A DNA stretch of 64,000 nucleotides. Origin: Candidatus Lustribacter sp. (lineage in GTDB: Bacteria; Vulcanimicrobiota; Vulcanimicrobiia; Vulcanimicrobiales; Vulcanimicrobiaceae). The translations under genes were made by a program, and so were the position numbers. Positions 1 through 64,000 of the stretch are shown piece by piece; position 1 is the first letter of the stretch, and every line of letters starts with the position of its first letter. Under the pieces are notes generated by a model. The model saw only the letters and a program-made list of their open reading frames with translations. It had not been told where the DNA came from and made no database searches. The DNA lies in assembly GCA_965277805.1 (NCBI GenBank), contig OZ255842.1:320001-384000 (forward strand), given 5' to 3'.

Positions 1-10
1 GTTCTAATGT

Positions 11-1453
11 CTAGCAGCATGGGGGCCCGATGGCTGTTGATGAGGGCAGGGCGGAGGCGATGCGGTGTTCGGTGCGGGCTTTTAGGTTTTCGAGGTCGCT
101 GGCGGAGTAGTGTTTGCCGGCGCGGATGACGGCTGAGATTTTGTGCAGGTTTTGGATGCTGGTTATTGGGTTGGCGGAGAGCAGGACGAGGTCGGCGTCT
201 TTGCCGGCGGCGATGCTGCCCATCGTCGATTCGCGGCCGAGGAATGCGGCCACGTTGGACGTCGTCATCTGTAAGACTTCGAGCGGGGTGAGTCCGGCGG
301 CTTCGAGTTGATCGAACTCCTGGTGCAGGCCGGGACCCGGAATGCACCACGCCGCGGCGCCGCCGGAATCCGATCCGGCCAGCATTTTTACGCCGGCCGT
401 TTTGAACGGCCGAACCAGGTTCGCGAGCGCGGCGAACAAGCGCGCCAGCGTTTCGCGCGCCGCCGCCGGCAAGCGCTCCGAAAACTGTTGCGCGATGTCT
501 TCCCACATCTGCCGCAACGGTAGCGGAACGTAACGCAGGTTGACGTCGCTGCGATAGGCTTGGTCGTCGGCGAGCGCCATCGTGCGCACGCGCGTGAGCG
601 TCGGACAATGCCAGGTGCTCGTGGCAACAAAGTGGGCGGCCAAATCGTGCATGCGCTCGTCGCTGTAGGTGTCGATCACGCGCGCATAGCGCGTGAACTC
701 GCTTGGATCGGTGGCCAAGAGCGGGCTGGCGATCGCGCGCATGATCACGTTGACCGGAATCGGTCCTGAAATGCGCGGTCCGGGTGCCGGCTTGTTCAAT
801 ACTTCATGGCGGAGTGCGCTTTCCTCGGTCGAGCAGCCGAGCAGCACGCTGTCTTTCGGCCCGAGATGTTCGATCGAACGCAGACCGGCTTGCGCTGCTT
901 TACGCACGTCGACGGTCGGTGGAAGATGCCCGAGGTACGGCAGGTTCAGCCGCGCGCTCTCTTCGAGCGCGGCGAAGAAGACCTCGGGCGTTACGTCGAT
1001 CACCTTGATGAAGTCGACGCCCTGCGCGTGCTGCGCGCGTACTTCGGCGATGGCCATCTCCGCACTGCGCGCATTGGCGCCGGTGAGGATCTCGCCGCAC
1101 ATCTCGAGCAGCTCCGGCGCGTCGGTGGACGGCATCAGGCGGCCTTCGCGGCGCGCTGCGAGCAGTTCCGGCGTACCGGACATCTGCCGGAAGCCGGTGA
1201 TGCCGTTGGCGAGCATCACAGCGAGCCCGTCTTGCGCGTCGGGCGCGTTCAGCGGGTGCGCATGCGCGTCGTTGTAGCCGGGCACTGCAAACGCGCCGAG
1301 CCCGTCGATCACGCCGTCACCGTCGCCGACATTCGCGGCCGGGGTGATCTTGGCGATCGAACCCTTCTCGATGACGATCGCCATGCCGGGGGAACAGCTG
1401 CCGTCGCTGGTGTCGACGATCGTGACGTCCCGCAGGACGAGATCGGTGCTCAT
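11..1453 (-). CDS. Amidohydrolase-superfamily metallo-hydrolase
   Basis: PGYNDAHAH metal motif, SIEH, AGSD and GKDADLVLL; ends in PPCC. Confidence 0.85.
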   Translation of the reverse strand: MSTDLVLRDVTIVDTSDGSCSPGMAIVIEKGSIAKITPAANVGDGDGVIDGLGAFAVPGYNDAHAHPLNAPDAQDGLAVMLANGITGFRQMSGTPELLAARREGRLMPSTDAPELLEMCGEILTGANARSAEMAIAEVRAQHAQGVDFIKVIDVTPEVFFAALEESARLNLPYLGHLPPTVDVRKAAQAGLRSIEHLGPKDSVLLGCSTEESALRHEVLNKPAPGPRISGPIPVNVIMRAIASPLLATDPSEFTRYARVIDTYSDERMHDLAAHFVATSTWHCPTLTRVRTMALADDQAYRSDVNLRYVPLPLRQMWEDIAQQFSERLPAAARETLARLFAALANLVRPFKTAGVKMLAGSDSGGAAAWCIPGPGLHQEFDQLEAAGLTPLEVLQMTTSNVAAFLGRESTMGSIAAGKDADLVLLSANPITSIQNLHKISAVIRAGKHYSASDLENLKARTEHRIASALPSSTAIGPPCC

Positions 1454-2643
1454 TTTTCGGTCGGGTCCTCCACTGCCGGGTAGGTGGCGATCGTGGTGTT
1501 CTGGAGTTGGCCGTTCACCTTGTCGACGCGCCGGATGTAGATCGGCTGGATGAGGTCGCGCGTTTGCGGATCGATCTGGATCGGGCCGCGCGCGCTGTCC
1601 AGTTTCATGCCGCGCAGCAAGGTCATCGTTTTGTCCGGATCGATGCCGGCGGGTTGCGCCGCCGCGACTTTATACGCAGCCTGCAGCGTGTCGTAGATCG
1701 CGACCGTATAGAAGTCCGGATACTCGACCGCGGCGTCGGCCGCGTGCATGTCGTGGGTGAGCTTCTTGTTCATCGGCACGTCGAGGGTCGGTGAATAATT
1801 CATCGCGGTGTAGACCCCGAGCGCGCTGTCACCTTCGTCGGGGAAGAACTTCTCGAGCGTGAGATCGCCGGTCGCGAGCAGCTTGATGCCGCTCTTCGCG
1901 CCGCCTGCGCTCTGCCACGACTTGAGGAATTGCCGTCCGGTCACGGTGAGAAAGAGAAATACCGCTTGCGGCTTAGCGTCGCGCACGCGCTGCACGTAGG
2001 CGGACATGTCGGTCACGCCCAGCGGTACGTGCACCTCGCCGTCGATCGTTCCGCCTTTGGCGGTGAACGCGTCGCGAAAGGTCTTCGCCGCATCAAGGCC
2101 CGGGCCGAAGTCCAAGACCACGATGTACGCGTTCTTGATCTTTTGCTTCGACGCCCAGTCAGCCAGGGGATACGTGACTTGGCCTGTCGTGAAGCTGAAG
2201 CGCGCGAAGTACGGGTTCGGCTCGAGAATGCCGTAGCCGCCGGCGTTGATCAGCAGCGTCGGTTTCTTCGATTGCGTCGAGACCGGTCCGACCGCAGCGG
2301 CGTTCGGCGAGAGCGTGAGGCCGAGCAACAGCTCGACCTTGTCGTTGATAATCAGTTCTTGCGCCAAGCGCCGCGAATTCTCGGGCGAGAGACCGCCATC
2401 GTCCTTGCGCACGAGCTCGACTTTGCGTCCGCCGACCGTGTCGCCGTGTTCTTTGAAGAACGCGCTGATCGCCGCTTCGGCCGGTGCGGCTTCGTCGGCG
2501 TACGGACCCGAGAACGTACCGAGAAAGCCGATCTTCAGCGGCGGCAGATCGGCCGTGGCCGTGCGCGACACCGCGAACGTGAAAGACGCGCAAGCGGCGA
2601 GGGTGAGCAGCGCTGCGCGCGCGAGTGCCGGCGGACGGATCAT
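1450..2643 (-). CDS. LivK-type ABC substrate-binding protein (aromatic-acid type)
   Basis: Signal peptide, KIGFLGTFSGPYA and GGRKVELVRKDD motifs; 4-nt overlap with downstream gene. Confidence 0.85.
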   Translation of the reverse strand: MIRPPALARAALLTLAACASFTFAVSRTATADLPPLKIGFLGTFSGPYADEAAPAEAAISAFFKEHGDTVGGRKVELVRKDDGGLSPENSRRLAQELIINDKVELLLGLTLSPNAAAVGPVSTQSKKPTLLINAGGYGILEPNPYFARFSFTTGQVTYPLADWASKQKIKNAYIVVLDFGPGLDAAKTFRDAFTAKGGTIDGEVHVPLGVTDMSAYVQRVRDAKPQAVFLFLTVTGRQFLKSWQSAGGAKSGIKLLATGDLTLEKFFPDEGDSALGVYTAMNYSPTLDVPMNKKLTHDMHAADAAVEYPDFYTVAIYDTLQAAYKVAAAQPAGIDPDKTMTLLRGMKLDSARGPIQIDPQTRDLIQPIYIRRVDKVNGQLQNTTIATYPAVEDPTEK

Positions 2644-2656
2644 GGGGCCTCTTTTT

Positions 2657-4192
2657 TCACGCCATGCAGCAAGCGCATAGCGGCAGTGCGTTGGGTGCCG
2701 AAGCGAGTCCGGCGGCGACGCGGGTGGCAGTTTGTTCTTTCATCGCGGCGAGCGTGTCGCTCGAATAGAACGTGCCGGCGCGCACGACGGCGGAAATGCG
2801 GTGCAGTGCCGCGACGCTCGCGACCGGGTTCGCATCGAGCAGCACGAGATCGGCGTTCTTGCCCTCTGCGACGCTGCCCATCGTGGCTTCGCGACCGAGG
2901 AATTTGGCGCCGTTGAGCGTCGTCATCTGCAGCACGGCGAGCGGTGAAAGCCCGGCTTGCGCGAGCAGATCGAACTCGTGATGCAGGGCGAAGCCGGGAG
3001 TGACGAATCCGCCGCCCGAGTCCGACCCGGCCATCATCTGCGCGCCCGCATCGTGGAACGGTTTCACGAGCGTCGCCTGCAATGCGTAGAGGTTCCGGAG
3101 CGTAGTCCGTGCGCTGGGCGGAATCGTGGCCGCGAACTGGCGCGAGACGTCCTCCCACATGGCGACCGTCGCTTGCGGCACGTAGCGCAGGTTCGGATCG
3201 TTGCGGTAGAGCGGATCGTCGCCGATCTCCATCGTTCGAACGCGAATCAGGGTCGGCACTTGCCACGTTCCGGCGGCGACGAAGTGCGCCGCGAGATCGT
3301 CGCGCCGCGCCGTGCTGAACGTGTCGATCACGCGCTGGAAGCGAACGAAATCGGCCGGATCCGTGCCGACGACCGGGTTCGCAAGCCCGCGCTTGATGTC
3401 GGCTTCGGTAGGTGGCGCAGCCGGCGGCGGCTTGGGCGGCGCTTGCGCCATGATCGCGCGCAGTGCGGCTTCATCGGACGAGCAGCCGAGCAAGATGCTG
3501 TCGCGCGGGCCCATGTGCTCGATCGAAGCCATGCCCGCCGTCACCGCGTCGCGCACGTTGACGCTCGGCGAGAGATGGCCCAGGAAACGCAGGTTCAGCC
3601 GCGTGCTCTCTTTGAGCGCGGCGAAGAACACGTCGGGGCGGGTATCGATGACTTTGATGAAATCGGCCCCGAGCGCTTTTTGTTTCTGCACTTCGGCGAC
3701 GGCGATTTCGGGCGTGCGCGCGTTCGGTCCGGCGAGCGTGGTACTTGCAAGCTGCAGCAGTTCCGGTACGTCGGTCCACGTCATCAGCGTGCCGTTCGCG
3801 CGCGCGACGAGGGTCGCGGGCTGCGAGGCCATCTCACGCCAGCCCGTAATGCCGTTGGCGAGCATCAGCGTGAGGCTGCCCTGGGGATCGCTCGAACTCA
3901 ACGGATGCGCGTGGTAGTCGTTGAAGCCCGGCACGACGAACTTGCCGCGCGCGTTCACGGTACGCGAGTTCGCGGCGGAGATGCTCCCGGCGGGTCCGAT
4001 CTTCACGATCTTTCCGCCGTCGACGAGCAGCGCCATGTTCGGGCTCAGCGTGCCGTCGTGCGTATCGACGATCGTGACGCCGTTGAGGATCAGCCGCTGT
4101 TTCGCAGCGGTCTGCGCACCGGCGCGGCTACCGGCGGCGATCAGGCTGCCGGCAGCGCCGGTGCCGAGGACCAAAGCACGACGACGATTCAT
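2657..4192 (-). CDS. Amidohydrolase with probable Tat signal, paralog of 11..1453
   Basis: MNRRRALV N-terminus, PGFNDYHAH, GKNADLVLL; ends in LCACCMA. Confidence 0.85.
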   Translation of the reverse strand: MNRRRALVLGTGAAGSLIAAGSRAGAQTAAKQRLILNGVTIVDTHDGTLSPNMALLVDGGKIVKIGPAGSISAANSRTVNARGKFVVPGFNDYHAHPLSSSDPQGSLTLMLANGITGWREMASQPATLVARANGTLMTWTDVPELLQLASTTLAGPNARTPEIAVAEVQKQKALGADFIKVIDTRPDVFFAALKESTRLNLRFLGHLSPSVNVRDAVTAGMASIEHMGPRDSILLGCSSDEAALRAIMAQAPPKPPPAAPPTEADIKRGLANPVVGTDPADFVRFQRVIDTFSTARRDDLAAHFVAAGTWQVPTLIRVRTMEIGDDPLYRNDPNLRYVPQATVAMWEDVSRQFAATIPPSARTTLRNLYALQATLVKPFHDAGAQMMAGSDSGGGFVTPGFALHHEFDLLAQAGLSPLAVLQMTTLNGAKFLGREATMGSVAEGKNADLVLLDANPVASVAALHRISAVVRAGTFYSSDTLAAMKEQTATRVAAGLASAPNALPLCACCMA

Positions 4193-4193
4193 G

Positions 4194-4843
4194 TTAGGAA
4201 AACCCCTCGCTCATGTCGCTGCCGGCAAGCCACGCGCTGCCGCGTGCGTAGAGCCGTTCCACGGCCGCTCCCAGTCTGCCGGGCATATCCATGCTCACGG
4301 TCATCCCGGCCTGTGTCTGGAGGTAGGCGAGGTGGCGATAGCCCTCAGGAAAAGCGGCTAGCTTCGTGCGATCGATGGCCGGGAGCCGGCCCGCATCGAC
4401 CGCGTCGGCGCGATCCTTTTCGTAGATGGGCTGGCGGAACACGAGGCCCCAGCGTCCGGAGCGCCGTTCGAGGAAATCGTAGAAGCGGCCGGTGCAAACG
4501 ACGTCGCAGAGAACGCCCTCGAGCAGGCCGCGCTGCGCGATCGTCATTTTGGTCTGCGAGATCGCCCGGTCGCCGGCCAGATCGATGCTCTGGCCGCCGA
4601 GGAAGTGGATGACGTTGAGCCCCTTCGCCTGCGCGGCGCGCGACGCCGCGATGAACTGATCAACCGGTGCCTGCGTCCAGGTTGCGCTCATCCGGCCGTC
4701 GTCGTGCCAGAGCGTGCGAAAACGTTCCCAGTCGCCCGAGTCGCGCCAAATCACCCAGTTTTCTACCAGGTCGCGAATGGCCGCGCGGTCGCAAGCCTCG
4801 CAGGGGCTCGTGCTGCAGTGTGATGAAATAGTATGGTACTCAT
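4194..4843 (-). CDS. SnoaL/NTF2-like protein with a probable 1-nt frameshift near its 5' end
   Basis: Family-like sequence DRAAIRDLVENWVIWRD extends upstream of the GTG at 4754; the only nearby ATG (4843) is one base out of frame. Confidence 0.65.
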
Positions 4844-4851
4844 ACTATTTC
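4825..4851. promoter_or_regulatory. Perfect AT-rich palindrome, probable MarR operator
   Basis: GAAATAGTATG-gtact-CATACTATTTC (11-5-11) at the head of the minus-strand operon, beside a MarR gene. Confidence 0.7.
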
Positions 4852-4886
4852 CATGCGCTTCCCGTCAAGGCACGCGCCTGGTCTGA

Positions 4887-5474
4887 CTAGCGCGTCAACG
4901 CGCGCGCGGTGATCTTTTCGCGCAACGCGATGAGATCGGCGCGCATGCTCTCGTAGCGTTTGGCCCCGAGCAGATCGGCGAAGTCGGCTTCGATGCGTTT
5001 GGCGGCGCGCCGGGTGACGGCCATGAATTCGCGTCCGCGTTTGGAGTAGCTAACGATCTTCGCGCGGCCGTCGGCGGGATCGCGCGTCAGCTCGACCAGG
5101 CCGAGGCGAACGCAATCCTCGACCAGTTGGCCCATCGCGCCTTTCGTGACCCCGGCGCGCGCCGCGAGATCGATGATGCGCGTGCCCTTCGGCACGTCGA
5201 TATGGCGCATCACGTTGAGGTGCACTTGCCGTACGTCCTCGAAGCCGGCGGCGTGGTGCCCGTCGAGCATCCGCGCCTCGAACGCGTGGAAAACGAACAA
5301 CAGCAAACGGCCGAGATTATAGTGGCGCCACGCGAGCATCGCATCGGGATCGAGGCCTTCGAAACGTTCCGGATCGACGCCGCTGCTGATCCGCAGCACG
5401 CGTTTGGTGTCGACCGAACGCGCACTGACGGATCGGTGCCGGGTCGCGGTTGCACCGCTCGCAGTTTTGGCCAT
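4887..5474 (-). CDS. MarR-family transcriptional regulator
   Basis: wHTH DLAARAGVTKGAMGQLV and DPADGRAK motif; start taken as the ATG at 5474. Confidence 0.85.
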   Translation of the reverse strand: MAKTASGATATRHRSVSARSVDTKRVLRISSGVDPERFEGLDPDAMLAWRHYNLGRLLLFVFHAFEARMLDGHHAAGFEDVRQVHLNVMRHIDVPKGTRIIDLAARAGVTKGAMGQLVEDCVRLGLVELTRDPADGRAKIVSYSKRGREFMAVTRRAAKRIEADFADLLGAKRYESMRADLIALREKITARALTR

Positions 5475-5547
5475 GCGCGTTCGTTCGCCAAAACGGCGCA
5501 AGTCCGTCCTTGACGGGACGGCCCAGGTAGTATATGAACTGGACCAT

Positions 5548-6396
5548 ATGAAACTTCTACGCTGCGGCGACCCCGGCAAAGAGCGGCCTGCGATCCTCGA
5601 TGCCGGCGGTGCGATACGCGACCTCGCCGGTCACGTTCCCGACATCAACGGAGCGGCGCTCGGCGATGTCGGGCTCGCGGCCCTGCGCAAGATCGACCTG
5701 CAATTGCTGCCGGTCATTCCTGCCGGCACGCGCATCGGACCGTGCGTCGGCAACGTCGGCAAGTACGTGTGCATCGGCTTGAACTACGCGGACCACGCGG
5801 CCGAAGCGGGCATGACCCTGCCCAAAGAGCCGACCATTTTCATGAAGGCAACGTCGTCGATCATCGGGCCGAACGACAACGTCGTTTTGCCGAAGGGCGC
5901 GACGCAGGGTGATTGGGAAGTCGAGCTTGGGTTCGTGATCGGGCGCAAGGCGTCGTACGTCGACGAAGCAGAGGCACTCGACTACGTGGCCGGATACTTC
6001 GTCGCAAACGATGTGTCCGAGCGCGACTTCCAAATGAACCACGGCGGACAGTGGACGAAGGGCAAGAGCTGCGATACGTTCGGACCGATCGGTCCGTGGC
6101 TCGTGACGCGCGACGAAGTTCCCGATCCGCAAAAGCTCAATCTGAAACTGTCGGTCAACGGTGCGGTGATGCAGTCGAGTTCGACCGCGCAAATGGTGTT
6201 CGGGGTCGCGAAGATCGTCAGTCACCTGAGCCGATTCATGAGCTTGTATCCCGGCGATATCGTCGCGACCGGAACGCCGTCGGGTGTTGGTTTAGGCCGC
6301 AAGCCGCAAGTGTTTTTGAAAGCCGGCGACCGCATGACCGTCAGCGTCGATGGATTGGGCGAACAGAATCAACTCGTTGTCGCACGCGAAGAATAA
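5548..6396 (+). CDS. Fumarylacetoacetate hydrolase (FAH) family protein
   Basis: CIGLNYADH, DWEVEL, NDVSERD, GKSCDTFGP, TGTPSGVG; start MKLLR at 5548. Confidence 0.92.
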   Translation: MKLLRCGDPGKERPAILDAGGAIRDLAGHVPDINGAALGDVGLAALRKIDLQLLPVIPAGTRIGPCVGNVGKYVCIGLNYADHAAEAGMTLPKEPTIFMKATSSIIGPNDNVVLPKGATQGDWEVELGFVIGRKASYVDEAEALDYVAGYFVANDVSERDFQMNHGGQWTKGKSCDTFGPIGPWLVTRDEVPDPQKLNLKLSVNGAVMQSSSTAQMVFGVAKIVSHLSRFMSLYPGDIVATGTPSGVGLGRKPQVFLKAGDRMTVSVDGLGEQNQLVVAREE

Positions 6397-6546
6397 TGCG
6401 CGTGCAACCCAGCGGGCGAGCGCAGGCCCGCGCATTGCAACTTCGTTAGAGAGTGGACCGAGCGGCACCGATCAAATCGGGTCGTCGTTGTTCTTCAAAG
6501 ACGCGGAAACGCGGGACCGGCCACTCGGGCCGGATGAGGAGCAACC

Positions 6547-6876
6547 ATGAACACATTGATCAAGAACATCGTCATCGGCGCCACCGGGCTCGTGCTCGCA
6601 GCCGCTCCGTTGGCCGCTAGCGCCCAGGGCTATCACGACCAGGGCCGCGACCAGCGCGGCGCTACCTACCAGCGCGGCAGTTCGGACCAGCGCGGCAATT
6701 ATGATCATCGCGATAACCGCGGCGGCTACGGGCGACCGGAGTACCGGTCGGGATATCAGCCGGCCTACGTCAACGGCTACTTCGGCTGGGCTCCGGGCGG
6801 TTTCCAGGGCTACTACTGGAACGGTGGCTGGTATCATCACCGTCGCTGGAACGGAGGCGTGTGGATCTACTTCTAA
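6547..6876 (+). CDS. Small secreted Gly/Tyr/Trp/Arg-rich protein
   Basis: SD GAGGAG, signal peptide ending ASA-Q, aromatic-rich C-terminus. Confidence 0.75.
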   Translation: MNTLIKNIVIGATGLVLAAAPLAASAQGYHDQGRDQRGATYQRGSSDQRGNYDHRDNRGGYGRPEYRSGYQPAYVNGYFGWAPGGFQGYYWNGGWYHHRRWNGGVWIYF

Positions 6877-6906
6877 GACACGGACTACGAGTGGGTGCGG
6901 CCGGCA

Positions 6907-7544
6907 TGCTCGCGATGCTGCTGGCCACCACGGCACGGGCGCAGGTTGACCTGCGCCCGTCCGTCGTCGAAGTGGAGTGGAATACGCCGGCCGGATACGA
7001 ACGCTGCGCTGCCGTCATCACGGCGCGCCGTCCGCGGGGGCTCGAGGTGTGGACGGCCGGACACTGCGCCGATCACCCGTTTTCGATCGTCCGCTTTTTC
7101 AACGGCTATACGATGTACGGCTCGAGCGTTCGCGTCCTCGCGCACAGCGAGAACGTTGATGCGGCGCAGCTGTTCCTGAACCTCGATGCGGCGCGCGTGA
7201 GGGCTGCCCAACCCGCCGTACGCGCGCGCTCGATTCCGCCGCTCGGCACTACTGTCACGATCATCGGCCATCCGGTGTCGGCCTTACGCGGACCGAACCA
7301 GGGACGCTGGACCGTCACCTACGGGCGCATGGGCGAGACCGAACCCGACCAGCAAAGCGGTGCGCTGGAGTACGAAGTCTATTGCGGCCGCTGCGGTCCC
7401 GGCGACTCGGGTAGCGGCGTGTTCGACGCGAACGGGCACCTTCTCGGCCTTGTCTACGGCGTGACGGAGATCGATAACGTCGCCGGCGGCCGCCTCCCGG
7501 ACGGCCTCTACGCCGACGTCATCGCCGCCGGGGCGCTCCGCTAG
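6907..7544 (+). CDS. Trypsin-like (S1) serine protease, probably secreted; start uncertain (6861 or 6907)
   Basis: TAGHC and GDSGSG catalytic motifs. Confidence 0.8.
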
Positions 7545-7581
7545 CGGGCTAATCTAGCAATTCACGGGAACTGCCCAGATA

Positions 7582-8868
7582 GTGCCTGCGCTTTCCATTT
7601 TCGACGCCCAAATCTTCGCCAGCTTACGACGCCACCGCAACTACCGGCTCTATTTCTCCGGGCAGCTCGTTTCGCAGATCGGGACGTGGCTGCAGAACGC
7701 AGCGCAGGCCTGGCTCGTCCTCGGTATCACGAATTCGCCCGAAGCGGTCGGCGTGCTGAGCTTCTTCCTATATCTGCCGTACGCGATCTTGGGCCTGATC
7801 GGCGGCGCGCTGGCCGACCGCTGGGATCGCCAGCGCATGATCATCATCACGCAGACGCTGATGGCGCTGTGCGCCGCGGCCCTGGCCGTCGTCGCCTACT
7901 TGCACGTCGACAGCATCGCGGTCATCGATACGATCGCGTTCGTGCGCGGCACGGTAATGGCATTCAACAACCCGACCCGCCAAGCGATCATGATCCAACT
8001 CGTCGGCCGTTCCGAGCTGCCCAATGCGATCGCGCTCAACTCGAGCTTGAACAACGCGACGCGCATCATCGGCCCGGCGATCGCGGGCGTCCTGATCTCC
8101 TCGGTCGGCGTGGGCCTCTGCTTCGCGCTCAACGCGGTCAGCTTCGTCGCGGTCATCTTCGCGCTCATGATCATGCGGCGCGATGAGTTCTTCCCGACCG
8201 GCAGCAACACGCGCACGCCGCTGATCAAGTCGATCAAGGACGGCCTCGTCTACGCGCGCCGCACGAAGACCGTTGCGGTCGTGTTGACGATGCTGTTCGT
8301 CATCTCGACCGTCAGCATCAACTTCCAAGTCATTCTGCCGGTCATGGCCAAAAACACGCTGCACGGAACCGCGCAAACGTACGGCTTCATCTGGTCGATG
8401 TTCGGCCTCGGCGCGTTCATCGGCGCCGTCTCCGCCGCTTCGCGCAAACGCGTGTCGCGCCGGCTGCTGCTCTGGGCCGCCGCCGGCTTCGGCCTCGCGC
8501 AACTCGTCGTCGCGACGCAGAACACGGTGGTCGGCGTTTCGATCGCGCTGTTCGTCACCGGCATCTGCTATTCGATCTACACGTCGAGTTCGAATTCGAT
8601 CGTGCAGCTCGCGGTCCCGATGCACTTGCAAGGCCGCATCGCCGGCCTCTACAACTACGTCTTTCTCGCCTCGGGCCCGCTCGGCTCGCTACTAGCCGGT
8701 TGGTTGGCCGAACGAGGCGCGCCGCTAGCGTTCATCGCCGGCGGCGTAGCCGCGGTCGTGATGGCGTTTTTCGGTTATACGCAGCGTCCGTGGCCGATGC
8801 CGACCGGTACGCATCGCCCGCGCCGCCGGCGCCGTAACCAAATCGCGAGTGTGACGCAGCGCGCATAA
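7582..8868 (+). CDS. MFS transporter (DHA3/EntS-like)
   Basis: GQLVSQIGTWLQ, GGALADRWDR, multiple TM helices. Confidence 0.9.
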   Translation: MPALSIFDAQIFASLRRHRNYRLYFSGQLVSQIGTWLQNAAQAWLVLGITNSPEAVGVLSFFLYLPYAILGLIGGALADRWDRQRMIIITQTLMALCAAALAVVAYLHVDSIAVIDTIAFVRGTVMAFNNPTRQAIMIQLVGRSELPNAIALNSSLNNATRIIGPAIAGVLISSVGVGLCFALNAVSFVAVIFALMIMRRDEFFPTGSNTRTPLIKSIKDGLVYARRTKTVAVVLTMLFVISTVSINFQVILPVMAKNTLHGTAQTYGFIWSMFGLGAFIGAVSAASRKRVSRRLLLWAAAGFGLAQLVVATQNTVVGVSIALFVTGICYSIYTSSSNSIVQLAVPMHLQGRIAGLYNYVFLASGPLGSLLAGWLAERGAPLAFIAGGVAAVVMAFFGYTQRPWPMPTGTHRPRRRRRNQIASVTQRA

Positions 8869-8922
8869 CCGCGGCGACCGGCGATCGAGCGCAAAATGGA
8901 GGCCGACGTCCGCATCTAACGT

Positions 8923-10302
8923 ATGTGGGGCGTGATGCCCGGTACGATTTCCGAACCGCTTGATTTTGCGCCGACCGGCGCAGCGCTCGCGGCGGCGATC
9001 GGCGAGCTCGAAGAGCTCGGTGCTCGCGGCGGTGGAGCCGTCGATGCACGTGTGCGCGAAAAAGCGCTGCACGCGTTCCTCAACGCGCGGCGCAGAGCGA
9101 TGCCCAAACAGTGGCGCCATGATTACTCCGCGCTGGACTTTGCGGGACTCGAATGGTCGAGCGGCCGCGCGCGCGTGCCGGTGTTGCCGCGCTTCACCGG
9201 GGCCGCCGGCGATGACGCCGGTGACGTGCCGGCGCTCGCCCTCGAGAATGCCGGCGGCCTCGTGCATCTCGGCAGCGCGTATCTCGAACCGGATGAGACG
9301 GCGGGCGATCCGCGCGTCACGCTGCTCGCGCTTGCGGATGCGCGGCGCACGCGACGCGAGCAAGTGGACGCGGTTCACCTCCGCATCGTGTCGCCGGTTG
9401 CCGATCGCTTCACCGCGCTCTCCACGGCATTTCAGAACTGCGGCGCGTACGTCGACGTGCCCGACGGCGTGATCGTGGAAGCGCCGCTGCAGCTGGTGTG
9501 GACGTCGCGGCCGGGCGCGCCGGACGCGGTGTTTCCGCATACCGTCATTCGCGTCGGCGCGGGCGCGCGCGTGACGATCGTCGAGCGTCACATCGGCAGC
9601 ACTGAAGCGCTGATCGCCGGAATCGCGGAAGCCGATCTCGGGCCCGGGGCACGGCTCGATTACGTTGCGATTCAGCAGACCGACGAGGGCGCGCGCATCT
9701 TCATGCACCGCCGCGCGCGCTGTGCGGCCGGCGCAACCATCGCTTGGCACGTCGCCGAGCTGGGCGGCGCGCTCGTGCGCAGCGTCTGCGGCGCGCAACT
9801 CGCCGGTGCGCGCGCGACGGCCGAAACGAACGCGTTTTTCTTCGCCCGCGGTTTCACGCACGTCGACGCCGTCGTCAACGCCGATCACGACGCATCACGG
9901 ACGGAGTCGCGCACGACCGTGCGCAGTGCGGCGGCCGATCGCAGCCGCGGACGCTTTTCCGGCGCGTTGCGCTTCGCCCCGAATGCGACGCGCTGCATCG
10001 CAGCGATGCGCGACGACGGCTTGATCCTCTCGCGCGACGCGTACCTCGACGCCGCGCCTGTGCTGGCGGTTCCGGCCCATCATGTCTGGGCGTCGCACGC
10101 GTCGAACGTCGGATCGCTGGATGAAGAAGAACTGTTCTACGTGCAAACGCGCGGCATCACGCGCCCGATTGCCGAGCGAATGATGTCGCTCGCGTTCTTC
10201 GAACCGGCCATCGCGCGCTTTCCGACCGATGCGATCCGCGACGAAGTGCGGACCGCCCTCGATGCGCGCCTCGACGAAATTCCCGATACTTTCGAGCAGT
10301 AG
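8923..10302 (+). CDS. SufD-like Fe-S assembly protein (divergent, stand-alone)
   Basis: C-terminal SHASNVGSLDEEELFYVQTRGI resembles SufD. Confidence 0.75.
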   Translation: MWGVMPGTISEPLDFAPTGAALAAAIGELEELGARGGGAVDARVREKALHAFLNARRRAMPKQWRHDYSALDFAGLEWSSGRARVPVLPRFTGAAGDDAGDVPALALENAGGLVHLGSAYLEPDETAGDPRVTLLALADARRTRREQVDAVHLRIVSPVADRFTALSTAFQNCGAYVDVPDGVIVEAPLQLVWTSRPGAPDAVFPHTVIRVGAGARVTIVERHIGSTEALIAGIAEADLGPGARLDYVAIQQTDEGARIFMHRRARCAAGATIAWHVAELGGALVRSVCGAQLAGARATAETNAFFFARGFTHVDAVVNADHDASRTESRTTVRSAAADRSRGRFSGALRFAPNATRCIAAMRDDGLILSRDAYLDAAPVLAVPAHHVWASHASNVGSLDEEELFYVQTRGITRPIAERMMSLAFFEPAIARFPTDAIRDEVRTALDARLDEIPDTFEQ

Positions 10303-10308
10303 CGCCGT

Positions 10309-11283
10309 CTACGGCGTGAGCAACAGCTTCCCGGACGTTTTGCGCGATTCGAGCAGCGTGTGGGCTTCGGCCGCCTTCGCGAGCGGCAGCACCGCTTCGA
10401 TGCTGAGTTTGAGCCAGCCCTCGCGCAAGCCGGCGATCAGGAATTCCGCCCGCCGCTCGATGTCCGCGCGTGTGGCGATGAAGTTACCGAGGCTTGCGCC
10501 GCTCACCGTCAGCGCGCGGCCGCTGAGCGCGGCGTTGGGGCTAAACGGGTCGACCGGCCCGCTCGCCGCGCCGTACACCACGATCTGACCGCGCGTGCGG
10601 ACGGCTTCGAGGTCGCCCGGAAACGTCGTCTTCCCGACGGCGTCGAGGATGAGATCGGCGCCCGTACCGCCGGTGATCGTTTTGACGGCGGCGGCAAAGT
10701 TCGTCTCGGTATAGAGGATCACGTCGCGTGCGCCCATGGCCTTCGCCTTCGCGGCCTTTTCCGGCGATGACGTCGTGCCGATCACGTGCGCGCCGAGATG
10801 CGTTGCGATCTGGGTCAACAGCAGGCCGACGCCGCCGGCCACCGCGTGCACGAGGACGATCGTGCCCGGTCCGACCGCACGAAAATCGTGCAGCAAATAG
10901 TGCGCGGTGAAGCCTTGCAGCGGGATTGCGGCAGCTTGCACGAGATCGATCTCGGGCGGCACGGTCACGAGCAACGTCGCGGGCACCGCAACGAACTCGG
11001 CATACGTGCCGTTCGGGCCCATCGCATACATCACGCGATCGCCGGGCTTCACGCCGGTGACGCCTTCGCCGACGCTCTCGACGGTTCCGGAGGCTTCGCC
11101 GCCCGGCGTGAAGGGTAGCGTCGTACCCGCGCGGCGCCCCGCGCGCTGCCCGATGTCCATGAAGTTCACACCGGATGCAGCGACGCGCACGAGCGCTTCG
11201 CCGGCTTTCGGCGTGGGCTGCTCGATGTCGGTGAGCGTGAGAACGTTGGGGCCGCCGAAGGCGGAGACGCGGATGGCTTTCAT
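10309..11283 (-). CDS. qor: NADPH:quinone oxidoreductase (zeta-crystallin/MDR)
   Basis: MKAIRV start, GVNFMD, HAVAGGVG, GKLLL. Confidence 0.88.
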   Translation of the reverse strand: MKAIRVSAFGGPNVLTLTDIEQPTPKAGEALVRVAASGVNFMDIGQRAGRRAGTTLPFTPGGEASGTVESVGEGVTGVKPGDRVMYAMGPNGTYAEFVAVPATLLVTVPPEIDLVQAAAIPLQGFTAHYLLHDFRAVGPGTIVLVHAVAGGVGLLLTQIATHLGAHVIGTTSSPEKAAKAKAMGARDVILYTETNFAAAVKTITGGTGADLILDAVGKTTFPGDLEAVRTRGQIVVYGAASGPVDPFSPNAALSGRALTVSGASLGNFIATRADIERRAEFLIAGLREGWLKLSIEAVLPLAKAAEAHTLLESRKTSGKLLLTP

Positions 11284-11337
11284 GCTTCGCTTGCGACAGT
11301 CCGAGTGTTCGGTCGAGTTGCGGCGAAGGCAACGCCG

Positions 11338-12336
11338 ATGGTACGCGGGCGGCAGTTCGAAGCGGAGATCCGGGAACAGCCCGTCGTGTTGGCCCGGCTT
11401 GCCGCAACGCAGGCGGCGGTGCAGCTCGATGCCGCGATCGGCAACCGCGATCCGCTCTTCGTCGGCAGCGGCAGCAGCTTGTTCGTGGCCCAACTCGCGG
11501 CGGTCGCCTGGCGGCGCATCGGTCGCCGCGCCGGCGCGCTGGCCGCAACCGAGGCGCACTTTCAAGCGGCGGCGCATCGCGAACGTTGCGTCGTCGCGCT
11601 CTCGCAGAGCGGCCGCAGCGCCGACGTGCTCGACGCGCTCGACGCGCTCGCGCCGTCGCGCATCATCGCGCTGACCAACGATCCAACCTCGCCGCTCGCG
11701 GCGCGCGCCGATCTGACGATCGACGTTCAGGCCGGGCCCGAACGCGCGGTGCCCGCCAGCAAGAGCGTGACCGCAATGGCCGCGCTACTGCTGTGGGCGG
11801 CGGCGCACGGCCGCGGCGGCGATACGGCGGCAGCGGACGAACTCGCGCGCGCCGCGGCCGGCATCGGCACGTGGCTCGAGGGTGCGGGCTTCGCGCAAGT
11901 CGACGGCATCGCGCTGCGCCTCGAACCGGCGCAGAGCATCATCGTCATCGGCGCAGGTTACGGCGTGCCGGTTGCGGCCGAAGTCGCGCTGAAGATCAAA
12001 GAAGCGTCATACCGTCACGCGGAATGTTTCGGTGCCGGCGAATTTCGTCACGGCAGCACGGCGATTCTCGATGCGACGCGCGGCCTGATCGGCATCGTCG
12101 ACGCCGAGTCGCGCTCGGCCGTCGGCGCGGTGCTTACCGTCGCGCGAGATGCGCAGGCGATCACGGTCGCGCTGGGCGAGGCATTGCCGGATGTCCCTGC
12201 CTTCGGTCCGCCGGCGAGCGGGATCTTCGCCCCGCTCGCGTGGATTGTGGGCGGGCAAGTCTTGGCTCTCACGCTCGCGCGGCGTGCGGGCATCGACAGC
12301 GACACCCCGCGCGGTTTGCGCAAATTCTTAGGATGA
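11338..12336 (+). CDS. Double SIS-domain sugar-phosphate isomerase/deaminase (GlmS C-terminal-like)
   Basis: EIREQP, GSGSS, SQSGRS, ALKIKE, EFRHG, PRGLRK. Confidence 0.85.
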   Translation: MVRGRQFEAEIREQPVVLARLAATQAAVQLDAAIGNRDPLFVGSGSSLFVAQLAAVAWRRIGRRAGALAATEAHFQAAAHRERCVVALSQSGRSADVLDALDALAPSRIIALTNDPTSPLAARADLTIDVQAGPERAVPASKSVTAMAALLLWAAAHGRGGDTAAADELARAAAGIGTWLEGAGFAQVDGIALRLEPAQSIIVIGAGYGVPVAAEVALKIKEASYRHAECFGAGEFRHGSTAILDATRGLIGIVDAESRSAVGAVLTVARDAQAITVALGEALPDVPAFGPPASGIFAPLAWIVGGQVLALTLARRAGIDSDTPRGLRKFLG

Positions 12337-12340
12337 GGAC

Positions 12341-12958
12341 ATGACGAAGATAGCGGTGATCTACTACAGCTCGACCGGCAACGCGTACAAGGTCGCGCAA
12401 AGCATCGAAGCGGGCGCGCAGTCGGCCGGCGCGGAGGTGCGCTTGCGCAAGGTGCGCGAGCTCGCGCCGGATGAGGCGATCGCCTCGAACAAGGGCTGGG
12501 AACAACATCGCGTCGCGACGCAGCACGTGACCGAAGCGGCACTGGACGATCTGGAATGGGCAGACGGCTTCGCATTCGGCACGCCGACGCGCTTCGGCGC
12601 GATGTCGGCGCAGCTCAAGCAGTTTCTCGACACCAGCGGCGGCCTCTGGATGAAGGGCCTGCTGCAAGACAAAGCGGCCACCGCATTCGTGGGCGCCTCG
12701 TATCCGCACGGCGGCCAAGAGACGACCTTGATGACGATCTACAACATGATGTATCACTGGGGCGCGATCATCGTACCGCCGAGTTACACCGATCCGGTGA
12801 TCGGTAAGGGCGGTGGGAATCCTTACGGCACGAGCTACACCGATCCGCGCGGCGGCGAGCTGCCGGCCGAAGTGCTCGCGGCGGCGCACTACCAAGGCGT
12901 GCGCTTGACGCGCTATGCGACGGTGCTCGCTGCGAACCGCGCGGCGCTGCGCGGCTAG
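12341..12958 (+). CDS. wrbA: NAD(P)H:quinone oxidoreductase, WrbA family
   Basis: YYSSTGN, GTPTRFG, HGGQETT, GGNPYG. Confidence 0.9.
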   Translation: MTKIAVIYYSSTGNAYKVAQSIEAGAQSAGAEVRLRKVRELAPDEAIASNKGWEQHRVATQHVTEAALDDLEWADGFAFGTPTRFGAMSAQLKQFLDTSGGLWMKGLLQDKAATAFVGASYPHGGQETTLMTIYNMMYHWGAIIVPPSYTDPVIGKGGGNPYGTSYTDPRGGELPAEVLAAAHYQGVRLTRYATVLAANRAALRG

Positions 12959-14127
12959 ATGCGCAGGCCGCGCTCGGCCAAGAGCGGCTGGACGTGCTCT
13001 GCGAAGAAGTCGAGGTCGGGACCGTAATCGTAGAAGCCGATCTGGATCCCGTCGAAGCCGGCCAGCTTCAGGCGCTCGATCGCATCGGCCACGTCCTGCG
13101 GGCTGCCGGTGATCTGCAAGTGGCCGCCGAGAATGCGGTCCGATGCATCGTGCTGCTTCCAGCCGTGCGCATCGCCGTTCGTATGCCGCGCGTAATAGGC
13201 GCTGATCGAATCGCTGTCGGGGTGGCTTACGATCGCCTCGCGATAGGCCAGCGCTTCGGCGCGCGTCTTCTTGCACACGATCAGCGGGAAGATGATGATC
13301 TTCGGCGCGCGTCCGGTCTTCGCGTAGGCCGCGCGAATCTGCGCGGTGTGCGCGGGCAGCGCGTCGATCGCGCCGTCGAAGTCCGCACCGGCCGGACTCG
13401 ACGTGAACACGATATCCGAATGGTCGGCGGCGTAAGCGAAGCCGGCCGGGGACGCGCTCGCCGAAACGAGGATCGGCCGGCCGTACGCCGGACGCGGCGA
13501 CACGTACGCGCCGTCGAGCTGATAGAAGCGTCCGTTGTAGGTGAGGTTTTCTTCGCCCGCCCAGAGATCTTCCATGATCGATGAGAACTCGTCGGCGCGC
13601 TCGTAACGCTCGTCGTGCTGGATCCGCGTCATGCCGAACATCAGCGGTTCGCGCTGATCGTAGCCGGTGACGATGTTGAGGCCGAAGCGCCCGTGCGAGA
13701 TGTGATCGGCCGTCGCTCCAAAGCGCGCGAGGTGCAGCGGATGCCAATGCCCGTAGAGGATGTGCACGGTCGAGATCGTGATGATCTTCGTCGTAAGCGC
13801 GCCGATTGCGACGGTCGAGATGAACGGGTCGAGAAAGTTCTCGCGATACCGCATCTCGCCGCCGAAGCCGCCCTTGCCGAGCCATTGCTGTAAGCCGAAG
13901 ACGAAGTCGAAATCGTAACGTTCGGCCGTCAGAGTCAGATCGCGGTTGTAGTCGAATTCCCAGCGCGTGCTGCGCGGCAGCGTCGATTGCGAAAAGCCAC
14001 CGGTTTGCGTGGGCAAGAACAGCCCGAGCATCATCGGCTGTTTCACCGCTTGGGCGAGCGGGCTTTCCGGGAACGAGAGCGGCGAGCGGGCGCGGTGAAG
14101 TTGGAGTTGATCTTGGTGTGTCGTCAT
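12955..14127 (-). CDS. LLM-class flavin-dependent monooxygenase
   Basis: LGLFLP, ADHISHGRFGLNIVTG, HDERYERADEF; start MTTHQD at 14127. Confidence 0.85.
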   Translation of the reverse strand: MTTHQDQLQLHRARSPLSFPESPLAQAVKQPMMLGLFLPTQTGGFSQSTLPRSTRWEFDYNRDLTLTAERYDFDFVFGLQQWLGKGGFGGEMRYRENFLDPFISTVAIGALTTKIITISTVHILYGHWHPLHLARFGATADHISHGRFGLNIVTGYDQREPLMFGMTRIQHDERYERADEFSSIMEDLWAGEENLTYNGRFYQLDGAYVSPRPAYGRPILVSASASPAGFAYAADHSDIVFTSSPAGADFDGAIDALPAHTAQIRAAYAKTGRAPKIIIFPLIVCKKTRAEALAYREAIVSHPDSDSISAYYARHTNGDAHGWKQHDASDRILGGHLQITGSPQDVADAIERLKLAGFDGIQIGFYDYGPDLDFFAEHVQPLLAERGLRI

Positions 14128-14594
14128 GTCCGTGTATCCGCTCGTAACTGCCGCAAGAGTGCGGAGCGTTGCGCGCTCGTCGTGGTGTCGGGGTTCGATG
14201 GCCGCGGTGCCGCGCGCACGGCGCGGGTTCGCTCGTCGAGCACCTGCGTGAGGTAGGCGAGCGCCGCAGGCAGCGACGGTGCGCCGTCGTCGAATTGCCA
14301 CGTCGGGTCGATCGAGGTGCGCAAGTAATACCAGCCCTCGCGCTCGAGATGCGCGATGTCGGCGTTCGCATCGTCGCGCAGGCGGTCGCGCGCGAATCCG
14401 CAGATCAGCGCGCACTCGTTCTCGCCTTCGTTGAAGAGATCCAGGGCGAACACGAGATCGCGCTTCCCTTGATACGCGAGCGGCAAATCGCTGAAGATCA
14501 GCGCCACCGGATTGGGCAGCGCCGCGTTGAGCGCGGCATCGAAGGCATGTTCCAGCTCGGCTGTCCCGCGCTCGATGGCGTCGAGCTGCGTCAT
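14124..14594 (-). CDS. Hypothetical protein, translationally coupled between the dioxygenase and LLM genes
   Basis: Overlaps both neighbours by 4 nt; globular composition (MTQLDAIERG...). Confidence 0.6.
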   Translation of the reverse strand: MTQLDAIERGTAELEHAFDAALNAALPNPVALIFSDLPLAYQGKRDLVFALDLFNEGENECALICGFARDRLRDDANADIAHLEREGWYYLRTSIDPTWQFDDGAPSLPAALAYLTQVLDERTRAVRAAPRPSNPDTTTSAQRSALLRQLRADTRT

Positions 14595-15382
14595 CCCAGC
14601 GTGATGGAGAGCATGCCCAGCCCATTGATGCCCGAGCCGTTGCCGCCGACGAGGATCGCCGGCTGCTCGTCGCTGCGCTGCAGCCCGAGGACCGAGAGAA
14701 ACGGCAGGTAGTGGTCGGGGGTCGGGATCGCCAGCTGCGCGTCGGGCCCGAGCTTCTCGTAGGCGATGAGGGCGGCATGATCGCCCGCGTCGAGACGTCG
14801 CATGAGATCGTCGCTGAAGCGCTGCTCCCAGCCGTCCGGTTCGGCCGGCCACGGATTGCGCCCGATCTCCTGATTGTGGATCACGTTGCCGCTGCCCACG
14901 ATGAGGACGCCTTCATCGCGCAAGGGCGCCAAGCGTGCGGCGAGTTCATAATGGAAGGACGGCGGCTGGGTTCGGTCGAGACTCAGTTCCACAACCGGCA
15001 CGTCGGCCGCGGGATAGAAGTTGGCGAGGACGTTCCAGGCGCCGTGATCATAGCCCCAATGCTCGTCCAGGGTGACGGGCACGGGGGCGAGCAGGTCGCG
15101 TACCCGCCGGGCCAGTGCCGGATCGCCGGGCGCCGGGTACTCAAAGGACGAGACCGCGCCCTTGAAGCTGATGAAGTCGTGGTTCGTCCGCGGGCGGGTA
15201 CCGGCGGTTACCCGGGTACCCGAGGTGTACCAATGCGCCGATATCAGGAGTACGGCCCGTGGCCGGACCCGGACCCCGAAGGCGCGCCAGGCATCGGTGA
15301 AGCGATTGCCGCCGAGGGCGTTCTGGGGGCTGCCGTGCCCGATGAAGGCGACGGGAAGGCGAGTTGACCGGTCCACTTCCAA
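14591..15382 (-). CDS. ygiD: DODA/YgiD-type extradiol ring-cleavage dioxygenase
   Basis: FIGHGSP, ISAHW, YDHGAW, GSGNVIHN, PTPDHYLP; start TTG 15382 (SD GGGAG) or GTG 15376. Confidence 0.85.
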   Translation of the reverse strand: MEVDRSTRLPVAFIGHGSPQNALGGNRFTDAWRAFGVRVRPRAVLLISAHWYTSGTRVTAGTRPRTNHDFISFKGAVSSFEYPAPGDPALARRVRDLLAPVPVTLDEHWGYDHGAWNVLANFYPAADVPVVELSLDRTQPPSFHYELAARLAPLRDEGVLIVGSGNVIHNQEIGRNPWPAEPDGWEQRFSDDLMRRLDAGDHAALIAYEKLGPDAQLAIPTPDHYLPFLSVLGLQRSDEQPAILVGGNGSGINGLGMLSITLG

Positions 15383-15393
15383 CGTGGTATGCT
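15364..15393 (+). promoter_or_regulatory. Sigma70-type promoter of the cys leader
   Basis: TTGACC-N18-TATGCT with extended -10 TG; the leader ATG follows 8 nt later (leaderless geometry). Confidence 0.7.
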
Positions 15394-15401
15394 CCCAAGC
15401 G

Positions 15402-15482
15402 ATGCGCTGTCCTTGTTGTTGTCCCGTTTTCGAGCCCACCTGTTGCCTTCCGGCAATCGGGCGGGGTGCTGCACTGGGCTGA
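15402..15482 (+). CDS. Cysteine-rich leader (attenuator) peptide MRCPCCCPVFEPTCCLPAIGRGAALG
   Basis: 6 Cys in the first 15 codons, 5 of them TGT; directly upstream of a terminator and the sulfate-assimilation operon. Confidence 0.85.
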   Translation: MRCPCCCPVFEPTCCLPAIGRGAALG

Positions 15483-15505
15483 GGGTGAACCCCCGAGACC
15501 AGCGT

Positions 15506-15539
15506 GCGACCCTCGCCTGAGCGGGGGTCGCTTTCATTT
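15506..15539 (+). terminator. Intrinsic terminator (attenuator) before cysH
   Basis: Stem GCGACCCTCGC-ctga-GCGGGGGTCGC (one G:U pair) followed by TTTCATTT. Confidence 0.8.
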
Positions 15540-15584
15540 CCAGCCAGCTCGGCACCCGAACGTACGGGGCCAGGAGTCCGACCC

Positions 15585-16256
15585 ATTTCCACCGATATCG
15601 CCGCCGCCGCCGGCCAAGCGAACGAAATCATCCGCCGCACGATCGAAGCCTATCCCGGCCGCACCACGCTGTCGTGCTCCTTCGGCGGTCCGTCGGGGAT
15701 GGTGCTGCTCGACCTGGCGTTGCGGATCGAACCGCAGCTCAACGTGTTCGTGGTCGACACCGAACTGTTGTTCCCGGAGACCTACGCGCTGATCGAGCGC
15801 GTCGAACGGCGTTACGGCATCAAGGTCGAGCGCGTGCACCCCGAGCAGACCGTTGAGGAACAAAACGCAACGCACGGTGACGCGCTCTGGAAGCGCGATC
15901 CCGACGCGTGCTGCGATCTGCGCAAGGTCGAGCCGCTGCGCGCGTATTTGCAACACTTCGACGCCTGGCTCACGGCCGTTCGGCGCGATCAGAGCGATAC
16001 GCGCACCGACCTTCCCATTCAGGCGTGGGATGAGAACGCCCAGATCGTGAAAGTGGCGCCGCTTGCGGAGTGGACCGAAGCCGACGTGTGGGGGTACGTG
16101 CAAGAGCACGACGTTCCGGTGAACACGCTGCACTTCGAAGGCTATCCGAGCATCGGCTGCATGCACTGCACGCGCCGCGTCGCCCCGGGCGAACACGCGC
16201 GTGCCGGCCGTTGGGCCGAGTTCGACAAAACGGAGTGCGGCATCCATGTCGCCTGA
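15585..16256 (+). CDS. cysH: APS/PAPS reductase (Fe-S type), probable ATT start
   Basis: SFG, DTELLFPETY, CCDLRK, SIGCMHC, ECGIH; SD AGGAG 8 nt before the in-frame ATT. Confidence 0.9.
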   Translation: MSTDIAAAAGQANEIIRRTIEAYPGRTTLSCSFGGPSGMVLLDLALRIEPQLNVFVVDTELLFPETYALIERVERRYGIKVERVHPEQTVEEQNATHGDALWKRDPDACCDLRKVEPLRAYLQHFDAWLTAVRRDQSDTRTDLPIQAWDENAQIVKVAPLAEWTEADVWGYVQEHDVPVNTLHFEGYPSIGCMHCTRRVAPGEHARAGRWAEFDKTECGIHVA

Positions 16257-17256
16257 GTACGCGGCCCCTACGGGTATCGCGCTCGAGAGCGTGAGCAAAC
16301 ACTTCGGCACCGTGCGCGCGGTCGACGGCGTTACGTTCGACGTTGCTCCGGGCTCGCTCACCGCGATTCTCGGGCCGTCCGGCTGTGGCAAGTCGACGCT
16401 CTTGCGTTTGCTGGCCGGCTTCGAACACGTCGATGCGGGTCACGTCACGCTCGGCGGCCGCGACGTGACGGACGTGCCCCTGCGCGAACGCAACATCGGG
16501 TTCGTCTTCCAAGGTTACGCGCTCTTTCCGCACTTGACGGTGGCGGAGAACATCGCGTTTCCGCTCGACGTGCGCAAGGCTGACCGCGCCAAGACGCGCG
16601 CCCGCGTTGCCGAGCTGCTGGATCTGGTGCAATTGCCGGGTTATGAGAAGCGCCGTCCGCACGAACTCTCCGGCGGTCAGCGCCAACGCGTCGCGCTCGC
16701 GCGGGCGCTGGCGGCGCAACCTGCCATCCTCTTGCTCGACGAACCGTTTGCGGCGCTCGACGTGCACGTGCGGCGCGATCTGCGTGCGTGGCTGCGCCGG
16801 CTGCACGACGACGTGCACGTGACCACGCTGCTCGTGACGCACGACGCCGACGAAGCGATGGAGATCGCGGATGCGCTCGTGCTGATGAACGCCGGCCGCG
16901 TGGAACAAGCCGGCAGCCCGCTCGACCTCTACGATCGTCCGGTGTCGCCGTTCGCATTGCACTTTCTCGGCCCGGCGAACATCATCGCCTCCGGCGGCAA
17001 CCCGCAGTACGTGCGGCCGCACGAGCTGCAGGTCGATTCGCATGCGTTCGACGGCTCGCAGCCGGCCCGCGTGTCGCGCATCGTCGATCTCGGGTCGCGG
17101 CGGCGGATCGACCTCGTCCTACCCGGCGGAGATCCGGTAAGCGCCGAAATCCGCGCGCCGTACAACGGTTTGAGCGCGGTGCGCGACGGCGATACCGTGC
17201 ACTTTGCGCTCGTTCATCAGCGGTCGTTCTCACCGACCTCACCTGAAAGGCCCTAG
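16246..17256 (+). CDS. cysA: Sulfate ABC transporter ATPase
   Basis: GPSGCGKS, LSGGQRQR, LLDEPF; operon context. Confidence 0.9.
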   Translation: MSPEYAAPTGIALESVSKHFGTVRAVDGVTFDVAPGSLTAILGPSGCGKSTLLRLLAGFEHVDAGHVTLGGRDVTDVPLRERNIGFVFQGYALFPHLTVAENIAFPLDVRKADRAKTRARVAELLDLVQLPGYEKRRPHELSGGQRQRVALARALAAQPAILLLDEPFAALDVHVRRDLRAWLRRLHDDVHVTTLLVTHDADEAMEIADALVLMNAGRVEQAGSPLDLYDRPVSPFALHFLGPANIIASGGNPQYVRPHELQVDSHAFDGSQPARVSRIVDLGSRRRIDLVLPGGDPVSAEIRAPYNGLSAVRDGDTVHFALVHQRSFSPTSPERP

Positions 17257-17258
17257 CG

Positions 17259-18257
17259 TTGCGTTTCCTCCGCTCCATCGCCGCCGCCGTCTTCGTGGCG
17301 GGCGTAACGCTGCACGCCGCATCGGCCGCAACGCTGCTCAACGTATCGTACGATCCGACGCGCGAGCTGTATGCCGAGTACAACACGCTCTTCGCGAAGT
17401 ACTGGAAGCAGAAGACGGGCGAGGACGTGACGATCCAGCAGTCGCACAACAGTTCCGGCGCGCAGGCGCGTGCGGTCATCAGCGGCCTCGAAGCCGATGT
17501 CGTGACTCTGGCGCTCGCGGGCGACATCGATGCGATCTCGCAGAACGCGAAGTTGCTGCCGCCCGATTGGGCCAAGCGGCTGCCGCAAAATTCGACGCCG
17601 TACACGTCGACGATCGTGTTCCTCGTGCGCAAGGGCAACCCGAAGCACATCCATGACTGGAACGATCTGACGAAGCCCGGCGTCGGCGTCATCACCCCCA
17701 ACCCGAAGACCAGCGGCGCGGCGCGCTGGATCGTTCTGGCCGCGTATTCGTACGGCATGAAGAAGAACCAGAACAGCCAGGCCAAGACGCGCGCGCTGAT
17801 CGGCGCGATCTACAAGAACGCGCTCGTCCTCGATTCCGCCTCGCGCGCCTCGACGCTGACGTTCACCGAGCGCGGCCTCGGCGACGTGCTCGTCTCGTGG
17901 GAAAACGAAGCGATCCTGGCACAGCGCGATCATCCCAAAGATTACGAACTCGTCGTGCCTTCGGTGAGCGTGCTGGCCGAACCGCCGGTGGCGTGGATCG
18001 ACGTCAACGTCGCCAAACACCATACCGAGGCCGTCGCGAAAGCCTATCTCGAGTTTCTCTACACGCCGCAGGCGCAGCGCCTGGAGTGCAAGTGGGGCTA
18101 TCGCCCGCGCGATACCTCGGTGCTCGGGCACTGCGGCACATCGTTCCCGCGCACCGACCTGACGACGGTTGCGAGCTTCGGCGGCTGGCCGAACGCCAAC
18201 AAGGTGTTCTTCGCTGACGGCGCCCTGTTCGACCAGGTCTTCACCGCTCCGAAATGA
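17259..18257 (+). CDS. sbp: Sulfate-binding protein
   Basis: LLNVSYDPTRELY, NPKTSGAAR, WENEA. Confidence 0.93.
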   Translation: MRFLRSIAAAVFVAGVTLHAASAATLLNVSYDPTRELYAEYNTLFAKYWKQKTGEDVTIQQSHNSSGAQARAVISGLEADVVTLALAGDIDAISQNAKLLPPDWAKRLPQNSTPYTSTIVFLVRKGNPKHIHDWNDLTKPGVGVITPNPKTSGAARWIVLAAYSYGMKKNQNSQAKTRALIGAIYKNALVLDSASRASTLTFTERGLGDVLVSWENEAILAQRDHPKDYELVVPSVSVLAEPPVAWIDVNVAKHHTEAVAKAYLEFLYTPQAQRLECKWGYRPRDTSVLGHCGTSFPRTDLTTVASFGGWPNANKVFFADGALFDQVFTAPK

Positions 18258-18264
18258 CCTCTCC

Positions 18265-19074
18265 ATGATTCCCGGACGCGGTGTTGCTCTAGCGACGACG
18301 ATGACGATCGTAGCGATCGTCGTCGTCGTTCCGCTTTCCGCGCTCGTGCTCTCGCTGCACGGGATCACGCCGGCAGGCTTCATCGCGACCGCGTTTTCGC
18401 CGGGAGCGCTCGCCGCGTACCGGCTCAGCTTCGGCGCGGCGATCCTCGCGTCGGCGATCGACGTCGTCGCCGGCGGTGCGATCGCGTTCGTGCTCGTGCG
18501 CTATCCCTCGGCCTGGATGCGCCCGTTCGACGCGCTCGTCGACGTGCCGTTCGCGTTGCCGCCGGCCGTTACCGGGATCACCTTGGCCGAGTTGTACGGG
18601 CAGCACGGCTGGATCGGCTCGTGGCTCGGCGCGCACGGCATCCAAATCGCTTATACGCCGGCCGGCGTGCTGCTCGCGCTCACGTTCGTCGGGCTGCCGT
18701 TCGTCGTGCGCACCGTGCAGCCGGTGATCGCCACCTTGCCGCGCGAGTACTCGCAAGCGGCAGCCTCGCTCGGCGCGCGGCCGTTCACGATCTTCCGCCG
18801 CATTACGCTGCCGCTGGTCGCGCCGTCGTTTCTCACCGGCTTCGCGCTGTCGCTCGCGCGCACGCTGGGCGAATACGGCTCGGTCATCTTCATCGCCGGC
18901 AACATGCCGGGCAAGACCGAGGTCATTCCGCTGATCGTGATCACGCGGCTCGAGCAATACGATTTCGCCGGCGCGGCGGCGGTGGCGCTGGTGTCGCTGT
19001 TCGTCTCGTTCGTCATGCTGTATGCAATCAACGCGCTGCAGCGCCGAATCGTCGACGTGCGGAGCGCGGCATGA
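18265..19074 (+). CDS. cysT: Sulfate ABC permease
   Basis: DVPFALP, GEYGSVIFIAGNMPGKTE. Confidence 0.9.
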   Translation: MIPGRGVALATTMTIVAIVVVVPLSALVLSLHGITPAGFIATAFSPGALAAYRLSFGAAILASAIDVVAGGAIAFVLVRYPSAWMRPFDALVDVPFALPPAVTGITLAELYGQHGWIGSWLGAHGIQIAYTPAGVLLALTFVGLPFVVRTVQPVIATLPREYSQAAASLGARPFTIFRRITLPLVAPSFLTGFALSLARTLGEYGSVIFIAGNMPGKTEVIPLIVITRLEQYDFAGAAAVALVSLFVSFVMLYAINALQRRIVDVRSAA

Positions 19075-19952
19075 CCGCGATCAACCTCGAACCGCTGGTG
19101 ACGCCGGTGCGCACGCGCGGGCACGCGGCCCGCTTGCATCTGTGGGAGCGCGCGGCGATCGGTGCCGTGGCGCTGTTGCTCGGCTTCTTCGTGTTCATAC
19201 CGCTGTGCTCGATCGTGTACGAAGCACTGCGCGCCGGTTTGCCGATGGCGGCGGCGACCTTCGCGGACCCGTACGCGCAGTCGGCGATCTGGCTCTCGGC
19301 GATTACCGCGGTGGTCACGATCGCGTGCAACGGTGCGTTCGGCATCCTCGCGGGCTGGACGCTCACCAAGTACTCGTTTCCCGGCAAAGCGCTGCTGCTC
19401 GCGATCATCGACTTGCCGTTGACGATCTCGCCGGTCGTCGCCGGGCTCGCGCTGCTGCTGGTGTTCGGGACGCGCTGGCCGGTCGGTGCGTGGTTCGAGG
19501 CGCACGGTATGCAGATCGCCTTCGCGCCGCCCGGGATTATCCTCGCGACGATCTTCGTCACGTTCCCGTACGTCGCGCGCGAAACGATCGCGCTGATGAG
19601 CGAGACGGGCCGCGAACTCGAGGAGGCGGCCCTTGGCCTCGGCGCAACGCTCTGGCAAACGTTCGCGCGCGTCACGTTCCCGCGGGCGCGTTGGGCCATC
19701 CTCAACGGCGTGCTGCTCTGCAACGCGCGGGCGCTCGGTGAGTTCGGCGCCGTCTCGGTCATCTCGGGCAACATCCGCGGCTTGACCAATACCGTCCCGT
19801 TGCACATCGACGTGCTCTACAATAGCTACAACCTCGTCGGCGCGTTCACATTGGCCGGCGCGCTGGCGCTCGTGACGATCACCCTCACCTTCATCCGTAC
19901 CACCATCGACGCCCGCATGCATCAGCGGACCAACATAGAAACGAGAAACTGA
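19071..19952 (+). CDS. cysW: Sulfate ABC permease
   Basis: DLPLTISPVVAG, LCNARALGEFGAVSV. Confidence 0.9.
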   Translation: MTAINLEPLVTPVRTRGHAARLHLWERAAIGAVALLLGFFVFIPLCSIVYEALRAGLPMAAATFADPYAQSAIWLSAITAVVTIACNGAFGILAGWTLTKYSFPGKALLLAIIDLPLTISPVVAGLALLLVFGTRWPVGAWFEAHGMQIAFAPPGIILATIFVTFPYVARETIALMSETGRELEEAALGLGATLWQTFARVTFPRARWAILNGVLLCNARALGEFGAVSVISGNIRGLTNTVPLHIDVLYNSYNLVGAFTLAGALALVTITLTFIRTTIDARMHQRTNIETRN

Positions 19953-19954
19953 CC

Positions 19955-20749
19955 GTGGATTCCCTCGATCGGCTGGAAGCCGAAACCATCACGATCTTGC
20001 GCGAGGCCTACCGGGCCAGCAGTAAGCCCTGCATGCTGTGGTCGATCGGCAAAGATTCGACCGCGCTCTTGTGGATGGCGCGCAAAGCCTTCCTGGGCCG
20101 CGTTCCGTTTCCGATGGTCTTGCTCGAAACGTTCATGGAATTGCCCGAGGTGTACGAATTCCGCGATCGTCTGATCGACGAGTGGCAACTCGAGTACTTC
20201 GCGCAGATCTGTCCGCCGGAGAGCGAAGTCGATCAGACGCTGCCGCCGGCAACGCGCGCCGCCGCACGCAAGACCGAAGGCCTGCGCACGATGCTGCGCG
20301 AGCAGAAGTTCGACGCCGTGATGGTCGGCATCCGGCGTGACGAGCAGGCGATGCGCGCGAAGGAACGCGTGTTTAGCCCGCGCCGCATCGACGGCACGTG
20401 GGACGTGAAAGAGCAGCCCCCGGAGTTCTGGGGCTACTACACGACCAGCGTGCCGGACGGCGCGCACCTGCGCGTGCATCCGCTCCTGTCGTGGACCGAA
20501 CTCGACATTTGGGAGTATACGCTGCGCGAGAACATCCCGTACGTCCCGCTCTACCTCGCGCGCGACGGCAAACGCTATCGCTCGCTGGGCGAGAAGAACA
20601 TCACCGTGCCGATCGACAGCAACGCATCGACGATCGAAGAGATCATCGCCGAGCTGCGAGCGACGCGCGTGCCCGAACGGGCCGGCCGCACGATGGATAA
20701 CGAGAGCGAAGCCTCGTTCGAACGCCTGCGCGCGGGAGGGTACATGTAA
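19955..20749 (+). CDS. cysD: Sulfate adenylyltransferase subunit 2
   Basis: [29 protein letters not shown]. Confidence 0.93.
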
Positions 20750-22587
20750 TGGACCTGCGCGTAGCGATTACCGGTCACGTCGACCATGGCAAGTCCACGC
20801 TCATCGGGCGTCTGCTCTACGATACCGGCAGCTTGGCCGACGGCAAGGCCGAAGAAATCATCGCTTCGAGCGAACGCCGCGGCCTCGCGGTCGAGTGGTC
20901 GTTCGCGGTCGATGCGGCGCAAGAAGAGCGCGATCAAGCGATCACGATCGAAACGACCCGCGTTTGGATGCACTACGGCGGGCGGCGCATCGTGATCATC
21001 GATACGCCCGGCCATCGCGAGTTCATCCGTAACATGATGAGCGGCGCGGCCGACGCCGACGCCGGCATCCTCGTGATCGATGCGCTGGAAGGGATCGCCG
21101 ATCAAACCTATCGTCATGCTTACCTGCTGCGTTTGCTCGACGTACCGGAGATCATCGTCGCGGTCAACAAGATCGACGCGGTCGAAAATCCGGCCGAGCG
21201 TTTCGCGCAGATCAGCCGCGACATCCGCTCGGTGCTCGAGACCGCGGGCAAACCGTTGCGCGCGATCGTGCCGCTCTCGGCCCGCGACGGCGACAACGTC
21301 GTCAATCGTTCGGAGCGTACCGCATGGTACACCGGCCCGACCCTCATCGACGTTCTCGTCTCGCTGCATCCGGTCGCGCCGCTGGCCGACCGCCCGCTGC
21401 GCTTCGAAGTGGCCGACGTCTACCGGTTTAGCGACGAAGAGCGCATCTCGGTCGGCAACGTGGTAGCCGGCACGATCGCGCCCGGCGATCGCGTGCGCAT
21501 CGCGCCCAGCGGCGCAACCACGCGCGTGCGCGGCATCAAGCGTTGGCCCGACGATCCCTCGCCCGCGCTCGCGGGCCAAGCCGTCGGCCTCACCTTCGAT
21601 GATCCCGTGTTCATCGATCGCGGCGACATCGTCACTCACGCCGACCGTCCGCCGCTCGTCGCGACCACGTCGTTCGACGGCGTCTTCTTCTGGCTTTCGG
21701 AGGCGCCGCCGCGGGTCGGCGAGACGCTGTCGATCAAGATCGGCCGCGCTGAAGTTGCGGTGACGATCATCGGCATCGACGAGACGATCGATCTAGGCAT
21801 TCTCGACAAAGTTCAGCCCGATGAATCATCCAAGCATTCGGCGTTCGCCCTGCGCCTGCGCGCGGCGCGCACGGTTGCGGCCGAACCGGGCGCGCGCTGT
21901 GTGCTGCTGCGCACGGGCGAAGTCGTCGGCGGGGGCAAGCTTTCCACCGTCGAGCCGGTCAGCTCGCAGCGATCGGATAACCTCGTACCGCAAGGCCATC
22001 TGATCTCGCGCGAAACGCGCGCGCATCGCAACGGCTATCGCGGTTTGGTCGCCTGGCTCACCGGTTTGCCGGGCAGCGGCAAGTCGACGATTGCGATGGC
22101 GGTCGAACGCGAGCTGTTTGCGCGCGGCTATTTCGTCTACGTGCTTGACGGCGACAACGTGCGGACCGGGCTCAATCGCGATCTCGGTTTCACGCGCGAA
22201 GGACGTCAGGAAAACATCCGGCGCATCGGCGAGGTGGCGGCGCTGTTCGCCGACGCCGGCGCGATCGTCATCACCGGCACGATCTCGCCGCACGCAGCCG
22301 ATCGTGCCGCCGCGCGCGCGGCGGCGCCCGGCTCGTTTCACGAGATCTACGTGCGCGCGAGCGTCGATACGTGCGCGACCCGCGACGTGAAGGGTCACTA
22401 CGCGAAAGCGCGCGCCGGCGAGCTGCCCGACTTCACCGGCGTTTCAGCGCCCTACGAAGAGCCCGAGCACCCCGACTTGCTGGTGGACACTAACGCCTCA
22501 ACGATCGAAGCCAGCGTGTCCTCCGTGGTCGAGTACCTGATCCGCGCCGCCACCGCTCCCGAGGTACTCCTCAGCTACTCGATTTAA
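20749..22587 (+). CDS. cysNC: Bifunctional sulfate adenylyltransferase subunit 1 / APS kinase
   Basis: [18 protein letters not shown] GTPase motifs, then [10 protein letters not shown] and LDGDNVR APS kinase motifs. Confidence 0.93.
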
Positions 22588-22763
22588 TGCTTGTGGAAAA
22601 CGTCTTCGGCCCGGGCGACGCCTGAGCCGACGGCGGTCTCCGTGCGGTTGACGAGGTTCATGATCCAGCGCACCGTGGCGATCACCCCGATCACGGCGAA
22701 CGCGAAGATCACGAAAAACACCCACAGCGCGAAGTGGATCAGGTGGCCGAGGAACACTTCCAT
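22584..22763 (-). CDS. 59-aa membrane protein missed by the ORF track ([33 protein letters not shown]...)
   Basis: SD GGAG, typical codon usage, one TM helix; stop overlaps the cysNC stop. Confidence 0.7.
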
Positions 22764-22822
22764 GGCAGCTCCGTTGCGGTGGCAAAAAACGGAACCCTGC
22801 GCGGCGGGTCGAACCTTCGGGT

Positions 22823-23032
22823 ATGCCAGTGAGCGCTCTGAGCTCCCAGCCGCCGTTCCTGAATCCGCCGCCGCTGCCGTTCAGCGCCGAGAACAATCAG
22901 CCCGCGCCCAAGGCACCTCCGGGCAGCGAAGGGCATCAGGGCGGCGACGTCACGAGCCAGCTCGTGAAGGGCAACCCGGGTGGCGTCGGCGCCGGCTTCG
23001 GCCTCGGCATCGCACTGGACGCGAGCACCTAG
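22823..23032 (+). CDS. Small Pro-rich hypothetical protein ending GIALDAST
   Basis: Typical codon usage; 2 nt from the next small ORF. Confidence 0.55.
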   Translation: MPVSALSSQPPFLNPPPLPFSAENNQPAPKAPPGSEGHQGGDVTSQLVKGNPGGVGAGFGLGIALDAST

Positions 23033-23034
23033 CG

Positions 23035-23235
23035 ATGGTCCAAAACCTCGTCCTCAACAATTCGGACTTCAACTTCAGCGCCAAGTCCGACCAGATCCGG
23101 CAGAACTTCGATCAAACGAAGGTCGTGCCGACGCCGGGCACCGATGCCGCGCAGGTCGCGCAGCTGCGCGCGCAACTCGAGTCGGGCGCGCTCACGCAAC
23201 ACGGCAGCGGGATCAACGCCGAGTTTTCGGCCTAA
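23035..23235 (+). CDS. Small hypothetical protein (66 aa) ending GINAEFSA
   Basis: ATG 23035, strong C-ending codon bias (MVQNLVLNNSDFNF...). Confidence 0.65.
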   Translation: MVQNLVLNNSDFNFSAKSDQIRQNFDQTKVVPTPGTDAAQVAQLRAQLESGALTQHGSGINAEFSA

Positions 23236-24013
23236 CCGGATTCGCCGGTCGCGAGGCGTCATAGGCCTCTTTTAACGCTGAGAGCACGAGCGGGATGATC
23301 GTGCGGCGCAGGACGTTCGTCTTCTCGTCGTCGCCGCGAAAGGCGTCGGCGGCATGCCGCGCCGCGCCTGCGAACGTTCCTTTGGCGATCATCACGCCCG
23401 CGAGCGGATCGGCGACCGCGGAAAGCGCCACCGGCGGTGCGCCGTCGAGCACGTAGGCGACCGTCGCCGTGCCGATGCGGTGCACGCCCGAGAGCACGAG
23501 CGCGACGAACACGCGCAGTTCGAACGTGGCCACGCCGTCGCGGCGGCGAATGCGCCGGTCGGCAAACGCGACCTTCGGCAGTTCGGCCTTCAGCGTGACC
23601 GCGAGCGGGATCTCGTTGGGCGGCAGCTCGCGCGTGGTGAGCGTATCGAGCCCGGCGACGCGCGTCGCGCCCATGCCGGCGATGATGACCTGCGCGCCGA
23701 GTGCGCCGAGCCGGAAGCGCGCGGCATCGGGTCCGAACGGCGTATCGCCGAGCGCGCTGCGAATGAGGGGCTCTTGCGCGACGCGTTCGATATCCGCGAA
23801 TGCGCCGATCTGCAGCCCGTGACGGTCGCTTTGGATCTCGCGAAAATCGGGCACGTCGGCGACGTCGACGATGAAGCCGTCGCCTTCGCCGGGATACTCG
23901 AGGCCGAGAAAACCGCTCTTGCCGGCGCGCCACCGGATGCGTCCGCGATGCACGAACGCGAGGCCGAGGGCTTCGCGCAAATGACGCGGACGAGCAACGT
24001 TCGTCGCTTCCAT
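23213..24013 (-). CDS. Divergent CoxM/XdhA-like FAD-binding-fold protein
   Basis: RPRHLREAL N-terminus and GLQIGA motif resemble the molybdopterin dehydrogenase FAD subunit. Confidence 0.5.
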   Translation of the reverse strand: MEATNVARPRHLREALGLAFVHRGRIRWRAGKSGFLGLEYPGEGDGFIVDVADVPDFREIQSDRHGLQIGAFADIERVAQEPLIRSALGDTPFGPDAARFRLGALGAQVIIAGMGATRVAGLDTLTTRELPPNEIPLAVTLKAELPKVAFADRRIRRRDGVATFELRVFVALVLSGVHRIGTATVAYVLDGAPPVALSAVADPLAGVMIAKGTFAGAARHAADAFRGDDEKTNVLRRTIIPLVLSALKEAYDASRPANPVRPKTRR

Positions 24014-24099
24014 TGCCGCTTGTGTTCCACGCGAGGCATGCGCTGACCCAGTACGCGCGCCGAAAGGTACGAAGCGACGCGGCAGCGGACCTCATCGGT

Positions 24100-25095
24100 G
24101 TGAGCGGAAGCGAGGCGACGGTGGCCGGCGCGAGCGGTCTCGGCGACGGTATTGCGCAGATACGCTTGCCGATGGCGGGCAATCCGTTGCGTTACATCAA
24201 CGGGTACGTGCTCGAGGATGAGGGCGGCCTGACCCTCGTCGATTGCGGTTGGAAAGCGGACGACGTCCTCGCTGCGCTGCACGCGGGCTTGAACGAATTG
24301 GGCTACGAACTCGCGGGCGTGCGCCGGATCGTGATCACGCACCATCACTTCGATCACTACGGACTCGCGGCAACGCTGCGCCGCGCCGGCGTGCCCGAAC
24401 TGCTGATGCACGAGCGCGATTGGGAGATCGCGAAGTATTTCGAGGCAACGCACCACGAGGACGATCGGGCCAGCAACGAGTGGCTCGAGCGCAACGGCTT
24501 CGTGCCCGGCGACTTCGGCGACCAGGGGTTCGCGGGCCGCTGGGAGATCATGGAGCCGACGCAGCTCGTCGCCGACGGCGACCGGGTGGGCCGGCTCGAG
24601 GCGGTTTGGACGCCGGGACATTCGCCCGGCCATCTGTGCCTGGCCGATACGCGCAGCGGCCGGCTGTTGACCGGCGATCACGTGCTCGATCCGATCACCC
24701 CGCACGTCGGTCTCTGGCGCGGACGCGACGCCGATCCGATGGGCGACTACCTCGCCTCGCTGGAAAAGGTGCGCGGACGCGGTCCGGCCGGCGCTCTGCC
24801 GGCGCACGGCGAGCCGTTTGCGGACCTCGACCGGCGCGTCGGGGAGCTGATCGCGCACACGCTCGCGCGCGAAGCGCAGGTCCTTGAGGTGCTGGCAGCC
24901 GCCCCGGCCAGCGCGGGCGACATCGCCCGGCGGTTGCCGTGGACGCGCCGCAATCGCACGTTCGAGAGCCTCGGCCCGTGGCACCAGCAATTTGCGGTCT
25001 CCGAGACGATCGCGCACCTGCAGCACCTGTTTGTAAACGGGCGTATCTCGCGAGTTTCCGGCCCGGACCCGATTCGTTACATTCAAGCCGCATGA
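24100..25095 (+). CDS. MBL-fold metallo-hydrolase; start uncertain
   Basis: THHHFDHYG, TPGHSPGH, TGDH, LPAHG. Confidence 0.88.
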   Translation: MSGSEATVAGASGLGDGIAQIRLPMAGNPLRYINGYVLEDEGGLTLVDCGWKADDVLAALHAGLNELGYELAGVRRIVITHHHFDHYGLAATLRRAGVPELLMHERDWEIAKYFEATHHEDDRASNEWLERNGFVPGDFGDQGFAGRWEIMEPTQLVADGDRVGRLEAVWTPGHSPGHLCLADTRSGRLLTGDHVLDPITPHVGLWRGRDADPMGDYLASLEKVRGRGPAGALPAHGEPFADLDRRVGELIAHTLAREAQVLEVLAAAPASAGDIARRLPWTRRNRTFESLGPWHQQFAVSETIAHLQHLFVNGRISRVSGPDPIRYIQAA

Positions 25096-25171
25096 AGGCC
25101 GGAGGAGCGGCAAACCACGCGACTAATGCGACGGCGTTAATGGTTGCTTACATGGTGCCGCCGTGGACGTA

Positions 25172-26218
25172 ATGACCATCCTCGTTCTCGAAGAGACCGA
25201 GGCGGATTTGGGCCACCATCAGCGGATTCTCGAGACGATCCCCGGCGTCCGGTTGGGACTCTTCGCCGACCCGGCAGCCGCCCAGAAAATTTATATCGAC
25301 CAGAAAATCGACGTGCTGGTCGTCGACGACGGGATCGCGGAGGGCGGCCTCGCCTTCCTAAAACAGGTGCATCTGCTTTCGGGCCGCCGCGACGTGCCGG
25401 TGATCTTGCTGGCCGCCAACGGCGACAAAGACGTGCGGCGCGCGGCCTACGAGTACGGCGTGTACAACGTGATCGAAAAACCGATCGATCCGGCTTCGTA
25501 CCTCTGCATCGCCCGCAACGCGCTCTCCATGCAAGTCATGCGCCGCAACGATGCCAACAACACGACCGCCGTGGTCGAGCAGATGAAGACGGTCGTCGCG
25601 CAGGTCGAAGAGCGCGAGATCCAGCTGATCTACGGCCTGCTGCACACGGCCAACATGGTCGATCCCGCGCTTTCGCGCCGGATGGTAAAGGTCGCCGGCA
25701 TCGCCGCGAAGATCGCCCACCGCGCGAGCGCCATCGGGCACGACGAGGCCCGCCGCTTCGGCATCGCGGCGCGGATCTACGACATCGGCATGCTCGCGCT
25801 GCCGGGTCCCGTGCGCGAGCGCCGCACCGAACTCGCGCCGGCGGATGCCGCGCGGCTTCTCGCCCCGCACGTCGAACGTTCGGGTGAAGTGTTTGCCAAA
25901 GAGAAGACCGGCATCGTCGAGCTCGCCGCGATCATCGCGCGCCAGCATCACGAGCGCTTCGACGGCCGCGGTTATCCCGACGGCCTCGAAAAGCACGCGA
26001 TTTCGATCTACGCCCAACTGGTGCTCGTCGCGGAAACGTTCAACGACGCGGTGACGACCGGGCCGCCGGGATCGAGCCGCACGACGCCGCTCTCCGAAGT
26101 TCAGGCGATGGCGTATATCGATCGGCAATCCGGCACGGCGTTCGATCCCGAAGTCGTCGAAGGATTGCGGCTGATGTTGCAGTCGCCGCTCGATCCGCTG
26201 CTGTCGGCAAAAGTGTAG
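25172..26218 (+). CDS. Response regulator with REC and degenerate HD-GYP domains
   Basis: REC with KP; HHERFDGRGYP retained but the HD motif reads YDIGM. Confidence 0.85.
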   Translation: MTILVLEETEADLGHHQRILETIPGVRLGLFADPAAAQKIYIDQKIDVLVVDDGIAEGGLAFLKQVHLLSGRRDVPVILLAANGDKDVRRAAYEYGVYNVIEKPIDPASYLCIARNALSMQVMRRNDANNTTAVVEQMKTVVAQVEEREIQLIYGLLHTANMVDPALSRRMVKVAGIAAKIAHRASAIGHDEARRFGIAARIYDIGMLALPGPVRERRTELAPADAARLLAPHVERSGEVFAKEKTGIVELAAIIARQHHERFDGRGYPDGLEKHAISIYAQLVLVAETFNDAVTTGPPGSSRTTPLSEVQAMAYIDRQSGTAFDPEVVEGLRLMLQSPLDPLLSAKV

Positions 26219-26679
26219 TGACTCCCCTCATCGCCACCATCGCGCTCGCCGCGTTGCTGCTGATGATCGGTATCGAGCTTGCGATCATGCGCAGCCGCAA
26301 GCGTCCGCAGCGGCGTTACGCGCACCGGCACGCGCGCCGTCAGCCGCTGCTCGAGGACCGTATGCGCGGCGCGCTCGACGAACCGCAGGCCCAGTACGGC
26401 GAGGTCTTCACCAGCTACATGATCTGGAAGCGCGATCAAGAGACGCGCATGGAGCTGTTTACCGGCGACCCCTGGATGCAGCTCAACGAGTTCACGCGTT
26501 CGATCGTCGTCCGTCACATCTGGCGCGCGCTCGAGAAACTCGCCAAGGGTTCGGTCGTCGTCATCGATCAGCCGCCGCAAGAGTGGTCGGCGCAAATCGA
26601 TCAAGCCTTTGACGATCGCGGAATCGACCCATGGGGCGAGAAAATCCCGCCCGGCCCCCAATACGCGAAGGAACGCTAG
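26218..26679 (+). CDS. Hypothetical membrane-anchored protein
   Basis: N-terminal TM helix; coupled to the upstream gene. Confidence 0.65.
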   Translation: MTPLIATIALAALLLMIGIELAIMRSRKRPQRRYAHRHARRQPLLEDRMRGALDEPQAQYGEVFTSYMIWKRDQETRMELFTGDPWMQLNEFTRSIVVRHIWRALEKLAKGSVVVIDQPPQEWSAQIDQAFDDRGIDPWGEKIPPGPQYAKER

Positions 26680-26689
26680 CTGCGCACCG

Positions 26690-26717
26690 CTGTCATCCCG
26701 AGCTTGTCGAGGGACAG
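26690..26717. repeat. Short copy of a REP-like palindromic element
   Basis: CTGTCATCCCGAGCTTGTCGAGGGAC is identical to 43871-43896. Confidence 0.8.
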
Positions 26718-27722
26718 CTACCAGCCTAGCGCTTCCGGCACGAACAGTTCGTCGAGGCTGACGATGCGTTTGGCGAGGCCCTGTTCGTAGTCGTAGCGCG
26801 CGATCGTTTCCAATTCGGCGCGTGATGAGATCACACCGTACGGCATCGGGTCCTTCGCGAGCGCGGCGCTATCGAGCAAACCGGCGGCCAGAAAAGGTTC
26901 GACGTTGCCGTCGCGCTCGGCGTAGATCGAAGCCTTCGCTTTGACGAACGCATCGTAGAGGCTCTTCGCGACCCACGGTTCGCGCTCGTAGAGCGAGCGG
27001 CGCATCACGACCGTATGATTGATCGGGAACATGCCGGTTTTCGCGTAGTAGCGCTTGGCTTCGCTGACCGGGTCGGGAAAGAGCGGCACGATGTCGTTGC
27101 GGCCTTCGAGCTCGACCGAGCTGCGGTCGACGAGATTGCCGTCCGTGATGTAGAGGACGGTGGCGTCGAGCTCGCCCTTGATCATCATCTCGCCCATGTT
27201 GGTCGTGGGCGGAATGTAGTGGAACTCGACGCCGGGCGGTGCGGAGAAACCGGTCGAACCGCCGTGGCTCTTCTCCGGCGTGCGCTCCATGTACCACACG
27301 TTGTCTTTCGGCTGCACGCCGAACTCATCGGCGAAGATTCCGCGGCTCCACACGGCCCAGGTTTGTTGGTACTCCGGAACGCCGATGCGTATGCCGCGTA
27401 AGTCGCTCGGCTTCGTGATGTTCAGGCTCTTGCGCACGAGTACCGAGGTGTGGAAGAAGTGGCGCGCCGTGAAAACCGGAATCGCGACCCACTCCGTCGG
27501 CGCGATCGAGGTCGCGATGCAGAGCGACGACACCGACATCTCCGAGACGTCGAACTCGGAGAACTTGAGCTGGCGCCAGAACAGTTCCGAGGCGTGAACG
27601 GTGCTCGGCAGCAGGCGCAAGCCGTCGGCTTGGATCTCGCCGGAGAGCATCGGCGCCGTGCGCTGGTTGTGCATTAGCGCCATGCTCAGCTCGAGCGGTT
27701 TGGTTTCGGTTGCAGCACTCAT
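26718..27722 (-). CDS. 4,5-dihydroxyphthalate decarboxylase-like / SBP-fold protein
   Basis: ELFWRQLKFSEFDVSEMS, GVPEYQQT, WSRGI, FPINHTVV. Confidence 0.75.
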   Translation of the reverse strand: MSAATETKPLELSMALMHNQRTAPMLSGEIQADGLRLLPSTVHASELFWRQLKFSEFDVSEMSVSSLCIATSIAPTEWVAIPVFTARHFFHTSVLVRKSLNITKPSDLRGIRIGVPEYQQTWAVWSRGIFADEFGVQPKDNVWYMERTPEKSHGGSTGFSAPPGVEFHYIPPTTNMGEMMIKGELDATVLYITDGNLVDRSSVELEGRNDIVPLFPDPVSEAKRYYAKTGMFPINHTVVMRRSLYEREPWVAKSLYDAFVKAKASIYAERDGNVEPFLAAGLLDSAALAKDPMPYGVISSRAELETIARYDYEQGLAKRIVSLDELFVPEALGW

Positions 27723-27838
27723 TCGGATGTCACCTCGCGGGGTGGATTGCCCGAAGCCGGCGTCCGTACCTTTGCGACAATGAGGCCGTACGTCTTCGCC
27801 ACGCTCGTTGCGCAGCGAAGACGACGGCACGTTGGATG

Positions 27839-28096
27839 CTAAGCGCGGGCGCGGGTTAACGCACGACCGATGAACAGCAGAATGACCGCGCCGACGAAGG
27901 CGACGAAAATGCTGTAGAGATTGAGTCCGTCGACCGCGGAATGGCCGAGCATGTTGAAGACCCAACCGCCGATGAAGGCGCCGATAATTCCGATGATAAG
28001 ATCACCTAAAACGCCGCCCGGACCTTCGCCGGGAACGACGTACTTCGCGAGAAATCCGGCGATGATGCCGACGATCAACCAACCGATGATGCTCAT
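27839..28096 (-). CDS. GlsB/YeaQ/YmgE stress-response membrane protein
   Basis: MSIIGWLIVGIIAGFLAK...GIIGAFIGG pattern. Confidence 0.9.
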   Translation of the reverse strand: MSIIGWLIVGIIAGFLAKYVVPGEGPGGVLGDLIIGIIGAFIGGWVFNMLGHSAVDGLNLYSIFVAFVGAVILLFIGRALTRARA

Positions 28097-28308
28097 ATGT
28101 GTATGCCTCGATGAGAGCGATGCGCGGTAAAGGCACCGCACGACTCTCTGTTTACCCGGTCTCCATTTGAGCTAATCCCAAATGTGAAATAATAAATAAT
28201 AAAAATTAGCGAGGTGTACGGCATAGCGCAATCGATTCGCGGAGCCGCCGCGTTATGGGTATAACGACCTCGGTCGTCGCTCACATTCACTTAAGGAAGG
28301 CAGCTAGA

Positions 28309-28515
28309 TTGGCAGATTCAGAACGCAGCGCCGTATCGCATACGATCGCTAAATCGCTTTTACGGCGCTTGGAACGCATCGCATACAAGCATCGCGTGAG
28401 TCGAAGCGCGATCGTCGAATATGCCGTCACACTGCTCTTCAGCACATATCCGAGCGACGTTGCGCTCGGTGAATTCCTCATTGCGAGAGGGGCGGGCCGA
28501 AGGCGCACGACCTAA
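28309..28515 (+). CDS. Probable ribbon-helix-helix (CopG-like) DNA-binding protein
   Basis: SD AAGGAAGG with TTG start; strand VSHTI, helix LLRRLERIA, turn-helix VSRSAIVEYAV. Confidence 0.6.
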   Translation: MADSERSAVSHTIAKSLLRRLERIAYKHRVSRSAIVEYAVTLLFSTYPSDVALGEFLIARGAGRRRTT

Positions 28516-28519
28516 GCAG

Positions 28520-29911
28520 CTACGTCCACGGTCCTGCGCGGTCGCGGCGCAGTTCGCGAACCGACTCGATGCGCAGCGTGCTGATCGCCACCGCTACGAG
28601 GGAGAGTCCGACCGATACCCAGAGGGCAACGCGGACCTCCGTGCTCCCGGCGCCGCCGGCGCTGAAGATCAGCGCGGCGAGCGCCACGCCGGTCGTCATG
28701 CCGGTCATGCGCGCGGTAGTGGTCAATCCGGTGATCGCGCCGCTGCGGTGGCGCGGCGCCGCGCCGACCATCGCGCGCAAGTTGGGCGTGACGAACACCG
28801 CAAAGCCCGCGCCACCGAGCGCGGTGCGCCAGACGATGTCCCAGGTCGCCGGATGTTCGGGCACGAGCGCCAGGAGTGCCATCGAGAGCGCGAAGGTGCC
28901 GAGGCCGATCGAACCGAGGATGCCCGCATGATAGCGATCGGCGAGACGTCCGGCGATGATCGCGACGAGTGCCGAGCCGATGGGGAAGGGCGTCATCAGG
29001 AAGCCGGTCTCGGCGGCGGTATACCCCAGCGAGTGGAAGTAGAACGGCAGCGCGATCAGCGATGCGTTCAGGGCGATGAACGCGGTGAACGATGCCATCA
29101 GCGAGAGCCGGATGATGCGGATCTGCAACAGATCGATCGCGATGAAGGGCACTTCGAGCGCGCTCTGCCGGCGCACGACGATCGCGCCGACGATGAACGC
29201 ACCGGCCACCTCGATGCCGAAGAAGATCGTATTCGCGGGCGCGCGCAGCTGATCGAGTCCGGTGATGAAGAGCGCGAGCGCGGCACCGCTGAACGCCGCG
29301 CTGAACCAGTCGAAGCGGTGCGTCGCGCGCGGCATGTCCGGCAGCCGCCCGCTGAGCGCGAGCGAGACCAGGGCGAACGGCACGTTGATCCAAAAGAGCA
29401 GCGGCCACGTGCCGAACGTTAGGACCAGTCCGCCGATCGCGGGGCCGGCGGCGGTCGACACCGAGACGATCAAGCTCTGGATGCCGATCGCGACGCCGAG
29501 CTGCGAGCGCGGAAAGGCAAAGCGCGTGATCGGCTGCGAGGTCGCGAGGATCGCCGCCGCGCCGATGCCTTGAAAACAGCGCGCCGCAACGAGCATGGTG
29601 AGGCTTTGTGAAAGCGCGCAGGCGATCGAACCGGCGATGAAGATCACGATGCCGGTGCGATAGATGCGCGCGAAGCCGCCGATGTCGCCGTAGGTCGAGA
29701 GCGGCACGATCAGCATCGTTTGCGCGAGCGCAAACGCATTGACGACCCACACCACGGCGCTCGAACTCACCTTGAGGTTGCCGGCGATCGTCGGCAACGC
29801 GACGTTCATGATCGTGCCGTCCAGCACGCTCAACACCGTCGTGATGCCGACCGTGAAGACGACGATCCGTTGCCGGCCGAGGGGCAGACCCTCGCCGTAC
29901 TCGACGCTCAG
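28520..29911 (-). CDS. DHA2-family MFS efflux transporter (YebQ-like); start probably CTG 29911
   Basis: VLDGTIMNVALPTIA motif; family-like EGLP and TM1 residues lie upstream of the first GTG (29836). Confidence 0.85.
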   Translation of the reverse strand: MSVEYGEGLPLGRQRIVVFTVGITTVLSVLDGTIMNVALPTIAGNLKVSSSAVVWVVNAFALAQTMLIVPLSTYGDIGGFARIYRTGIVIFIAGSIACALSQSLTMLVAARCFQGIGAAAILATSQPITRFAFPRSQLGVAIGIQSLIVSVSTAAGPAIGGLVLTFGTWPLLFWINVPFALVSLALSGRLPDMPRATHRFDWFSAAFSGAALALFITGLDQLRAPANTIFFGIEVAGAFIVGAIVVRRQSALEVPFIAIDLLQIRIIRLSLMASFTAFIALNASLIALPFYFHSLGYTAAETGFLMTPFPIGSALVAIIAGRLADRYHAGILGSIGLGTFALSMALLALVPEHPATWDIVWRTALGGAGFAVFVTPNLRAMVGAAPRHRSGAITGLTTTARMTGMTTGVALAALIFSAGGAGSTEVRVALWVSVGLSLVAVAISTLRIESVRELRRDRAGPWT

Positions 29912-29912
29912 A

Positions 29913-30755
29913 CTATGCGCCCGCGCTCGCCCAGGCGAAAGCCTCGCGACCCTCGACGTAGGTGAGCGGATCGATCGCCGGGTTGCGATTGACGAGCGCG
30001 CGGCCGAACAGGGGATGGCGCAGGCTGCGCACTTCGTGTTCGAGCCGGTAGTACACGCGGCCGTCGTCGCCGGCGATGTCGAGGAACCGGTACTCGTGCG
30101 CGTTGTTTTCCATTGAGATCAGATTGCGTTCGAGCAGCTTGCGGTGCGGCGTGGAAAAGTCGGCCAGATAGATTTGGATGTGGTGACCGTCGTAGGGTTG
30201 GAGCGGCGCATCGGTTTCGCGGAAGATCAGTTCTTGCCAACCGGCGCGCACGTGCGCGGCACCATCGGTCACCGTCGCGGGTGCGCCGATGATCTCGCGG
30301 TAGAACGCGGCGATCGGCTCCGCGGCGCCGCCGGCGACGTCGTGCTCGACGTACGCTAGGCCCAACGTCACCGGACCGAACTGCGGCGCGGGGGCATGCG
30401 CGCGAATGCGATTGCCCCATGGCGAGACGACCTCGATACCGCCCGCAACTTCCGTGAGCGGAATCTTCGCTTTGGCCAGCCGCGCGCGCAGCTCGTCGAG
30501 GTCGGGCACGACGAGCCCGGTGACGCCATGCAGGCGCTGTCCGCGTTTGGCCGTCGGCAAGTGGAATTGATGGCGGCCGACGTTGATCCACATGTTGTTG
30601 GTCGCGGTCATGAGATAGGGGTCGCGCGTGAGCCCGAGGCCGGTCACGTAGAATTCCGTCGCCGCAAGCTGATCGGTGACGTTGACGTTGACATGCCCGA
30701 TCTCGACGAGGTTGCCTACATCGTCGGCGGCACGGTCGTAGCGTTGTTCGGCCAT
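29913..30755 (-). CDS. VOC/glyoxalase-family protein
   Basis: GHVNV...FY..GLGL, two-domain VOC pattern. Confidence 0.7.
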   Translation of the reverse strand: MAEQRYDRAADDVGNLVEIGHVNVNVTDQLAATEFYVTGLGLTRDPYLMTATNNMWINVGRHQFHLPTAKRGQRLHGVTGLVVPDLDELRARLAKAKIPLTEVAGGIEVVSPWGNRIRAHAPAPQFGPVTLGLAYVEHDVAGGAAEPIAAFYREIIGAPATVTDGAAHVRAGWQELIFRETDAPLQPYDGHHIQIYLADFSTPHRKLLERNLISMENNAHEYRFLDIAGDDGRVYYRLEHEVRSLRHPLFGRALVNRNPAIDPLTYVEGREAFAWASAGA

Positions 30756-30830
30756 ATTTGCCTCGTTAGTGTCCTAAACCGTCGCCTCCCTTGCAAGGAG
30801 GGGGCCCGGGGCGCGCGATAGAGTCGGGAG

Positions 30831-32497
<1,667 letters not shown>

Positions 32498-32501
<4 letters not shown>

Positions 32502-32755
32502 GCTTCCTCGGTCGCGCGATCGTGCTCGCCGTCCGCAGCGTCGGCGCGGTCGCGGTCAACGCTGCGATGACGGAGCTGAAAAAGCCGGAAACGCAAGCCA
32601 AGATCGGAGCCGGCATTGCCACCGTGCACCAGCATCTCAACGACCCCGAAAAGCGCGCCGACCTCGAACGCGCCGCCGGCACCGCCGGCAAAACCGCCGC
32701 CCGCCTCCTAGGCCGCGCCGCCGGCACCCTAAAAAATAAAATCAGCGGCGACTAA
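32498..32755 (+). CDS. Small hypothetical protein
   Basis: ATGA overlap with ettA; helical, Ala-rich. Confidence 0.6.
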
Positions 32756-32773
32756 CTCGCTTGTGTGTGTGTT

Positions 32774-32977
32774 GTCATTCCGAGCGAAGTGCTGCAGGCA
32801 CGTAGACGAGGAACGAGCCACGATTCTTGGCTATCGAGTGCGACCGCGAAGGCGGGAGCAGTGACTAAAAAAAAGCAAAAGATCATCCACTGCTCCCGCC
32901 TTCGCGGTCGCACTCTAAATGCGAAGATGCTCTCGGATTCCTCGCCTACGTGCCTTCGGCACTTCGCTCGGAATGAC
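32774..32977. repeat. Nested palindromic REP/MITE-like element
   Basis: Outer IR GTCATTCCGAGCGAAGTGC...GCACTTCGCTCGGAATGAC; inner perfect 28-bp IR at 32836-32863 / 32888-32915. Confidence 0.85.
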
Positions 32978-32985
32978 TGGATCGG

Positions 32986-34116
32986 CTAATGACTGGATTG
33001 GTTGAGGAGCAGGGTCATTAGGGCGGATTGGATTCGTTCGAAGCCGGCTCGTTTGTAGGGGTAGAGGTCGGGGGGGTCGGTGCCGTGGACGAGCATGGCG
33101 GCGTCGGCTTCGAATAAGAGGAGGCGGCCGTCGTTTGCGATCGCGCAATCGATGCCGAAATATTCGAGCGGGATGGCAGCGCTGATTTCATCGAGCGCTG
33201 CGCGTAGGCGGCCGGTGAAGACGGCGTCGAGATCCGCGATGAAGCGCGCCTCTTCGTCGCGCATCCATTGGTGCTCGGCCATCGCGGCGTTGTAGTAGTG
33301 AATCATCCAGCGCGGCGAGATCGCGAGATGGCACGCGTACGGTTTTCCATCGACGAACATCACGCGGTACTTGCGGAAGAAGCCGTCGCCGTTGCGGTAA
33401 TCGGCGAACGGCATCACAAAGTATGCGGGATACACCTGTTCGGCCAGATACGCATGCAGTTCGTCGCGGTTCTCGACGCGCGCGAGGCCGATGCCGGCTT
33501 GCGAGCCGACCGGCCGCACGACGAGCGGTGTGTCGACCGCGCGCGCACGCAACGCAGCGGCTTCGACGCGCTCCACCGCCGGCGCGATGACGTTCGCCGA
33601 GCCCGCAAAACGTTGCGCGACGCCCGGCCGGCCGATGGTGGCGACGATCTCCGGCCGGTTGATCGGCTCCTGCGCCGCGCGTTCGGCGAAGAGTGCTGCC
33701 AGCTTCAGCGCCGATGCGGCCTTTTCGGATTCACCGATCGAGTTGAAGAGGACGTCGTAAGCGGGAACGGCGCCGGGCGGCAGATGCGCGTCGCCGTCAT
33801 CGATGTAATAGCGGTGCAGCGTTGTGTACCGCGTGTCGACGATCAGCTCGAGCGGCGTGTTCGCTTCCCACTGGGCGACGCGCGAGAGCGCGAGTACCGT
33901 GAGCTTTGCGGGAACTTCCAGTGCCGGCAGCGTGACGACGCGCGAGGTCTGCAGCGCGAGGCGCAGGTGCGCGATTCCGGCGGCGGGCTGCCCGAGCATC
34001 TGCTCGACTTCGTAGAGGCGCAGATGCGCGTCGCGGGCGGTCGGATCGCGCCGCAGCACGTTGTAGGCAAGTGCGCGGAGCGATTCGAGCTCGCCCGTCG
34101 TCTGAGGACGAGTCAC
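32986..34116 (-). CDS. ATP-grasp-fold protein with N-terminal TPR-like helices
   Basis: VVRPVGSQAG, FRKYRVMFVDG, YFGIDCA...LLFEAD. Confidence 0.7.
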   Translation of the reverse strand: MTRPQTTGELESLRALAYNVLRRDPTARDAHLRLYEVEQMLGQPAAGIAHLRLALQTSRVVTLPALEVPAKLTVLALSRVAQWEANTPLELIVDTRYTTLHRYYIDDGDAHLPPGAVPAYDVLFNSIGESEKAASALKLAALFAERAAQEPINRPEIVATIGRPGVAQRFAGSANVIAPAVERVEAAALRARAVDTPLVVRPVGSQAGIGLARVENRDELHAYLAEQVYPAYFVMPFADYRNGDGFFRKYRVMFVDGKPYACHLAISPRWMIHYYNAAMAEHQWMRDEEARFIADLDAVFTGRLRAALDEISAAIPLEYFGIDCAIANDGRLLLFEADAAMLVHGTDPPDLYPYKRAGFERIQSALMTLLLNQSSH

Positions 34117-34130
34117 GGAGGACTCATTTG

Positions 34131-34529
34131 TCAGACGCTTTTGTCGAGTACCTTCCCGGCGTCTTTGTCGTACATCTGCGCCAGCGCGATCAGCGCCTGG
34201 CTGGGGAACTGCACGATTTCTTTGCCGGTCGACTTATCGGTAAAAACGGTCACGACTTCGTCGGGATCCGTCGTTACCTGGAATGAAACGGCGACGTTTT
34301 GCTCGGCGGCGTTGAAAAGCTTGGCGACGACAGGCGAAAGCGTGTTGTCCTGCGGCTGATTCGAGCCGGCGGCCGGAGCGCTGTCCGCAGTCGAATGAAC
34401 GGGAATCGGCCCGACGGTCGGACTCGGCGGCGCGGAGACGGCAACAGCGGGCGCGGCGGGGGCCGGATCGGGCGCGGGCTGGGGTGCGGGGGATAAGGTG
34501 GGGCCAATGGTGGCCGCCGGTACATCCAT
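34131..34529 (-). CDS. flaG: FlaG-like flagellar protein
   Basis: VSFQV...VVTVFTDKSTGKEIVQFPSQ...GKVLDKSV; SD AGGAGG. Confidence 0.75.
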   Translation of the reverse strand: MDVPAATIGPTLSPAPQPAPDPAPAAPAVAVSAPPSPTVGPIPVHSTADSAPAAGSNQPQDNTLSPVVAKLFNAAEQNVAVSFQVTTDPDEVVTVFTDKSTGKEIVQFPSQALIALAQMYDKDAGKVLDKSV

Positions 34530-34551
34530 GTACGGAGTCCTCCTGCGCTGC

Positions 34552-34579
34552 TTATCGGCTCGTTGGTTATGAAACTTTA
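34552..34579 (-). promoter_or_regulatory. Sigma28 (FliA/SigD) promoter
   Basis: Minus strand reads TAAA-N16-GCCGATAA upstream of flaG. Confidence 0.85.
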
Positions 34580-34611
34580 GGATTTTTAAAAATGGTGATT
34601 TGGAGCGAGGG

Positions 34612-35481
34612 CTAGCTATCCAGGAGTGCGGCTAAGCGTGGATAGACGTGCGCCGGCGCCGCGGTATACGTCGTGGGATCGATCACGTCATGTACCTTGC
34701 CGAGATCGCTCCACACGGTCAGCGCGTACGTTGCGCCGCGTGCTTGCCAGCGCGCGGCGAGTTCGCGGGCTGCGGCGTTGTTGACCGCAGGATCCTGCGC
34801 GTTGATGATCAGCGTGCAGTGCGGTGCGACCGGCGCTGCGCGGCCCGCCGCCGCGATCAGCGCTGCGCCGGCGAAGACGCAACGCGCGAGGCAGTGCGTC
34901 CAAAAGCCGGGATAGGCGTACACGGGCGTCATTTGTGCCTTGCGGCGCGGGTCCCACCACAAGAAGCGATTGGGAAGCTTGTCGAGCGCGTGCATCAGCA
35001 GCATTCCCGGAGCGCGCGGAATCAGCGGCACCATCAGAAACGGCGCGACGCCCACCGCGTTGTTGACCGAGCCCGTTTGCGCGAGCTGCAGCGCCATCGT
35101 TGCGCCGAGCGAAATGCCCAGGGCGTTCACGTTCGCACCGAGACTCGCGCCCAAATGGGCCGCATCGGACGCGGCAGTTTCGATGTCGGCGACCGTGATG
35201 CTGCCGATGGCGCGCGTCAGACGGTTCTTGTGTCCGTGATACGGCAGCCGCGGCACGTAAACGTTCTCGCCGCGCGCATGGAGCAGCCGCGCGAATTCAT
35301 CGAACTGCTGCGGGCAGTTCGTGAGGCCGTGGAAGAGCACGGTGCTGCGCTCGGCGCGCGCGCCGTGATGATAGAGGCGCGGATAGGCGCGCGGATCGAT
35401 CTCCGGGTCGGCGGCGTCGCGCGCGATCCGGGCTTCGATCTCGGCGCGCGCTTCGTCGAATGTGAGACGGGGAAACGTTAG
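34612..35481 (-). CDS. Alpha/beta hydrolase (esterase/lipase); no canonical start found
   Basis: VLFHGLTNCP, GISLG nucleophile, DPAV and HD residues; frame begins at the hom stop. Confidence 0.75.
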   Translation of the reverse strand, partial: LTFPRLTFDEARAEIEARIARDAADPEIDPRAYPRLYHHGARAERSTVLFHGLTNCPQQFDEFARLLHARGENVYVPRLPYHGHKNRLTRAIGSITVADIETAASDAAHLGASLGANVNALGISLGATMALQLAQTGSVNNAVGVAPFLMVPLIPRAPGMLLMHALDKLPNRFLWWDPRRKAQMTPVYAYPGFWTHCLARCVFAGAALIAAAGRAAPVAPHCTLIINAQDPAVNNAAARELAARWQARGATYALTVWSDLGKVHDVIDPTTYTAAPAHVYPRLAALLDS

Positions 35482-36794
35482 ACGAGGTCTTCGCGGCGAA
35501 TGCGGGCGTAGTGCGGCTTGACCGCCGGCAATTTCACCAGCGCGGCGATTGCGGCATCGAAGTTGCGCTCGCGCGTGCGGTGGGTGAGGATCACGATGTC
35601 GGTCTCGTTGTCCGCGCCGCCGGCGCCCTTTTGCAGCATTGCATCGATCGAGATGCCCGAGTCGGCCAGCGTGCGCGCGATATCGGCCAAGACGCCGACC
35701 TCGTCGGAGACGCGCACGCGCAGGTAATACGACGTTTCGACGTCGGCCATCGGCAGCACGCCCACGTCGCTGATCGCATCGGGCTGAAAGGCCAAGTAGG
35801 GCACGCGCTCTTCGGGCTCGGCACGTATCAACCGCGTGACCTCGATAACGTCTGCCAGCACGGCCGACGCGGTCGGTTCGGAACCGGCACCGGCGCCGTA
35901 GTACATCGTCACGCCGGCGGCGTCGCCCTTGATCAAGAGCGCGTTCATCGCGCCGTCGACGCTCGCGATGATGCGCTCGGCGGGAATGAGCGTGGGGTGC
36001 ACGCGCAGCTCGACGCCTTCGGGCGTGCGCCGTGTGAGGCCGAGCAGTTTGATGCGGTAGCCGAGTTCCTCGGCGTAGGTGATGTCCTTGGCTTCGAGTT
36101 TGGTGATGCCTTCGATGTAGGCGCGCTCGAACTGTACCGGAATGCCGAACGCGATCGCCGAGAGCAGCGTGACCTTGTGTCCCGCGTCGATGCCCTCGAT
36201 GTCGAAGGTCGGATCGGATTCCGCGTAGCCGAGGCGCTGCGCTTCGGCCAGCACCACGTCGAACGCGAGACCCTTGTTGCGCATTTCGGAAAGGATGAAG
36301 TTGCACGTACCGTTGATGATGCCGGCGATCCACTCGATGCGGTTGGCGGCGAGACCTTCGCGCAAGGCCTTGATCGTGGGGATGCAGCCGGCGACGGCGG
36401 CTTCGAACGCGACGATGACGTTGTGCTGGCGCGCGGCGGCGAAGATCTCGTTTCCGTGCAGTGCGAGCAGCGCTTTGTTGGCGGTGACGACGTGCTTGCC
36501 GCGCACGATCGCCGCTAAGATCGCTTCTTTCGCGATCGTCGTTCCGCCGATGACCTCGACCACGATGTCGATGTCGGGGTTGGTGACGACGGCGCGGACG
36601 TCGTCGACGACCGCGATGCCCGGACCGACGATCGCGCGCGCGCGCTCGACGTTGCGCGCGGCAACCATCGCGATCTCGATCTGACGCCCCGCGCGGCGGG
36701 TGATCTCCTCGCGGTTACGTTCGAGAACGTGAAAGGTTCCGCTCCCAACCGTTCCGATGCCGAGCAGACCGACCTTGACGGGTTTCATCTTCAT
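35478..36794 (-). CDS. hom: Homoserine dehydrogenase with ACT domain
   Basis: GLLGIGTVG, VVTANK, GIINGTCN, LGYAESDP, GAGSEPTASAV. Confidence 0.95.
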   Translation of the reverse strand: MKMKPVKVGLLGIGTVGSGTFHVLERNREEITRRAGRQIEIAMVAARNVERARAIVGPGIAVVDDVRAVVTNPDIDIVVEVIGGTTIAKEAILAAIVRGKHVVTANKALLALHGNEIFAAARQHNVIVAFEAAVAGCIPTIKALREGLAANRIEWIAGIINGTCNFILSEMRNKGLAFDVVLAEAQRLGYAESDPTFDIEGIDAGHKVTLLSAIAFGIPVQFERAYIEGITKLEAKDITYAEELGYRIKLLGLTRRTPEGVELRVHPTLIPAERIIASVDGAMNALLIKGDAAGVTMYYGAGAGSEPTASAVLADVIEVTRLIRAEPEERVPYLAFQPDAISDVGVLPMADVETSYYLRVRVSDEVGVLADIARTLADSGISIDAMLQKGAGGADNETDIVILTHRTRERNFDAAIAALVKLPAVKPHYARIRREDLV

Positions 36795-36800
36795 GTGCCT

Positions 36801-38231
36801 TCAGCGCGTCCGATGCAGCCGCCCTGCGTCGAGGGCGAAGCGCCGTTCGATAAGTGACGGCAGATCGTCTTCGTGATGGGCGATGAGAAGCAGCGTCGTT
36901 CCGCTGCCGGCGAGTTGCTGCAGCTGCGCCTCGAGCAGGGTACGGAAGCTCGCGTCCAGACCGTTCCAGACCTCGTCGAGGATGAACAGCGCGGGCGGGC
37001 GGACCAAGCTGCGCGCGATCAGCACCTTGCGCCGCTCGCCGAACGAGAGTTGCATGAACGGCCGCCCGCGCAAGGCCGCGATTCCCAAATCGCCGATCAG
37101 CGCGGCGGCACGCTCGCGTTGCGCAACGTCCGGTTCGTGGAACAGGCCGACGCTCGATGCGAAGCCGGAGAGGACGACCTCCTCGGCCGTGTGGTTGACG
37201 TCGAACGCGACTTGCCACTCCTCGGACACGTGCGCGATCCGTTCCTTGATCTGCCAGACGTCGAAGGGGCCGCTGACGCCCGAGCGCAGCACGTCGGCGC
37301 CATACACCGGCGCGAGCGTTCCGGCGATCACCATCGCGAGCGTGCTCTTGCCCGAACCGTTCGCGCCGGTGATCGCGGTATGTTCGCCCGCGCGAATCGA
37401 CCAATCGATGTTGTGCAGCACGTGCGTTGCGCCGCGAAAGACGTCGGCATGACGCAGCTCGACGATCGGAACGGAGGCCGGCGCGCGTGGGCGAGCGGTG
37501 CGCGACGCGCGCAGCACGCGAACGGGCGGCTGCGGACGGCCCGCGTTGCGCTCGACGATGCGGCCGCCGCGCAGCGTCGCGTGGTGCGTGATCGCCGGAA
37601 CGAAATCGTCGTAGCGGTGCGAGGCGAGGATCAACTGCACCTCGGGCGCGAGCGTCTCCAAGAGCGCGAGGATGTCGCGGCGTGCCGCGCCGTCGAGCCC
37701 GTTGGTGAATTCATCGAGCACCAGCACCGCGGGCTTGCGCACGAGCGCGCGCGCGATCAGGAGCCGGCGCAGCTGTCCGAACGAGAGCGACCGCACGCGG
37801 CGGTGCGCGAACGCGCCGATATCGAGCCGGTCGATGATCGCTTCCACCGCCGCGCTGCGTTCGGGCGAGAGCGCGCCGTGCATGTAGAGCGTGTCGTCGA
37901 AACCGCTGGCGATCAAACTGCGTCCGTCGATCGGCAGTTCCAGCCGCGCGTAGCGTTCCTGCTGTTCGGGCGCAACGAAGCCGATGTGCGTGCCCGCCGA
38001 CATCGCGCCGCGCACGACGCCGTCAAAACCGTAGGCGCGTTGGCCGCCGTCGGGATCGATCCACTGCTGACCGCGGATGACGCGCAAGAGCGTGCTCTTG
38101 CCCGAACCGTTCGCGCCGACGAAGGCCCAGTGTTCGCCGGGATTGAGGCTCCACGTCACGTCGTCGAGTGCGCGATGACCATCGAGGGTAACGTTGACGT
38201 GGCGGAGATTGACCAGCGGAAGGTGGGCCAT
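36801..38231 (-). CDS. ModF-like double ABC ATPase
   Basis: Two GANGSGKST motifs, LSFGQ/LSFGE signatures; start MAHLPL. Confidence 0.85.
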   Translation of the reverse strand: MAHLPLVNLRHVNVTLDGHRALDDVTWSLNPGEHWAFVGANGSGKSTLLRVIRGQQWIDPDGGQRAYGFDGVVRGAMSAGTHIGFVAPEQQERYARLELPIDGRSLIASGFDDTLYMHGALSPERSAAVEAIIDRLDIGAFAHRRVRSLSFGQLRRLLIARALVRKPAVLVLDEFTNGLDGAARRDILALLETLAPEVQLILASHRYDDFVPAITHHATLRGGRIVERNAGRPQPPVRVLRASRTARPRAPASVPIVELRHADVFRGATHVLHNIDWSIRAGEHTAITGANGSGKSTLAMVIAGTLAPVYGADVLRSGVSGPFDVWQIKERIAHVSEEWQVAFDVNHTAEEVVLSGFASSVGLFHEPDVAQRERAAALIGDLGIAALRGRPFMQLSFGERRKVLIARSLVRPPALFILDEVWNGLDASFRTLLEAQLQQLAGSGTTLLLIAHHEDDLPSLIERRFALDAGRLHRTR

Positions 38232-38239
38232 CACGTTGT

Positions 38240-39013
38240 CTATGGAAAGTACCCCGCGATGCGCGTCGCCGCGCGACGCACTTCGCTGGCGAGCGCGAGC
38301 GTGACGGGCGGGGTGGCGCGCGCGAGCGGCGCAGCGAGGCTCAACGCGCCGTAGACGGTGCCGCTGGCGCCCTTGATGGCGGCGGCGACGGCATACACGC
38401 CGAGATTGCTCTCGCCCGAACTCGTCGCAAAGCCGGCCGCGCGCACTTCGGCCAGCGCGCGAAGCAGTTTGCGCTGCGAGGGGATCGTGTGGCTGGTCAA
38501 ACGCGGCAGCTTTTCCCCGGGGTGCAATCGCGCGATCTGTGCGTCGGACATCTCGGCCAAAATCGCCTTGCCGCCGGCGGTCGCGTGCGGTGCGCCGGCC
38601 GAACCGACGCGCGCCGCGACGCGCAGCACGTGCGGCCCCTCGAGCCCCTCGACGAACAGCGCCTTGCCTTCTTGCAGAACGATCAGGTTGGCCGTTTCGC
38701 CCGTGCGCTTGACCATCGCCGCCATTTCGGCGCGCGCGATCTCGCGCAGCTCGATGTCGCGCGAGAGCGAGCGGGCGAGTTCGAGCAAGGCCGGTCCGGC
38801 ATAGTAGGCCCTCGAGGCGCGGTCCTGGCGCACGAAATCCTGGGCCTGGAGCGTCGCCAGCAGTCGGTGCGTGGTGGAGCGGGCAAGCCCGGTCGCCGCG
38901 CTCGCCTCGGCGATGCGGACGGGGGTTTGGGCGCCGCGGAACAACGCGAGCAGGCGGACCGCCTTGCCGACCGATTCGGTCTGGCCCGGCGTTCCGGAAG
39001 CTTTCACCGGCAT
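38240..39013 (-). CDS. IclR-family regulator
   Basis: ESVGKAVRLL, GLARSTTHRLL, HATAGGKAILA. Confidence 0.9.
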   Translation of the reverse strand: MPVKASGTPGQTESVGKAVRLLALFRGAQTPVRIAEASAATGLARSTTHRLLATLQAQDFVRQDRASRAYYAGPALLELARSLSRDIELREIARAEMAAMVKRTGETANLIVLQEGKALFVEGLEGPHVLRVAARVGSAGAPHATAGGKAILAEMSDAQIARLHPGEKLPRLTSHTIPSQRKLLRALAEVRAAGFATSSGESNLGVYAVAAAIKGASGTVYGALSLAAPLARATPPVTLALASEVRRAATRIAGYFP

Positions 39014-39098
39014 CCCCGGGCGTTTCCATGCACGGCGGACGGCCACCCATGCAGCGCGCCTGCGGGAATTCCGCCGGATGCGACGCTACATTCCATCT

Positions 39099-39770
39099 AT
39101 GACTGACCCCTATACGCAACGTTTGGCGCGGCTCGATTGCTGCGCCGTTTCGGACGCCCTCGATAAACTCAACCTCACCGGTGTGGTGACCGTGCTGCCG
39201 CAGCGCTCGTCGTCGCGCCGCATCGCCGGCCGCGCGATCACGGTGAAACTCGTCGCCAAAGAGCAAGCGCCGGTGACCACCGGTCCGCCACGCCATTTGG
39301 GCACGACGGCGATCGAGTCCGGCGGTCCCGGCGACATCATCGTCGTCGAACAGCGCAGCGGCATCGAGGCGGGTTCGTGGGGCGGTATCCTCTCGTGCGC
39401 GGCCAAGGTGCGCGGCATCGAAGGCGTGATCGCCGACGGTCCGGTGCGCGATATCGACGAAGCGCGCGCGTACGATCTGCCGATCTACTCGCGCGGCCTC
39501 ACCGCGCGCACGGCCCGCGGCCGCGTGGCCGAAGCCGCCACCAACGTCGACGTGCGCATCGACGAGATCACGGTCTCGCCCGGCGACTACGTGCTGGCCG
39601 ACAACAGCGCCGTGATCTTCATCGGCAAGGCCAACATCGAAGCAGTGCTCGCCGCTGCGGAAGACATCGCCGCGCGCGAAGCCGCGATGGCGAAAGCATT
39701 GCTCGCCGGTCAGCCGGTCGGCACCGTGATGGGCGCCAACTACGAGAACATGCTGGCGGTGCACGCGTGA
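39099..39770 (+). CDS. RraA/HMG-aldolase family protein 1
   Basis: CAVSDALD, WGGIL, DGPVRD, PGDYVLAD. Confidence 0.88.
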   Translation: MTDPYTQRLARLDCCAVSDALDKLNLTGVVTVLPQRSSSRRIAGRAITVKLVAKEQAPVTTGPPRHLGTTAIESGGPGDIIVVEQRSGIEAGSWGGILSCAAKVRGIEGVIADGPVRDIDEARAYDLPIYSRGLTARTARGRVAEAATNVDVRIDEITVSPGDYVLADNSAVIFIGKANIEAVLAAAEDIAAREAAMAKALLAGQPVGTVMGANYENMLAVHA

Positions 39771-40426
39771 GCGACAAGAACGTCGAACGGGCCGCGAAGC
39801 TCGACAACGCGACCATCAGCGATGCGCTCGACAAATTCGGGCTCAACGGCGCGTGCTACAAGATCGCGCCGCGCGACGGCTCGTTCCGGATGGCCGGGCG
39901 CGCGTACACGCTGCTCTACGAAGTGTGCGGGAACCCGCCAGGAACGGTCGGCGACTACATCGACGACATCGAACCCGGCACGGTGCTGGTGCTCGACAAT
40001 GCCGGTCGCGAAAGCGGCACGGTCTGGGGCGACATCCTCACCGAGGTCGCGCACCGGCGCGGCGTTGCCGGCACGGTGATCGACGGCCTTTGCCGCGACG
40101 TCGCGCTTTGCCGCCAGCTCGGCTATCCGGTGTATAGCAAAGATCACTGGATGCGCACCGGCAAAGACCGCGTGCAACTCGATCAAGTGCAAGTGCCGGT
40201 CAGCATCGGCGGCGTGCGCGTCTCGCCCGGCGACATCGTGCGCGGCGATGCCGACGGCGTATGCGTGATCCAGAAAGAGTTCGAAGACCAGGTGCTCGAC
40301 TGGGCCGAGCAAGTGACGCTGGTCGAAGATCGCATTCGCGAAGCCGCCCGCGGCGGAATGCGCTTGGTCGAAGCGCGCAAACAATTCGGCTACCACACGC
40401 TGCAAACGCGAGATAAAAAAGCATGA
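39767..40426 (+). CDS. RraA/HMG-aldolase family protein 2
   Basis: ATISDALD, WGDIL, DGLCRD, PGDIVRGDADG. Confidence 0.88.
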   Translation: MSDKNVERAAKLDNATISDALDKFGLNGACYKIAPRDGSFRMAGRAYTLLYEVCGNPPGTVGDYIDDIEPGTVLVLDNAGRESGTVWGDILTEVAHRRGVAGTVIDGLCRDVALCRQLGYPVYSKDHWMRTGKDRVQLDQVQVPVSIGGVRVSPGDIVRGDADGVCVIQKEFEDQVLDWAEQVTLVEDRIREAARGGMRLVEARKQFGYHTLQTRDKKA

Positions 40427-41106
40427 CGACCACGGCCAAATCGTACAAGTTCTTCGATCTCCCCACCGTCAAGCTCGAGATCGAACGCCCGGATGCAGAA
40501 CTGGTGAAACGCGCCAAGACGTTCGGTACCGCGACGCTGCACGAAGCGGGCGGTAAGATCGGCGCGTTGCCCTCGGCGATCAAGCCGATGGATCCGAAGT
40601 TCATCATCTCGGGGCCGGCCTTCACCGTGCACTCGCCGCCGGGCGATAATCTCTGGCTGCACCGCGCGATCGCGGTGGCGAAGCCCGGCGACATCCTGGT
40701 GGTCTACACCGAGGGCGTCTACGAGCACGGCTACTGGGGCGAGATCATGTCGACCGCCGGCAACGCCGCGAAGCTCGGCGGACTCGTGATCGATGCGTGC
40801 GTGCGCGACGGCGCGCTGCTCGGCAAGGTCGGTTTTCCGGTGTTCGCGCGCGGGCTCTGCATCCGCGGCACCGGCAAGGACTTCGCCGCCCGCGGCTGGA
40901 TCAACGCGCCGCTGCTGCTCGGCGACGTCACGGTCGAACCGGGCGATCTGATCGTCGGCGATACCGACGGCGTCGTGGCGATCCCGCGCGCCAAGGTCGA
41001 GACCGTGCTGCAGAAATCGCGCGAACGCGAAGAAAAGGAAGCGGAAACGATGCGCCAGCTCGTCGCCGGAAATTCGTCGATCGATCTTTACGGGTGGGAC
41101 AAATGA
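40423..41106 (+). CDS. RraA/LigK-like HMG/CHA aldolase 3
   Basis: TATLHEA, PGDNLWLH, WGEIM, DACVRD, GDTDGVV. Confidence 0.88.
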   Translation: MTTTAKSYKFFDLPTVKLEIERPDAELVKRAKTFGTATLHEAGGKIGALPSAIKPMDPKFIISGPAFTVHSPPGDNLWLHRAIAVAKPGDILVVYTEGVYEHGYWGEIMSTAGNAAKLGGLVIDACVRDGALLGKVGFPVFARGLCIRGTGKDFAARGWINAPLLLGDVTVEPGDLIVGDTDGVVAIPRAKVETVLQKSREREEKEAETMRQLVAGNSSIDLYGWDK

Positions 41107-42833
41107 TCGCGCCGGAGCGGGCCGGCGCCAAACGGCATCTGAACGTTCAGACGACGGCCGAGGCCCTGCTCGCGCACATCAAACGCAACGGCACCGAGTA
41201 TTTCTTCGTGAACGCCGGGACTGATTTCGCCTCGGTCGTCGAAGCGTATGCGCGGCTCGATGAATCGGGCCTCGACTTCCCCACGCCGATCGTCGCGACG
41301 CACGAAAACCTCGCCGTCGGCATGGCCCACGGGTATTACCTGATCGCGCGTACGCCGCAAGCGGTGATGTGTCACGTCAGCGTCGGCTCCGCCAACGCGA
41401 TCTGTGCGATCATGAACGCCTCGCGCGACCAGATCCCGATCATCTTCATGTCGGGCCGCACGCCGCTGTTCGAATCGGGCAAGTTCGGCAGCCGCAACGG
41501 CGACATCCATTGGCCGCAAGAGATGTTCGACCAGGGCGGCATGATGCGTGAAGTCGTCAAGTGGGACTACGAACTGCGCGACGGCCTCAACGTCGAACAA
41601 GTCGTCGATCGCGCCTATGGGATCGCGCAAGCGGCGCCCAGCGGTCCGATCTATTTGATGCTGCCGCGTGAAGTGCTCGCCGGCAAACTCGACGGCGCCG
41701 ACGTACGCGCCGAAGTTCCGGCCGTGCCGGCCCCGCCGTTCCCGAGTCCCGACCACGTCACCACGATCGCGCGCAAGCTGGCCACGGCCGAGTTCCCCGT
41801 GATCGTGACTTCGGCCAGCGGCGCCGACGCGTCGACCGTCGCGCCGCTTACCGCGCTTTGCGAACGCTTCGGCATCGCGCACGTCGACCGCAAAGCGCGT
41901 TTCGTGAACGTGCCGACCGGCAGCCCGATCCATCTCTCGCAAGGGCTCGAGGATCTGTTCGATGAGATCGACGCGCTGCTGTTCCTCGAAACCGACGTGC
42001 CGTGGATTCCCAGTCGCGGCAACCCGCGTCCGGAAACGTTCATCGCCGACGCCGGCACCGATCCGCTCTTCGGGCTCATTCCGATCCGCAGCTTTCCGGC
42101 CGACGTGTCGCTCACGACCACGGTCGCGGCGCTGCTTCCCGAACTCGAGCGGGCGCTGGAGACAGCCGGCGCCGAGCAAGGCGCGGCCGCGCGCCGCGAG
42201 CGCATCGCAACGAAGCGCGCTAGCGGTATCGCCGCGATCGAAGAACGCGTCGCGGCCGATGCCAAGCGCGGCGGACCGATCACCAAGATCTTTCTCTCGC
42301 GTGCGCTCGATAACGCGCGCGACAAACGCGACATCGTGGTGAACGAATACTCCGCGATGCCCGACTACATGGAGTTCAACCAACCCGCGACGTGGTTTCT
42401 CAACCCGCCGGCGGCCGGCCTCGGCTGGGGGATGCCGGCCGCGATCGGCGTGAAGCTCGCATCGCCCGACCGCAACGTCATCGCGGTGCTGGGCGACGGT
42501 GCGTACATTTTCGCCAACCCGGCGGCGTGTCATCACGCGATCGCGATGCACGACCTGCCGCTGCTCACGATCATCTACAACAACGCGCGCTGGGAAGCCG
42601 TTCAGAGCTCGGCGCGCGGCATGTACAAAGCGGAGTCGGCGCTCGGCAAACACAAGCTCGCGCCGCTTTCGTCGCTCGACCCGATCCCTGACTTCGAACG
42701 TTACGCCGAGGCCTCGAACGGCGTCGGCTTCCGCGTCACGGAACGCGCGGAACTCGAATCCACTATCCGGCGCGCGCTGAAGATCGTGCAAACGGAACGC
42801 AAACAAGTGCTGATCAACGTGATCGGTTCGTAA
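41103..42833 (+). CDS. Thiamine-pyrophosphate-requiring enzyme
   Basis: HENLAVGMAHGY, GLGWGMPAAIG, GDGAY...NN TPP motif. Confidence 0.88.
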   Translation: MIAPERAGAKRHLNVQTTAEALLAHIKRNGTEYFFVNAGTDFASVVEAYARLDESGLDFPTPIVATHENLAVGMAHGYYLIARTPQAVMCHVSVGSANAICAIMNASRDQIPIIFMSGRTPLFESGKFGSRNGDIHWPQEMFDQGGMMREVVKWDYELRDGLNVEQVVDRAYGIAQAAPSGPIYLMLPREVLAGKLDGADVRAEVPAVPAPPFPSPDHVTTIARKLATAEFPVIVTSASGADASTVAPLTALCERFGIAHVDRKARFVNVPTGSPIHLSQGLEDLFDEIDALLFLETDVPWIPSRGNPRPETFIADAGTDPLFGLIPIRSFPADVSLTTTVAALLPELERALETAGAEQGAAARRERIATKRASGIAAIEERVAADAKRGGPITKIFLSRALDNARDKRDIVVNEYSAMPDYMEFNQPATWFLNPPAAGLGWGMPAAIGVKLASPDRNVIAVLGDGAYIFANPAACHHAIAMHDLPLLTIIYNNARWEAVQSSARGMYKAESALGKHKLAPLSSLDPIPDFERYAEASNGVGFRVTERAELESTIRRALKIVQTERKQVLINVIGS

Positions 42834-42842
42834 GGAGTAGTC

Positions 42843-43868
42843 ATGCCAATCATCGATGCCCACGCGCACGTGAGCGTTCCCTCGGAAGTCTGGGCGTATA
42901 AAGCCGGCCTGCTCTCGCACCGCGGCGCGCACGGCAATCGCGGCCCGAAACTGAGCGACGACGAACTGATCGAGGCCTACCACAAGAAGGAGATGGCGCC
43001 GGTCGGACATCTCGAGTCGATGAAGCTCAACCAGATCGACGTCCAGCTGATTTCGCCGCGGCCCTTCCAGATGATGCACAGCGAGAAGTTCAAGCTCGTG
43101 CAGTGGTTCACCGAAGAAATCAACAACATCATCTACCGCGACACGCAGCTCTTCCCGGGCCAGTTCTACGGCGTTTGCTCGATGCCGCAAGCCGCCGGCG
43201 AGCCGATCGAAAAGTCGCTGCCCGAACTCGAGCGCTGCATCAAGGAACTCGGTTTCGTGGGCACGCTGCTCAACCCCGATCCCTACGAGAACACCGGCAC
43301 CGAAGCGCCGCCGCTCGGCGACAAGTACTGGTACCCGCTCTATGAGAAGCTGTGCGAACTCGACGTGCCGGCGCACATCCACGGCACGACCTCGCATTCC
43401 GAGCGCACGCCCTACACGCTGCACTTCATCAACGAAGAGACGATCGCGGTCTACGGCCTGATCAACTCGAACGTATTCAAGGATTTCCCGACACTGAAGA
43501 TCGTAGTCTCGCACGGCGGCGGCGCGATCCCGTATCAGTTCGGGCGCTTCCAGTCGGGCTCGATGCGCAACCCGCCCGGTCAGCGCTTCAGCGACGGGCT
43601 GAAGAAGCTCTACTTCGATACGGTGCTCTACACCGAATCGGCGATGAAGCTGCTGGTCGAAGTAATGGGTCCCGACAACCTCGTCTTCGGCGCGGAATGC
43701 CCGGGTGTCGGTTCATCCGTCAATCCCGACACGAACCACACCTTCGACGACATCGTGCCCTTCATCCAACGCATGGACACGCTCGACGACACGCAGCGTC
43801 AAAACATCCTCGAAAACAACGCCCGCCGCCTCTACAAAATCCCCGCCGCGAAGCCCGCCCTCGTGTAA
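42843..43868 (+). CDS. Amidohydrolase_2, LigJ-like (4-oxalomesaconate hydratase family)
   Basis: IIDAHAH, SPRP, LLNPDP, SHGGGAIPYQ, YFDT. Confidence 0.8.
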   Translation: MPIIDAHAHVSVPSEVWAYKAGLLSHRGAHGNRGPKLSDDELIEAYHKKEMAPVGHLESMKLNQIDVQLISPRPFQMMHSEKFKLVQWFTEEINNIIYRDTQLFPGQFYGVCSMPQAAGEPIEKSLPELERCIKELGFVGTLLNPDPYENTGTEAPPLGDKYWYPLYEKLCELDVPAHIHGTTSHSERTPYTLHFINEETIAVYGLINSNVFKDFPTLKIVVSHGGGAIPYQFGRFQSGSMRNPPGQRFSDGLKKLYFDTVLYTESAMKLLVEVMGPDNLVFGAECPGVGSSVNPDTNHTFDDIVPFIQRMDTLDDTQRQNILENNARRLYKIPAAKPALV

Positions 43869-43870
43869 CC

Positions 43871-43955
43871 CTGTCATCCCGAGCTTGTCGAGGGACCGCA
43901 CGAATTGTGGCGGTCCCTCGACGACGCACCTACGGTGCTTTGCTCGGGATGACAG
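43871..43955. repeat. REP-like palindromic element
   Basis: CTGTCATCCCGAGC...GCTCGGGATGACAG outer IR and GTCGAGGGAC/GTCCCTCGAC inner IR. Confidence 0.85.
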
Positions 43956-44679
43956 ACGTCAGTGCGGCAACTACGGCTGCCGGCTTCCAATCAGCGTTGT
44001 CGAAGAGTTGGGTTATCCGGCCGTCGGCGTTGACGACGGCGAGGCGTTCGCTGTGGACGATCGTGTCGGCGCCGGCGGAGCGTTCGAGGATGCGGAAGCG
44101 GGCGGCGAAGTCGAGGACCGTGCGCGGGTCGCCCGTTAGGAGATGCCAGCGCGCTGGATCGGCGTTGAAGAGCTTTCCATAGCGCGCAAGCACCGGCGGA
44201 CGGTCGTAGGCCGGATCGAGCGATACCTCGACCAGGTCGGCCGGCGTGCCCTTCGTGCGCGATTGCACTTGTTCGAGTTTGGCCGACACGAACGGACACA
44301 TCTTCGGATCGCGGCAGCGCGTGTAGATGAAGGTCAAGGCGTAGGGGTGGCCGTGTAAGGCGCTCAGGCGTGCGGGGCGGCCGCGTTCGTCGACGAACGG
44401 GATGTCGGGAACGGTATCGCCGGCGTTGACGAACTTCGGCAGCGTGTTTTTCTGTACGGTCGCGACGCTCGTAACGTGGAGCGCGGACAAACTCCACGGT
44501 TCGGTTTTTGTGTTGACGTCGGCCGCGATGTGATCGCCGGGATGGACGGCCGTGCCGGCGGGCACGCTGAACGTCATCGTCATCGCGGGCATGCCGTCGA
44601 AGGCTTCGTGATGCACGACGAGCGTCGTCGGGGTCAGCGTCATCAGCACGATGCCCGCCAGGTGCAGAAGATGATGCAC
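43930..44679 (-). CDS. SCO-family copper chaperone with N-terminal CusF-like domain
   Basis: HHEAFDGMPAMTMTF; FIYTRCRDPKMCP; IVHS. Confidence 0.85.
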   Translation of the reverse strand: MHHLLHLAGIVLMTLTPTTLVVHHEAFDGMPAMTMTFSVPAGTAVHPGDHIAADVNTKTEPWSLSALHVTSVATVQKNTLPKFVNAGDTVPDIPFVDERGRPARLSALHGHPYALTFIYTRCRDPKMCPFVSAKLEQVQSRTKGTPADLVEVSLDPAYDRPPVLARYGKLFNADPARWHLLTGDPRTVLDFAARFRILERSAGADTIVHSERLAVVNADGRITQLFDNADWKPAAVVAALTSVIPSKAP

Positions 44680-46290
44680 TTAGAGCACCGCGATCTTCGC
44701 CATCATTCCGCCGTCTTCATGATCGAGGATGTGGCAGTGGAACAGGAACGTGCCGCGGATCGTGGGATCGCGGAAGTCGATCAGCACCTTCATCTGCGAG
44801 GGGATGATTTGTCCCGTCACGCCGATACCGACCGGCGGCATGACCACCGTGTCGAGCCAGTGCTGGTTGGGCTGCGTCACGCCGTTGATGCTCTCGACGA
44901 TGAAGTGCGTCTGATGGATGTGGAAGTCGTGGATCTCCTGCGTATCGTTTTCGAGCGTCCACTCCTCGGTTGTGCCGGAGGCCGCGGTGAACATCGGCGG
45001 CGACGACGCGCTGTACTGCAGGCCGTTGATGTAGAACCCGTTGTCGTCCTCGGTGAAGTGCACGAGCCGCTCTTGCGCGGGCGCGGGCATCGACGAGTGA
45101 TAGTACTGCGAGTAGCGCACCGAGGCGAGCCGCTGCACGCGATGGGATTGCGTGACGGAGGTCGCGGCATTGGGCCAGTTCGTGTCGTCGGTCAGCACGC
45201 CGAGCGCGATCTCCGGGCTCGTGTCGCCGTCCGGGCCCGTCTGCACGCACTTCGAGATCAGGGCGGCCGGCGACGCCGAACCGGTGACGAGAAACTCGGC
45301 GCGCCCGGCGGGCGGAATCACGATGTCGCTCATTGCGATCGTCGCCGGCGCACCGGGATAGGTGTTGATCGGCACGCCGTCTTGCGCGACGAGCTGCAAT
45401 TGCTTGCCGTCGATAGCGAGGTCGAAGTGACGGTGGGCGGACGCGTTGACGACGCGGAAGAGTTCGGTTTCGCCGGGCTTGATCCCGATCGACGCGAGCG
45501 TTGCGCCGTTGATCATCGGCGTGGCGTCGGTTTCGGGCGAACACGCGTTGCCCCCGTTCGGCGAGTCGGCATCCTGCGCACCGCGGCGTGCGGCGCTCGT
45601 GCGGCGCACGACCGACGCGCCGCCCGAGCGGCGCAGAATCGAGCTCTCGCCGGCAGCGAACGATGAATCGTTCGGTACGTCGCCGAGAATGATCACGCGC
45701 TCGCGCAGGCCCGCCGTCTGCGGCACGACGTTGGCGATGCCTTCGACGATGATCGCGCCGGCCATACCGTTGCCGACTTCGTACGACGCGAGACCGTGCG
45801 CGTGCGGGTGGTACCAATACATGCCGGGCGGCTGATCGGGGTTGATCACGACGGTGTAGCTGACCGCGGCACCGGGCGAGGCATTGGTATCGATCGTGTC
45901 GTCGCCCGGCGCGTTCGGCGATGAGGAGAGGCCGTGGAAGTGGAGGTTGGCGTTCGAGACGACGCCGACGTCGCAAAATTCGGGCAGCTGGTTCTGGAAC
46001 GTGAGTTGGATCGTGTCGCCGGGATGCACGCGAATCGTCGGTGCGACCTGTTGGCCTTGCCAGTAGAACTCGGGGCGGCTGTTGGCATCGAACTTCGCTT
46101 GCAGCGTCAGCGATGCGACGCCGTTGACGCTGTCGACTTCGGGCAACGTGTTCAATGCGGCCGGGCCGCCGGGCACGGACACGCCGGTTGGAACCGGCGC
46201 CGGCACGGCGGACGACCCGCCCCCGCCGCACGCGATGAGGCCGAGAGCGATGATGATTGCCGCTGCAGCGGAGAGAGCAACGTAACGCAT
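44680..46290 (-). CDS. Multicopper oxidase, probable lipoprotein
   Basis: NLHFHG, WYHPH, HDFHIH, HCHILDHEDGGMM; lipobox-like LIAC. Confidence 0.92.
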   Translation of the reverse strand: MRYVALSAAAAIIIALGLIACGGGGSSAVPAPVPTGVSVPGGPAALNTLPEVDSVNGVASLTLQAKFDANSRPEFYWQGQQVAPTIRVHPGDTIQLTFQNQLPEFCDVGVVSNANLHFHGLSSSPNAPGDDTIDTNASPGAAVSYTVVINPDQPPGMYWYHPHAHGLASYEVGNGMAGAIIVEGIANVVPQTAGLRERVIILGDVPNDSSFAAGESSILRRSGGASVVRRTSAARRGAQDADSPNGGNACSPETDATPMINGATLASIGIKPGETELFRVVNASAHRHFDLAIDGKQLQLVAQDGVPINTYPGAPATIAMSDIVIPPAGRAEFLVTGSASPAALISKCVQTGPDGDTSPEIALGVLTDDTNWPNAATSVTQSHRVQRLASVRYSQYYHSSMPAPAQERLVHFTEDDNGFYINGLQYSASSPPMFTAASGTTEEWTLENDTQEIHDFHIHQTHFIVESINGVTQPNQHWLDTVVMPPVGIGVTGQIIPSQMKVLIDFRDPTIRGTFLFHCHILDHEDGGMMAKIAVL

Positions 46291-46297
46291 CGGATCC

Positions 46298-47446
46298 TCA
46301 GTACGCGAACAGTAGCGATGACGAGATGATGTGGAGCAAGTTACCGTTGTAGTCGCGCTCGGCGGTTTCGAACAGCGTTAGGCGCGAGTTGGCGGAAAGA
46401 CGATAGCCGGCGCCGCCGGTGATCGAGCGCGCGAACGTCGCGCCGTTGGTCGCGTCCCAGCGCGCGATCGCGAACGCGCGACTGCCTAGCGCCTGCCGCA
46501 CTTGGAAGAAGCCGCCGCTCGTGACGAGTGCATCGCCGTACACGTCGGCCGAACTGTCGTTGCCGATCTGATAGACGCCGTCGATCTCGGTGCGGTTGTG
46601 CGCCCAGCCGAGGCCGAAACCGTTGCGCCAAAAGCGATCGGGAATGTTGCTGAAAAACGCCGAGTTATTGAACGCCGGGCCTTCGAGCGGGCGGCTTCCA
46701 TCGTAGCGATAGCTCGTGAGCCTGAACTTTCCGAGGTCGCGCTCGAGCGTCACCATCGTGTCGACGCCGTTGGACGGCAAGCCCGATTGCGTGTCGGCGC
46801 CCTTGAGGGCCGAGAGCGTCGCACCGATCTGACGCGATGGATTGCCGGCTTCCAATTCGAGGCCTTGCTTCGTATCGAAGAAGTTGAACGGGTTGCCGCC
46901 CGCGGTCTGGCTCCAGACGCCGTACGGCTGCGTCGTCTCACGGAACGTTTCCGGATCGAGCGGCAACGGCAGCGTGAATTGACCGGCGCGCAGGAGCAGC
47001 GGGAAGTTCGCGCCGTCGGGGGTGAGGCGATCGGCGAACCACGCATCGCGCACGACGCCCGGATAGCCGCCGTCGACCGCATACGGCTCGAGCCAGTACG
47101 AAGCGCGCGAACCGACCGAGCCGCCCATCAGGAACTCGACCTCGTTGACGATCGTTTTGGGCAGCGGCCCTTTGATCTCGTCGGGGTCGGCGGCGCCGGC
47201 GCTGGCGTAGTCGACCTCCACCCGGATCGCCACCGGGAAGGCCGGCTTCGGCGTGATCCCCGGGATCCGGTAACCGTTGGCCATGAATGTCTTTCCGAAC
47301 TGGGTGAGGTGGGGGACCTCGGTGTGGCACGCCTGGCACGTCAGGTTGAAGCGATGGGCGAACACGGGAATCGCCTCGGCGCGGCTCATGGTGAGCGCGG
47401 CGAACGCGACGACGGCTGCGCAGAACGGGAAGAAAGCGCGAAACAT
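46298..47446 (-). CDS. Cyc2-like monoheme cytochrome c fused to a probable beta-barrel
   Basis: Signal peptide then IPVFAHRFNLTCQACHTEVPHLTQFGKTFMANGY; beta-strand-rich remainder ending in aromatic residue (FAY). Confidence 0.75.
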   Translation of the reverse strand: MFRAFFPFCAAVVAFAALTMSRAEAIPVFAHRFNLTCQACHTEVPHLTQFGKTFMANGYRIPGITPKPAFPVAIRVEVDYASAGAADPDEIKGPLPKTIVNEVEFLMGGSVGSRASYWLEPYAVDGGYPGVVRDAWFADRLTPDGANFPLLLRAGQFTLPLPLDPETFRETTQPYGVWSQTAGGNPFNFFDTKQGLELEAGNPSRQIGATLSALKGADTQSGLPSNGVDTMVTLERDLGKFRLTSYRYDGSRPLEGPAFNNSAFFSNIPDRFWRNGFGLGWAHNRTEIDGVYQIGNDSSADVYGDALVTSGGFFQVRQALGSRAFAIARWDATNGATFARSITGGAGYRLSANSRLTLFETAERDYNGNLLHIISSSLLFAY

Positions 47447-47466
47447 AGGTCTTCCTAAGCGACTGA

Positions 47467-47508
47467 TTAGGTGATCCAACTTAGGCCGTCCTAATTAGGC
47501 ACTCCTCC
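47467..47508. promoter_or_regulatory. Three tandem 14-bp TTAGG-N4-CCTAA-like boxes
   Basis: ttaggtgatccaac, ttaggccgtcctaa, ttaggcactcctcc in exact register. Confidence 0.65.
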
Positions 47509-47515
47509 AACCTGC

Positions 47516-47532
47516 TTAGAGAATTTTTAGAG
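47516..47532. promoter_or_regulatory. Direct repeat TTAGAG-N5-TTAGAG (OmpR/PhoB-type geometry)
   Basis: 11-bp period hexamer repeat in a divergent intergenic region. Confidence 0.5.
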
Positions 47533-47571
47533 CGCAGGTGCCCCCGAAGGGCTGCACCAAGGCTGCTCGCG

Positions 47572-48357
47572 ATGATCCATCGCACGCGCGCGGCCGAAAT
47601 CCGTGACCGGAAAGGTCGGCCGTTCGCGACGATCACCGCCTACGATGCGGCGTTCGGGCGCGCTGCCGAAGCCGCCGGCATCGATCTGATCCTGGTCGGC
47701 GATTCGCTCGGCAACGTCGTGCTCGGTTTTCCATCGACCGTGTCGGTGACGATCGAGGACATGGAGCGCCACGGCGCCGCCGTCGTGCGCGGTACGGAGC
47801 GCTCGCACGTATGTATCGACATGCCGTTCATGTCGTACGAAGCGTCGAATGAAGACGCGATCCGCAACGCCGGCCGGCTGATCCGCTGCGGCGCGCAGTC
47901 GGTGAAGCTCGAAGGCGGCGTCGAGCGGGCCGAACGGCTAGCGGCCGTCGCCGGCGCCGGAATTCCGGTGATCGCGCACATCGGCGTCGTGCCGCAAACG
48001 GCAGCGCTCGACCGCGGCTTCCGGCGGCGCAAGGATCGCGACCGTTTGATCGCCGACGCGGATGCGGTGGCCGCTGCCGGCGCGTTTGCCGTCGTGCTCG
48101 AGATGGTCGATGGCGACATCGCGCGCGAGATTACGCAGCGCATCTCGATTCCGACGATCGGCATCGGGAGCGGCGGCGGCTGCGACGCACAGATTCTCGT
48201 GCTCTACGATTTGCTCGGGTTCTCGGCGTTCATTCCGCCGTTTGCGAAACCGTACGTGAATCTCTTCGACGTCGTGACCGGCGTGATGCGCCACTACGCG
48301 GACGACGTCGCGGCCGGACGCGATCCCGCCGACGGACCATCGGAACGGGTGAGCTAG
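47572..48357 (+). CDS. panB: 3-methyl-2-oxobutanoate hydroxymethyltransferase
   Basis: TAYD, ILVGDSLG, DMPFMSY, VKLEGG, PTIGIG. Confidence 0.95.
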   Translation: MIHRTRAAEIRDRKGRPFATITAYDAAFGRAAEAAGIDLILVGDSLGNVVLGFPSTVSVTIEDMERHGAAVVRGTERSHVCIDMPFMSYEASNEDAIRNAGRLIRCGAQSVKLEGGVERAERLAAVAGAGIPVIAHIGVVPQTAALDRGFRRRKDRDRLIADADAVAAAGAFAVVLEMVDGDIAREITQRISIPTIGIGSGGGCDAQILVLYDLLGFSAFIPPFAKPYVNLFDVVTGVMRHYADDVAAGRDPADGPSERVS

Positions 48358-48360
48358 GCG

Positions 48361-48798
48361 ATGCTCGTGCTGGCAGCGGTCGCTGTCAACGCGTTTCTGA
48401 GCGCGTTCGGCGGCACGTGGGCGTGCACGCCGCATTTGCCGGGCGCCGTCTCCGCACCGGTGTCGACGTGGACGATCGCAGCCGAGCCGAAGAGTTCGTG
48501 GGTCGTCGTGCGCTGGTCGACGCGCGGCGAGCACGGCACGGCATTCGTTGGTTACATCGTACCCGAATCGCAGTGGATTTATGAAGATTTCCACAGCGAC
48601 GGCAGCTTTTCGTCTAACACGACGCCCGGGCCGCAGAACGGCGTGTGGACGTGGAGCGGTACGTTTACCTCACCGCAGCGCGAGCAGCACGGCGCGATTC
48701 AGTGGCGCCGGACCAACGGCGGTTTCCGTCAGGGTTTCGGCCGTCTGCTCGGCACGTCGTTTCGCGAATCCGCCTATTCGGAGTGCGAGGCCAGGTAG
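48361..48798 (+). CDS. Hypothetical secreted beta-rich protein
   Basis: Signal-like N-terminus, GTWAC motif, terminal Cys. Confidence 0.6.
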   Translation: MLVLAAVAVNAFLSAFGGTWACTPHLPGAVSAPVSTWTIAAEPKSSWVVVRWSTRGEHGTAFVGYIVPESQWIYEDFHSDGSFSSNTTPGPQNGVWTWSGTFTSPQREQHGAIQWRRTNGGFRQGFGRLLGTSFRESAYSECEAR

Positions 48799-49772
48799 TC
48801 GTCCATCAAGTCGTCGAGGAAGAAGCGGTCGTAGGACGTCATCGATTGGCCCTGCGGAATGCCGCCGACGAAATGAAACAGGTTGGCATCTTCATCGACC
48901 CAGTCGTCGCCACGGCCGAACGCTTTGTGAAAGCGAATGCCGTTCGGGCTGCCGTGCATGAGCGTGCGCGCTCGAAGCTGCGTGCCGTCGCCGGCGAACT
49001 TGCGCGTTTCCATGTCGAACGGCCACTCCGGCAGCTCGGCCCACATGCGCTCGTGGTTCGGCCAGAAATCCGCTTCTGATACGAGCAGCGCGGTATGGCA
49101 ATCGGAGAAAACGCCGCGGCCGCTCGCGCGCAGGCCCGGTTCGGCCGCTGATTTGAAGACCAGCCGTCCGGCCGTTGCGAGCGGAAGCACGAGCGTGTCG
49201 CCGGCGATCTCCGCCGAACGCAGCGGCGTTAGGCCGCAGTAGCGGGCGAAGAAGTCCGCCGTCCGCTGCAGGTCGCGGCTCGCGTAAGTGATGTGGCTGA
49301 TGCGTCCGACGCGGTGTTTGGACGCATGGTCCATCGCGCCGTCCGGAATGCTTTGCGGCGCCCAGAATTCGAACTGATTGCCGTCGGGATCGAGCCAGTA
49401 GATCGCCGTGCCGTTCTCGCCGTCGGCCGCGGTTCGCACGGGTTCCGAGCGGGTCACGCCGTTCGCATCGAGACGCTGCAGATGCGAGCCGATGTCCTCG
49501 GGACGGATGAAGAGCGCATGCCGCGGATAGCCTTGGCCGGGCGGCTGCGCCGGCGGCAGCGGCTCGCGCATCACGAACAAGCCATGATGGCAGTGTCCGC
49601 CGCGCAGCTTCAGCTCCGGATGCGAAAACGCTTGAAACACGCCGCGTTCGCGTGGCAAGCCGGAGTCGGGGATCGTTTCGGCGCCGAGCACCCGTTCGTG
49701 AAAATCGATCGAACGCGCGAGATCATTTGTCGGAATGGTGTAATGATCGATCCAGTAGATCGTGCCCGCCAT
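48774..49772 (-). CDS. VOC-family (glyoxalase/extradiol dioxygenase fold) protein
   Basis: IDHYTI...DL..S..F, YWLDPDGNQFEF, ISHIT. Confidence 0.75.
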   Translation of the reverse strand: MAGTIYWIDHYTIPTNDLARSIDFHERVLGAETIPDSGLPRERGVFQAFSHPELKLRGGHCHHGLFVMREPLPPAQPPGQGYPRHALFIRPEDIGSHLQRLDANGVTRSEPVRTAADGENGTAIYWLDPDGNQFEFWAPQSIPDGAMDHASKHRVGRISHITYASRDLQRTADFFARYCGLTPLRSAEIAGDTLVLPLATAGRLVFKSAAEPGLRASGRGVFSDCHTALLVSEADFWPNHERMWAELPEWPFDMETRKFAGDGTQLRARTLMHGSPNGIRFHKAFGRGDDWVDEDANLFHFVGGIPQGQSMTSYDRFFLDDLMDDYLASHSE

Positions 49773-49827
49773 AGGCTTCAGCCTTAGCACGGAAGAATGT
49801 TTTACCCCTTCCGCACGGAGGCACCGC

Positions 49828-51024
49828 ATGGACGTCGTCGACGGCCGAACGCAAGTCACTAACGGGGATCTTTATTCCACCAAGCCCGGAACGCTGGCGG
49901 GCCGGTATTTGCGGCGTTTTTGGCAGCCTCTGGGCCGTTCGCAAGACGTGCACGTTGGCCGAGCGTATACGATGAAGATCATGTCCGAACTCCTCACCGT
50001 CTATCGCGGTGAGAACGGACGCGTACACGTCGTGCAATCGCACTGCCCGCATCGTGCGACGCTGCTCTCGACCGGCTGGGTCGAAGGTGACGCACTGCGC
50101 TGCCACTATCACGGCTGGAAGTATGACGAGACCGGACAGTGCGTCGAGCAGCCGGGCGAGGACGCGGGCTTTGCCGCGAAGATCTGCCTGCGCACGTATC
50201 CCGCGCAAGACTACCTCGGCCTCGTGTTTGTGTATTTGGGTGAAGGCGAGGCGCCGCCGATTCGTCGCTTCTCGGATTTCGAGGCGCCGGGCGTGGTCGA
50301 AGTACCGGCGTTGATCGAGTACTGGCCGTGCAATCTCTTCAACCGGATCGACAACGCCGGCGATCCGGGCCACATCGCATACACGCACAAAGAGTCGCTG
50401 CGCCGGAACACCGGCTTCAAACTTTCGCCGCCCAACTGCTCGGTCGAAGAGACGGAGTACGGTACGCGAGCGTTTGAAAAACTCCCCGACGGCACGACGA
50501 TCTACCCGTCGCACTTCCACATGCCGAACATCAACCAAGTCGGTGCGCGGGCGCAGTTCAAGAGCGCGAGCGGCGAGATGAAGTTCGTTACCGGCGAGCG
50601 TCTGTTTTTTCGCGTGCCGGTCGATGACGAACATTCGGTGAGTTATACGGTCGAGTATTTTCCGCTCGAACCCGACGATGCGTCGGCCTATCTCGCCACG
50701 CGGCCGGACCGTCAGGATCAGCGCCTGCCGGAGCTGCGCGCGCATAGCGAAGCCATCTTGCGCAACGAAACGACGGTCGAAGACGCCGACCCCACGTTCA
50801 CCACCCAGCAGATGTTCTGGATCGAAGATTATATGGTGCAGGTCGGACAGCTACCGATCTCCGACGATCGCGAAGAGCACTTGGGCCGCACCGACATGGG
50901 CATCATTCTCATCCGGAAGTTGTGGCGGCGCGAGCTGCAAGCGCTGGCCGATGGCCGCCCACTACAGAATTGGACCGCACCGGCGGGCCTGAATGCACTC
51001 GGTTTGACGGGAGGTACGAAATGA
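49828..51024 (+). CDS. Rieske non-heme iron oxygenase alpha subunit (phthalate 4,5-dioxygenase-like)
   Basis: CPH...CHYHGW Rieske motif; DPGHIAYTH iron site; EHLGRTD C-terminus; SD GGAGG. Confidence 0.88.
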   Translation: MDVVDGRTQVTNGDLYSTKPGTLAGRYLRRFWQPLGRSQDVHVGRAYTMKIMSELLTVYRGENGRVHVVQSHCPHRATLLSTGWVEGDALRCHYHGWKYDETGQCVEQPGEDAGFAAKICLRTYPAQDYLGLVFVYLGEGEAPPIRRFSDFEAPGVVEVPALIEYWPCNLFNRIDNAGDPGHIAYTHKESLRRNTGFKLSPPNCSVEETEYGTRAFEKLPDGTTIYPSHFHMPNINQVGARAQFKSASGEMKFVTGERLFFRVPVDDEHSVSYTVEYFPLEPDDASAYLATRPDRQDQRLPELRAHSEAILRNETTVEDADPTFTTQQMFWIEDYMVQVGQLPISDDREEHLGRTDMGIILIRKLWRRELQALADGRPLQNWTAPAGLNALGLTGGTK

Positions 51025-52196
51025 CAATTCGCCGCGCTGCGGTTGCGGTTTTCCTGGCGGTGCTGCTCACGGCCGCGTCGCCGTTTGCGCGCGCCGCGGA
51101 CCCGGTCGAGATCAACGTGCTCGTCGGCACCACCGGATATACCGCATTCGTCGGCCAGGAGCAGTTGCAGGCGCTCAAGGCGCTGCAAAGCTACGTCAAC
51201 GCGACCGGCGGCATTCGCGGCCGGCCCTTGTCGTTCGTCGTTGCCGATGACCAAAGCAATCCGAAGGTCTCCGTGCAACTCGCGCAAGGTCTCATTGCCA
51301 AACACGTGCCGTTGATTCTCGGCCCGTCGGGACCGGATGCGTGCGCGGCGATTTCGCCGCTGGTCGTACAGAACGGACCGGTGCTCTATTGCCTTTCACC
51401 CACGGCGCAGGCACAGGCCGGCGGCTACGTGTTCCTCACGCAGCTTTCCGGCGAGTCGGGAATGGCCGTCAACGTGCGCTACCTGCGCGAACGGGGCTTG
51501 CGTAAGATCGCGTTCGTGGCCTCCACCGATGCGACCGGGCAAGATGCGGAGCGCGCGCTGAACGCCGTGCTTGCGCGCCCGGAGAACGCGACGGTGCAGG
51601 TCGTCACCCGGCAGCACTTCGCACCGGCCGATCTCAGCATCGCGGCGCAAATGGCTGCGCTCAAAGCGGCAAGTCCCGATGCGCTGATCGCGTGGTCCGC
51701 GGGAACGCCGGCGGGAACGCTCTTCCGCAGCCTGCACGATAGCGGCATCGACCTCCCGACGGTGACGTCGGCCGCGAACCTCAACCCGCTCTTCTTCAAG
51801 CAGTACGGTCAGTTCGCACCGCGGGACCTGTACTTCAACGCGGTGCCGTATTATGGCGGTAAGATCGTGACGAACGCACCGACAAAAAATGCACTCGCAA
51901 CGCTGACGCGCGAGCTCGCGAAATCCGGTGCGAAGCCCGATCAGATCGAAATCAGCGCGTGGGATCCGGCAATGATCGTCGTCGATGCGTTGCGCAAACT
52001 CGGCCCGGATGCGACGGCGGCGCAGCTGCACGCGTATCTGTCGGGCTTGAACGGTTACGCGGGGGTCAACGGGCCTTATGATTTCAACCGTTTCCCGCAA
52101 CGCGGGCTCGGTGAAAACTCCGCGCTCGTGGTGCGCTGGGATACGGGGCGCGGCGAAGCTGCTGCAGTCAGCCGCTTCGGCGGCGAGCCGCTTTAG
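51021..52196 (+). CDS. LivK-type ABC substrate-binding protein
   Basis: Signal peptide; NATGGIRGRP..DDQSNP. Confidence 0.85.
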   Translation: MTIRRAAVAVFLAVLLTAASPFARAADPVEINVLVGTTGYTAFVGQEQLQALKALQSYVNATGGIRGRPLSFVVADDQSNPKVSVQLAQGLIAKHVPLILGPSGPDACAAISPLVVQNGPVLYCLSPTAQAQAGGYVFLTQLSGESGMAVNVRYLRERGLRKIAFVASTDATGQDAERALNAVLARPENATVQVVTRQHFAPADLSIAAQMAALKAASPDALIAWSAGTPAGTLFRSLHDSGIDLPTVTSAANLNPLFFKQYGQFAPRDLYFNAVPYYGGKIVTNAPTKNALATLTRELAKSGAKPDQIEISAWDPAMIVVDALRKLGPDATAAQLHAYLSGLNGYAGVNGPYDFNRFPQRGLGENSALVVRWDTGRGEAAAVSRFGGEPL

Positions 52197-52204
52197 GTTC
52201 GATC

Positions 52205-53422
52205 GTGGAGCATTCCATTCGCCTAGGCATTGCCGGGGCCGGTATCGCCGCGCTGCAAATCGTCGGCAATCTCAACGAGCTCGCGGGCAAAATCGTCATC
52301 ACGGCCGTGGCGGACATCCGTCGCGACAATGCGGAGTATTTTGCCGCAGCGGTCAAGCGTGATTTGACCATTTTCGAAGACGTCGGCGAGATGTGCGCCA
52401 GCGGTACGGTTGACGCCATCTGGATCGCAACGCCGAACGTTCTGCATGCCGAGCACGCGATCGCGGCCGCCGAGAACCACGTCCACATGATCTGCGAGAA
52501 ACCGATGGCGGTGACGCTCGAGCAGTGCCGGGCGATGGTCGAAGCCGTCGAGCGCAACGGCGTGAAGTACGTTCAGGGCCACTCGAAGGTGTACGATGCA
52601 CCGGTTCAGGCGATGGCGGCCATCGTGCGCAGCGGCCAGCTTGGGCGGCTGACGTCAATTCAAACGTGGAACTATAACGACTGGATGATTCGTGCCGTCA
52701 TGCCGTGGGAAGTCGATACGGACCAGCACGGTACGGGCGTGATCTTCCGGCAGGGGCCGCATCAGACGGACATCGTCCGCTACATCGGTGGCGGCAAAGT
52801 GCGCAGCGTGCGTGCCATTGCCGGGCGGTTCGAGCCGAATTTCCCCGATTGTGAAAGCACCTACACCGCGCTGCTTGATTTCGAGAACGGTGCCGCCGCG
52901 ACGATGGTCTTCGACGGGAACGGCTATTGGGATGTGTGCGAACTGACGTGGGAAACCGGCGAGGCCGGCCTGGTGGCGAAAAACACCGGCTCGGCCTTAC
53001 CGCGGCATCGGCCCGACGGGCCGGTGACGGCGGATGAGAAGTTCGCGCTGGTTCGGGGCGGTAATCCCTACGGATATGGCGAGGGCAGCGGCTGGCGCGG
53101 AGACGCACCGCCGCGCAATCCGTTCTTTGGATTGACCGTGGTGAGTTGCGAACACGGCGTGGTTCGGCAGTCGGTCGATGGGATCTACGTCTACGATCGA
53201 AACGGGCGGCGCGAGATTCCGGTGCTGCCGAACAAAGGCCGGACTGCCGAGCTGACCGATCTATATGAGGCGGTCGTGCACGATCGCCCGACGATGCTCG
53301 ACGTGCGTTGGGGAATGGCAACTTCGGAGGTGTGCATGGCGATCTTGCAATCGTCGCGTGAGCGGCGTGAGATACTGTTGCAGCATCAAACGGAAGTGCG
53401 GGTTCCAACCCATGCCGGCTAA
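52205..53422 (+). CDS. Gfo/Idh/MocA oxidoreductase (phthalate cis-dihydrodiol dehydrogenase-like)
   Basis: GIAGAG, IATP..H, EKPMA, QGPHQTDIVR. Confidence 0.85.
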   Translation: MEHSIRLGIAGAGIAALQIVGNLNELAGKIVITAVADIRRDNAEYFAAAVKRDLTIFEDVGEMCASGTVDAIWIATPNVLHAEHAIAAAENHVHMICEKPMAVTLEQCRAMVEAVERNGVKYVQGHSKVYDAPVQAMAAIVRSGQLGRLTSIQTWNYNDWMIRAVMPWEVDTDQHGTGVIFRQGPHQTDIVRYIGGGKVRSVRAIAGRFEPNFPDCESTYTALLDFENGAAATMVFDGNGYWDVCELTWETGEAGLVAKNTGSALPRHRPDGPVTADEKFALVRGGNPYGYGEGSGWRGDAPPRNPFFGLTVVSCEHGVVRQSVDGIYVYDRNGRREIPVLPNKGRTAELTDLYEAVVHDRPTMLDVRWGMATSEVCMAILQSSRERREILLQHQTEVRVPTHAG

Positions 53423-54590
53423 ACACATCGCGCGTATCGCCGCGCTCGTTCTCGTACTCGCACTCGCGCCGCTATCGTCGCCCGGCGCCGACGCGCCGCC
53501 GATCGAGATCGACGCGATGATTTCGATGACCGGACCGGCCGCGTTTTTTGGCACGACCTACGCGAAGTCACTCAGCGTGCTCGAAGAAACGACGAACGCG
53601 AGCGGCGGCATCGCGGGGCGCCGCGTGCACTTCAACATTCTCGACGACGCCTCGAATCCGCAAACTGCCGTACAGCTCACGAACGACCTGATCGCACGCA
53701 AGCGCCCGGCGGTGCTCGGACCGATCCTGACGGTGACGTGCCAAGCGATGGCGCCGCTCGTGGAGCGCAATGGGCCGGTAAGCTATTGCGGTTCGCCGCT
53801 CATCGCGCCCGCACCCGGCAGCTACGTCTTCGGAGCGAGCTCGACGGGCGATGACATGATGGCCGTCGTCTTGCGGTTTTTCCGCTTGCGCGGAATGACG
53901 CGCATCGCCGTTCTCCAAACCCCCGATGCAACGGGCCAAGCCATCGACAAATCGCTCGACGTCGCGTTCGCGTTGCCCGAAAACAAATCCATGACGATGG
54001 TCGGGCGCGAATACTATGCGCCCGCCGACGTCAGCGTCACGGCACAGCTCGCTAAACTCAAAGCGCTGCACCCCGACGCCCTGATTTCGTGGGCCGTCGG
54101 TTCGCCCTACGGCACGGTCCTCCACGGTATGAACGACACGGGCCTGGACATTCCGGTCGTCACCGGCGCCGGCAACGAAACGATCGGCCAAATGACGCAA
54201 TACGCTGCGTTCTTGCCCAAGCACGTCTACTTCAGCGGCGGACTCGGGACGGCGCTTGGCGCAGACGTTCCACGCGCCGTCGCTGCCGCGCAAGCAACCT
54301 ATGCGAAGGCATTTACCGCCGCCGGCCTCACCGCAGACGGAAGCTACGCCGGCATGTGGGACCTCGCCCTCGTGTACCTCGAGGCCTACAAGCACTACAA
54401 CGGCACGCCGACTGCCGCGAACGTCCGCGATTACCTCGAACAAATGCGCAACTTCGGCGGCGTCAACGGCACGTACGACTTCCGCGCCAACCCGCAGCGC
54501 GGCCTCGGTCAGAACGCCGACATCATCACGACGTGGGACGCGCAAAAGAAAGCGTTCGTCGCCGCCGGTAAGCCCGGCGGCTATCGATAG
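53412..54590 (+). CDS. LivK-type ABC substrate-binding protein (paralog of 51021)
   Basis: Signal peptide; NASGGIAGR..DDASNP; GVNGTYDF..PQRGL. Confidence 0.85.
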   Translation: MPAKHIARIAALVLVLALAPLSSPGADAPPIEIDAMISMTGPAAFFGTTYAKSLSVLEETTNASGGIAGRRVHFNILDDASNPQTAVQLTNDLIARKRPAVLGPILTVTCQAMAPLVERNGPVSYCGSPLIAPAPGSYVFGASSTGDDMMAVVLRFFRLRGMTRIAVLQTPDATGQAIDKSLDVAFALPENKSMTMVGREYYAPADVSVTAQLAKLKALHPDALISWAVGSPYGTVLHGMNDTGLDIPVVTGAGNETIGQMTQYAAFLPKHVYFSGGLGTALGADVPRAVAAAQATYAKAFTAAGLTADGSYAGMWDLALVYLEAYKHYNGTPTAANVRDYLEQMRNFGGVNGTYDFRANPQRGLGQNADIITTWDAQKKAFVAAGKPGGYR

Positions 54591-54611
54591 CCCGGGCTCT
54601 GCGTCAAGGGT

Positions 54612-55340
54612 TTAATGGCGAGCATCGTGTCCGCCGAGATAGATTGCTTGCACGCGCGGGTCGGCGGCGAGCTCTGCGGCCCGGCCCGTGAGCGAGACCT
54701 CCCCGTGCTCGAGGATGTACGCGCGGTCGGCGAAGCGCAGCGTGAGATGGGCATTCTGCTCGACCAGCAAGATCGAGGTGCCTTCGGCGCGCAGCGATGC
54801 GATGATCGCAAAAATGCTTTCAACCACTCGCGGGGCGAGGCCGGTCGACGGTTCGTCGAGCATCAGCAGCGACGGTTTGGCGACGAGTGCGCGGCCGATT
54901 GCCAGCATCTGCTGTTCGCCGCCCGAAAGTGCAAATGCGATCGAGCGCCGGCGGGCCGTGAGCGCGGGAAAACGTTCGTAAACCTCGGTCACCGCGAGAT
55001 CGACCTCCGCCTTCGTTCGTAAGAATCCACCCAGCCGCAGGTTGTCGTCGACGGTTAGTTCGGTGAACAGCCGCCGTCCTTCCGGCACGTGCAACAGTCC
55101 GAGTTTGACGATCGCTTCGGTCGAGAGCGCAGTAATATCCCGTCCGTCGAAAACGACGCTGCCATTCAGCGTGCGAGCTTCGCTGCGCGAGATCGCGCGC
55201 AGTAGCGTCGTTTTGCCGGCACCGTTTGCGCCGAGGACGGCCACGAACTCGCCCGCAGCCACTTCGAGTGAAACCCCCCGCAGGATCTGCAGCCGGCCAT
55301 AGCCCGCGTCGAGTTCGCGGACGATGAGGCGTTCGGTCAC
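54612..55340 (-). CDS. livF: Branched-chain-type ABC ATPase
   Basis: GANGAGKTT, VPEGRR, LSGGEQQMLAIGRAL. Confidence 0.88.
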   Translation of the reverse strand: MTERLIVRELDAGYGRLQILRGVSLEVAAGEFVAVLGANGAGKTTLLRAISRSEARTLNGSVVFDGRDITALSTEAIVKLGLLHVPEGRRLFTELTVDDNLRLGGFLRTKAEVDLAVTEVYERFPALTARRRSIAFALSGGEQQMLAIGRALVAKPSLLMLDEPSTGLAPRVVESIFAIIASLRAEGTSILLVEQNAHLTLRFADRAYILEHGEVSLTGRAAELAADPRVQAIYLGGHDARH

Positions 55341-57070
55341 GCGCTCGCACCGAGGTACGCTGCGATGACGAGCGGATCGGCTTGCACGTCGCGCGGCGAC
55401 CCATCGGCGATCACCGAGCCGAACTCCAGGACGACGACGCGGTCGCTGACCTCCATCACGAGCTGCATGTCGTGCTCGATGAGCAGCACGGTGATCCCGT
55501 CGCGTCGCAGTGAGCCGATGTCTTCACGCAGGCGTCGGCGTTCCTGCGCGTTCAACCCGGCGGCCGGCTCATCGAGCAACAGCAAATCGGGCCGCCCCGC
55601 TGCGGCCCGCGCCAACTCAACGCGCCGGCGATCGCCAAAAGCAAGATCGCGAGCCGCGGTCTCGCCGAGCGGTGCAATACCGAAGCGCGTCAGCGCCATT
55701 CTTGGATCGACGGTCCGGTCACGCGTCGCGAAGGCGCTCGTTGCAACGTTTTCGGCTACGGTCATGTCGCCGAACAGCCGCGCGCCCTGAAACGAGCGGG
55801 CTACGCCCAGCCGTGCGATGCGGTGCGGTTCCCACGCGGTGACGTCGTGCCCGGCAATGAGGATCGTGCCCGCGTCGGCGTGGATAACGCCGTCGATCGC
55901 GTTGAACAGGGTCGTCTTTCCCGCGCCGTTCGGGCCGATCAGCGCTGTTACCGTTCCGTTCTGCAGCGTGAGCGAAACATTGTCAACCGCGACCAGGCCT
56001 CCGAAGCGTTTGGAGACTCCGCGCACCTCGAGCCAGGGAGTCGAAGCCGGCGCTTTAACCGGTGTGGCCACTTCCGTTGCTGCGGGCGCACCGGCTGCGG
56101 CCGCGGCGGGCTTGGCGCCGCGCCGGTGCCAGAGCAGCCCGACGAGACCATGTGGAAGAAAAATCGCGACGCAAATGACGGCGACGCCGTACGTGATCGG
56201 GCGAAGATTCTCGTACGAGTGCCCATAGAGATTCGTGAACGCGATGACGGTCGCGCCGAGGATTGCACCCGAGACGGTACCGGCTCCGCCGAGGATGACC
56301 ATCAAGAGAATGTCGATGGACACGGTCACGCCCACGGCATCGGGAACGACGAGCCCGAGAAATGATGCATAGAACGTGCCTGCGAGGCCGGCGAGAGCTC
56401 CGGCATATGCGAATACGCCGACGGTATACCGGCGCACGGGAATGCCGGCGACTTCCGCAGCGAGCGGGTCGTTTCGAATCGCTTCCAACGCGCGCCCGAT
56501 GCGCCCGCGTAGTATCGCCGTGGTAACGATGGCGGCAACCGCGACCAGCGACCACGCGTACCAGTAGGCGTTCGGACCGTTCAAGGTAATCGATCCGAAC
56601 ACCGGGTAGGGGACGTTCGTAATACCGCTTACGCCACCGAATGCCGGTACGTACCGCAAGAGCCCGATGACGATCGCATCGAATGCCAGCGTCGCCATCG
56701 CCAAATAGGGTCCCGAGAACCGAAGCGCGATGATGCCGAGCGCGAGACCGAGTACGCCCGCAATGACGGTGCCGAGCACGCTCGCGCAGAGAAATTGCGT
56801 GCCCGGCGAGATACCGGCCGGCCACGTGACCGACGCCGTCAGATACGCAACCGCATAGGCGCCGATTGCGAAGAAGCCCGCTTGTCCGATCGAGATCAGG
56901 TTCGCGTTGCCGAGGAGCAGCGAGAGCCCGATGGCAACCACCGCATAAAGTGCTCCATAGGTTGCGGCTTGAATGAGGGGCGTGTCGTGAGCGCCGGCGA
57001 TTCCGAAGACGACGACCAGCGCAGCGAAGACGCACTGGAGCCGCAGGTCGACGCGCAGACGCGCTTTCAA
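55337..57070 (-). CDS. Fused LivM permease / LivG ATPase
   Basis: TM domain with YLAMATLAF, then GPNGAGKTT and LLDEPAAG. Confidence 0.88.
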   Translation of the reverse strand: MKARLRVDLRLQCVFAALVVVFGIAGAHDTPLIQAATYGALYAVVAIGLSLLLGNANLISIGQAGFFAIGAYAVAYLTASVTWPAGISPGTQFLCASVLGTVIAGVLGLALGIIALRFSGPYLAMATLAFDAIVIGLLRYVPAFGGVSGITNVPYPVFGSITLNGPNAYWYAWSLVAVAAIVTTAILRGRIGRALEAIRNDPLAAEVAGIPVRRYTVGVFAYAGALAGLAGTFYASFLGLVVPDAVGVTVSIDILLMVILGGAGTVSGAILGATVIAFTNLYGHSYENLRPITYGVAVICVAIFLPHGLVGLLWHRRGAKPAAAAAGAPAATEVATPVKAPASTPWLEVRGVSKRFGGLVAVDNVSLTLQNGTVTALIGPNGAGKTTLFNAIDGVIHADAGTILIAGHDVTAWEPHRIARLGVARSFQGARLFGDMTVAENVATSAFATRDRTVDPRMALTRFGIAPLGETAARDLAFGDRRRVELARAAAGRPDLLLLDEPAAGLNAQERRRLREDIGSLRRDGITVLLIEHDMQLVMEVSDRVVVLEFGSVIADGSPRDVQADPLVIAAYLGASA

Positions 57071-57933
57071 TCGCGGACGATCCGGCGTCCGCCGAAGAGA
57101 CCCTGCGGCCGCAGCAGAAGCACCACGAGCAGTATCGCGTAGACCAGCGGGTCGACGAGGTCGTGCGCGAATCGCGAGCCGAGCAGCGTTTCGAACAAGC
57201 CCACTAGTAGCCCACCTGCCGTGCAGCCGATCGGCGATGCCAGTCCGCCGAGAATTGCGCCGACAAAGCCCTTCACCGTTATCGTTATGCCGTTCGATCC
57301 CCCGACGAGGGTGATCGGACCGACGATGGTGCCCGCGAAGGTTGCCAGCGCGATCGAAATCGCGGCGCTCACGCTGCGGGCCCGGTCGACGTTGATTCCG
57401 GCGAGTCGCGCGCCCACGGGGTCGTTGGCCGCGGCGCGGATCGCCTTCCCATAGACGGTGCGTTCGAAGAAGACGTAGAGCAGCGCCAGCATGATTGCCA
57501 GCAATGCGATGACCCAGATGCTTTGTACGGCGATCGTCGCGCCGCCGAGCTGCACTTGTTGCGCGGTGCTGAACGTCGGTAAGGGCTGCGGCTCGTTACC
57601 CCAGATCAACGCGTGTCCGTACAACAAAACGTAGACCGTTCCGATGGACGCGATCATTACGGCGCCCTCACTCACGCGTGCCGCGGCACGCAGGATGAAG
57701 CGCTCGTAGAGCCCGCCGAGAGCGAACCCGAGCACGGTCGATCCCAGGAGCGCTACCCAAACGTTGACGTGAAGCTGCGTGACGAACGAGAGGGCAAAGA
57801 GGCCGCCCAGAACGACAAAATCGCCCTGGGCAAAATTGATTGCCCGGGTGGCACGCAAAATGATGTGAATGCCCAGCGCAACGAGAGCATAGGTGCTCCC
57901 GACAGTAAGGCCGGCAACCAGGAGCTGTATCAA
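57067..57933 (-). CDS. livH: Branched-chain-type ABC permease
   Basis: YALVALG, INFAQGD, RPQGLFG. Confidence 0.88.
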   Translation of the reverse strand: MIQLLVAGLTVGSTYALVALGIHIILRATRAINFAQGDFVVLGGLFALSFVTQLHVNVWVALLGSTVLGFALGGLYERFILRAAARVSEGAVMIASIGTVYVLLYGHALIWGNEPQPLPTFSTAQQVQLGGATIAVQSIWVIALLAIMLALLYVFFERTVYGKAIRAAANDPVGARLAGINVDRARSVSAAISIALATFAGTIVGPITLVGGSNGITITVKGFVGAILGGLASPIGCTAGGLLVGLFETLLGSRFAHDLVDPLVYAILLVVLLLRPQGLFGGRRIVRD

Positions 57934-57942
57934 GGACCTTGA
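57930..57942. promoter_or_regulatory. Palindrome TCAAGG-A-CCTTGA overlapping the livH start
   Basis: Perfect 6-1-6 IR; near-identical copy at 61372-61386. Confidence 0.6.
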
Positions 57943-58046
57943 CTCGCCCGGTTCATCGGCGGTATCTCCAGTTTGGCGCCGAATGTTTCCTGCGCCGTTG
58001 TCATCGAAACAAGGGCTCGTCGAAGAAGCGCCGGAAGGCGCGCGTG

Positions 58047-60152
58047 ATGAGAAGTTCGGACGACGGCATCTGGCGTTTGCTGCGACCGCAATCGATCGCC
58101 ATCGTAGGCGTCTCGCCGCAGCCCTCGTCGCCGGCCGTCACGATTCTGGGTAACATCGAGCGGCTGGGCTATCCCGCCACCGTGCACTTGGTGAGCCGCG
58201 GCCGCACCGAGGTCATCGGCCGGCCATGTGTTCCCAGCATCGACGACTTGCCGTCGGATCTCGACTTGGTCTTACTCTTGCTGCCGCGAGCCGCGGTGGC
58301 CGATGCCGTGGCGGCGTGTGCACGGCGGAAAGCCGGCGCGGTAGTCGTATTTGCATCCGGGTTCACCGAACTCGACGAGGCGGGCCGCATCGCGCAAGAA
58401 GAGATCGCCGCAACTGCGCGCGCGGCCGGCATTGCGCTCCTCGGACCGAACTGCCTCGGCTTCGTGAACTACCTCGACGGACTTGCGGTCCCGTTTTCCC
58501 GGTTCGAAGTGGAAAGCGATCCGCCGCCGCCCAAGGTCGCTTTTATCAGCCAGAGCGGCGGCACGCCGACGGTCGCGCGCTACTCGCTGGCCACAAAACG
58601 CATCGGTATCAGTTATCAGATCTCGACCGGCAACGAGGCCGTGCTGGGCATCGAGGACTTTATCGACCCAATGGTCGACGACGAACGGAACGTCGTCATC
58701 GCCTTGTTTTGCGAGCAGATTCGTAACCCGCGCCGTTTCTTGGCGGGTGCCGAACGGGCGCGTGCTAAGGGTAAACCGATCGTTATGTTGCAGCCTGGTG
58801 CGAGCGAAGGCGCGCGGGCATCGGCGCTTTCGCACACCGGCGCGCTCGTTGGAGACCACGCGCTCGTCCGTATGCTCGCGGAGAACGCCGGCGTGATTGC
58901 CGTCGATACGATGGAAGAGCTGGTCGACGTGATCAGCATGCTGGCGACATTTTCTCAAATTCCTGCGCGCGGTCCGGCGCTGATCACTGACTCCGGGGCG
59001 CTCAAGGGCGTCGAGCTCGACTTTTGCGAACACGTTGGATTGCCGGTACCGATTTTCAGCGCCGCCGCCGTCGACGCGATTCGTGAGGTGGTGCCGGACT
59101 TCGTGGCAGTCGAGAACCCGCTCGACGTGACGGCACACGCTCTGGTGGATACGGAGCTCTACGCAAAGGCAATAGCTGCGTTGGCGAATGACACGGCGAC
59201 CGGCAGTACGGTGGTCTCGCCGATTTTCGGGCAGGCGAAGATGGGTATCCAAAAAATTCGTTCGGTCTTGCCGGCGCTCGCCGCGGGGCGCGATCGCCGG
59301 CCGGCGGTTCTCGCGCTGTTGGCGTACGACGTTCTCATTCCGGATGAGATCGAGCGCGAAGCGGCCGACGCCGGCGTGGCATTTTTCCGTTCACCCGAGC
59401 GTGCCTTGCGCGCTCTCGGACACGTTACGCGTTACGGAGTTCGCTGCGCGCAAGCGCCGCCTGCGGTTCGAACGCTGCCCCCCGGGCTCGTACTCGACGC
59501 GCCGGGAATCGTTCCGGAATATCGCGCGAAGGCGTTGCTCGCGGCGACCGGCATCGCATTTCCACGCAGCAAATTTGTGGTCGACCTCAGCAGCGCGCAA
59601 CGCGCGGCCGCCGAGATCGGGTTCCCCGTAGCGCTCAAGCTGCAGTCGGCCGGGCTCGCGCACAAGACGGACGCCGGCGCCCTTGCGCTCGGGCTTGAAA
59701 GCGCGCGGGAACTCGACGAAGCCTGGGCCCGATTGCACGCGAACGTCGCGGCCGGAAGACTCGGCGCCGCTATCGACGGCGCGTTGATCGAAGAAATGGC
59801 ACGCCCCGGAGTCGAGCTCATTGCCGGGGCGCGGCGCGATCCGCATTGGGGGACGACGCTGGTAGCGGGACTCGGCGGCATTTGGGCCGAGGCGCTTCAA
59901 GACACGGTCGTCATTCCGAGCGATGCGGGCGAAGACGCGATCGTCAGCGCGTTGTTGCGTCTACGCGCGGCACCCGTGCTTGCCGGTATGCGCGGCGCGC
60001 CGCCGCTGGATGTCCGCGGTGCGGCGCGCGTGCTCGCGACGCTGGGCGCGCTCATGGACGCAACACCGGGCATCATCGAGATCGAATTGAATCCGATCCG
60101 GATCTACCCGGACGGGGTGCTCGCCCTCGACGCGCTGATCGTTGCGTCTTAG
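58047..60152 (+). CDS. ADP-forming acyl-CoA synthetase (acetate--CoA ligase family)
   Basis: PQSIAIVGVS, GPNCLG, SQSG, SHTG, HKTD, IELNP. Confidence 0.88.
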   Translation: MRSSDDGIWRLLRPQSIAIVGVSPQPSSPAVTILGNIERLGYPATVHLVSRGRTEVIGRPCVPSIDDLPSDLDLVLLLLPRAAVADAVAACARRKAGAVVVFASGFTELDEAGRIAQEEIAATARAAGIALLGPNCLGFVNYLDGLAVPFSRFEVESDPPPPKVAFISQSGGTPTVARYSLATKRIGISYQISTGNEAVLGIEDFIDPMVDDERNVVIALFCEQIRNPRRFLAGAERARAKGKPIVMLQPGASEGARASALSHTGALVGDHALVRMLAENAGVIAVDTMEELVDVISMLATFSQIPARGPALITDSGALKGVELDFCEHVGLPVPIFSAAAVDAIREVVPDFVAVENPLDVTAHALVDTELYAKAIAALANDTATGSTVVSPIFGQAKMGIQKIRSVLPALAAGRDRRPAVLALLAYDVLIPDEIEREAADAGVAFFRSPERALRALGHVTRYGVRCAQAPPAVRTLPPGLVLDAPGIVPEYRAKALLAATGIAFPRSKFVVDLSSAQRAAAEIGFPVALKLQSAGLAHKTDAGALALGLESARELDEAWARLHANVAAGRLGAAIDGALIEEMARPGVELIAGARRDPHWGTTLVAGLGGIWAEALQDTVVIPSDAGEDAIVSALLRLRAAPVLAGMRGAPPLDVRGAARVLATLGALMDATPGIIEIELNPIRIYPDGVLALDALIVAS

Positions 60153-61297
60153 GGCGCCGCGTCCGTCCATACGCCGTTTTGGGGCACGATCATGTGGACC
60201 GCGTCGAGCGATTGGCCGTTATGATCCGCCGGCGAAAACTTGAACGTCGATTGAGTTGCCGGGATCGGCACGCCTTTCTCCAGCCAGTCGGAAAGGCTCT
60301 TGCCGTCGGTCTTTAGGCCGGTTCCCTTCAACGCGGCGACGATGATCTGCGTTGCGTCCCAGGCCTGAAGCGCAAACGTTACCGCCGGCACTTTGTAGGT
60401 TGCATCGTAGAGGCTGACAAAGGCTTTTTGGTTGGGGTTCTGTTGCGACTTCGATACGGAACCGGCTGCATAAACGCCGGCGGATGCCGGACCGGCAATT
60501 TTTAGGAAGGCCTCTGAGTCGACCCCGCCCGATGCGAGGATCGGCTTGGTGTAGCCAAGAGTGCGAATCGCTTTAGTCACGAGGGCCGGCGTGGTCGTTG
60601 CGCCCCATAACACGATGGCATCGGGATTGAGCGCCATCAGTTTCTGGATCTGCGGCGTGAAGTCGGTCGCGTCACTTGCGTACGCCTCGTTGCCGAGGAC
60701 GCCTATGCCGAGCGTCCCGGCCACACCGGTAACGATCTCGGCGCCGTTCGTGCCGAAGAAGTTCGCGTCGTGAATGAACGCGATTTTCTTCACGCCGAGT
60801 TTTCGTTTGCCGTACGTGAGCAGAGCGCGGCCTTCGAGTTCGTCGCTGGCCTGCGCCTCGAAGATCGTCTTCACGACCGCGCCGTTCTTGCTTTTCCACG
60901 TCGACACGGTTGGGGTGAGGATCACTTGCAAGACGCCGGCTTGCGCCGTGATGCGAGCGACGGCGTTGGTGGTGTCGACGCGCGTTCCGCAGATGATGGC
61001 AGCGACGCCGCTCGCGATTTGCTGAGTCGCAAGTTGCGAGGCGACATCCGCCTTTGCTTCATCATCGACGATGACGAAATGAATCGGCCGGCCGTTGACG
61101 CCCCCGTGCGAATTGATCTCCGTCTCTGCCAGCTTGAGGGCATTGACCTGCGGTTCGCCGAGCGGCGCCGACGGACCGGAGTAGGACAGGATCGCCCCGA
61201 TTTGGATCGGGTCGACCGCCCCGGCCGTACCCAATCCCGAGAAGCTGAGGATGGCAACCAAGACGGCGGTCACGACCGCCCGCGTCGCTGTAGTCAT
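60149..61297 (-). CDS. LivK-type ABC substrate-binding protein
   Basis: Signal peptide; INSHGGVNGRP..DD. Confidence 0.85.
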   Translation of the reverse strand: MTTATRAVVTAVLVAILSFSGLGTAGAVDPIQIGAILSYSGPSAPLGEPQVNALKLAETEINSHGGVNGRPIHFVIVDDEAKADVASQLATQQIASGVAAIICGTRVDTTNAVARITAQAGVLQVILTPTVSTWKSKNGAVVKTIFEAQASDELEGRALLTYGKRKLGVKKIAFIHDANFFGTNGAEIVTGVAGTLGIGVLGNEAYASDATDFTPQIQKLMALNPDAIVLWGATTTPALVTKAIRTLGYTKPILASGGVDSEAFLKIAGPASAGVYAAGSVSKSQQNPNQKAFVSLYDATYKVPAVTFALQAWDATQIIVAALKGTGLKTDGKSLSDWLEKGVPIPATQSTFKFSPADHNGQSLDAVHMIVPQNGVWTDAAP

Positions 61298-61371
61298 CAG
61301 AGCGAGTCTCCCTATAGAAAGCTCGAAAAGTGTCTCCCGAGGGGGCCTCAAAGGCTGGAAGTTAGTTGCAT

Positions 61372-61386
61372 GTCAGGGCCCTTGAC
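61372..61386. promoter_or_regulatory. Palindrome GTCAGGG-C-CCTTGAC, probable MarR operator
   Basis: Matches the 57930 site with one mismatch in the arms; upstream of the SBP gene. Confidence 0.6.
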
Positions 61387-61393
61387 TCCCCCG

Positions 61394-61825
61394 TCATTCG
61401 ATCAAAATTTCGATCGTGCGCCGCAGTGCGACCAGGCGCGTCGCGCTGATTTTTTCATAGAATCGGCGCTCGCTCCGGTCGACGGCGAGATCGCACCCGC
61501 GTAAGACGGCGCGGCCTGCGCGCGTAAGCTTGATGCGCAGGATCCGCCGGTTCTCACCGTCGGCCGCGCGGGAAATGAGCTTCTTGCGCTCGAGTGCGTT
61601 GATGATCTCATTGGTCGCCTGTTTCGTGACGCTGGATCTCCGGGCTACGTCAGCCGAAGACATCCCGTCGACGTCCGAAACCATGCTGAGGATGGTGTAT
61701 TGGGCGAGAGTTACCCCGCGGAGCACCAGCGCTTCTTCAAGAAACTCGCGCACCGCGGTGTCCAGCCGCTTGACCAAATACGAAGTGCGTCGGTATTTAT
61801 GCGCTGGACGGCTGCGCGTCGTCAT
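61394..61825 (-). CDS. MarR-family regulator
   Basis: VTLAQYTIL, SADVARRSSVTKQ, NRR, LTRAG. Confidence 0.88.
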   Translation of the reverse strand: MTTRSRPAHKYRRTSYLVKRLDTAVREFLEEALVLRGVTLAQYTILSMVSDVDGMSSADVARRSSVTKQATNEIINALERKKLISRAADGENRRILRIKLTRAGRAVLRGCDLAVDRSERRFYEKISATRLVALRRTIEILIE

Positions 61826-61832
61826 GGTTTTT

Positions 61833-62585
61833 TTAACTGGGACTACCCGAAACCAGACGCGCGAGCGCGAATGCGACGGCAGCGGCAACGCCGCCGATCG
61901 CGGCCGTCTCGATTGCGGAGCGCACGATCGGTGCCCCGGTGAATTTGCCTTTCAGCGCGCCGAAGACGACCAGCGCGAAGAACGTCACGATGATCGATCC
62001 CCACAGCGCCATTTGCGATTGCGGAACGAGCATGTAGGGCAGAAGCGGCAGCAAGCCCCCGATGACGTACGAGCCGCCGATGCGCGCGGCGCTCAGCGGT
62101 GCGCGCCGCGGGTCCGGTTTCTCCAAGCCCAATTCGAAGCGCATCATGAAGTCAACCCAGTGCCGCTTGTCGGCCGTCACCGTATCGACGAGTTGTCTGA
62201 GCGCATCGCCCTCGATGCCGTAGCCGGCGAAGATCGCCTCGATCTCGCGCCGTTCCTCGTCGGGAACATCGTTGGTCTCCGCGTATTCGCGGCGCCGTTC
62301 GCTCTCGTAGTGGTCGACGTCGGAGCGGGCGGCGAGGTAGCCCCCGAGTCCCATCGAGATGCCGCCGGCCGCTAGCTCCGCAATGCCCGCGGTGACGACG
62401 ATGTGCGAAGCCGCGATCGCGCCGCTGATTCCGGCCGCTAATGCGAACGGCACGGTAAGTCCGTCGGACATCCCGATGATAACGTCGCGCACGTCGTCGC
62501 TCGCATCGAAGTGATGCTCGTTGTGCGTCCGGCGAGCCGGCCGGCGCATGCCGGTGCGTGACGGTGCCGTCTGAAAATCGGTCAC
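61833..62585 (-). CDS. VIT1/CCC1 iron/manganese transporter
   Basis: DVIIGMSDGLTVPFALAAG, SMGLGGYLA, MMRFELGL. Confidence 0.9.
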   Translation of the reverse strand: MTDFQTAPSRTGMRRPARRTHNEHHFDASDDVRDVIIGMSDGLTVPFALAAGISGAIAASHIVVTAGIAELAAGGISMGLGGYLAARSDVDHYESERRREYAETNDVPDEERREIEAIFAGYGIEGDALRQLVDTVTADKRHWVDFMMRFELGLEKPDPRRAPLSAARIGGSYVIGGLLPLLPYMLVPQSQMALWGSIIVTFFALVVFGALKGKFTGAPIVRSAIETAAIGGVAAAVAFALARLVSGSPS

Positions 62586-62638
62586 GACGCTAGGTTGCCC
62601 GGGCCGGTACGCGTTCCTGTACGCCGAACGAAGTAGGC

Positions 62639-64000
62639 ATGCCTCATTTGATCGACGCCGGAATTCCCGCGGCTCCCGACATGGATGCGGTCGCCGGCCG
62701 CTACCGCGCCTTCGAGCAGGCACTGCAATCTGCATCGCCGGCGACGTGGCTCCCGACGTTTCGCGAATGGGACGATTTGCGCCGCGAACTCGATGCGTGG
62801 GCGGCGCTCACGCACGTACGCTTCACGCAGGACACGCGCGACGAGCAGGCGCGCGCGGCGCTCAAGCATCGTGATGAGTTGCTACCCGCGCTGACCGCAC
62901 TCGAAGTGGAAATGAAACGCCGTTTCGTCATCGAGCGCAGGCAACTCGCTCCGGAGCTGGGCGAGCACGCGTTCCGTCTGTGGGAAACCGATCTCTCGAC
63001 GTTCGACCCGGTGGTCGAGCCGGATCTCATCGCGGAGTCGAAGCTCAGGACGGAATATACGCAGCTGCTCTCCGGAATTTCGGTCGAGTTCGACGGCGAG
63101 ACGCTCAACCTCTCAGCACTGGCGCGTTACGCCAGCGATCCCGATCGTTCGCGCCGTCACGGAGCGGCTGCGGCGCGCTGGAACGCGATGAATGAAAACG
63201 GCGCGGAGCTCGACCGCATCTACGACGAACTCGTGCACTTGCGCGACGGCATTGCGCGCAAACTCGGCTTCCGCAGCTTCGTCGAACTCGGCTACGCGCG
63301 CATGCAGCGCGTCGACTACGACCGGGCAGCCGTCGAGCGGTATCGCGATGCGGTCGCGGCCGAGGTGGTGCCGCTGGCGAACGCGATCGCGCAGCGGGCG
63401 GCGAAACGGCACGGCGTCGCGCAGCTCGCGCTCTGGGACGAGCACTTGCTTGCGGCCGCGCCGGCCCCGCGTCCGCTCGGCGATGCGTCGTGGACCATGG
63501 CACGCACGATCGAAACGTTCACCGATCTCGACCCGCGCCTCGGTGACTTCGCGCGCATGATGGATGAGAACGAACTCACCGATCTCGTCGCGCGCACCGG
63601 CAAAGCCGGCGGCGGCTACTGCACGAACGTCGGCAATGGCGTCCCGTTCGTTTTCAGCAACTTCAACGGCACTAAGAGCGACATCGTCGTGCTGATGCAC
63701 GAGCTGGGCCACGCGTTCCAGAATTACAGTAGCCGCGACAAGTCCGTCGTCGACTACCTCGTTCCGACGATGGAGTCGGCCGAGATCCATTCGATGAGCC
63801 TCGAATATTTGAGCTGGCCGTTCATGGAGCGCTTCTTCGGTGACGGGGCGCAAACGTATCGCGAGGGACATCTCTCGGAGGGACTGCTGTTCTTGCCGTA
63901 TGGCGTCGCGGTGGATCACTTCCAGCATCTCGTGTATGAAAACCCGAACGCGACGCCGGCCGAACGCCACGCGATGTGGCAATTGATGGAACGCCGCTAC
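62639..64000 (+). CDS. M3-family oligoendopeptidase (runs off the window end)
   Basis: My translation from ATG 62639 gives GKAGGGYCT, NFNGT..D..VLMHELGHAFQ and ESAEIHSMSLE. Confidence 0.9.
   Translation, partial: MPHLIDAGIPAAPDMDAVAGRYRAFEQALQSASPATWLPTFREWDDLRRELDAWAALTHVRFTQDTRDEQARAALKHRDELLPALTALEVEMKRRFVIERRQLAPELGEHAFRLWETDLSTFDPVVEPDLIAESKLRTEYTQLLSGISVEFDGETLNLSALARYASDPDRSRRHGAAAARWNAMNENGAELDRIYDELVHLRDGIARKLGFRSFVELGYARMQRVDYDRAAVERYRDAVAAEVVPLANAIAQRAAKRHGVAQLALWDEHLLAAAPAPRPLGDASWTMARTIETFTDLDPRLGDFARMMDENELTDLVARTGKAGGGYCTNVGNGVPFVFSNFNGTKSDIVVLMHELGHAFQNYSSRDKSVVDYLVPTMESAEIHSMSLEYLSWPFMERFFGDGAQTYREGHLSEGLLFLPYGVAVDHFQHLVYENPNATPAERHAMWQLMERRY

Follow-up and report, generated by a model that had tools for sequence, protein, structure and literature searches.

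A putative cysteine-codon leader attenuator with an intrinsic terminator upstream of a sulfate uptake and activation operon in an Eremiobacterota-like lineage

Introduction

Cysteine and sulfur assimilation are known from textbooks as being governed by protein regulators. To our knowledge, the classical leader-peptide attenuators (trp, his, leu, thr, ilv and phe) include none for cysteine. The sulfate uptake and activation operon analysed here raises the question of whether its expression could be controlled by such a leader. It lies in a 64,000-nucleotide stretch of DNA from an Eremiobacterota-like soil bacterium (hereafter, the window; coordinates are positions in the window unless otherwise indicated), and its first gene, cysH, is preceded by a short open reading frame (sORF) rich in Cys codons and by a terminator-like hairpin. 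The first-pass annotation of this DNA interpreted the arrangement as a cysteine-sensing leader-peptide attenuator acting on the operon through an intrinsic terminator, and this interpretation is backed as far as sequence analysis reaches.

Organisation of the operon and its leader

The operon comprises cysH, cysA, a sulfate-binding protein gene (sbp), cysT, cysW, cysD and cysN fused to an APS-kinase domain, a gene order that had been proposed initially and that NCBIfam matches bore out. The cysH gene, of the APS/PAPS reductase family (NF002537, 260.7 bits), extends over 15585–16256 on the forward (+) strand, and the genes from cysA to cysN/APS kinase follow on the same strand at 16201–22587 as maximal ORFs that abut or overlap. 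Upstream, a divergent gene encoding a LigB-type (4,5-DOPA-dioxygenase-like) protein occupies 14591–15376 on the reverse (−) strand (NF007914, matched from residue 92 of the maximal ORF); it probably starts at a GTG located within the cysH promoter spacer.

Judging from the sequence, cysH most likely starts at the non-canonical ATT at 15585, downstream of a Shine-Dalgarno sequence, AGGAG, read directly at 15572–15576 (+) and kept 6–8 nt before the start in relatives. Upstream of the essential CysH motif, the GTG at 15504 is the sole canonical start in frame. This candidate was rejected, as two relatives (L003 and L004) have it out of frame and the distance from the terminator to the Shine-Dalgarno sequence is not constant. 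Annotating cysH from this GTG would place the terminator within the coding sequence, and the Cys-codon sORFs described here are themselves unannotated.

The promoter scan of 14800–16200 found one promoter-like site, against 0.2 expected from shuffled sequences. It consists of a −35 hexamer, TTGACC (15364–15369, +), and an extended −10 element (15385–15393, +) composed of TG (15385–15386), one base and TATGCT (15388–15393), with a spacer of 18 nt between the two hexamers. Both elements are invariant in the alignment of six sequences from the genus. The scan of the same interval detected no second promoter-like site between the terminator and cysH. The promoter spacer is also conserved to an unusual degree in the genus alignment.

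An ATG at 15402, 8 nt past the −10 hexamer (6–9 nt across all 14 leaders read), opens an apparently leaderless or near-leaderless sORF of 26 codons plus TGA at 15402–15482 (+); a Shine-Dalgarno sequence cannot fit in the intervening space. Codons 3, 5, 6, 7, 14 and 15 encode Cys, five as TGT and one as TGC. The first cluster (codons 3, 5, 6 and 7; 15408–15422, +) uses TGT throughout, with a triple TGT that is invariant in the genus, and the second pair (codons 14–15, TGT and TGC; 15441–15446, +), at a distance of 36 nt from the stop codon, would be the final position for sensing cysteine. Six Cys codons in 26 compare with a frequency of 0.77 % among the codons of 654 long ORFs from the same genome, in which TGT accounts for only 548 of 3504 Cys codons (15.6 %). 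The preference for TGT extends to the set of 14 leaders (53 TGT vs. 16 TGC). One tRNA-Cys gene was found in the genome, with the anticodon GCA, and this preference for TGT, a codon read through wobble by the single tRNA-Cys(GCA), would sharpen the sensor. The promoter with its extended −10 TG, the ATG without a Shine-Dalgarno sequence, the 26-codon sORF with two Cys clusters and the use of TGT in a genome that prefers C/G-ending codons had all been put forward in the first-pass annotation; the scan, direct reading and codon counts agree with each of them.

Terminator, antiterminator and ribosome position

Sequence scanning and folding identified an intrinsic terminator stem-loop at 15506–15531 (+), an 11-pair stem (9 G-C) with a 4-nt loop; the T-tract TTTCATTT (6 T in 8) occupies 15532–15539 (+). 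The hairpin folds at −23.0 kcal/mol (z −3.65), and none of 200 shuffled sequences folded equally well (0/200), in agreement with the 11-bp hairpin and T-tract originally described at 15506–15539. It is located between the sole promoter-like site and the first gene, and it ends no other transcript because the upstream gene is divergent. The T-tract of this copy is interrupted.

We consider it quite probable that the locus contains a ribosome-mediated transcription attenuator sensing charged tRNA-Cys on a leaderless transcript. We infer the whole mechanism from the sequence, including the transcription start, sORF translation, hairpin-dependent termination, the choice of antiterminator strand and the cysteine response. 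Transcription would start at the ATG at 15402 or 1–2 nt earlier. As the transcript would begin at or near the ATG, the sORF is proposed to be translated leaderless once it has emerged. With ample cysteine, the ribosome would pass the six Cys codons and reach the UGA at 15480, where it would cover approximately 15465–15494 and keep the segment 15457–15472, along with its internal hairpin, off the terminator 5′ arm. The terminator hairpin (15506–15531) and the U-tract would then form, and RNA polymerase would halt before cysH. Under cysteine shortage, a stalled ribosome with its leading edge near 15458 would leave 15457–15472 free to pair with 15504–15520 before the 3′ arm has been made, allowing read-through into cysH-cysA-sbp-cysT-cysW-cysD-cysNC.

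The antiterminator had initially been assigned to a different segment, 15477–15486 (+), which overlaps the stop codon and is complementary to 15509–15517 in the terminator 5′ arm. This complementarity was confirmed (9 pairs with one bulged base, −17.6 kcal/mol), but 15477–15486 was not the best strand. Constrained folds yielded a stronger candidate in frame at 15457–15472 (+; codons 19–24), predicted to pair with 15504–15520 as a duplex of −22.4 kcal/mol. The modelled folds moderately favour this in-frame strand over the stop-overlapping one, and the support that they give to any specific antiterminator is likewise moderate. Minimum-free-energy folds also contain a small hairpin at 15442–15457 (+; 6 pairs, loop of 4) with the second Cys pair within its 5′ arm; its stem bases are kept in the genus alignment and its loop is variable.

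At equilibrium, the terminator conformer was approximately 7 kcal/mol more stable than the antiterminated conformer (−39.6 vs. −32.5 kcal/mol), so that any read-through must be kinetic. Full-length equilibrium folds with ribosome footprints kept the terminator in most stalled states and thus failed to discriminate; therefore, the effect of ribosome position was modelled on RNA cut before the terminator 3′ arm. In this model, the terminator 5′ arm was paired at a probability of 0.81 with the A site at codons 1–15, and the pairing dropped to 0.05 with the A site from codon 23 to the stop. Folding with and without a ribosome footprint, which the first-pass annotation had suggested as a check, was accordingly uninformative for full-length RNA and showed the 0.81 to 0.05 switch in truncated RNA. 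With its A site at codon 15, the last Cys codon, the modelled ribosome still left the antiterminator fully free; at later codons it no longer did. Based on the modelled pairing and spacing, the regulatory codons are suitably placed for a stall to free the antiterminator and for a ribosome at the stop codon to block it. The transition was not monotonic: pairing climbed back to 0.54–0.76 with the A site at codons 20–22, where only 15477–15486 was still free.

This intermediate recovery is one of the points in favour of the same attenuator operating with the stop-overlapping segment, a version that we regard as rather unlikely. A ribosome at the stop would mask 15477–15486 completely, and two genus members (L004 and L005) have a G-rich run just past the stop that could pair with the same arm. 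However, its duplex is the weaker of the two, and the segment sits in an internal hairpin in the best folds. Moreover, masking 15457–15472 gave a best fold in which no upstream RNA paired with the terminator arm (−16.9 vs. −32.5 kcal/mol). The proposal that a ribosome at the stop masks the antiterminator holds in the models for either strand, because both would be covered at least partly. We retain 15457–15472 as the candidate antiterminator in what follows.

When nine distinct leaders were combined, the post-Cys segment was more complementary to the terminator arm than were dinucleotide shuffles (Fisher p = 4.8e-5, or 1.5e-4 when the weakest genus representative was used). Taken singly, 5 of 13 distinct leaders gave no significant result in the shuffle test (L003, L004, L008, L019 and L026; p 0.18 to 0.58), and in several relatives the arm was still partly paired (0.45–0.70) with the ribosome at the stop. 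The level of arm pairing was compared with a control set of 300 random terminator-like hairpins from the same genome. Their 5′ arms paired with the 47 nt upstream at a mean probability of 0.62; 20 % reached 0.81, and 10 % had a duplex of −19.0 kcal/mol or better. The finding that all 14 of 14 leaders showed arm pairing of at least 0.66 is therefore not strong evidence, because high pairing is common in random terminators. The genome is G+C-rich, and its random terminators also tend to pair the 5′ arm with upstream RNA. The covarying stems anticipated in relatives were not observed: among the six genus sequences, 0 pairs had changed on both sides in either helix, and covariation is undetectable within the genus because both strands are nearly invariant.

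A 227-nt contig from a soil metatranscriptome aligned to 15483–15659 with 9 differences in 177 letters. This contig, which derives from a relative, spans the terminator and continues into cysH, giving a weak hint of RNA support for the attenuator. Near-identical stretches in four public runs labelled with one organism, three of which were aligned, look like likely source-sample DNA and offer no independent support.

Conservation among relatives

The expectation that a Cys-rich sORF would be kept upstream of cysH orthologs was supported by searches at two levels. In 41 genomes that cover the family, order and class of this bacterium, an sORF with at least three Cys codons, combined with a terminator, preceded 10 of 12 full-length cysH loci. 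A sample of 151 genomes of the phylum contributed 15 further loci; 7 of these, one from another family, had the combination. It was also seen in three of the four evaluable records labelled Eremiobacterota, the label carried by the closest CysH records, but in only 1 of 74 loci whose phylum was different or unlabelled. The element was missing from 2 of the 12 loci in the family-level search and from 6 of the 15 in the phylum sample; therefore, it is not obligatory.

The leader peptides of different genera are unrelated in sequence and have the Cys codons alone in common. Within the genus, the alignment of six sequences showed invariant Cys codons and variable codons between the clusters. The C-terminal half of the peptide is also kept in the genus, and at the RNA level this half corresponds to the segment predicted to pair with the terminator arm. 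The distance from the last Cys codon to the stop was 24–39 nt in the 14 leaders analysed and exactly 36 nt in 9 of them. A terminator was present in all 14, beginning 22–40 nt past the sORF stop, and the region between stop and terminator is short and without conservation between genera.

Other amino acid leaders in the genome

The 5.53-Mb genome was also searched, without bias towards any residue or gene, for places where a −10-like hexamer is combined with a short ORF and a terminator, and 16 candidates emerged. The most residue-biased among them were three Cys-rich sORFs, two Thr-rich sORFs and one Val/Ile/Leu-rich sORF. Two Cys sORF and terminator units, in addition to that of cysH, lie back to back at genome positions 2212428–2212647: one precedes an SsuA/SsuC/ATPase-like (ssuABC-like) transporter and the other a divergent flavoprotein gene. 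Leaders with consecutive Cys codons are thus found at three sulfur-related loci, namely the cysH operon, the ssuABC-like operon and the divergent flavoprotein gene, and their peptides are mutually unrelated. The whole ssuA-like protein matched the SsuA family (NCBIfam); a 60-residue piece alone gave no hit. Both back-to-back leaders were kept in two of three orthologous loci of the genus. None of 60 other genomes of the family matched the ssuA-like protein at E 1e-40 (0/60), and the conservation of this leader was therefore judged within the genus only. A Thr-rich leader was located before homoserine dehydrogenase (hom), and the Val/Ile/Leu-rich leader before ilvC/ilvB.

The attenuator reading is supported by its conservation across genera with unrelated peptides, by the recurrence of Cys leaders at two further sulfur-related loci in this genome, by the existence of Thr and branched-chain sister leaders and by the conserved geometry. 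The terminator might instead respond to Rho, to some other protein, to a small RNA or to a ligand-binding fold, with the Cys codons incidental or secondary, and the unusually conserved promoter spacer could be a protein-binding site that adds a transcriptional layer. We regard this as improbable: Cys enrichment recurs independently, the Thr and Val/Ile/Leu leaders precede matching pathways, and the region between stop and terminator is short and differs between genera. An Rfam search of 14500–16500 (E up to 10) returned three hits, all far below the gathering scores and none in the leader.

It is very unlikely that the sORF encodes a functional Cys-rich micropeptide, or that the terminated transcript is a small RNA, with cysH not governed by stalling: activity in trans has been raised as a possibility for such small proteins in the accessible part of Canestrari et al. 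(10.1101/834739), there is literature on the trpL leader peptide acting in trans, as far as the sources available describe it, and the genus members share the C-terminal half of the peptide, but that half is the segment predicted to pair with the terminator arm, the peptides share no more than Cys codons between genera and are unrelated at the three loci of this genome, cysH has no promoter-like site of its own past the terminator, and the downstream genes are sulfur-related in every case.

Comparison with known leader systems

The predicted cysH attenuator resembles the classical attenuators (trp, his, leu, thr and ilv of enterobacteria, and ilvB1) in having a short ORF rich in codons for the end product and an intrinsic terminator ahead of the first structural gene; in the models, it also has a candidate antiterminator that would exclude the terminator according to ribosome position. 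In the model for Mycobacterium tuberculosis ilvB1, as presented in the available part of the source (PMC13236596), a ribosome at the stop codon masks the antiterminator. The cysH leader differs in that it would sense cysteine and control sulfate uptake and activation in an Eremiobacterota-like lineage, and in that its sORF lacks a Shine-Dalgarno sequence and is apparently leaderless. An anti-antiterminator of the 1:2 type was predicted in some relatives and not in others.

Leaders with Cys runs have been described before. In the mycobacterial ‘Cys ribulon’, leaderless sORFs with Cys runs precede several cysteine and sulfur operons of one genome, so that these operons share a response sensed by the ribosome (Canestrari et al. 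2020, 10.1101/834739); the three sulfur loci found here resemble this arrangement. The existence of polycysteine leaderless sORFs in mycobacteria, cited in the first-pass annotation, is thereby corroborated, and the portion of that report available to us describes them as acting translationally: the model element masks the Shine-Dalgarno sequence of the next gene and has no terminator/antiterminator pair. The cysH leader, in contrast, has a conserved intrinsic terminator and an unmasked Shine-Dalgarno sequence, shows no sequence relationship to the mycobacterial elements and belongs to a different phylum.

The mycobacterial precedent raises the question of whether the cysH leader could also be translational, with the sORF region masking the cysH ribosome-binding site until a stall unmasks it and with the hairpin not serving as a regulated terminator. 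A weak local hairpin can take in part of the AGGAG; however, it is no better than shuffles (z 0.28) and its sequence is deleted in the genus member L003. The cysH Shine-Dalgarno sequence lies 33 nt past the T-tract and remains unpaired with the sORF in the folds. Furthermore, all 14 leaders have kept a G+C-rich stem and a T-tract, features that are dispensable for translational masking. Such a mechanism therefore seems highly implausible here, and control by transcription attenuation remains our preferred explanation.

Comparative genomics had predicted short ORFs with Cys runs upstream of cysteine-synthesis operons of Actinobacteria as early as 2005 (PMC1262725). According to the accessible text of that study, those leaders had no conserved terminator hairpin and Rho-dependent termination was considered, whereas the terminator of the cysH leader is conserved. 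Another related architecture, uORFC-8-2, lies upstream of cysS in Rhodobacterales (Brewer et al. 2021, PMC8632094). Its two tandem Cys codons mostly occupy positions 14 and 15, the same codons as the second Cys pair of the cysH leader. It is followed by an intrinsic terminator, with read-through predicted when Cys-tRNA is scarce (PMC8632094). As far as the available part of that report specifies, uORFC-8-2 controls a tRNA synthetase gene in an alphaproteobacterial order and has two Cys codons, with UGC dominant, whereas the leader described here precedes cysH, a gene of sulfur assimilation, and has six, with TGT dominant.

These precedents show that the novelty first claimed for the element was too strong, given that Cys leaders were already in print (PMC1262725, 10.1101/834739), as was a cysS uORF with an intrinsic terminator (PMC8632094), to the extent that these sources are accessible. 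In the accessible parts of the sources, the published cases are either translational, in mycobacteria, or predictions, which either have no terminator or relate to cysS. A conserved Cys-codon leader combined with an intrinsic terminator on sulfate uptake and activation fills the gap left between them. From its sequence, the cysH leader is most likely a familiar attenuation logic in a new combination, built as a small, self-contained element. It also provides a first glimpse of gene regulation in Eremiobacterota, a phylum that is almost uncultured.

A broader reading, which we advance tentatively and consider somewhat doubtful, is that members of the Eremiobacterota possess a cysteine ‘ribulon’ operating by intrinsic-terminator attenuation on leaderless transcripts. 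It would comprise at least three independent Cys leaders in one genome (one each for sulfate assimilation, for a sulfonate-type importer and for a flavoprotein operon), the Thr and branched-chain leaders would follow the same grammar, and cysH would additionally be throttled by an obligatory AUU or AUC start. If true, terminator-type leader-peptide control would be described here for the first time for sulfur assimilation, and the costly sulfate-reduction branch would be under two-layer control. Leaderless leader peptides would then represent a general regulatory language extending beyond Actinobacteria.

Architecture of the leader region

The leader (15364–15539) is flanked by genes that point away from each other. 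To its left, a LigB-type (4,5-DOPA-dioxygenase-like) gene occupies the minus strand (14591–15376, probable GTG start at 15376); to its right, the plus strand carries a compact run of seven genes: cysH, cysA, the sulfate-binding protein gene, cysT, cysW, cysD and a cysN/APS-kinase fusion. This gene order agrees with the first-pass annotation, which had proposed a cysteine-sensing attenuator here and whose sequence elements were all present as described. The promoter (TTGACC, 18-nt spacer, TATGCT, with TG ahead of the −10 hexamer) was the sole promoter-like site in 14800–16200 (1 observed versus 0.2 expected from shuffles). The small open reading frame (sORF; 15402–15482, plus strand) opens with an ATG 8 nt past the −10 hexamer and comprises 26 codons, with a TGA stop at 15480 and Cys at codons 3, 5, 6, 7, 14 and 15. 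TGT accounts for five of these six codons but for only 548 of the 3504 Cys codons counted in 654 long ORFs genome-wide, where Cys makes up 0.77% of codons. The genome, a single contig of 5.53 Mb with 64% G+C, yielded one tRNA-Cys gene (GCA). The terminator (15506–15531) has 11 pairs and is directly followed by a T-tract ending at 15539; its fold of −23.0 kcal/mol was equalled in none of 200 shuffles. No Rfam family matched the leader region. That a Cys-codon leader exists here together with a coupled terminator is well supported.

In the promoter spacer (within 15364–15393), the 10 bases after the −35 hexamer were invariant across six genus sequences. The spacer holds a small inverted repeat (CCAC-7 nt-GTGG), which is retained in the more distant relative's locus L007. 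The GTG of the LigB-type gene probably lies inside this spacer, in which case the promoter of that gene would need to overlap the sORF region on the opposite strand, where the promoter scan gave no promoter-like site. Conservation of the spacer persisted at two relatives' loci without an overlapping divergent coding sequence (L003 and L004). A protein regulator may bind the conserved spacer, or the spacer may hold a second −35 element that faces the other way.

Conservation among relatives

A first search of 41 genomes from the same family, order and class identified full-length CysH at 12 loci. At 10 of them the leader design was found upstream of cysH: 6–9 nt past a −10-like hexamer, an ATG opens a short ORF containing 3–6 Cys codons, accompanied by a G+C-rich hairpin and its T-tract. 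L009 and L010 had no such leader. A phylum sample of 151 genomes added 15 cysH loci. An sORF with at least three Cys codons plus a terminator was present at seven, one of them from another family; L112, counted among these positives, failed the strict −10 pattern yet contains TATAAA. Two further loci had a 2-Cys sORF and a terminator, and six had neither element.

In a named genome collection, 80 cysH loci were examined. The nearest CysH-encoding records were labelled Candidatus Eremiobacteraeota, Elarobacter, Velthaea and Vulcanimicrobiota, followed by Acidobacteriota, Chloroflexota, Nitrospirota and others; we treat the lineage as Eremiobacterota-like on the basis of its relatives' record titles, not a phylogeny. 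Four Eremiobacterota-labelled records had sufficient upstream sequence, and three carried the element, although two of these three (L019 and L043) appear to be the same as the already counted genomes G156 and G016, with identical sORFs. Two further records with this label end at a contig edge, and the Elarobacter-labelled L023 was excluded from the counts for that reason. Among loci from other or unlabelled phyla, the element was found at 1 of 74 (L026), and seven others had Cys-containing ORFs without a terminator, which were taken as chance occurrences. L026, labelled Candidatus Limnocylindria (Chloroflexota), has a −10 hexamer, a 19-codon sORF with four Cys codons, a strong terminator and AGGAGG (locus positions 1820–1990), and its CysH is 59% identical to that of the window. 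Horizontal transfer, convergence or an error in binning could each explain this occurrence.

Between genera, the peptides were unrelated except for their Cys codons. The six sequences compared within the genus had both promoter hexamers, the start codon, the triple TGT and the TGT-TGC pair in invariant form; neither the stretch following that pair nor the terminator arm varied either, and the six codons separating the Cys clusters varied freely. Judged by sequence comparison, regulatory codons and RNA pairing account for this pattern better than a functional peptide would.

The geometry was compared across 14 leaders, 13 before cysH and one before the second locus of the same genome. The sORFs spanned 19–27 codons, with 24–39 nt from the last Cys codon to the stop and 22–40 nt from the stop to the terminator. 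The distance from last Cys codon to stop was exactly 36 nt in nine leaders, which included three lineages of unrelated sequence. TGT again outnumbered TGC (53 vs. 16).

Folding and proposed mechanism

The transcript was folded as it exists before the terminator 3′ arm is synthesised, with a ribosome footprint masked that began 15 nt upstream of the A-site codon's first base and ended 14 nt downstream of it. With the A site at any of codons 1–15, the terminator 5′ arm was paired upstream with a probability of 0.81; pairing dropped after codon 15 and was 0.05 between codon 23 and the stop. In the model, the last Cys codon thus marks the final stall site at which the antiterminator is fully available. 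A ribosome stalled up to this codon would leave the antiterminator free, and one at the stop codon would abolish it. These folds uphold the core of the attenuator reading in the first-pass annotation and shift its antiterminator strand: the predicted partner of the 5′ arm is the in-frame segment 15457–15472 (codons 19–24) instead of 15477–15486, which overlaps the stop codon. The duplex of 15455–15472 with the arm reached −22.4 kcal/mol, compared with −17.6 kcal/mol for the stop-overlapping segment and −24.5 kcal/mol for the genuine 3′ arm. An internal hairpin containing the stop codon separates the two predicted antiterminator strands. Since the terminated conformer is lower in energy than the antiterminated one (−39.6 vs. 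−32.5 kcal/mol), read-through must be kinetic, the antiterminator presumably forming first, ahead of the terminator. Read-through in the enterobacterial trp leader is likewise described as kinetic.

For a ribosome stalled at the last Cys codon, the folds gave the arm a pairing probability of 0.66–1.00 in all 14 leaders. The post-Cys segment complemented the arm better than dinucleotide shuffles did when nine distinct leaders were combined (Fisher p = 4.8e-5, or 1.5e-4 if the genus is represented by its weakest member), although 5 of 13 distinct leaders were individually not above shuffles. Arm pairing of this kind was also common among 300 random terminator-like hairpins from the same genome, in which the 5′ arm paired with the preceding 47 nt with a mean probability of 0.62 and 20% reached 0.81; duplexes of −19.0 kcal/mol or better occurred in 10%, and 4.3% reached −22.4 kcal/mol. 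The first-pass annotation had named a conserved Cys-rich sORF and covarying stems as features to expect in relatives. The former was recovered, but in the genus alignment no pair had changed on both sides in either helix. Pairing of the two helices in that alignment was 86% and 97%, compared with 39%–58% in slid controls, for structures derived from one of the aligned sequences. The strand assignment is thus reasonable but unproven as a model.

A translational mechanism of the mycobacterial type was not indicated, because the cysH Shine–Dalgarno sequence, 33 nt past the T-tract, was unpaired with the sORF in the folds. Classical attenuation is, on this modelling, the most likely mode of action. 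The naked RNA was already antiterminated (probability 0.81–0.99) at the relatives' loci L002, L006, L007 and L012, so a trp-like state of full termination without translation is not general.

Assembled contigs from public sequencing runs were also searched. Four runs sharing one organism label (X2–X5) contained this stretch in near-identical form, and three of them (X2, X3 and X5) were aligned to it; they probably include the source sample and give no independent information. A 227-nt contig from a soil metatranscriptome, derived from a close relative, matched 15483–15659 with 9 differences in 177 letters and spanned the terminator T-tract into the start of cysH. It is compatible with natural read-through transcripts, DNA carry-over being an alternative.

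Other leaders in the same genome

The genome was scanned for short ORFs with a −10-like hexamer 5–10 nt before the start and a strong terminator at most 60 nt after the stop, which reduced 1112 terminator-like hairpins to 16 candidates. When these were ordered by their most enriched residue, the leading ones were the cysH-operon sORF, two further Cys-rich sORFs (genome positions 2212573–2212647, plus strand; 2212493–2212428, minus strand) and Thr-, Val/Ile/Leu- and Thr/Ile-rich sORFs. The two additional Cys leaders have back-to-back promoters, each TTGACA with an 18-nt spacer and a TA...T hexamer preceded by TG, and one terminator apiece; together, the two −35 hexamers make up a perfect inverted repeat around ACCGGT (2212428–2212700; 371–700 of locus L018). 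Downstream of one leader lie genes for an SsuA-family binding protein, an SsuC-like permease and an ATPase; the other leads into the gene of a flavoprotein (557 residues) of the fumarate-reductase/aspartate-oxidase/APS-reductase-alpha superfamily. Both were kept at the orthologous locus in two of the three genus members having it and were absent at four paralogous loci. Cysteine thus appears to be sensed at three or more sulfur-related operons.

Apparently leaderless sORFs with terminators also precede homoserine dehydrogenase (Thr-rich, 395602–395685) and ilvC and ilvB (Val/Ile/Leu-rich, 476753–476830); a third (Thr/Ile-rich, 4459255–4459326) has neighbouring ORFs without an NCBIfam match. 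From their sequences, these sORFs resemble attenuators of this design for Thr and branched-chain amino acids, and leaderless leader peptides with terminators appear to be a general device in this organism.

Relation to published systems

Seliverstov et al. (2005; PMC1262725) predicted Cys leader peptides in Actinobacteria and stressed that terminators are absent there. Canestrari et al. (2020; 10.1101/834739) describe leaderless polycysteine sORFs of Mycobacterium smegmatis that answer cysteine at the translation level, coin the term "ribulon" and state that uORF-mediated cysteine attenuation was previously undescribed. A polycysteine sORF, predicted to be leaderless here, is common to both systems, whereas control is translational there and would be of the terminator type here. 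Upstream of cysS in Rhodobacterales, Brewer et al. (2021; PMC8632094) predicted a uORF that carries a tandem pair of Cys codons and is followed by an intrinsic terminator. The stop-codon masking in our model follows the same logic as that described for branched-chain amino acids at ilvB1 of M. tuberculosis in a 2026 study (PMC13236596). These published Cys leaders reduce the novelty claimed in the first-pass annotation; searches of largely non-subscription literature for a Cys leader of the terminator type on an operon for sulfate assimilation gave these papers and no others. No paper listed by a query with the phylum name mentions Eremiobacterota, a result with little bearing on the published record for this phylum. 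Our model of the cysH leader combines classical attenuator logic with a mycobacteria-like leaderless polycysteine sORF and would control sulfate assimilation. We know of no description of gene regulation in the Eremiobacterota-like phylum.

Start codon of cysH and CysH motifs

The cysH start appears to be a non-canonical ATT, 6–8 nt after AGGAG (15572–15587). The only canonical in-frame start is GTG 15504, and calling cysH from it would bury the terminator in coding sequence. An ATT/ATC-type start, 29–31 codons ahead of the conserved SFGG motif, was found at 9 of 13 loci (the window, L002–L006, L008, L026 and L076), as ATC in L005, L008 and L026. In L003 and L026, no ATG, GTG or TTG occurs between the upstream in-frame stop and this motif. 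Canonical starts occur in other relatives: L007 and L019 have ATG or TTG at the homologous site, and L011 and L012 have a GTG that lies further upstream.

In the CysH alignment (15585–16256), a CC pair and a CxxC motif were invariant, which we take to be the iron–sulfur ligands of APS-type reductases. In contrast to these APS-type motifs, the same operon encodes an APS-kinase domain fused to CysN (20749–22587). Either APS or PAPS may be the substrate of CysH.

Follow-up and report, generated by a model that had tools for sequence, protein, structure and literature searches.

A Cyc2-related haem-porin gene linked to a multicopper oxidase gene in an uncultured Candidatus Lustribacter bacterium

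A DNA stretch of 64,000 nt (the window) from Candidatus Lustribacter sp. (GCA_965277805.1, contig OZ255842.1, positions 320,001-384,000 of the forward strand) carries a gene for a relative of the Cyc2 fused cytochrome-porins, followed by a gene for a three-domain multicopper oxidase (MCO). We put at about even chances that the two products form an outer-membrane two-protein redox module, in which electrons would pass from a metal to haem and type-1 copper and on to O2. The analysis directly establishes family relationships, cofactor motifs, fold and linkage of the genes, and, besides these, a predicted complex that stood up against its controls. A Cyc2-related haem-porin paired with a copper oxidase would point to O2-dependent metal oxidation at the cell surface. 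We found no published report of a Cyc2-like porin/MCO pairing in the literature.

Gene layout and host

The host belongs to the phylum Eremiobacterota (GTDB Vulcanimicrobiota; Vulcanimicrobiaceae) and is an uncultured bacterium from soil. The sole cultured member of the phylum is described as having an LPS outer membrane (PMC9758169). Three minus-strand genes form the operon (Table 1), and the tight packing seen in an earlier reading of the DNA (hereafter the sequence-only reading) is borne out by gaps of 7 nt between genes 1 and 2 (46291-46297) and 0 nt between genes 2 and 3. Gene 1 is taken from its ATG; an alternative TTG at 47479 would add 11 aa. The GTG start of gene 3 lies immediately past the MCO stop codon and in frame with it, and this junction is spanned by contigs of three runs from one sample with zero differences. 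The 3′ end of gene 3 is overlapped by a repeat element between convergent genes: a blastn-short search of window positions 43865-43965 against the genome returned 128 rows, and 43904-43954 is matched by several other contigs of the sequencing runs.

Table 1. Features of the operon, with positions counted along the window
Feature	Coordinates	Strand	Basis
Gene 1, Cyc2-like fused monohaem cytochrome-porin, 382 aa (P0001)	46298..47446, stop included	-	ORF, translation
Gene 1, predicted signal peptide, residues 1-25 (MFR / hydrophobic core / AEA)	47372..47446	-	sequence reading
Gene 1, cytochrome domain, residues 26-72 (AIPVFAHRF motif, CQACH, PHL)	47231..47371	-	sequence, alignment
Gene 1, predicted beta-barrel, residues 73-382, 16 strands	46301..47230	-	AlphaFold2/DSSP, Foldseek, alignment
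Gene 2, lipoprotein three-domain MCO, 536 aa (P0002)	44680..46290	-	Pfam, ligands
Gene 3, CusF-like and SCO1/SenC domains, 249 aa (P0003)	43930..44679	-	ORF, Pfam, profile vs PDB
Nested palindromic repeat element, REP-like, in the space between convergent genes and extending over the 3′ end of gene 3	43869..43955	.	blastn-short

Gene 1 and the Cyc2 fused cytochrome-porins

The translation of gene 1 begins with MFRAFFPFCAAVVAFAALTMSRAEA and continues with IPVFAHRFNLT-CQACH-TEV-PHL-TQ-FG-KT-F-MAN-GY, an exact match to the N-terminal pattern (signal, P-x-FA, CxxCH, PxL, FG, GY) picked out by the sequence-only reading; its C-terminus, ...LLFAY, ends in Tyr as had been stated. The mature protein would begin at IPVFA, which parallels the mature end YPGFARKYNF of Cyt572, obtained by Edman sequencing (PMC13741234). 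CQACH (residues 37-41, nt 47324-47338) is the sole CXXCH, and PHL (P45-H46-L47) lies four residues past it. Across 27 relatives, C37, C40, H41, P45 and L47 are invariant, and H31 and H46, two extra histidines flanking the haem site, are near-invariant. The spacing of the haem motif is kept in 110 of the best 150 representatives, among which motif position seven varies between H, R, Q, E, A and N. Because the genome contains one Cytochrom_C_asm match (170 bits), the host can, by its gene content, make c-type cytochromes.

The beta-barrel on which the sequence-only reading depended was recovered in an AlphaFold2 model, with 16 strands by DSSP (mean pLDDT 71.9, pTM 0.72); pLDDT is 80-90 in the C-terminal half and 30-43 at residues 21-50, in the haem domain. 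A long conserved loop, residues 158-192 (LPLPLDPETFRETT...NPFNFF), comes after strand 5. The best Foldseek matches in the PDB are 16-strand porins, and OprP (2o4v, rank 15) and OprO (4rjw, rank 25), named as structural homologues of Cyc2 in PMC8406198, both align with a TM of 0.56. The protein gave neither a Pfam nor an NCBIfam hit, apart from a chance Pfam match to AhpC-TSA (E 0.27); one search for its own family brought up 341 relatives (E <= 0.001), and another 1276.

As set out by Keffer et al. 2021 (PMC8406198), Cyc2 is recognised by a signal peptide, a single N-terminal CXXCH, the motif AXPXFAR[Q/K][T/Y] upstream of it and a PXL four residues downstream of the CXXCH, and further by a 16-strand OprO/OprP-like porin, a length of at least 365 aa, a FeGenie cluster HMM score and Fe(II) oxidation by the haem protein. 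Gene 1 shows the signal peptide (by sequence reading), the single CXXCH, the PXL, the 16-strand porin and a length of 382 aa, but its motif reads A-I-P-V-F-A-H-R-F. The spacing and six of the nine positions are as printed; the exceptions are H for R, R for [Q/K] and, in the window, F for [T/Y] (the family consensus being ...H-R-Y), so that the printed screening rule would have removed this protein. When the 27 relatives were aligned by hhalign with 22 proteins bearing the canonical motif (AXPXFAR[KQ]Y), the match had a probability of 100 and an E of 1.4e-55 over 349 columns, barrel included. The assignment to the Cyc2 family made from the letters alone thus stands as to haem motif, PXL, 16-strand barrel and full-length profile homology, and falls short at the strict printed motif; on this homology, the protein is related to the Cyc2 fused cytochrome-porins but divergent from them.

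Compared with A. ferrooxidans Cyc2, Leptospirillum Cyt572 and Mariprofundus Cyc2PV-1, the gene 1 protein has the same order of signal peptide, AxPxFA at equal spacing ahead of one N-terminal CXXCH, PXL four residues after it and an OprO/OprP-like barrel of 16 strands, at a comparable length and with homology to canonical-motif proteins over the full length. It differs in having FA-H-R-[F/Y] instead of FA-R-[Q/K]-[T/Y], in the two extra histidines at the haem site, and in its partner, a three-domain MCO where Cyc2 has a cytochrome c or a small cupredoxin. Proteins from other Eremiobacterota MAGs are reported as Cyc2 by FeGenie (PMC8357290, PMC13594681) and may or may not belong to the family of gene 1.

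The multicopper oxidase, its linkage and the copper chaperone

The four MCO copper motifs claimed for gene 2 were confirmed as HFH117, HPH161, HDFHIH454 and HCHILDHEDGGM518, with H117, H119, H161, H163, H454, H457, H459, H518, C519, H520, H524 and M529 invariant in 16 of 16 orthologues. All 16 also share the cysteine of the lipobox LIAC21 (Cys21, nt 46228-46230) and, after it, a Gly/Ser/Pro-rich tether of ~30 residues. Cu-oxidase_3, Cu-oxidase and Cu-oxidase_2 of Pfam scored 62.1, 54.1 and 62.0 bits, every cut-off being passed. By these features gene 2 is a complete CueO-like three-domain MCO and a putative Sec-exported lipoprotein. Its closest solved relative is the Thermus laccase 2xu9 (E 1.1e-34), with CueO next.

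The closeness of CueO raises a PcoAB/CopAB-type alternative, copper handling, in which the MCO would oxidise periplasmic Cu(I), the barrel would be a copper channel, gene 3 would deliver copper and the haem would be incidental or regulatory. PcoA and PcoB provide a known layout of a porin beside a periplasmic MCO (PMC5566968), a pair that the same source also proposes as Fe(II)-oxidising, and the operon resembles them in having an outer-membrane barrel gene beside an MCO gene with a copper-chaperone gene near; a CusF/SCO gene follows in seven loci. However, gene 1 did not match the CopB family of Pfam at E <= 1, and its barrel, encoded first here, has 16 strands against 10-12 in PcoB as given in PMC5566968, together with a conserved haem motif. 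The MCO lies far under the NCBIfam equivalog cut-offs of both CueO (115.9 vs 525 bits) and CopA (79.9 vs 478.95), lacks a Met-rich segment (its 536 residues include 11 Met, at most two per any 30) and bears a Sec lipoprotein signal rather than a twin-arginine one. No metal regulator, copper regulators included, adjoins the operon in its neighbourhood within the window. We regard copper handling as an unlikely account of the pair.

Gene 3, which that alternative would need for delivery, joins a CusF-like domain (~residues 9-70) to a SCO1/SenC domain (~residues 86-233, with C122-x5-C128 and H209). Pfam scores SCO1-SenC at 60.4 bits (cut-off 22.8) and CusF_Ec at 20.4 bits, under its cut-off of 27 (E 4.7e-4); a profile of seven orthologues matched Sco1 (E 2.6e-15) and CusF (E 0.002-0.003) in the PDB, and the SCO domain aligned to B. 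subtilis Sco1 (E 3.4e-12) with its His in register. H209, C122, C128, H23, H24, M30, M33, M35 and W62 are invariant in all seven, the Cys pair being C-x5-C where SCO1/SenC proteins are expected to show CxxxC. A signal peptide is present in loci L001, L003, L013 and L058 and absent in the window, L006 and L002. Because gene 3 comes after the gene 1-gene 2 pair in no more than 7 of the 59 related loci and the window copy is without an export signal, the idea that the operon brings its own copper loader is weak; judged from its domains and distribution, gene 3 is an accessory copper chaperone carried by some lineages only, and it may be non-functional in the host genome.

The linkage of genes 1 and 2 was surveyed in 59 gene 1-related loci from species genomes, 48 of them with at least 1700 nt of downstream sequence. 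In 18 of the 59 an MCO gene is found on the same strand no more than 1 kb downstream; for the 48 with sufficient sequence the figure is 16. Linkage follows identity to gene 1: it was found in 13 of 14 loci at >= 60% and in 3 of 34 below 60%, and the 32 assessable loci lacking an MCO include L011 at 68%. In the reverse direction, among 401 genomes of the phylum, a Cyc2-like gene is upstream of 22 of the best 30 MCO loci, absent from seven and unassessable in one. Two paralogue clades show the link, with the order Cyc2-like / YceI / MCO in the second, and neighbouring genes vary among the loci; other MCO paralogues sit in other contexts, such as a GH35-like fusion. The co-conservation of three genes presumed at the outset therefore applies to genes 1 and 2 (13 of 14 close loci) and not to gene 3 (7 of 59); by gene order, genes 1 and 2 are a conserved unit, with the linkage limited to part of the family.

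Since most relatives of gene 1 have no adjoining MCO, the two proteins could instead be merely co-transcribed, with the Cyc2-like protein passing electrons through soluble carriers to one of two haem-copper oxidases, and therefore respiratory, and the MCO serving an unrelated role. The genome has two COX1 genes, and canonical Cyc2 models use Cyc1 or rusticyanin. Against this, the genes stand together in two paralogue clades amid different flanking genes, the predicted complex described below passed while its controls stood at 0.00, and the ORFs of the window and flanks place neither a cytochrome c gene nor a membrane oxidase gene in the operon. Such separate functions seem distinctly improbable.

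Predicted complex and possible electron routes

The complex between barrel and MCO that the sequence-only reading had envisaged was predicted in two of three runs (0.66, 0.63 and 0.00; median 0.63), against 0.00 for the best of three controls, which supports binding of the two proteins at the level of a model. Solved complexes reach the mark used in 58 of 80 cases and mismatched pairs in 2 of 110, a calibration only approximate for this pair because custom alignments were used and haem was included. At least 16% of contacts agree between runs, with a partner pLDDT of at least 81. On gene 1 the interface comprises residues 182-184, 258-263, 300-307 and 335-336, all in loops after odd-numbered strands, and thus on the barrel face that points away from the termini and haem domain; on the MCO, residue 453 adjoins the type-1 copper ligand H454. 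That barrel face is the cell-surface side in classical porins. Interface loop 255-266 is found in 13 of 16 MCO-linked rows vs 3 to 4 of 36 others, weak evidence because the former are essentially one clade. As the interface is on the opposite barrel face, the model does not match the simple periplasmic relay first imagined, in which electrons go from haem to the MCO and then to O2.

For the two-protein module that we prefer, we infer as follows whether haem is attached, which substrate is used, which way electrons flow, on which side of the membrane and to what physiological end. Gene 1 would be exported by its Sec signal, carry one c-type haem on CQACH and fold as a 16-strand OprO/OprP-like barrel, and the MCO, on its flexible tether, would dock with its type-1 copper side onto one barrel mouth. 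The electron source would be a reduced metal ion inside the pore or at it, most likely Fe(II), with Cu(I) and Mn(II) as possible substrates; the electrons would cross between haem and type-1 copper and finally reach O2 at the trinuclear copper cluster of the MCO. This chain would use up electrons at the envelope and build no proton gradient, and the module would therefore handle or detoxify metals rather than respire on iron.

The position of the interface would also suit a surface oxidase, in which the lipoprotein MCO would cap the outer barrel face, as MtrC does on MtrB or SusD on SusC, and would oxidise Fe(II), Mn(II) or the phenolic and humic matter of peat outside the cell, the pore haem linking it electrically to the periplasm. 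Every predicted contact residue of gene 1 falls on the face opposite the termini, clade-specific loop insertions occur on that same face, the ~30-residue tether past the lipidated Cys is general among the MCO orthologues, and genes for aromatic catabolism surround the operon in the window. Yet the structure predictor is blind to membrane and sidedness, the aromatic flanks are shared only by L001, L002, L006 and partly L058 among the 18 MCO-linked loci, and the MCO reduces O2 alone, so that a wire is unnecessary. We hold this arrangement to be improbable. A stronger form, quite unlikely in our estimate, would turn the surface MCO and its haem-porin into a wire of copper and haem spanning the outer membrane, a minimal MtrCAB analogue with a dual electron outlet: type-1 copper would be reduced by Fe(II), Mn(II) or humic phenols outside the cell and would send the electrons to O2, or via the pore haem to the periplasm, for onward transfer to cupredoxins and oxidases whose genes lie elsewhere in the genome. 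If true, this would be a new, partly energy-conserving oxidation of extracellular substrates in abundant peat and soil bacteria.

MtrCAB has a 26-strand barrel capped by a decahaem cytochrome, and SusCD-type barrels are likewise capped by a lipoprotein. The predicted capping of a barrel mouth by a redox lipoprotein, and the haem carrier held by the barrel, recall the MtrCAB architecture sketched in PMC8406198, whereas the present barrel has 16 strands, a single haem fused to it and a copper oxidase as its putative cap, on one or the other side of the membrane. The mofABC-type operons and the Geobacter OmpB region, as presented in PMC5566968, likewise encode an MCO with a SCO1/SenC chaperone and a c-type haem protein; here the haem protein is a porin fusion, and MofA and OmpB are far larger than the MCO.

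The rus operon (Cyc2 to rusticyanin to Cyc1 to aa3 oxidase) also joins a haem-porin with a type-1 copper protein, but the copper protein here bears its own O2-reducing trinuclear cluster, and energy conservation is not evident, given that the operon is without cytochrome c and membrane oxidase. In the same genome a second Cyc2-like gene also sits with type-1 copper proteins, being overlapped by a gene for a 160-aa cupredoxin lipoprotein (PF00127, E 3.6e-7), beside another lipoprotein with a C..H..M motif and a SCO (E 1e-17). This set of Cyc2-like protein, small cupredoxins and SCO resembles, by analogy, the Cyc2-rusticyanin pairing, and it recurs in L031 and L033.

Conservation and setting of the haem-porin and oxidase genes

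ORF calling recovered the three minus-strand genes described in the sequence-only reading, on a single 5.53-Mb contig of which the window covers positions 320001–384000, with 7 nt between gene 1 (a Cyc2-like haem-porin) and gene 2 (a lipoprotein multicopper oxidase, MCO) and 0 nt between gene 2 and gene 3 (a CusF-like plus SCO protein). Their coordinates are collected in the table together with other features of the window and the paralogue loci.

Features of the window and of the paralogue loci in the same genome
Feature	Location	Strand	Description
Gene 1	46298–47446	minus	ORF, 382 aa (P0001)
Gene 2	44680–46290	minus	ORF, 536 aa (P0002)
Gene 3	43930–44679	minus	ORF from GTG start, 249 aa (P0003)
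Aromatic-catabolism-like run around the operon	39377–52196		TPP enzyme, Amidohydro_2, glyoxalase-fold dioxygenase; by eye also two RraA-type genes, Rieske-type oxygenase, solute-binding protein
Nested palindromic repeat	43869–43955		Between convergent genes, overlapping the last codons of gene 3
Second copper-haem module	L069 (G000:C1:5231001-5242000), about 4926–7726		Cupredoxin lipoprotein gene overlapping Cyc2-like gene
Third Cyc2-like paralogue	L070 (G000:C1:2387001-2399000), 5623–7298		43% identical to gene 1; then YceI-like gene

A linkage scan using one genome per species found 59 loci with gene 1 relatives, nearly all in Eremiobacterota. In 18 of these, and in 16 of the 48 with at least 1700 nt of downstream sequence, an MCO gene lay less than 1 kb downstream on the same strand. 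Among these assessable loci, linkage reached 13 of 14 at ≥60% identity to gene 1 (the exception being locus L011) and 3 of 34 below 60%. Conversely, of 401 genomes sampled from the phylum, 159 contained a member of the MCO family (E ≤ 1e-40), and 22 of the 30 best-match MCO loci had an upstream Cyc2-like gene on the same strand (seven had none and one was not assessable), although the genomes of the two scans overlap and the two linkage counts are not independent. Because linkage was found in both directions while the flanking genes vary between loci, the gene 1/gene 2 pair is the conserved unit. The SCO-type third gene follows in only 7 of the 59 loci, so that the co-conservation of the three genes, whose absence was named earlier as grounds for refutation, holds for the pair but does not extend to gene 3.

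On a quick maximum-likelihood tree (IQ-TREE), from which L006, L036, L048, L052, L056, L057, L058 and L059 (no single long match) and L053 (too short) were left out, the MCO label needs five changes. The clade of the window comprises 13 rows, 12 with an MCO, and the contig ends in the 13th; in a second clade, formed by paralogues (L038, L040), the genes run Cyc2-like, YceI, MCO. The Cyc2-like gene of the close relatives L006 (7001–8147), L056 and L058 matches in at least two pieces in different frames, which may reflect frameshifts or assembly indels.

The three-gene block stands alone: its upstream neighbour, a ketopantoate hydroxymethyltransferase gene, is divergent, and its downstream neighbour, an Amidohydro_2 gene, is convergent. 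Both are part of a stretch resembling aromatic catabolism. A role of gene 2 as the laccase of such a cluster was rejected, since, of the 18 MCO-linked loci, only L001, L002 and L006, the closest relatives, retain the synteny, and L058 does so in part; aside from these flanks, no neighbour recurs in the MCO-linked loci. The promoter scan returned 0 promoter-like sites and three terminator-like sites, as many as in shuffles. The palindromic repeat, with outer arms ...GTCATCCCGAGC / GCTCGGGATGAC... and an inner hairpin, resembles a REP or MITE-like element: a blastn-short search with window 43865–43965 gave 128 rows genome-wide, and window 43904–43954 was matched at high depth by several other contigs of the sequencing runs. 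This repeat may explain why the C-terminus of gene 3 differs from those of its orthologues.

Predicted properties of the three gene products

Gene 1 has no Pfam or NCBIfam family match. Its N-terminus reads as signal-like (MFR, a hydrophobic stretch, AEA) and is followed by AIPVFAHRFNLT-CQACH-TEV-PHL-TQFG-KTF-MANGY, which holds the only CXXCH of the protein, and the C-terminal end is ...LLFAY. The Cyc2 features printed in the accessible text of PMC8406198 are a signal peptide, a single CXXCH, an upstream AXPXFAR[Q/K][T/Y], PXL four residues past CXXCH, 16 strands and at least 365 residues. Gene 1 departs from this list only in the strict motif, where H-R-F takes the place of R-[Q/K]-[T/Y] (the consensus of its family being H-R-Y), and the screen of that paper, PXFAR[Q/K][T/Y], would have removed it. 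Nevertheless, phmmer against 1.84 billion representatives gave 1276 matches at E ≤ 0.001; among the 150 best representatives, 110 carried CXXCH at the same spacing, and the motif formed a continuum from FAHRY via FAQRY and FAERY to the canonical FARKY. A profile of 27 relatives also aligned with a profile of 22 unnamed canonical-motif proteins over 349 columns, barrel included (probability 100, E 1.4e-55). Because the search, the continuum and the profile alignment all show clear homology, gene 1 is best described, on sequence grounds, as a divergent relative of the Cyc2 family that by the printed rule is not a member; the earlier assignment to Cyc2 thus stands for the homology and the other features and fails on the strict motif. 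None of the ten clusters of distant relatives that were looked up bears a name, and the Atlas clusters of gene 1 relatives are all 'hypothetical protein', one having Porin_O_P on 20% of its members.

The AlphaFold2 model of gene 1 (27 relatives in the alignment) has 16 strands, a mean pLDDT of 71.9 and a pTM of 0.72, with a poor haem domain (pLDDT 30–43) and a good C-terminal half of the barrel (80–90). Its top PDB matches by Foldseek are 16-strand porins, with OprP (2o4v) at rank 15 and OprO (4rjw) at rank 25, both named by Keffer et al. as structural homologues of the Cyc2 barrel in the text available from PMC8406198; the beta-rich body noticed earlier is therefore matched by a predicted barrel. 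The putative mature end of gene 1, IPVFAHRFNL, parallels that of Cyt572, given as YPGFARKYNF by Edman sequencing in an excerpted review (PMC13741234). A cytochrome c assembly gene is present in the genome, and the one cultured member of the phylum has an LPS outer membrane, as stated in a passage of PMC9758169.

Gene 2 exceeds the Pfam cut-offs for Cu-oxidase_3, Cu-oxidase and Cu-oxidase_2, and none of its twelve copper ligands varies among 16 orthologues, confirming the copper motifs first read by eye; it is a complete three-domain MCO. The closest solved structures are Thermus laccase (E about 1e-34), CueO, McoC and McoP. As for the rival reading of the pair as a PcoAB-like copper system, gene 2 lacks a Met-rich segment and does not reach the NCBIfam equivalog cut-offs for CueO and CopA, its scores being far below. 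Each of the 16 orthologues opens with a lipobox (...SCGGGG) and continues with a tether rich in Gly, Ser, Pro and Ala; gene 2 is therefore a Sec-exported lipoprotein rather than a Tat-exported soluble enzyme. Tandem MCO copies were seen in several genomes (e.g., G258, G174, G133, G190 and G266). On the minus strand of L097 (1495–4488), an open frame of about 1050 aa joins a domain that by eye resembles glycoside hydrolase family 35 to an MCO paralogue downstream of it; many of the MCO matches in one genus likewise have open frames of about 1040–1075 aa.

Gene 3 contains an SCO1/SenC domain (Pfam 60.4 bits; match to B. subtilis Sco1 at E 3.4e-12) with a C-x5-C cysteine pair and the conserved His. 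A CusF-like domain precedes it, under the Pfam cut-off (E 4.7e-4); a profile search with the gene 3 family found CusF at E 0.002–0.003, and the CusF His/Met/Met/Trp positions are invariant in seven of seven orthologues. Gene 3 begins directly past the MCO stop codon in the same frame (TAA then GTG). It has no signal peptide in the window, L006 and L002; the orthologues of L001, L003 and L058 have one, that of L013 has a lipobox, and that of L029 is a plain anchored SCO. The gene 2/gene 3 junction is real, being bridged without difference by contigs of three runs from one sample. A fusion of the MCO to gene 3 by read-through of the stop codon was ruled out as a design, because a relative about 95% identical, from a run of another study, is one base short at 44679 and thereby gains an overlapping TAATG start in another frame with the same N-terminus; such a fusion is also contradicted by the 85-nt spacer of L006, which is absent from the window.

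Predicted complex and a possible route for electrons

Mature gene 1 (residues 25–382, alignment of 27) with haem and mature MCO (22–536, alignment of 16) gave complex scores of 0.66, 0.63 and 0.00 over three runs (median 0.63), and the best of the three controls was 0.00. Of 80 solved complexes, 58 reached the mark used, as did 2 of 110 mismatched pairs; this calibration is only roughly valid here, because the alignments were our own and a ligand rode along. The runs share at least 16% of contacts, with a partner pLDDT of at least 81. Structure prediction of barrel and MCO together, suggested earlier as a check, thus favours a complex by its median against the controls, but not in the run that scored 0.00, and the model supports binding without showing it. 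No porin–MCO complex is known to have been solved, so a pass owed to training on such a structure seems unlikely.

In the model, the MCO interface takes in residues 350–353, 453, 468–471 and 483–498; residue 453 adjoins H454, a ligand of the type-1 copper, and residues 483–498 form a conserved loop. That of gene 1 comprises residues 182–184, 258–263, 300–307 and 335–336, all in loops past odd-numbered strands of the model strand list, on the face opposite the N- and C-termini. In classical porins this is the cell-surface face. If porin topology holds, the predicted interface would favour a rival arrangement in which a surface-exposed oxidase caps the pore. Loop 255–266 of gene 1 is an insertion present in 13 of 16 MCO-linked rows, and fully in three and partly in one of the 36 others; it marks essentially one clade and lends weak support.

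Of the accounts considered, the best supported is that gene 1 and gene 2 encode a redox module of two proteins in the outer membrane, in which the haem-porin and the tethered copper oxidase would exchange electrons and O2 would serve as the electron sink. By analogy with Cyc2 and with related MCOs, for which ferroxidase activity is described in part of PMC5566968, Fe(II) is the most likely donor. Alternatively, the two proteins might merely be co-transcribed and work separately, a reading to be set against the predicted interface. Each part of the module belongs to a known kind; no report of a Cyc2-type haem-porin paired with an MCO was found in a full-text literature search, and the pairing does not appear in the accessible portions of PMC10654088, PMC11412304, PMC9040806, PMC5566968 or one bioRxiv preprint.

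The chain from haem-porin via MCO to O2 would not conserve energy, which matters because MAG surveys, those of this phylum included, read Cyc2 hits as iron lithotrophy: in the available text of PMC8357290 and PMC13594681, Cyc2 called by FeGenie is a marker for iron oxidisers, and Eremiobacterota are predicted iron oxidisers thereby. If a Cyc2-like haem-porin of this phylum is wired to an O2-reducing copper oxidase, its presence need not mean iron-based energy metabolism and could instead reflect the detoxification of metals or their oxidation at the cell surface. The FAHRY variant of the gene 1 clade would also fall to the motif rule of the published Cyc2 tree, as worded in the text seen of PMC8406198, and present-day surveys may therefore lack a branch of the family that is widespread in soil and peat. 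As a small, conserved two-gene unit with a predicted complex, the pair could offer a practical system for studying electron transfer from a monohaem porin to its partner, a step that has yet to be explained in Cyc2 as well.

Paralogues and related fusions

The same genome carries three Cyc2-like genes and one such MCO. At L069, the Cyc2-like paralogue (372 aa, FAQRY type, 32% identical to gene 1) has its start overlapped by a 160-aa lipoprotein cupredoxin gene (PF00127, E 3.6e-7); two further genes, divergent from this pair, encode a lipoprotein of 204 aa that bears a Cys..His..Met copper-site motif and an SCO1/SenC protein (E 1e-17). The four-gene set is kept in L031 and L033. The Cyc2-like haem-porins of the phylum repeatedly adjoin type-1 copper proteins and SCO chaperones, following the same logic as Cyc2–rusticyanin. 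A MASE4-GGDEF-EAL gene lies downstream of the L069 module.

At L070, a transporter-like gene with 12 or more hydrophobic segments lies past the YceI-like gene. In L038 (6977–10054) and L040, the Cyc2-like/YceI pair is followed by the MCO lipoprotein gene, and the Cyc2-like ORFs of the L070/L038/L040 clade have signal peptides that are very short or unrecognisable in the frames read.

No Cyc2–MCO fusion occurred among the longer proteins searched, where only P0131, a chemoreceptor with a Cyc2-like part, was found; this absence is weak evidence. P0131 (1035 aa) and P0144 (1043 aa) each hold a methyl-accepting chemotaxis protein (PF00015) and a Cyc2-like porin in one ORF, the two parts separated by a signal-like hydrophobic stretch, and each is either a true fusion or a case of adjacent genes merged by the gene caller. 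P0185 (652 aa) and P0191 (600 aa) are Cyc2-like haem-porins with C-terminal extensions bearing extra CXXCH cytochrome c domains; they are natural porin fusions to soluble-type cytochromes.
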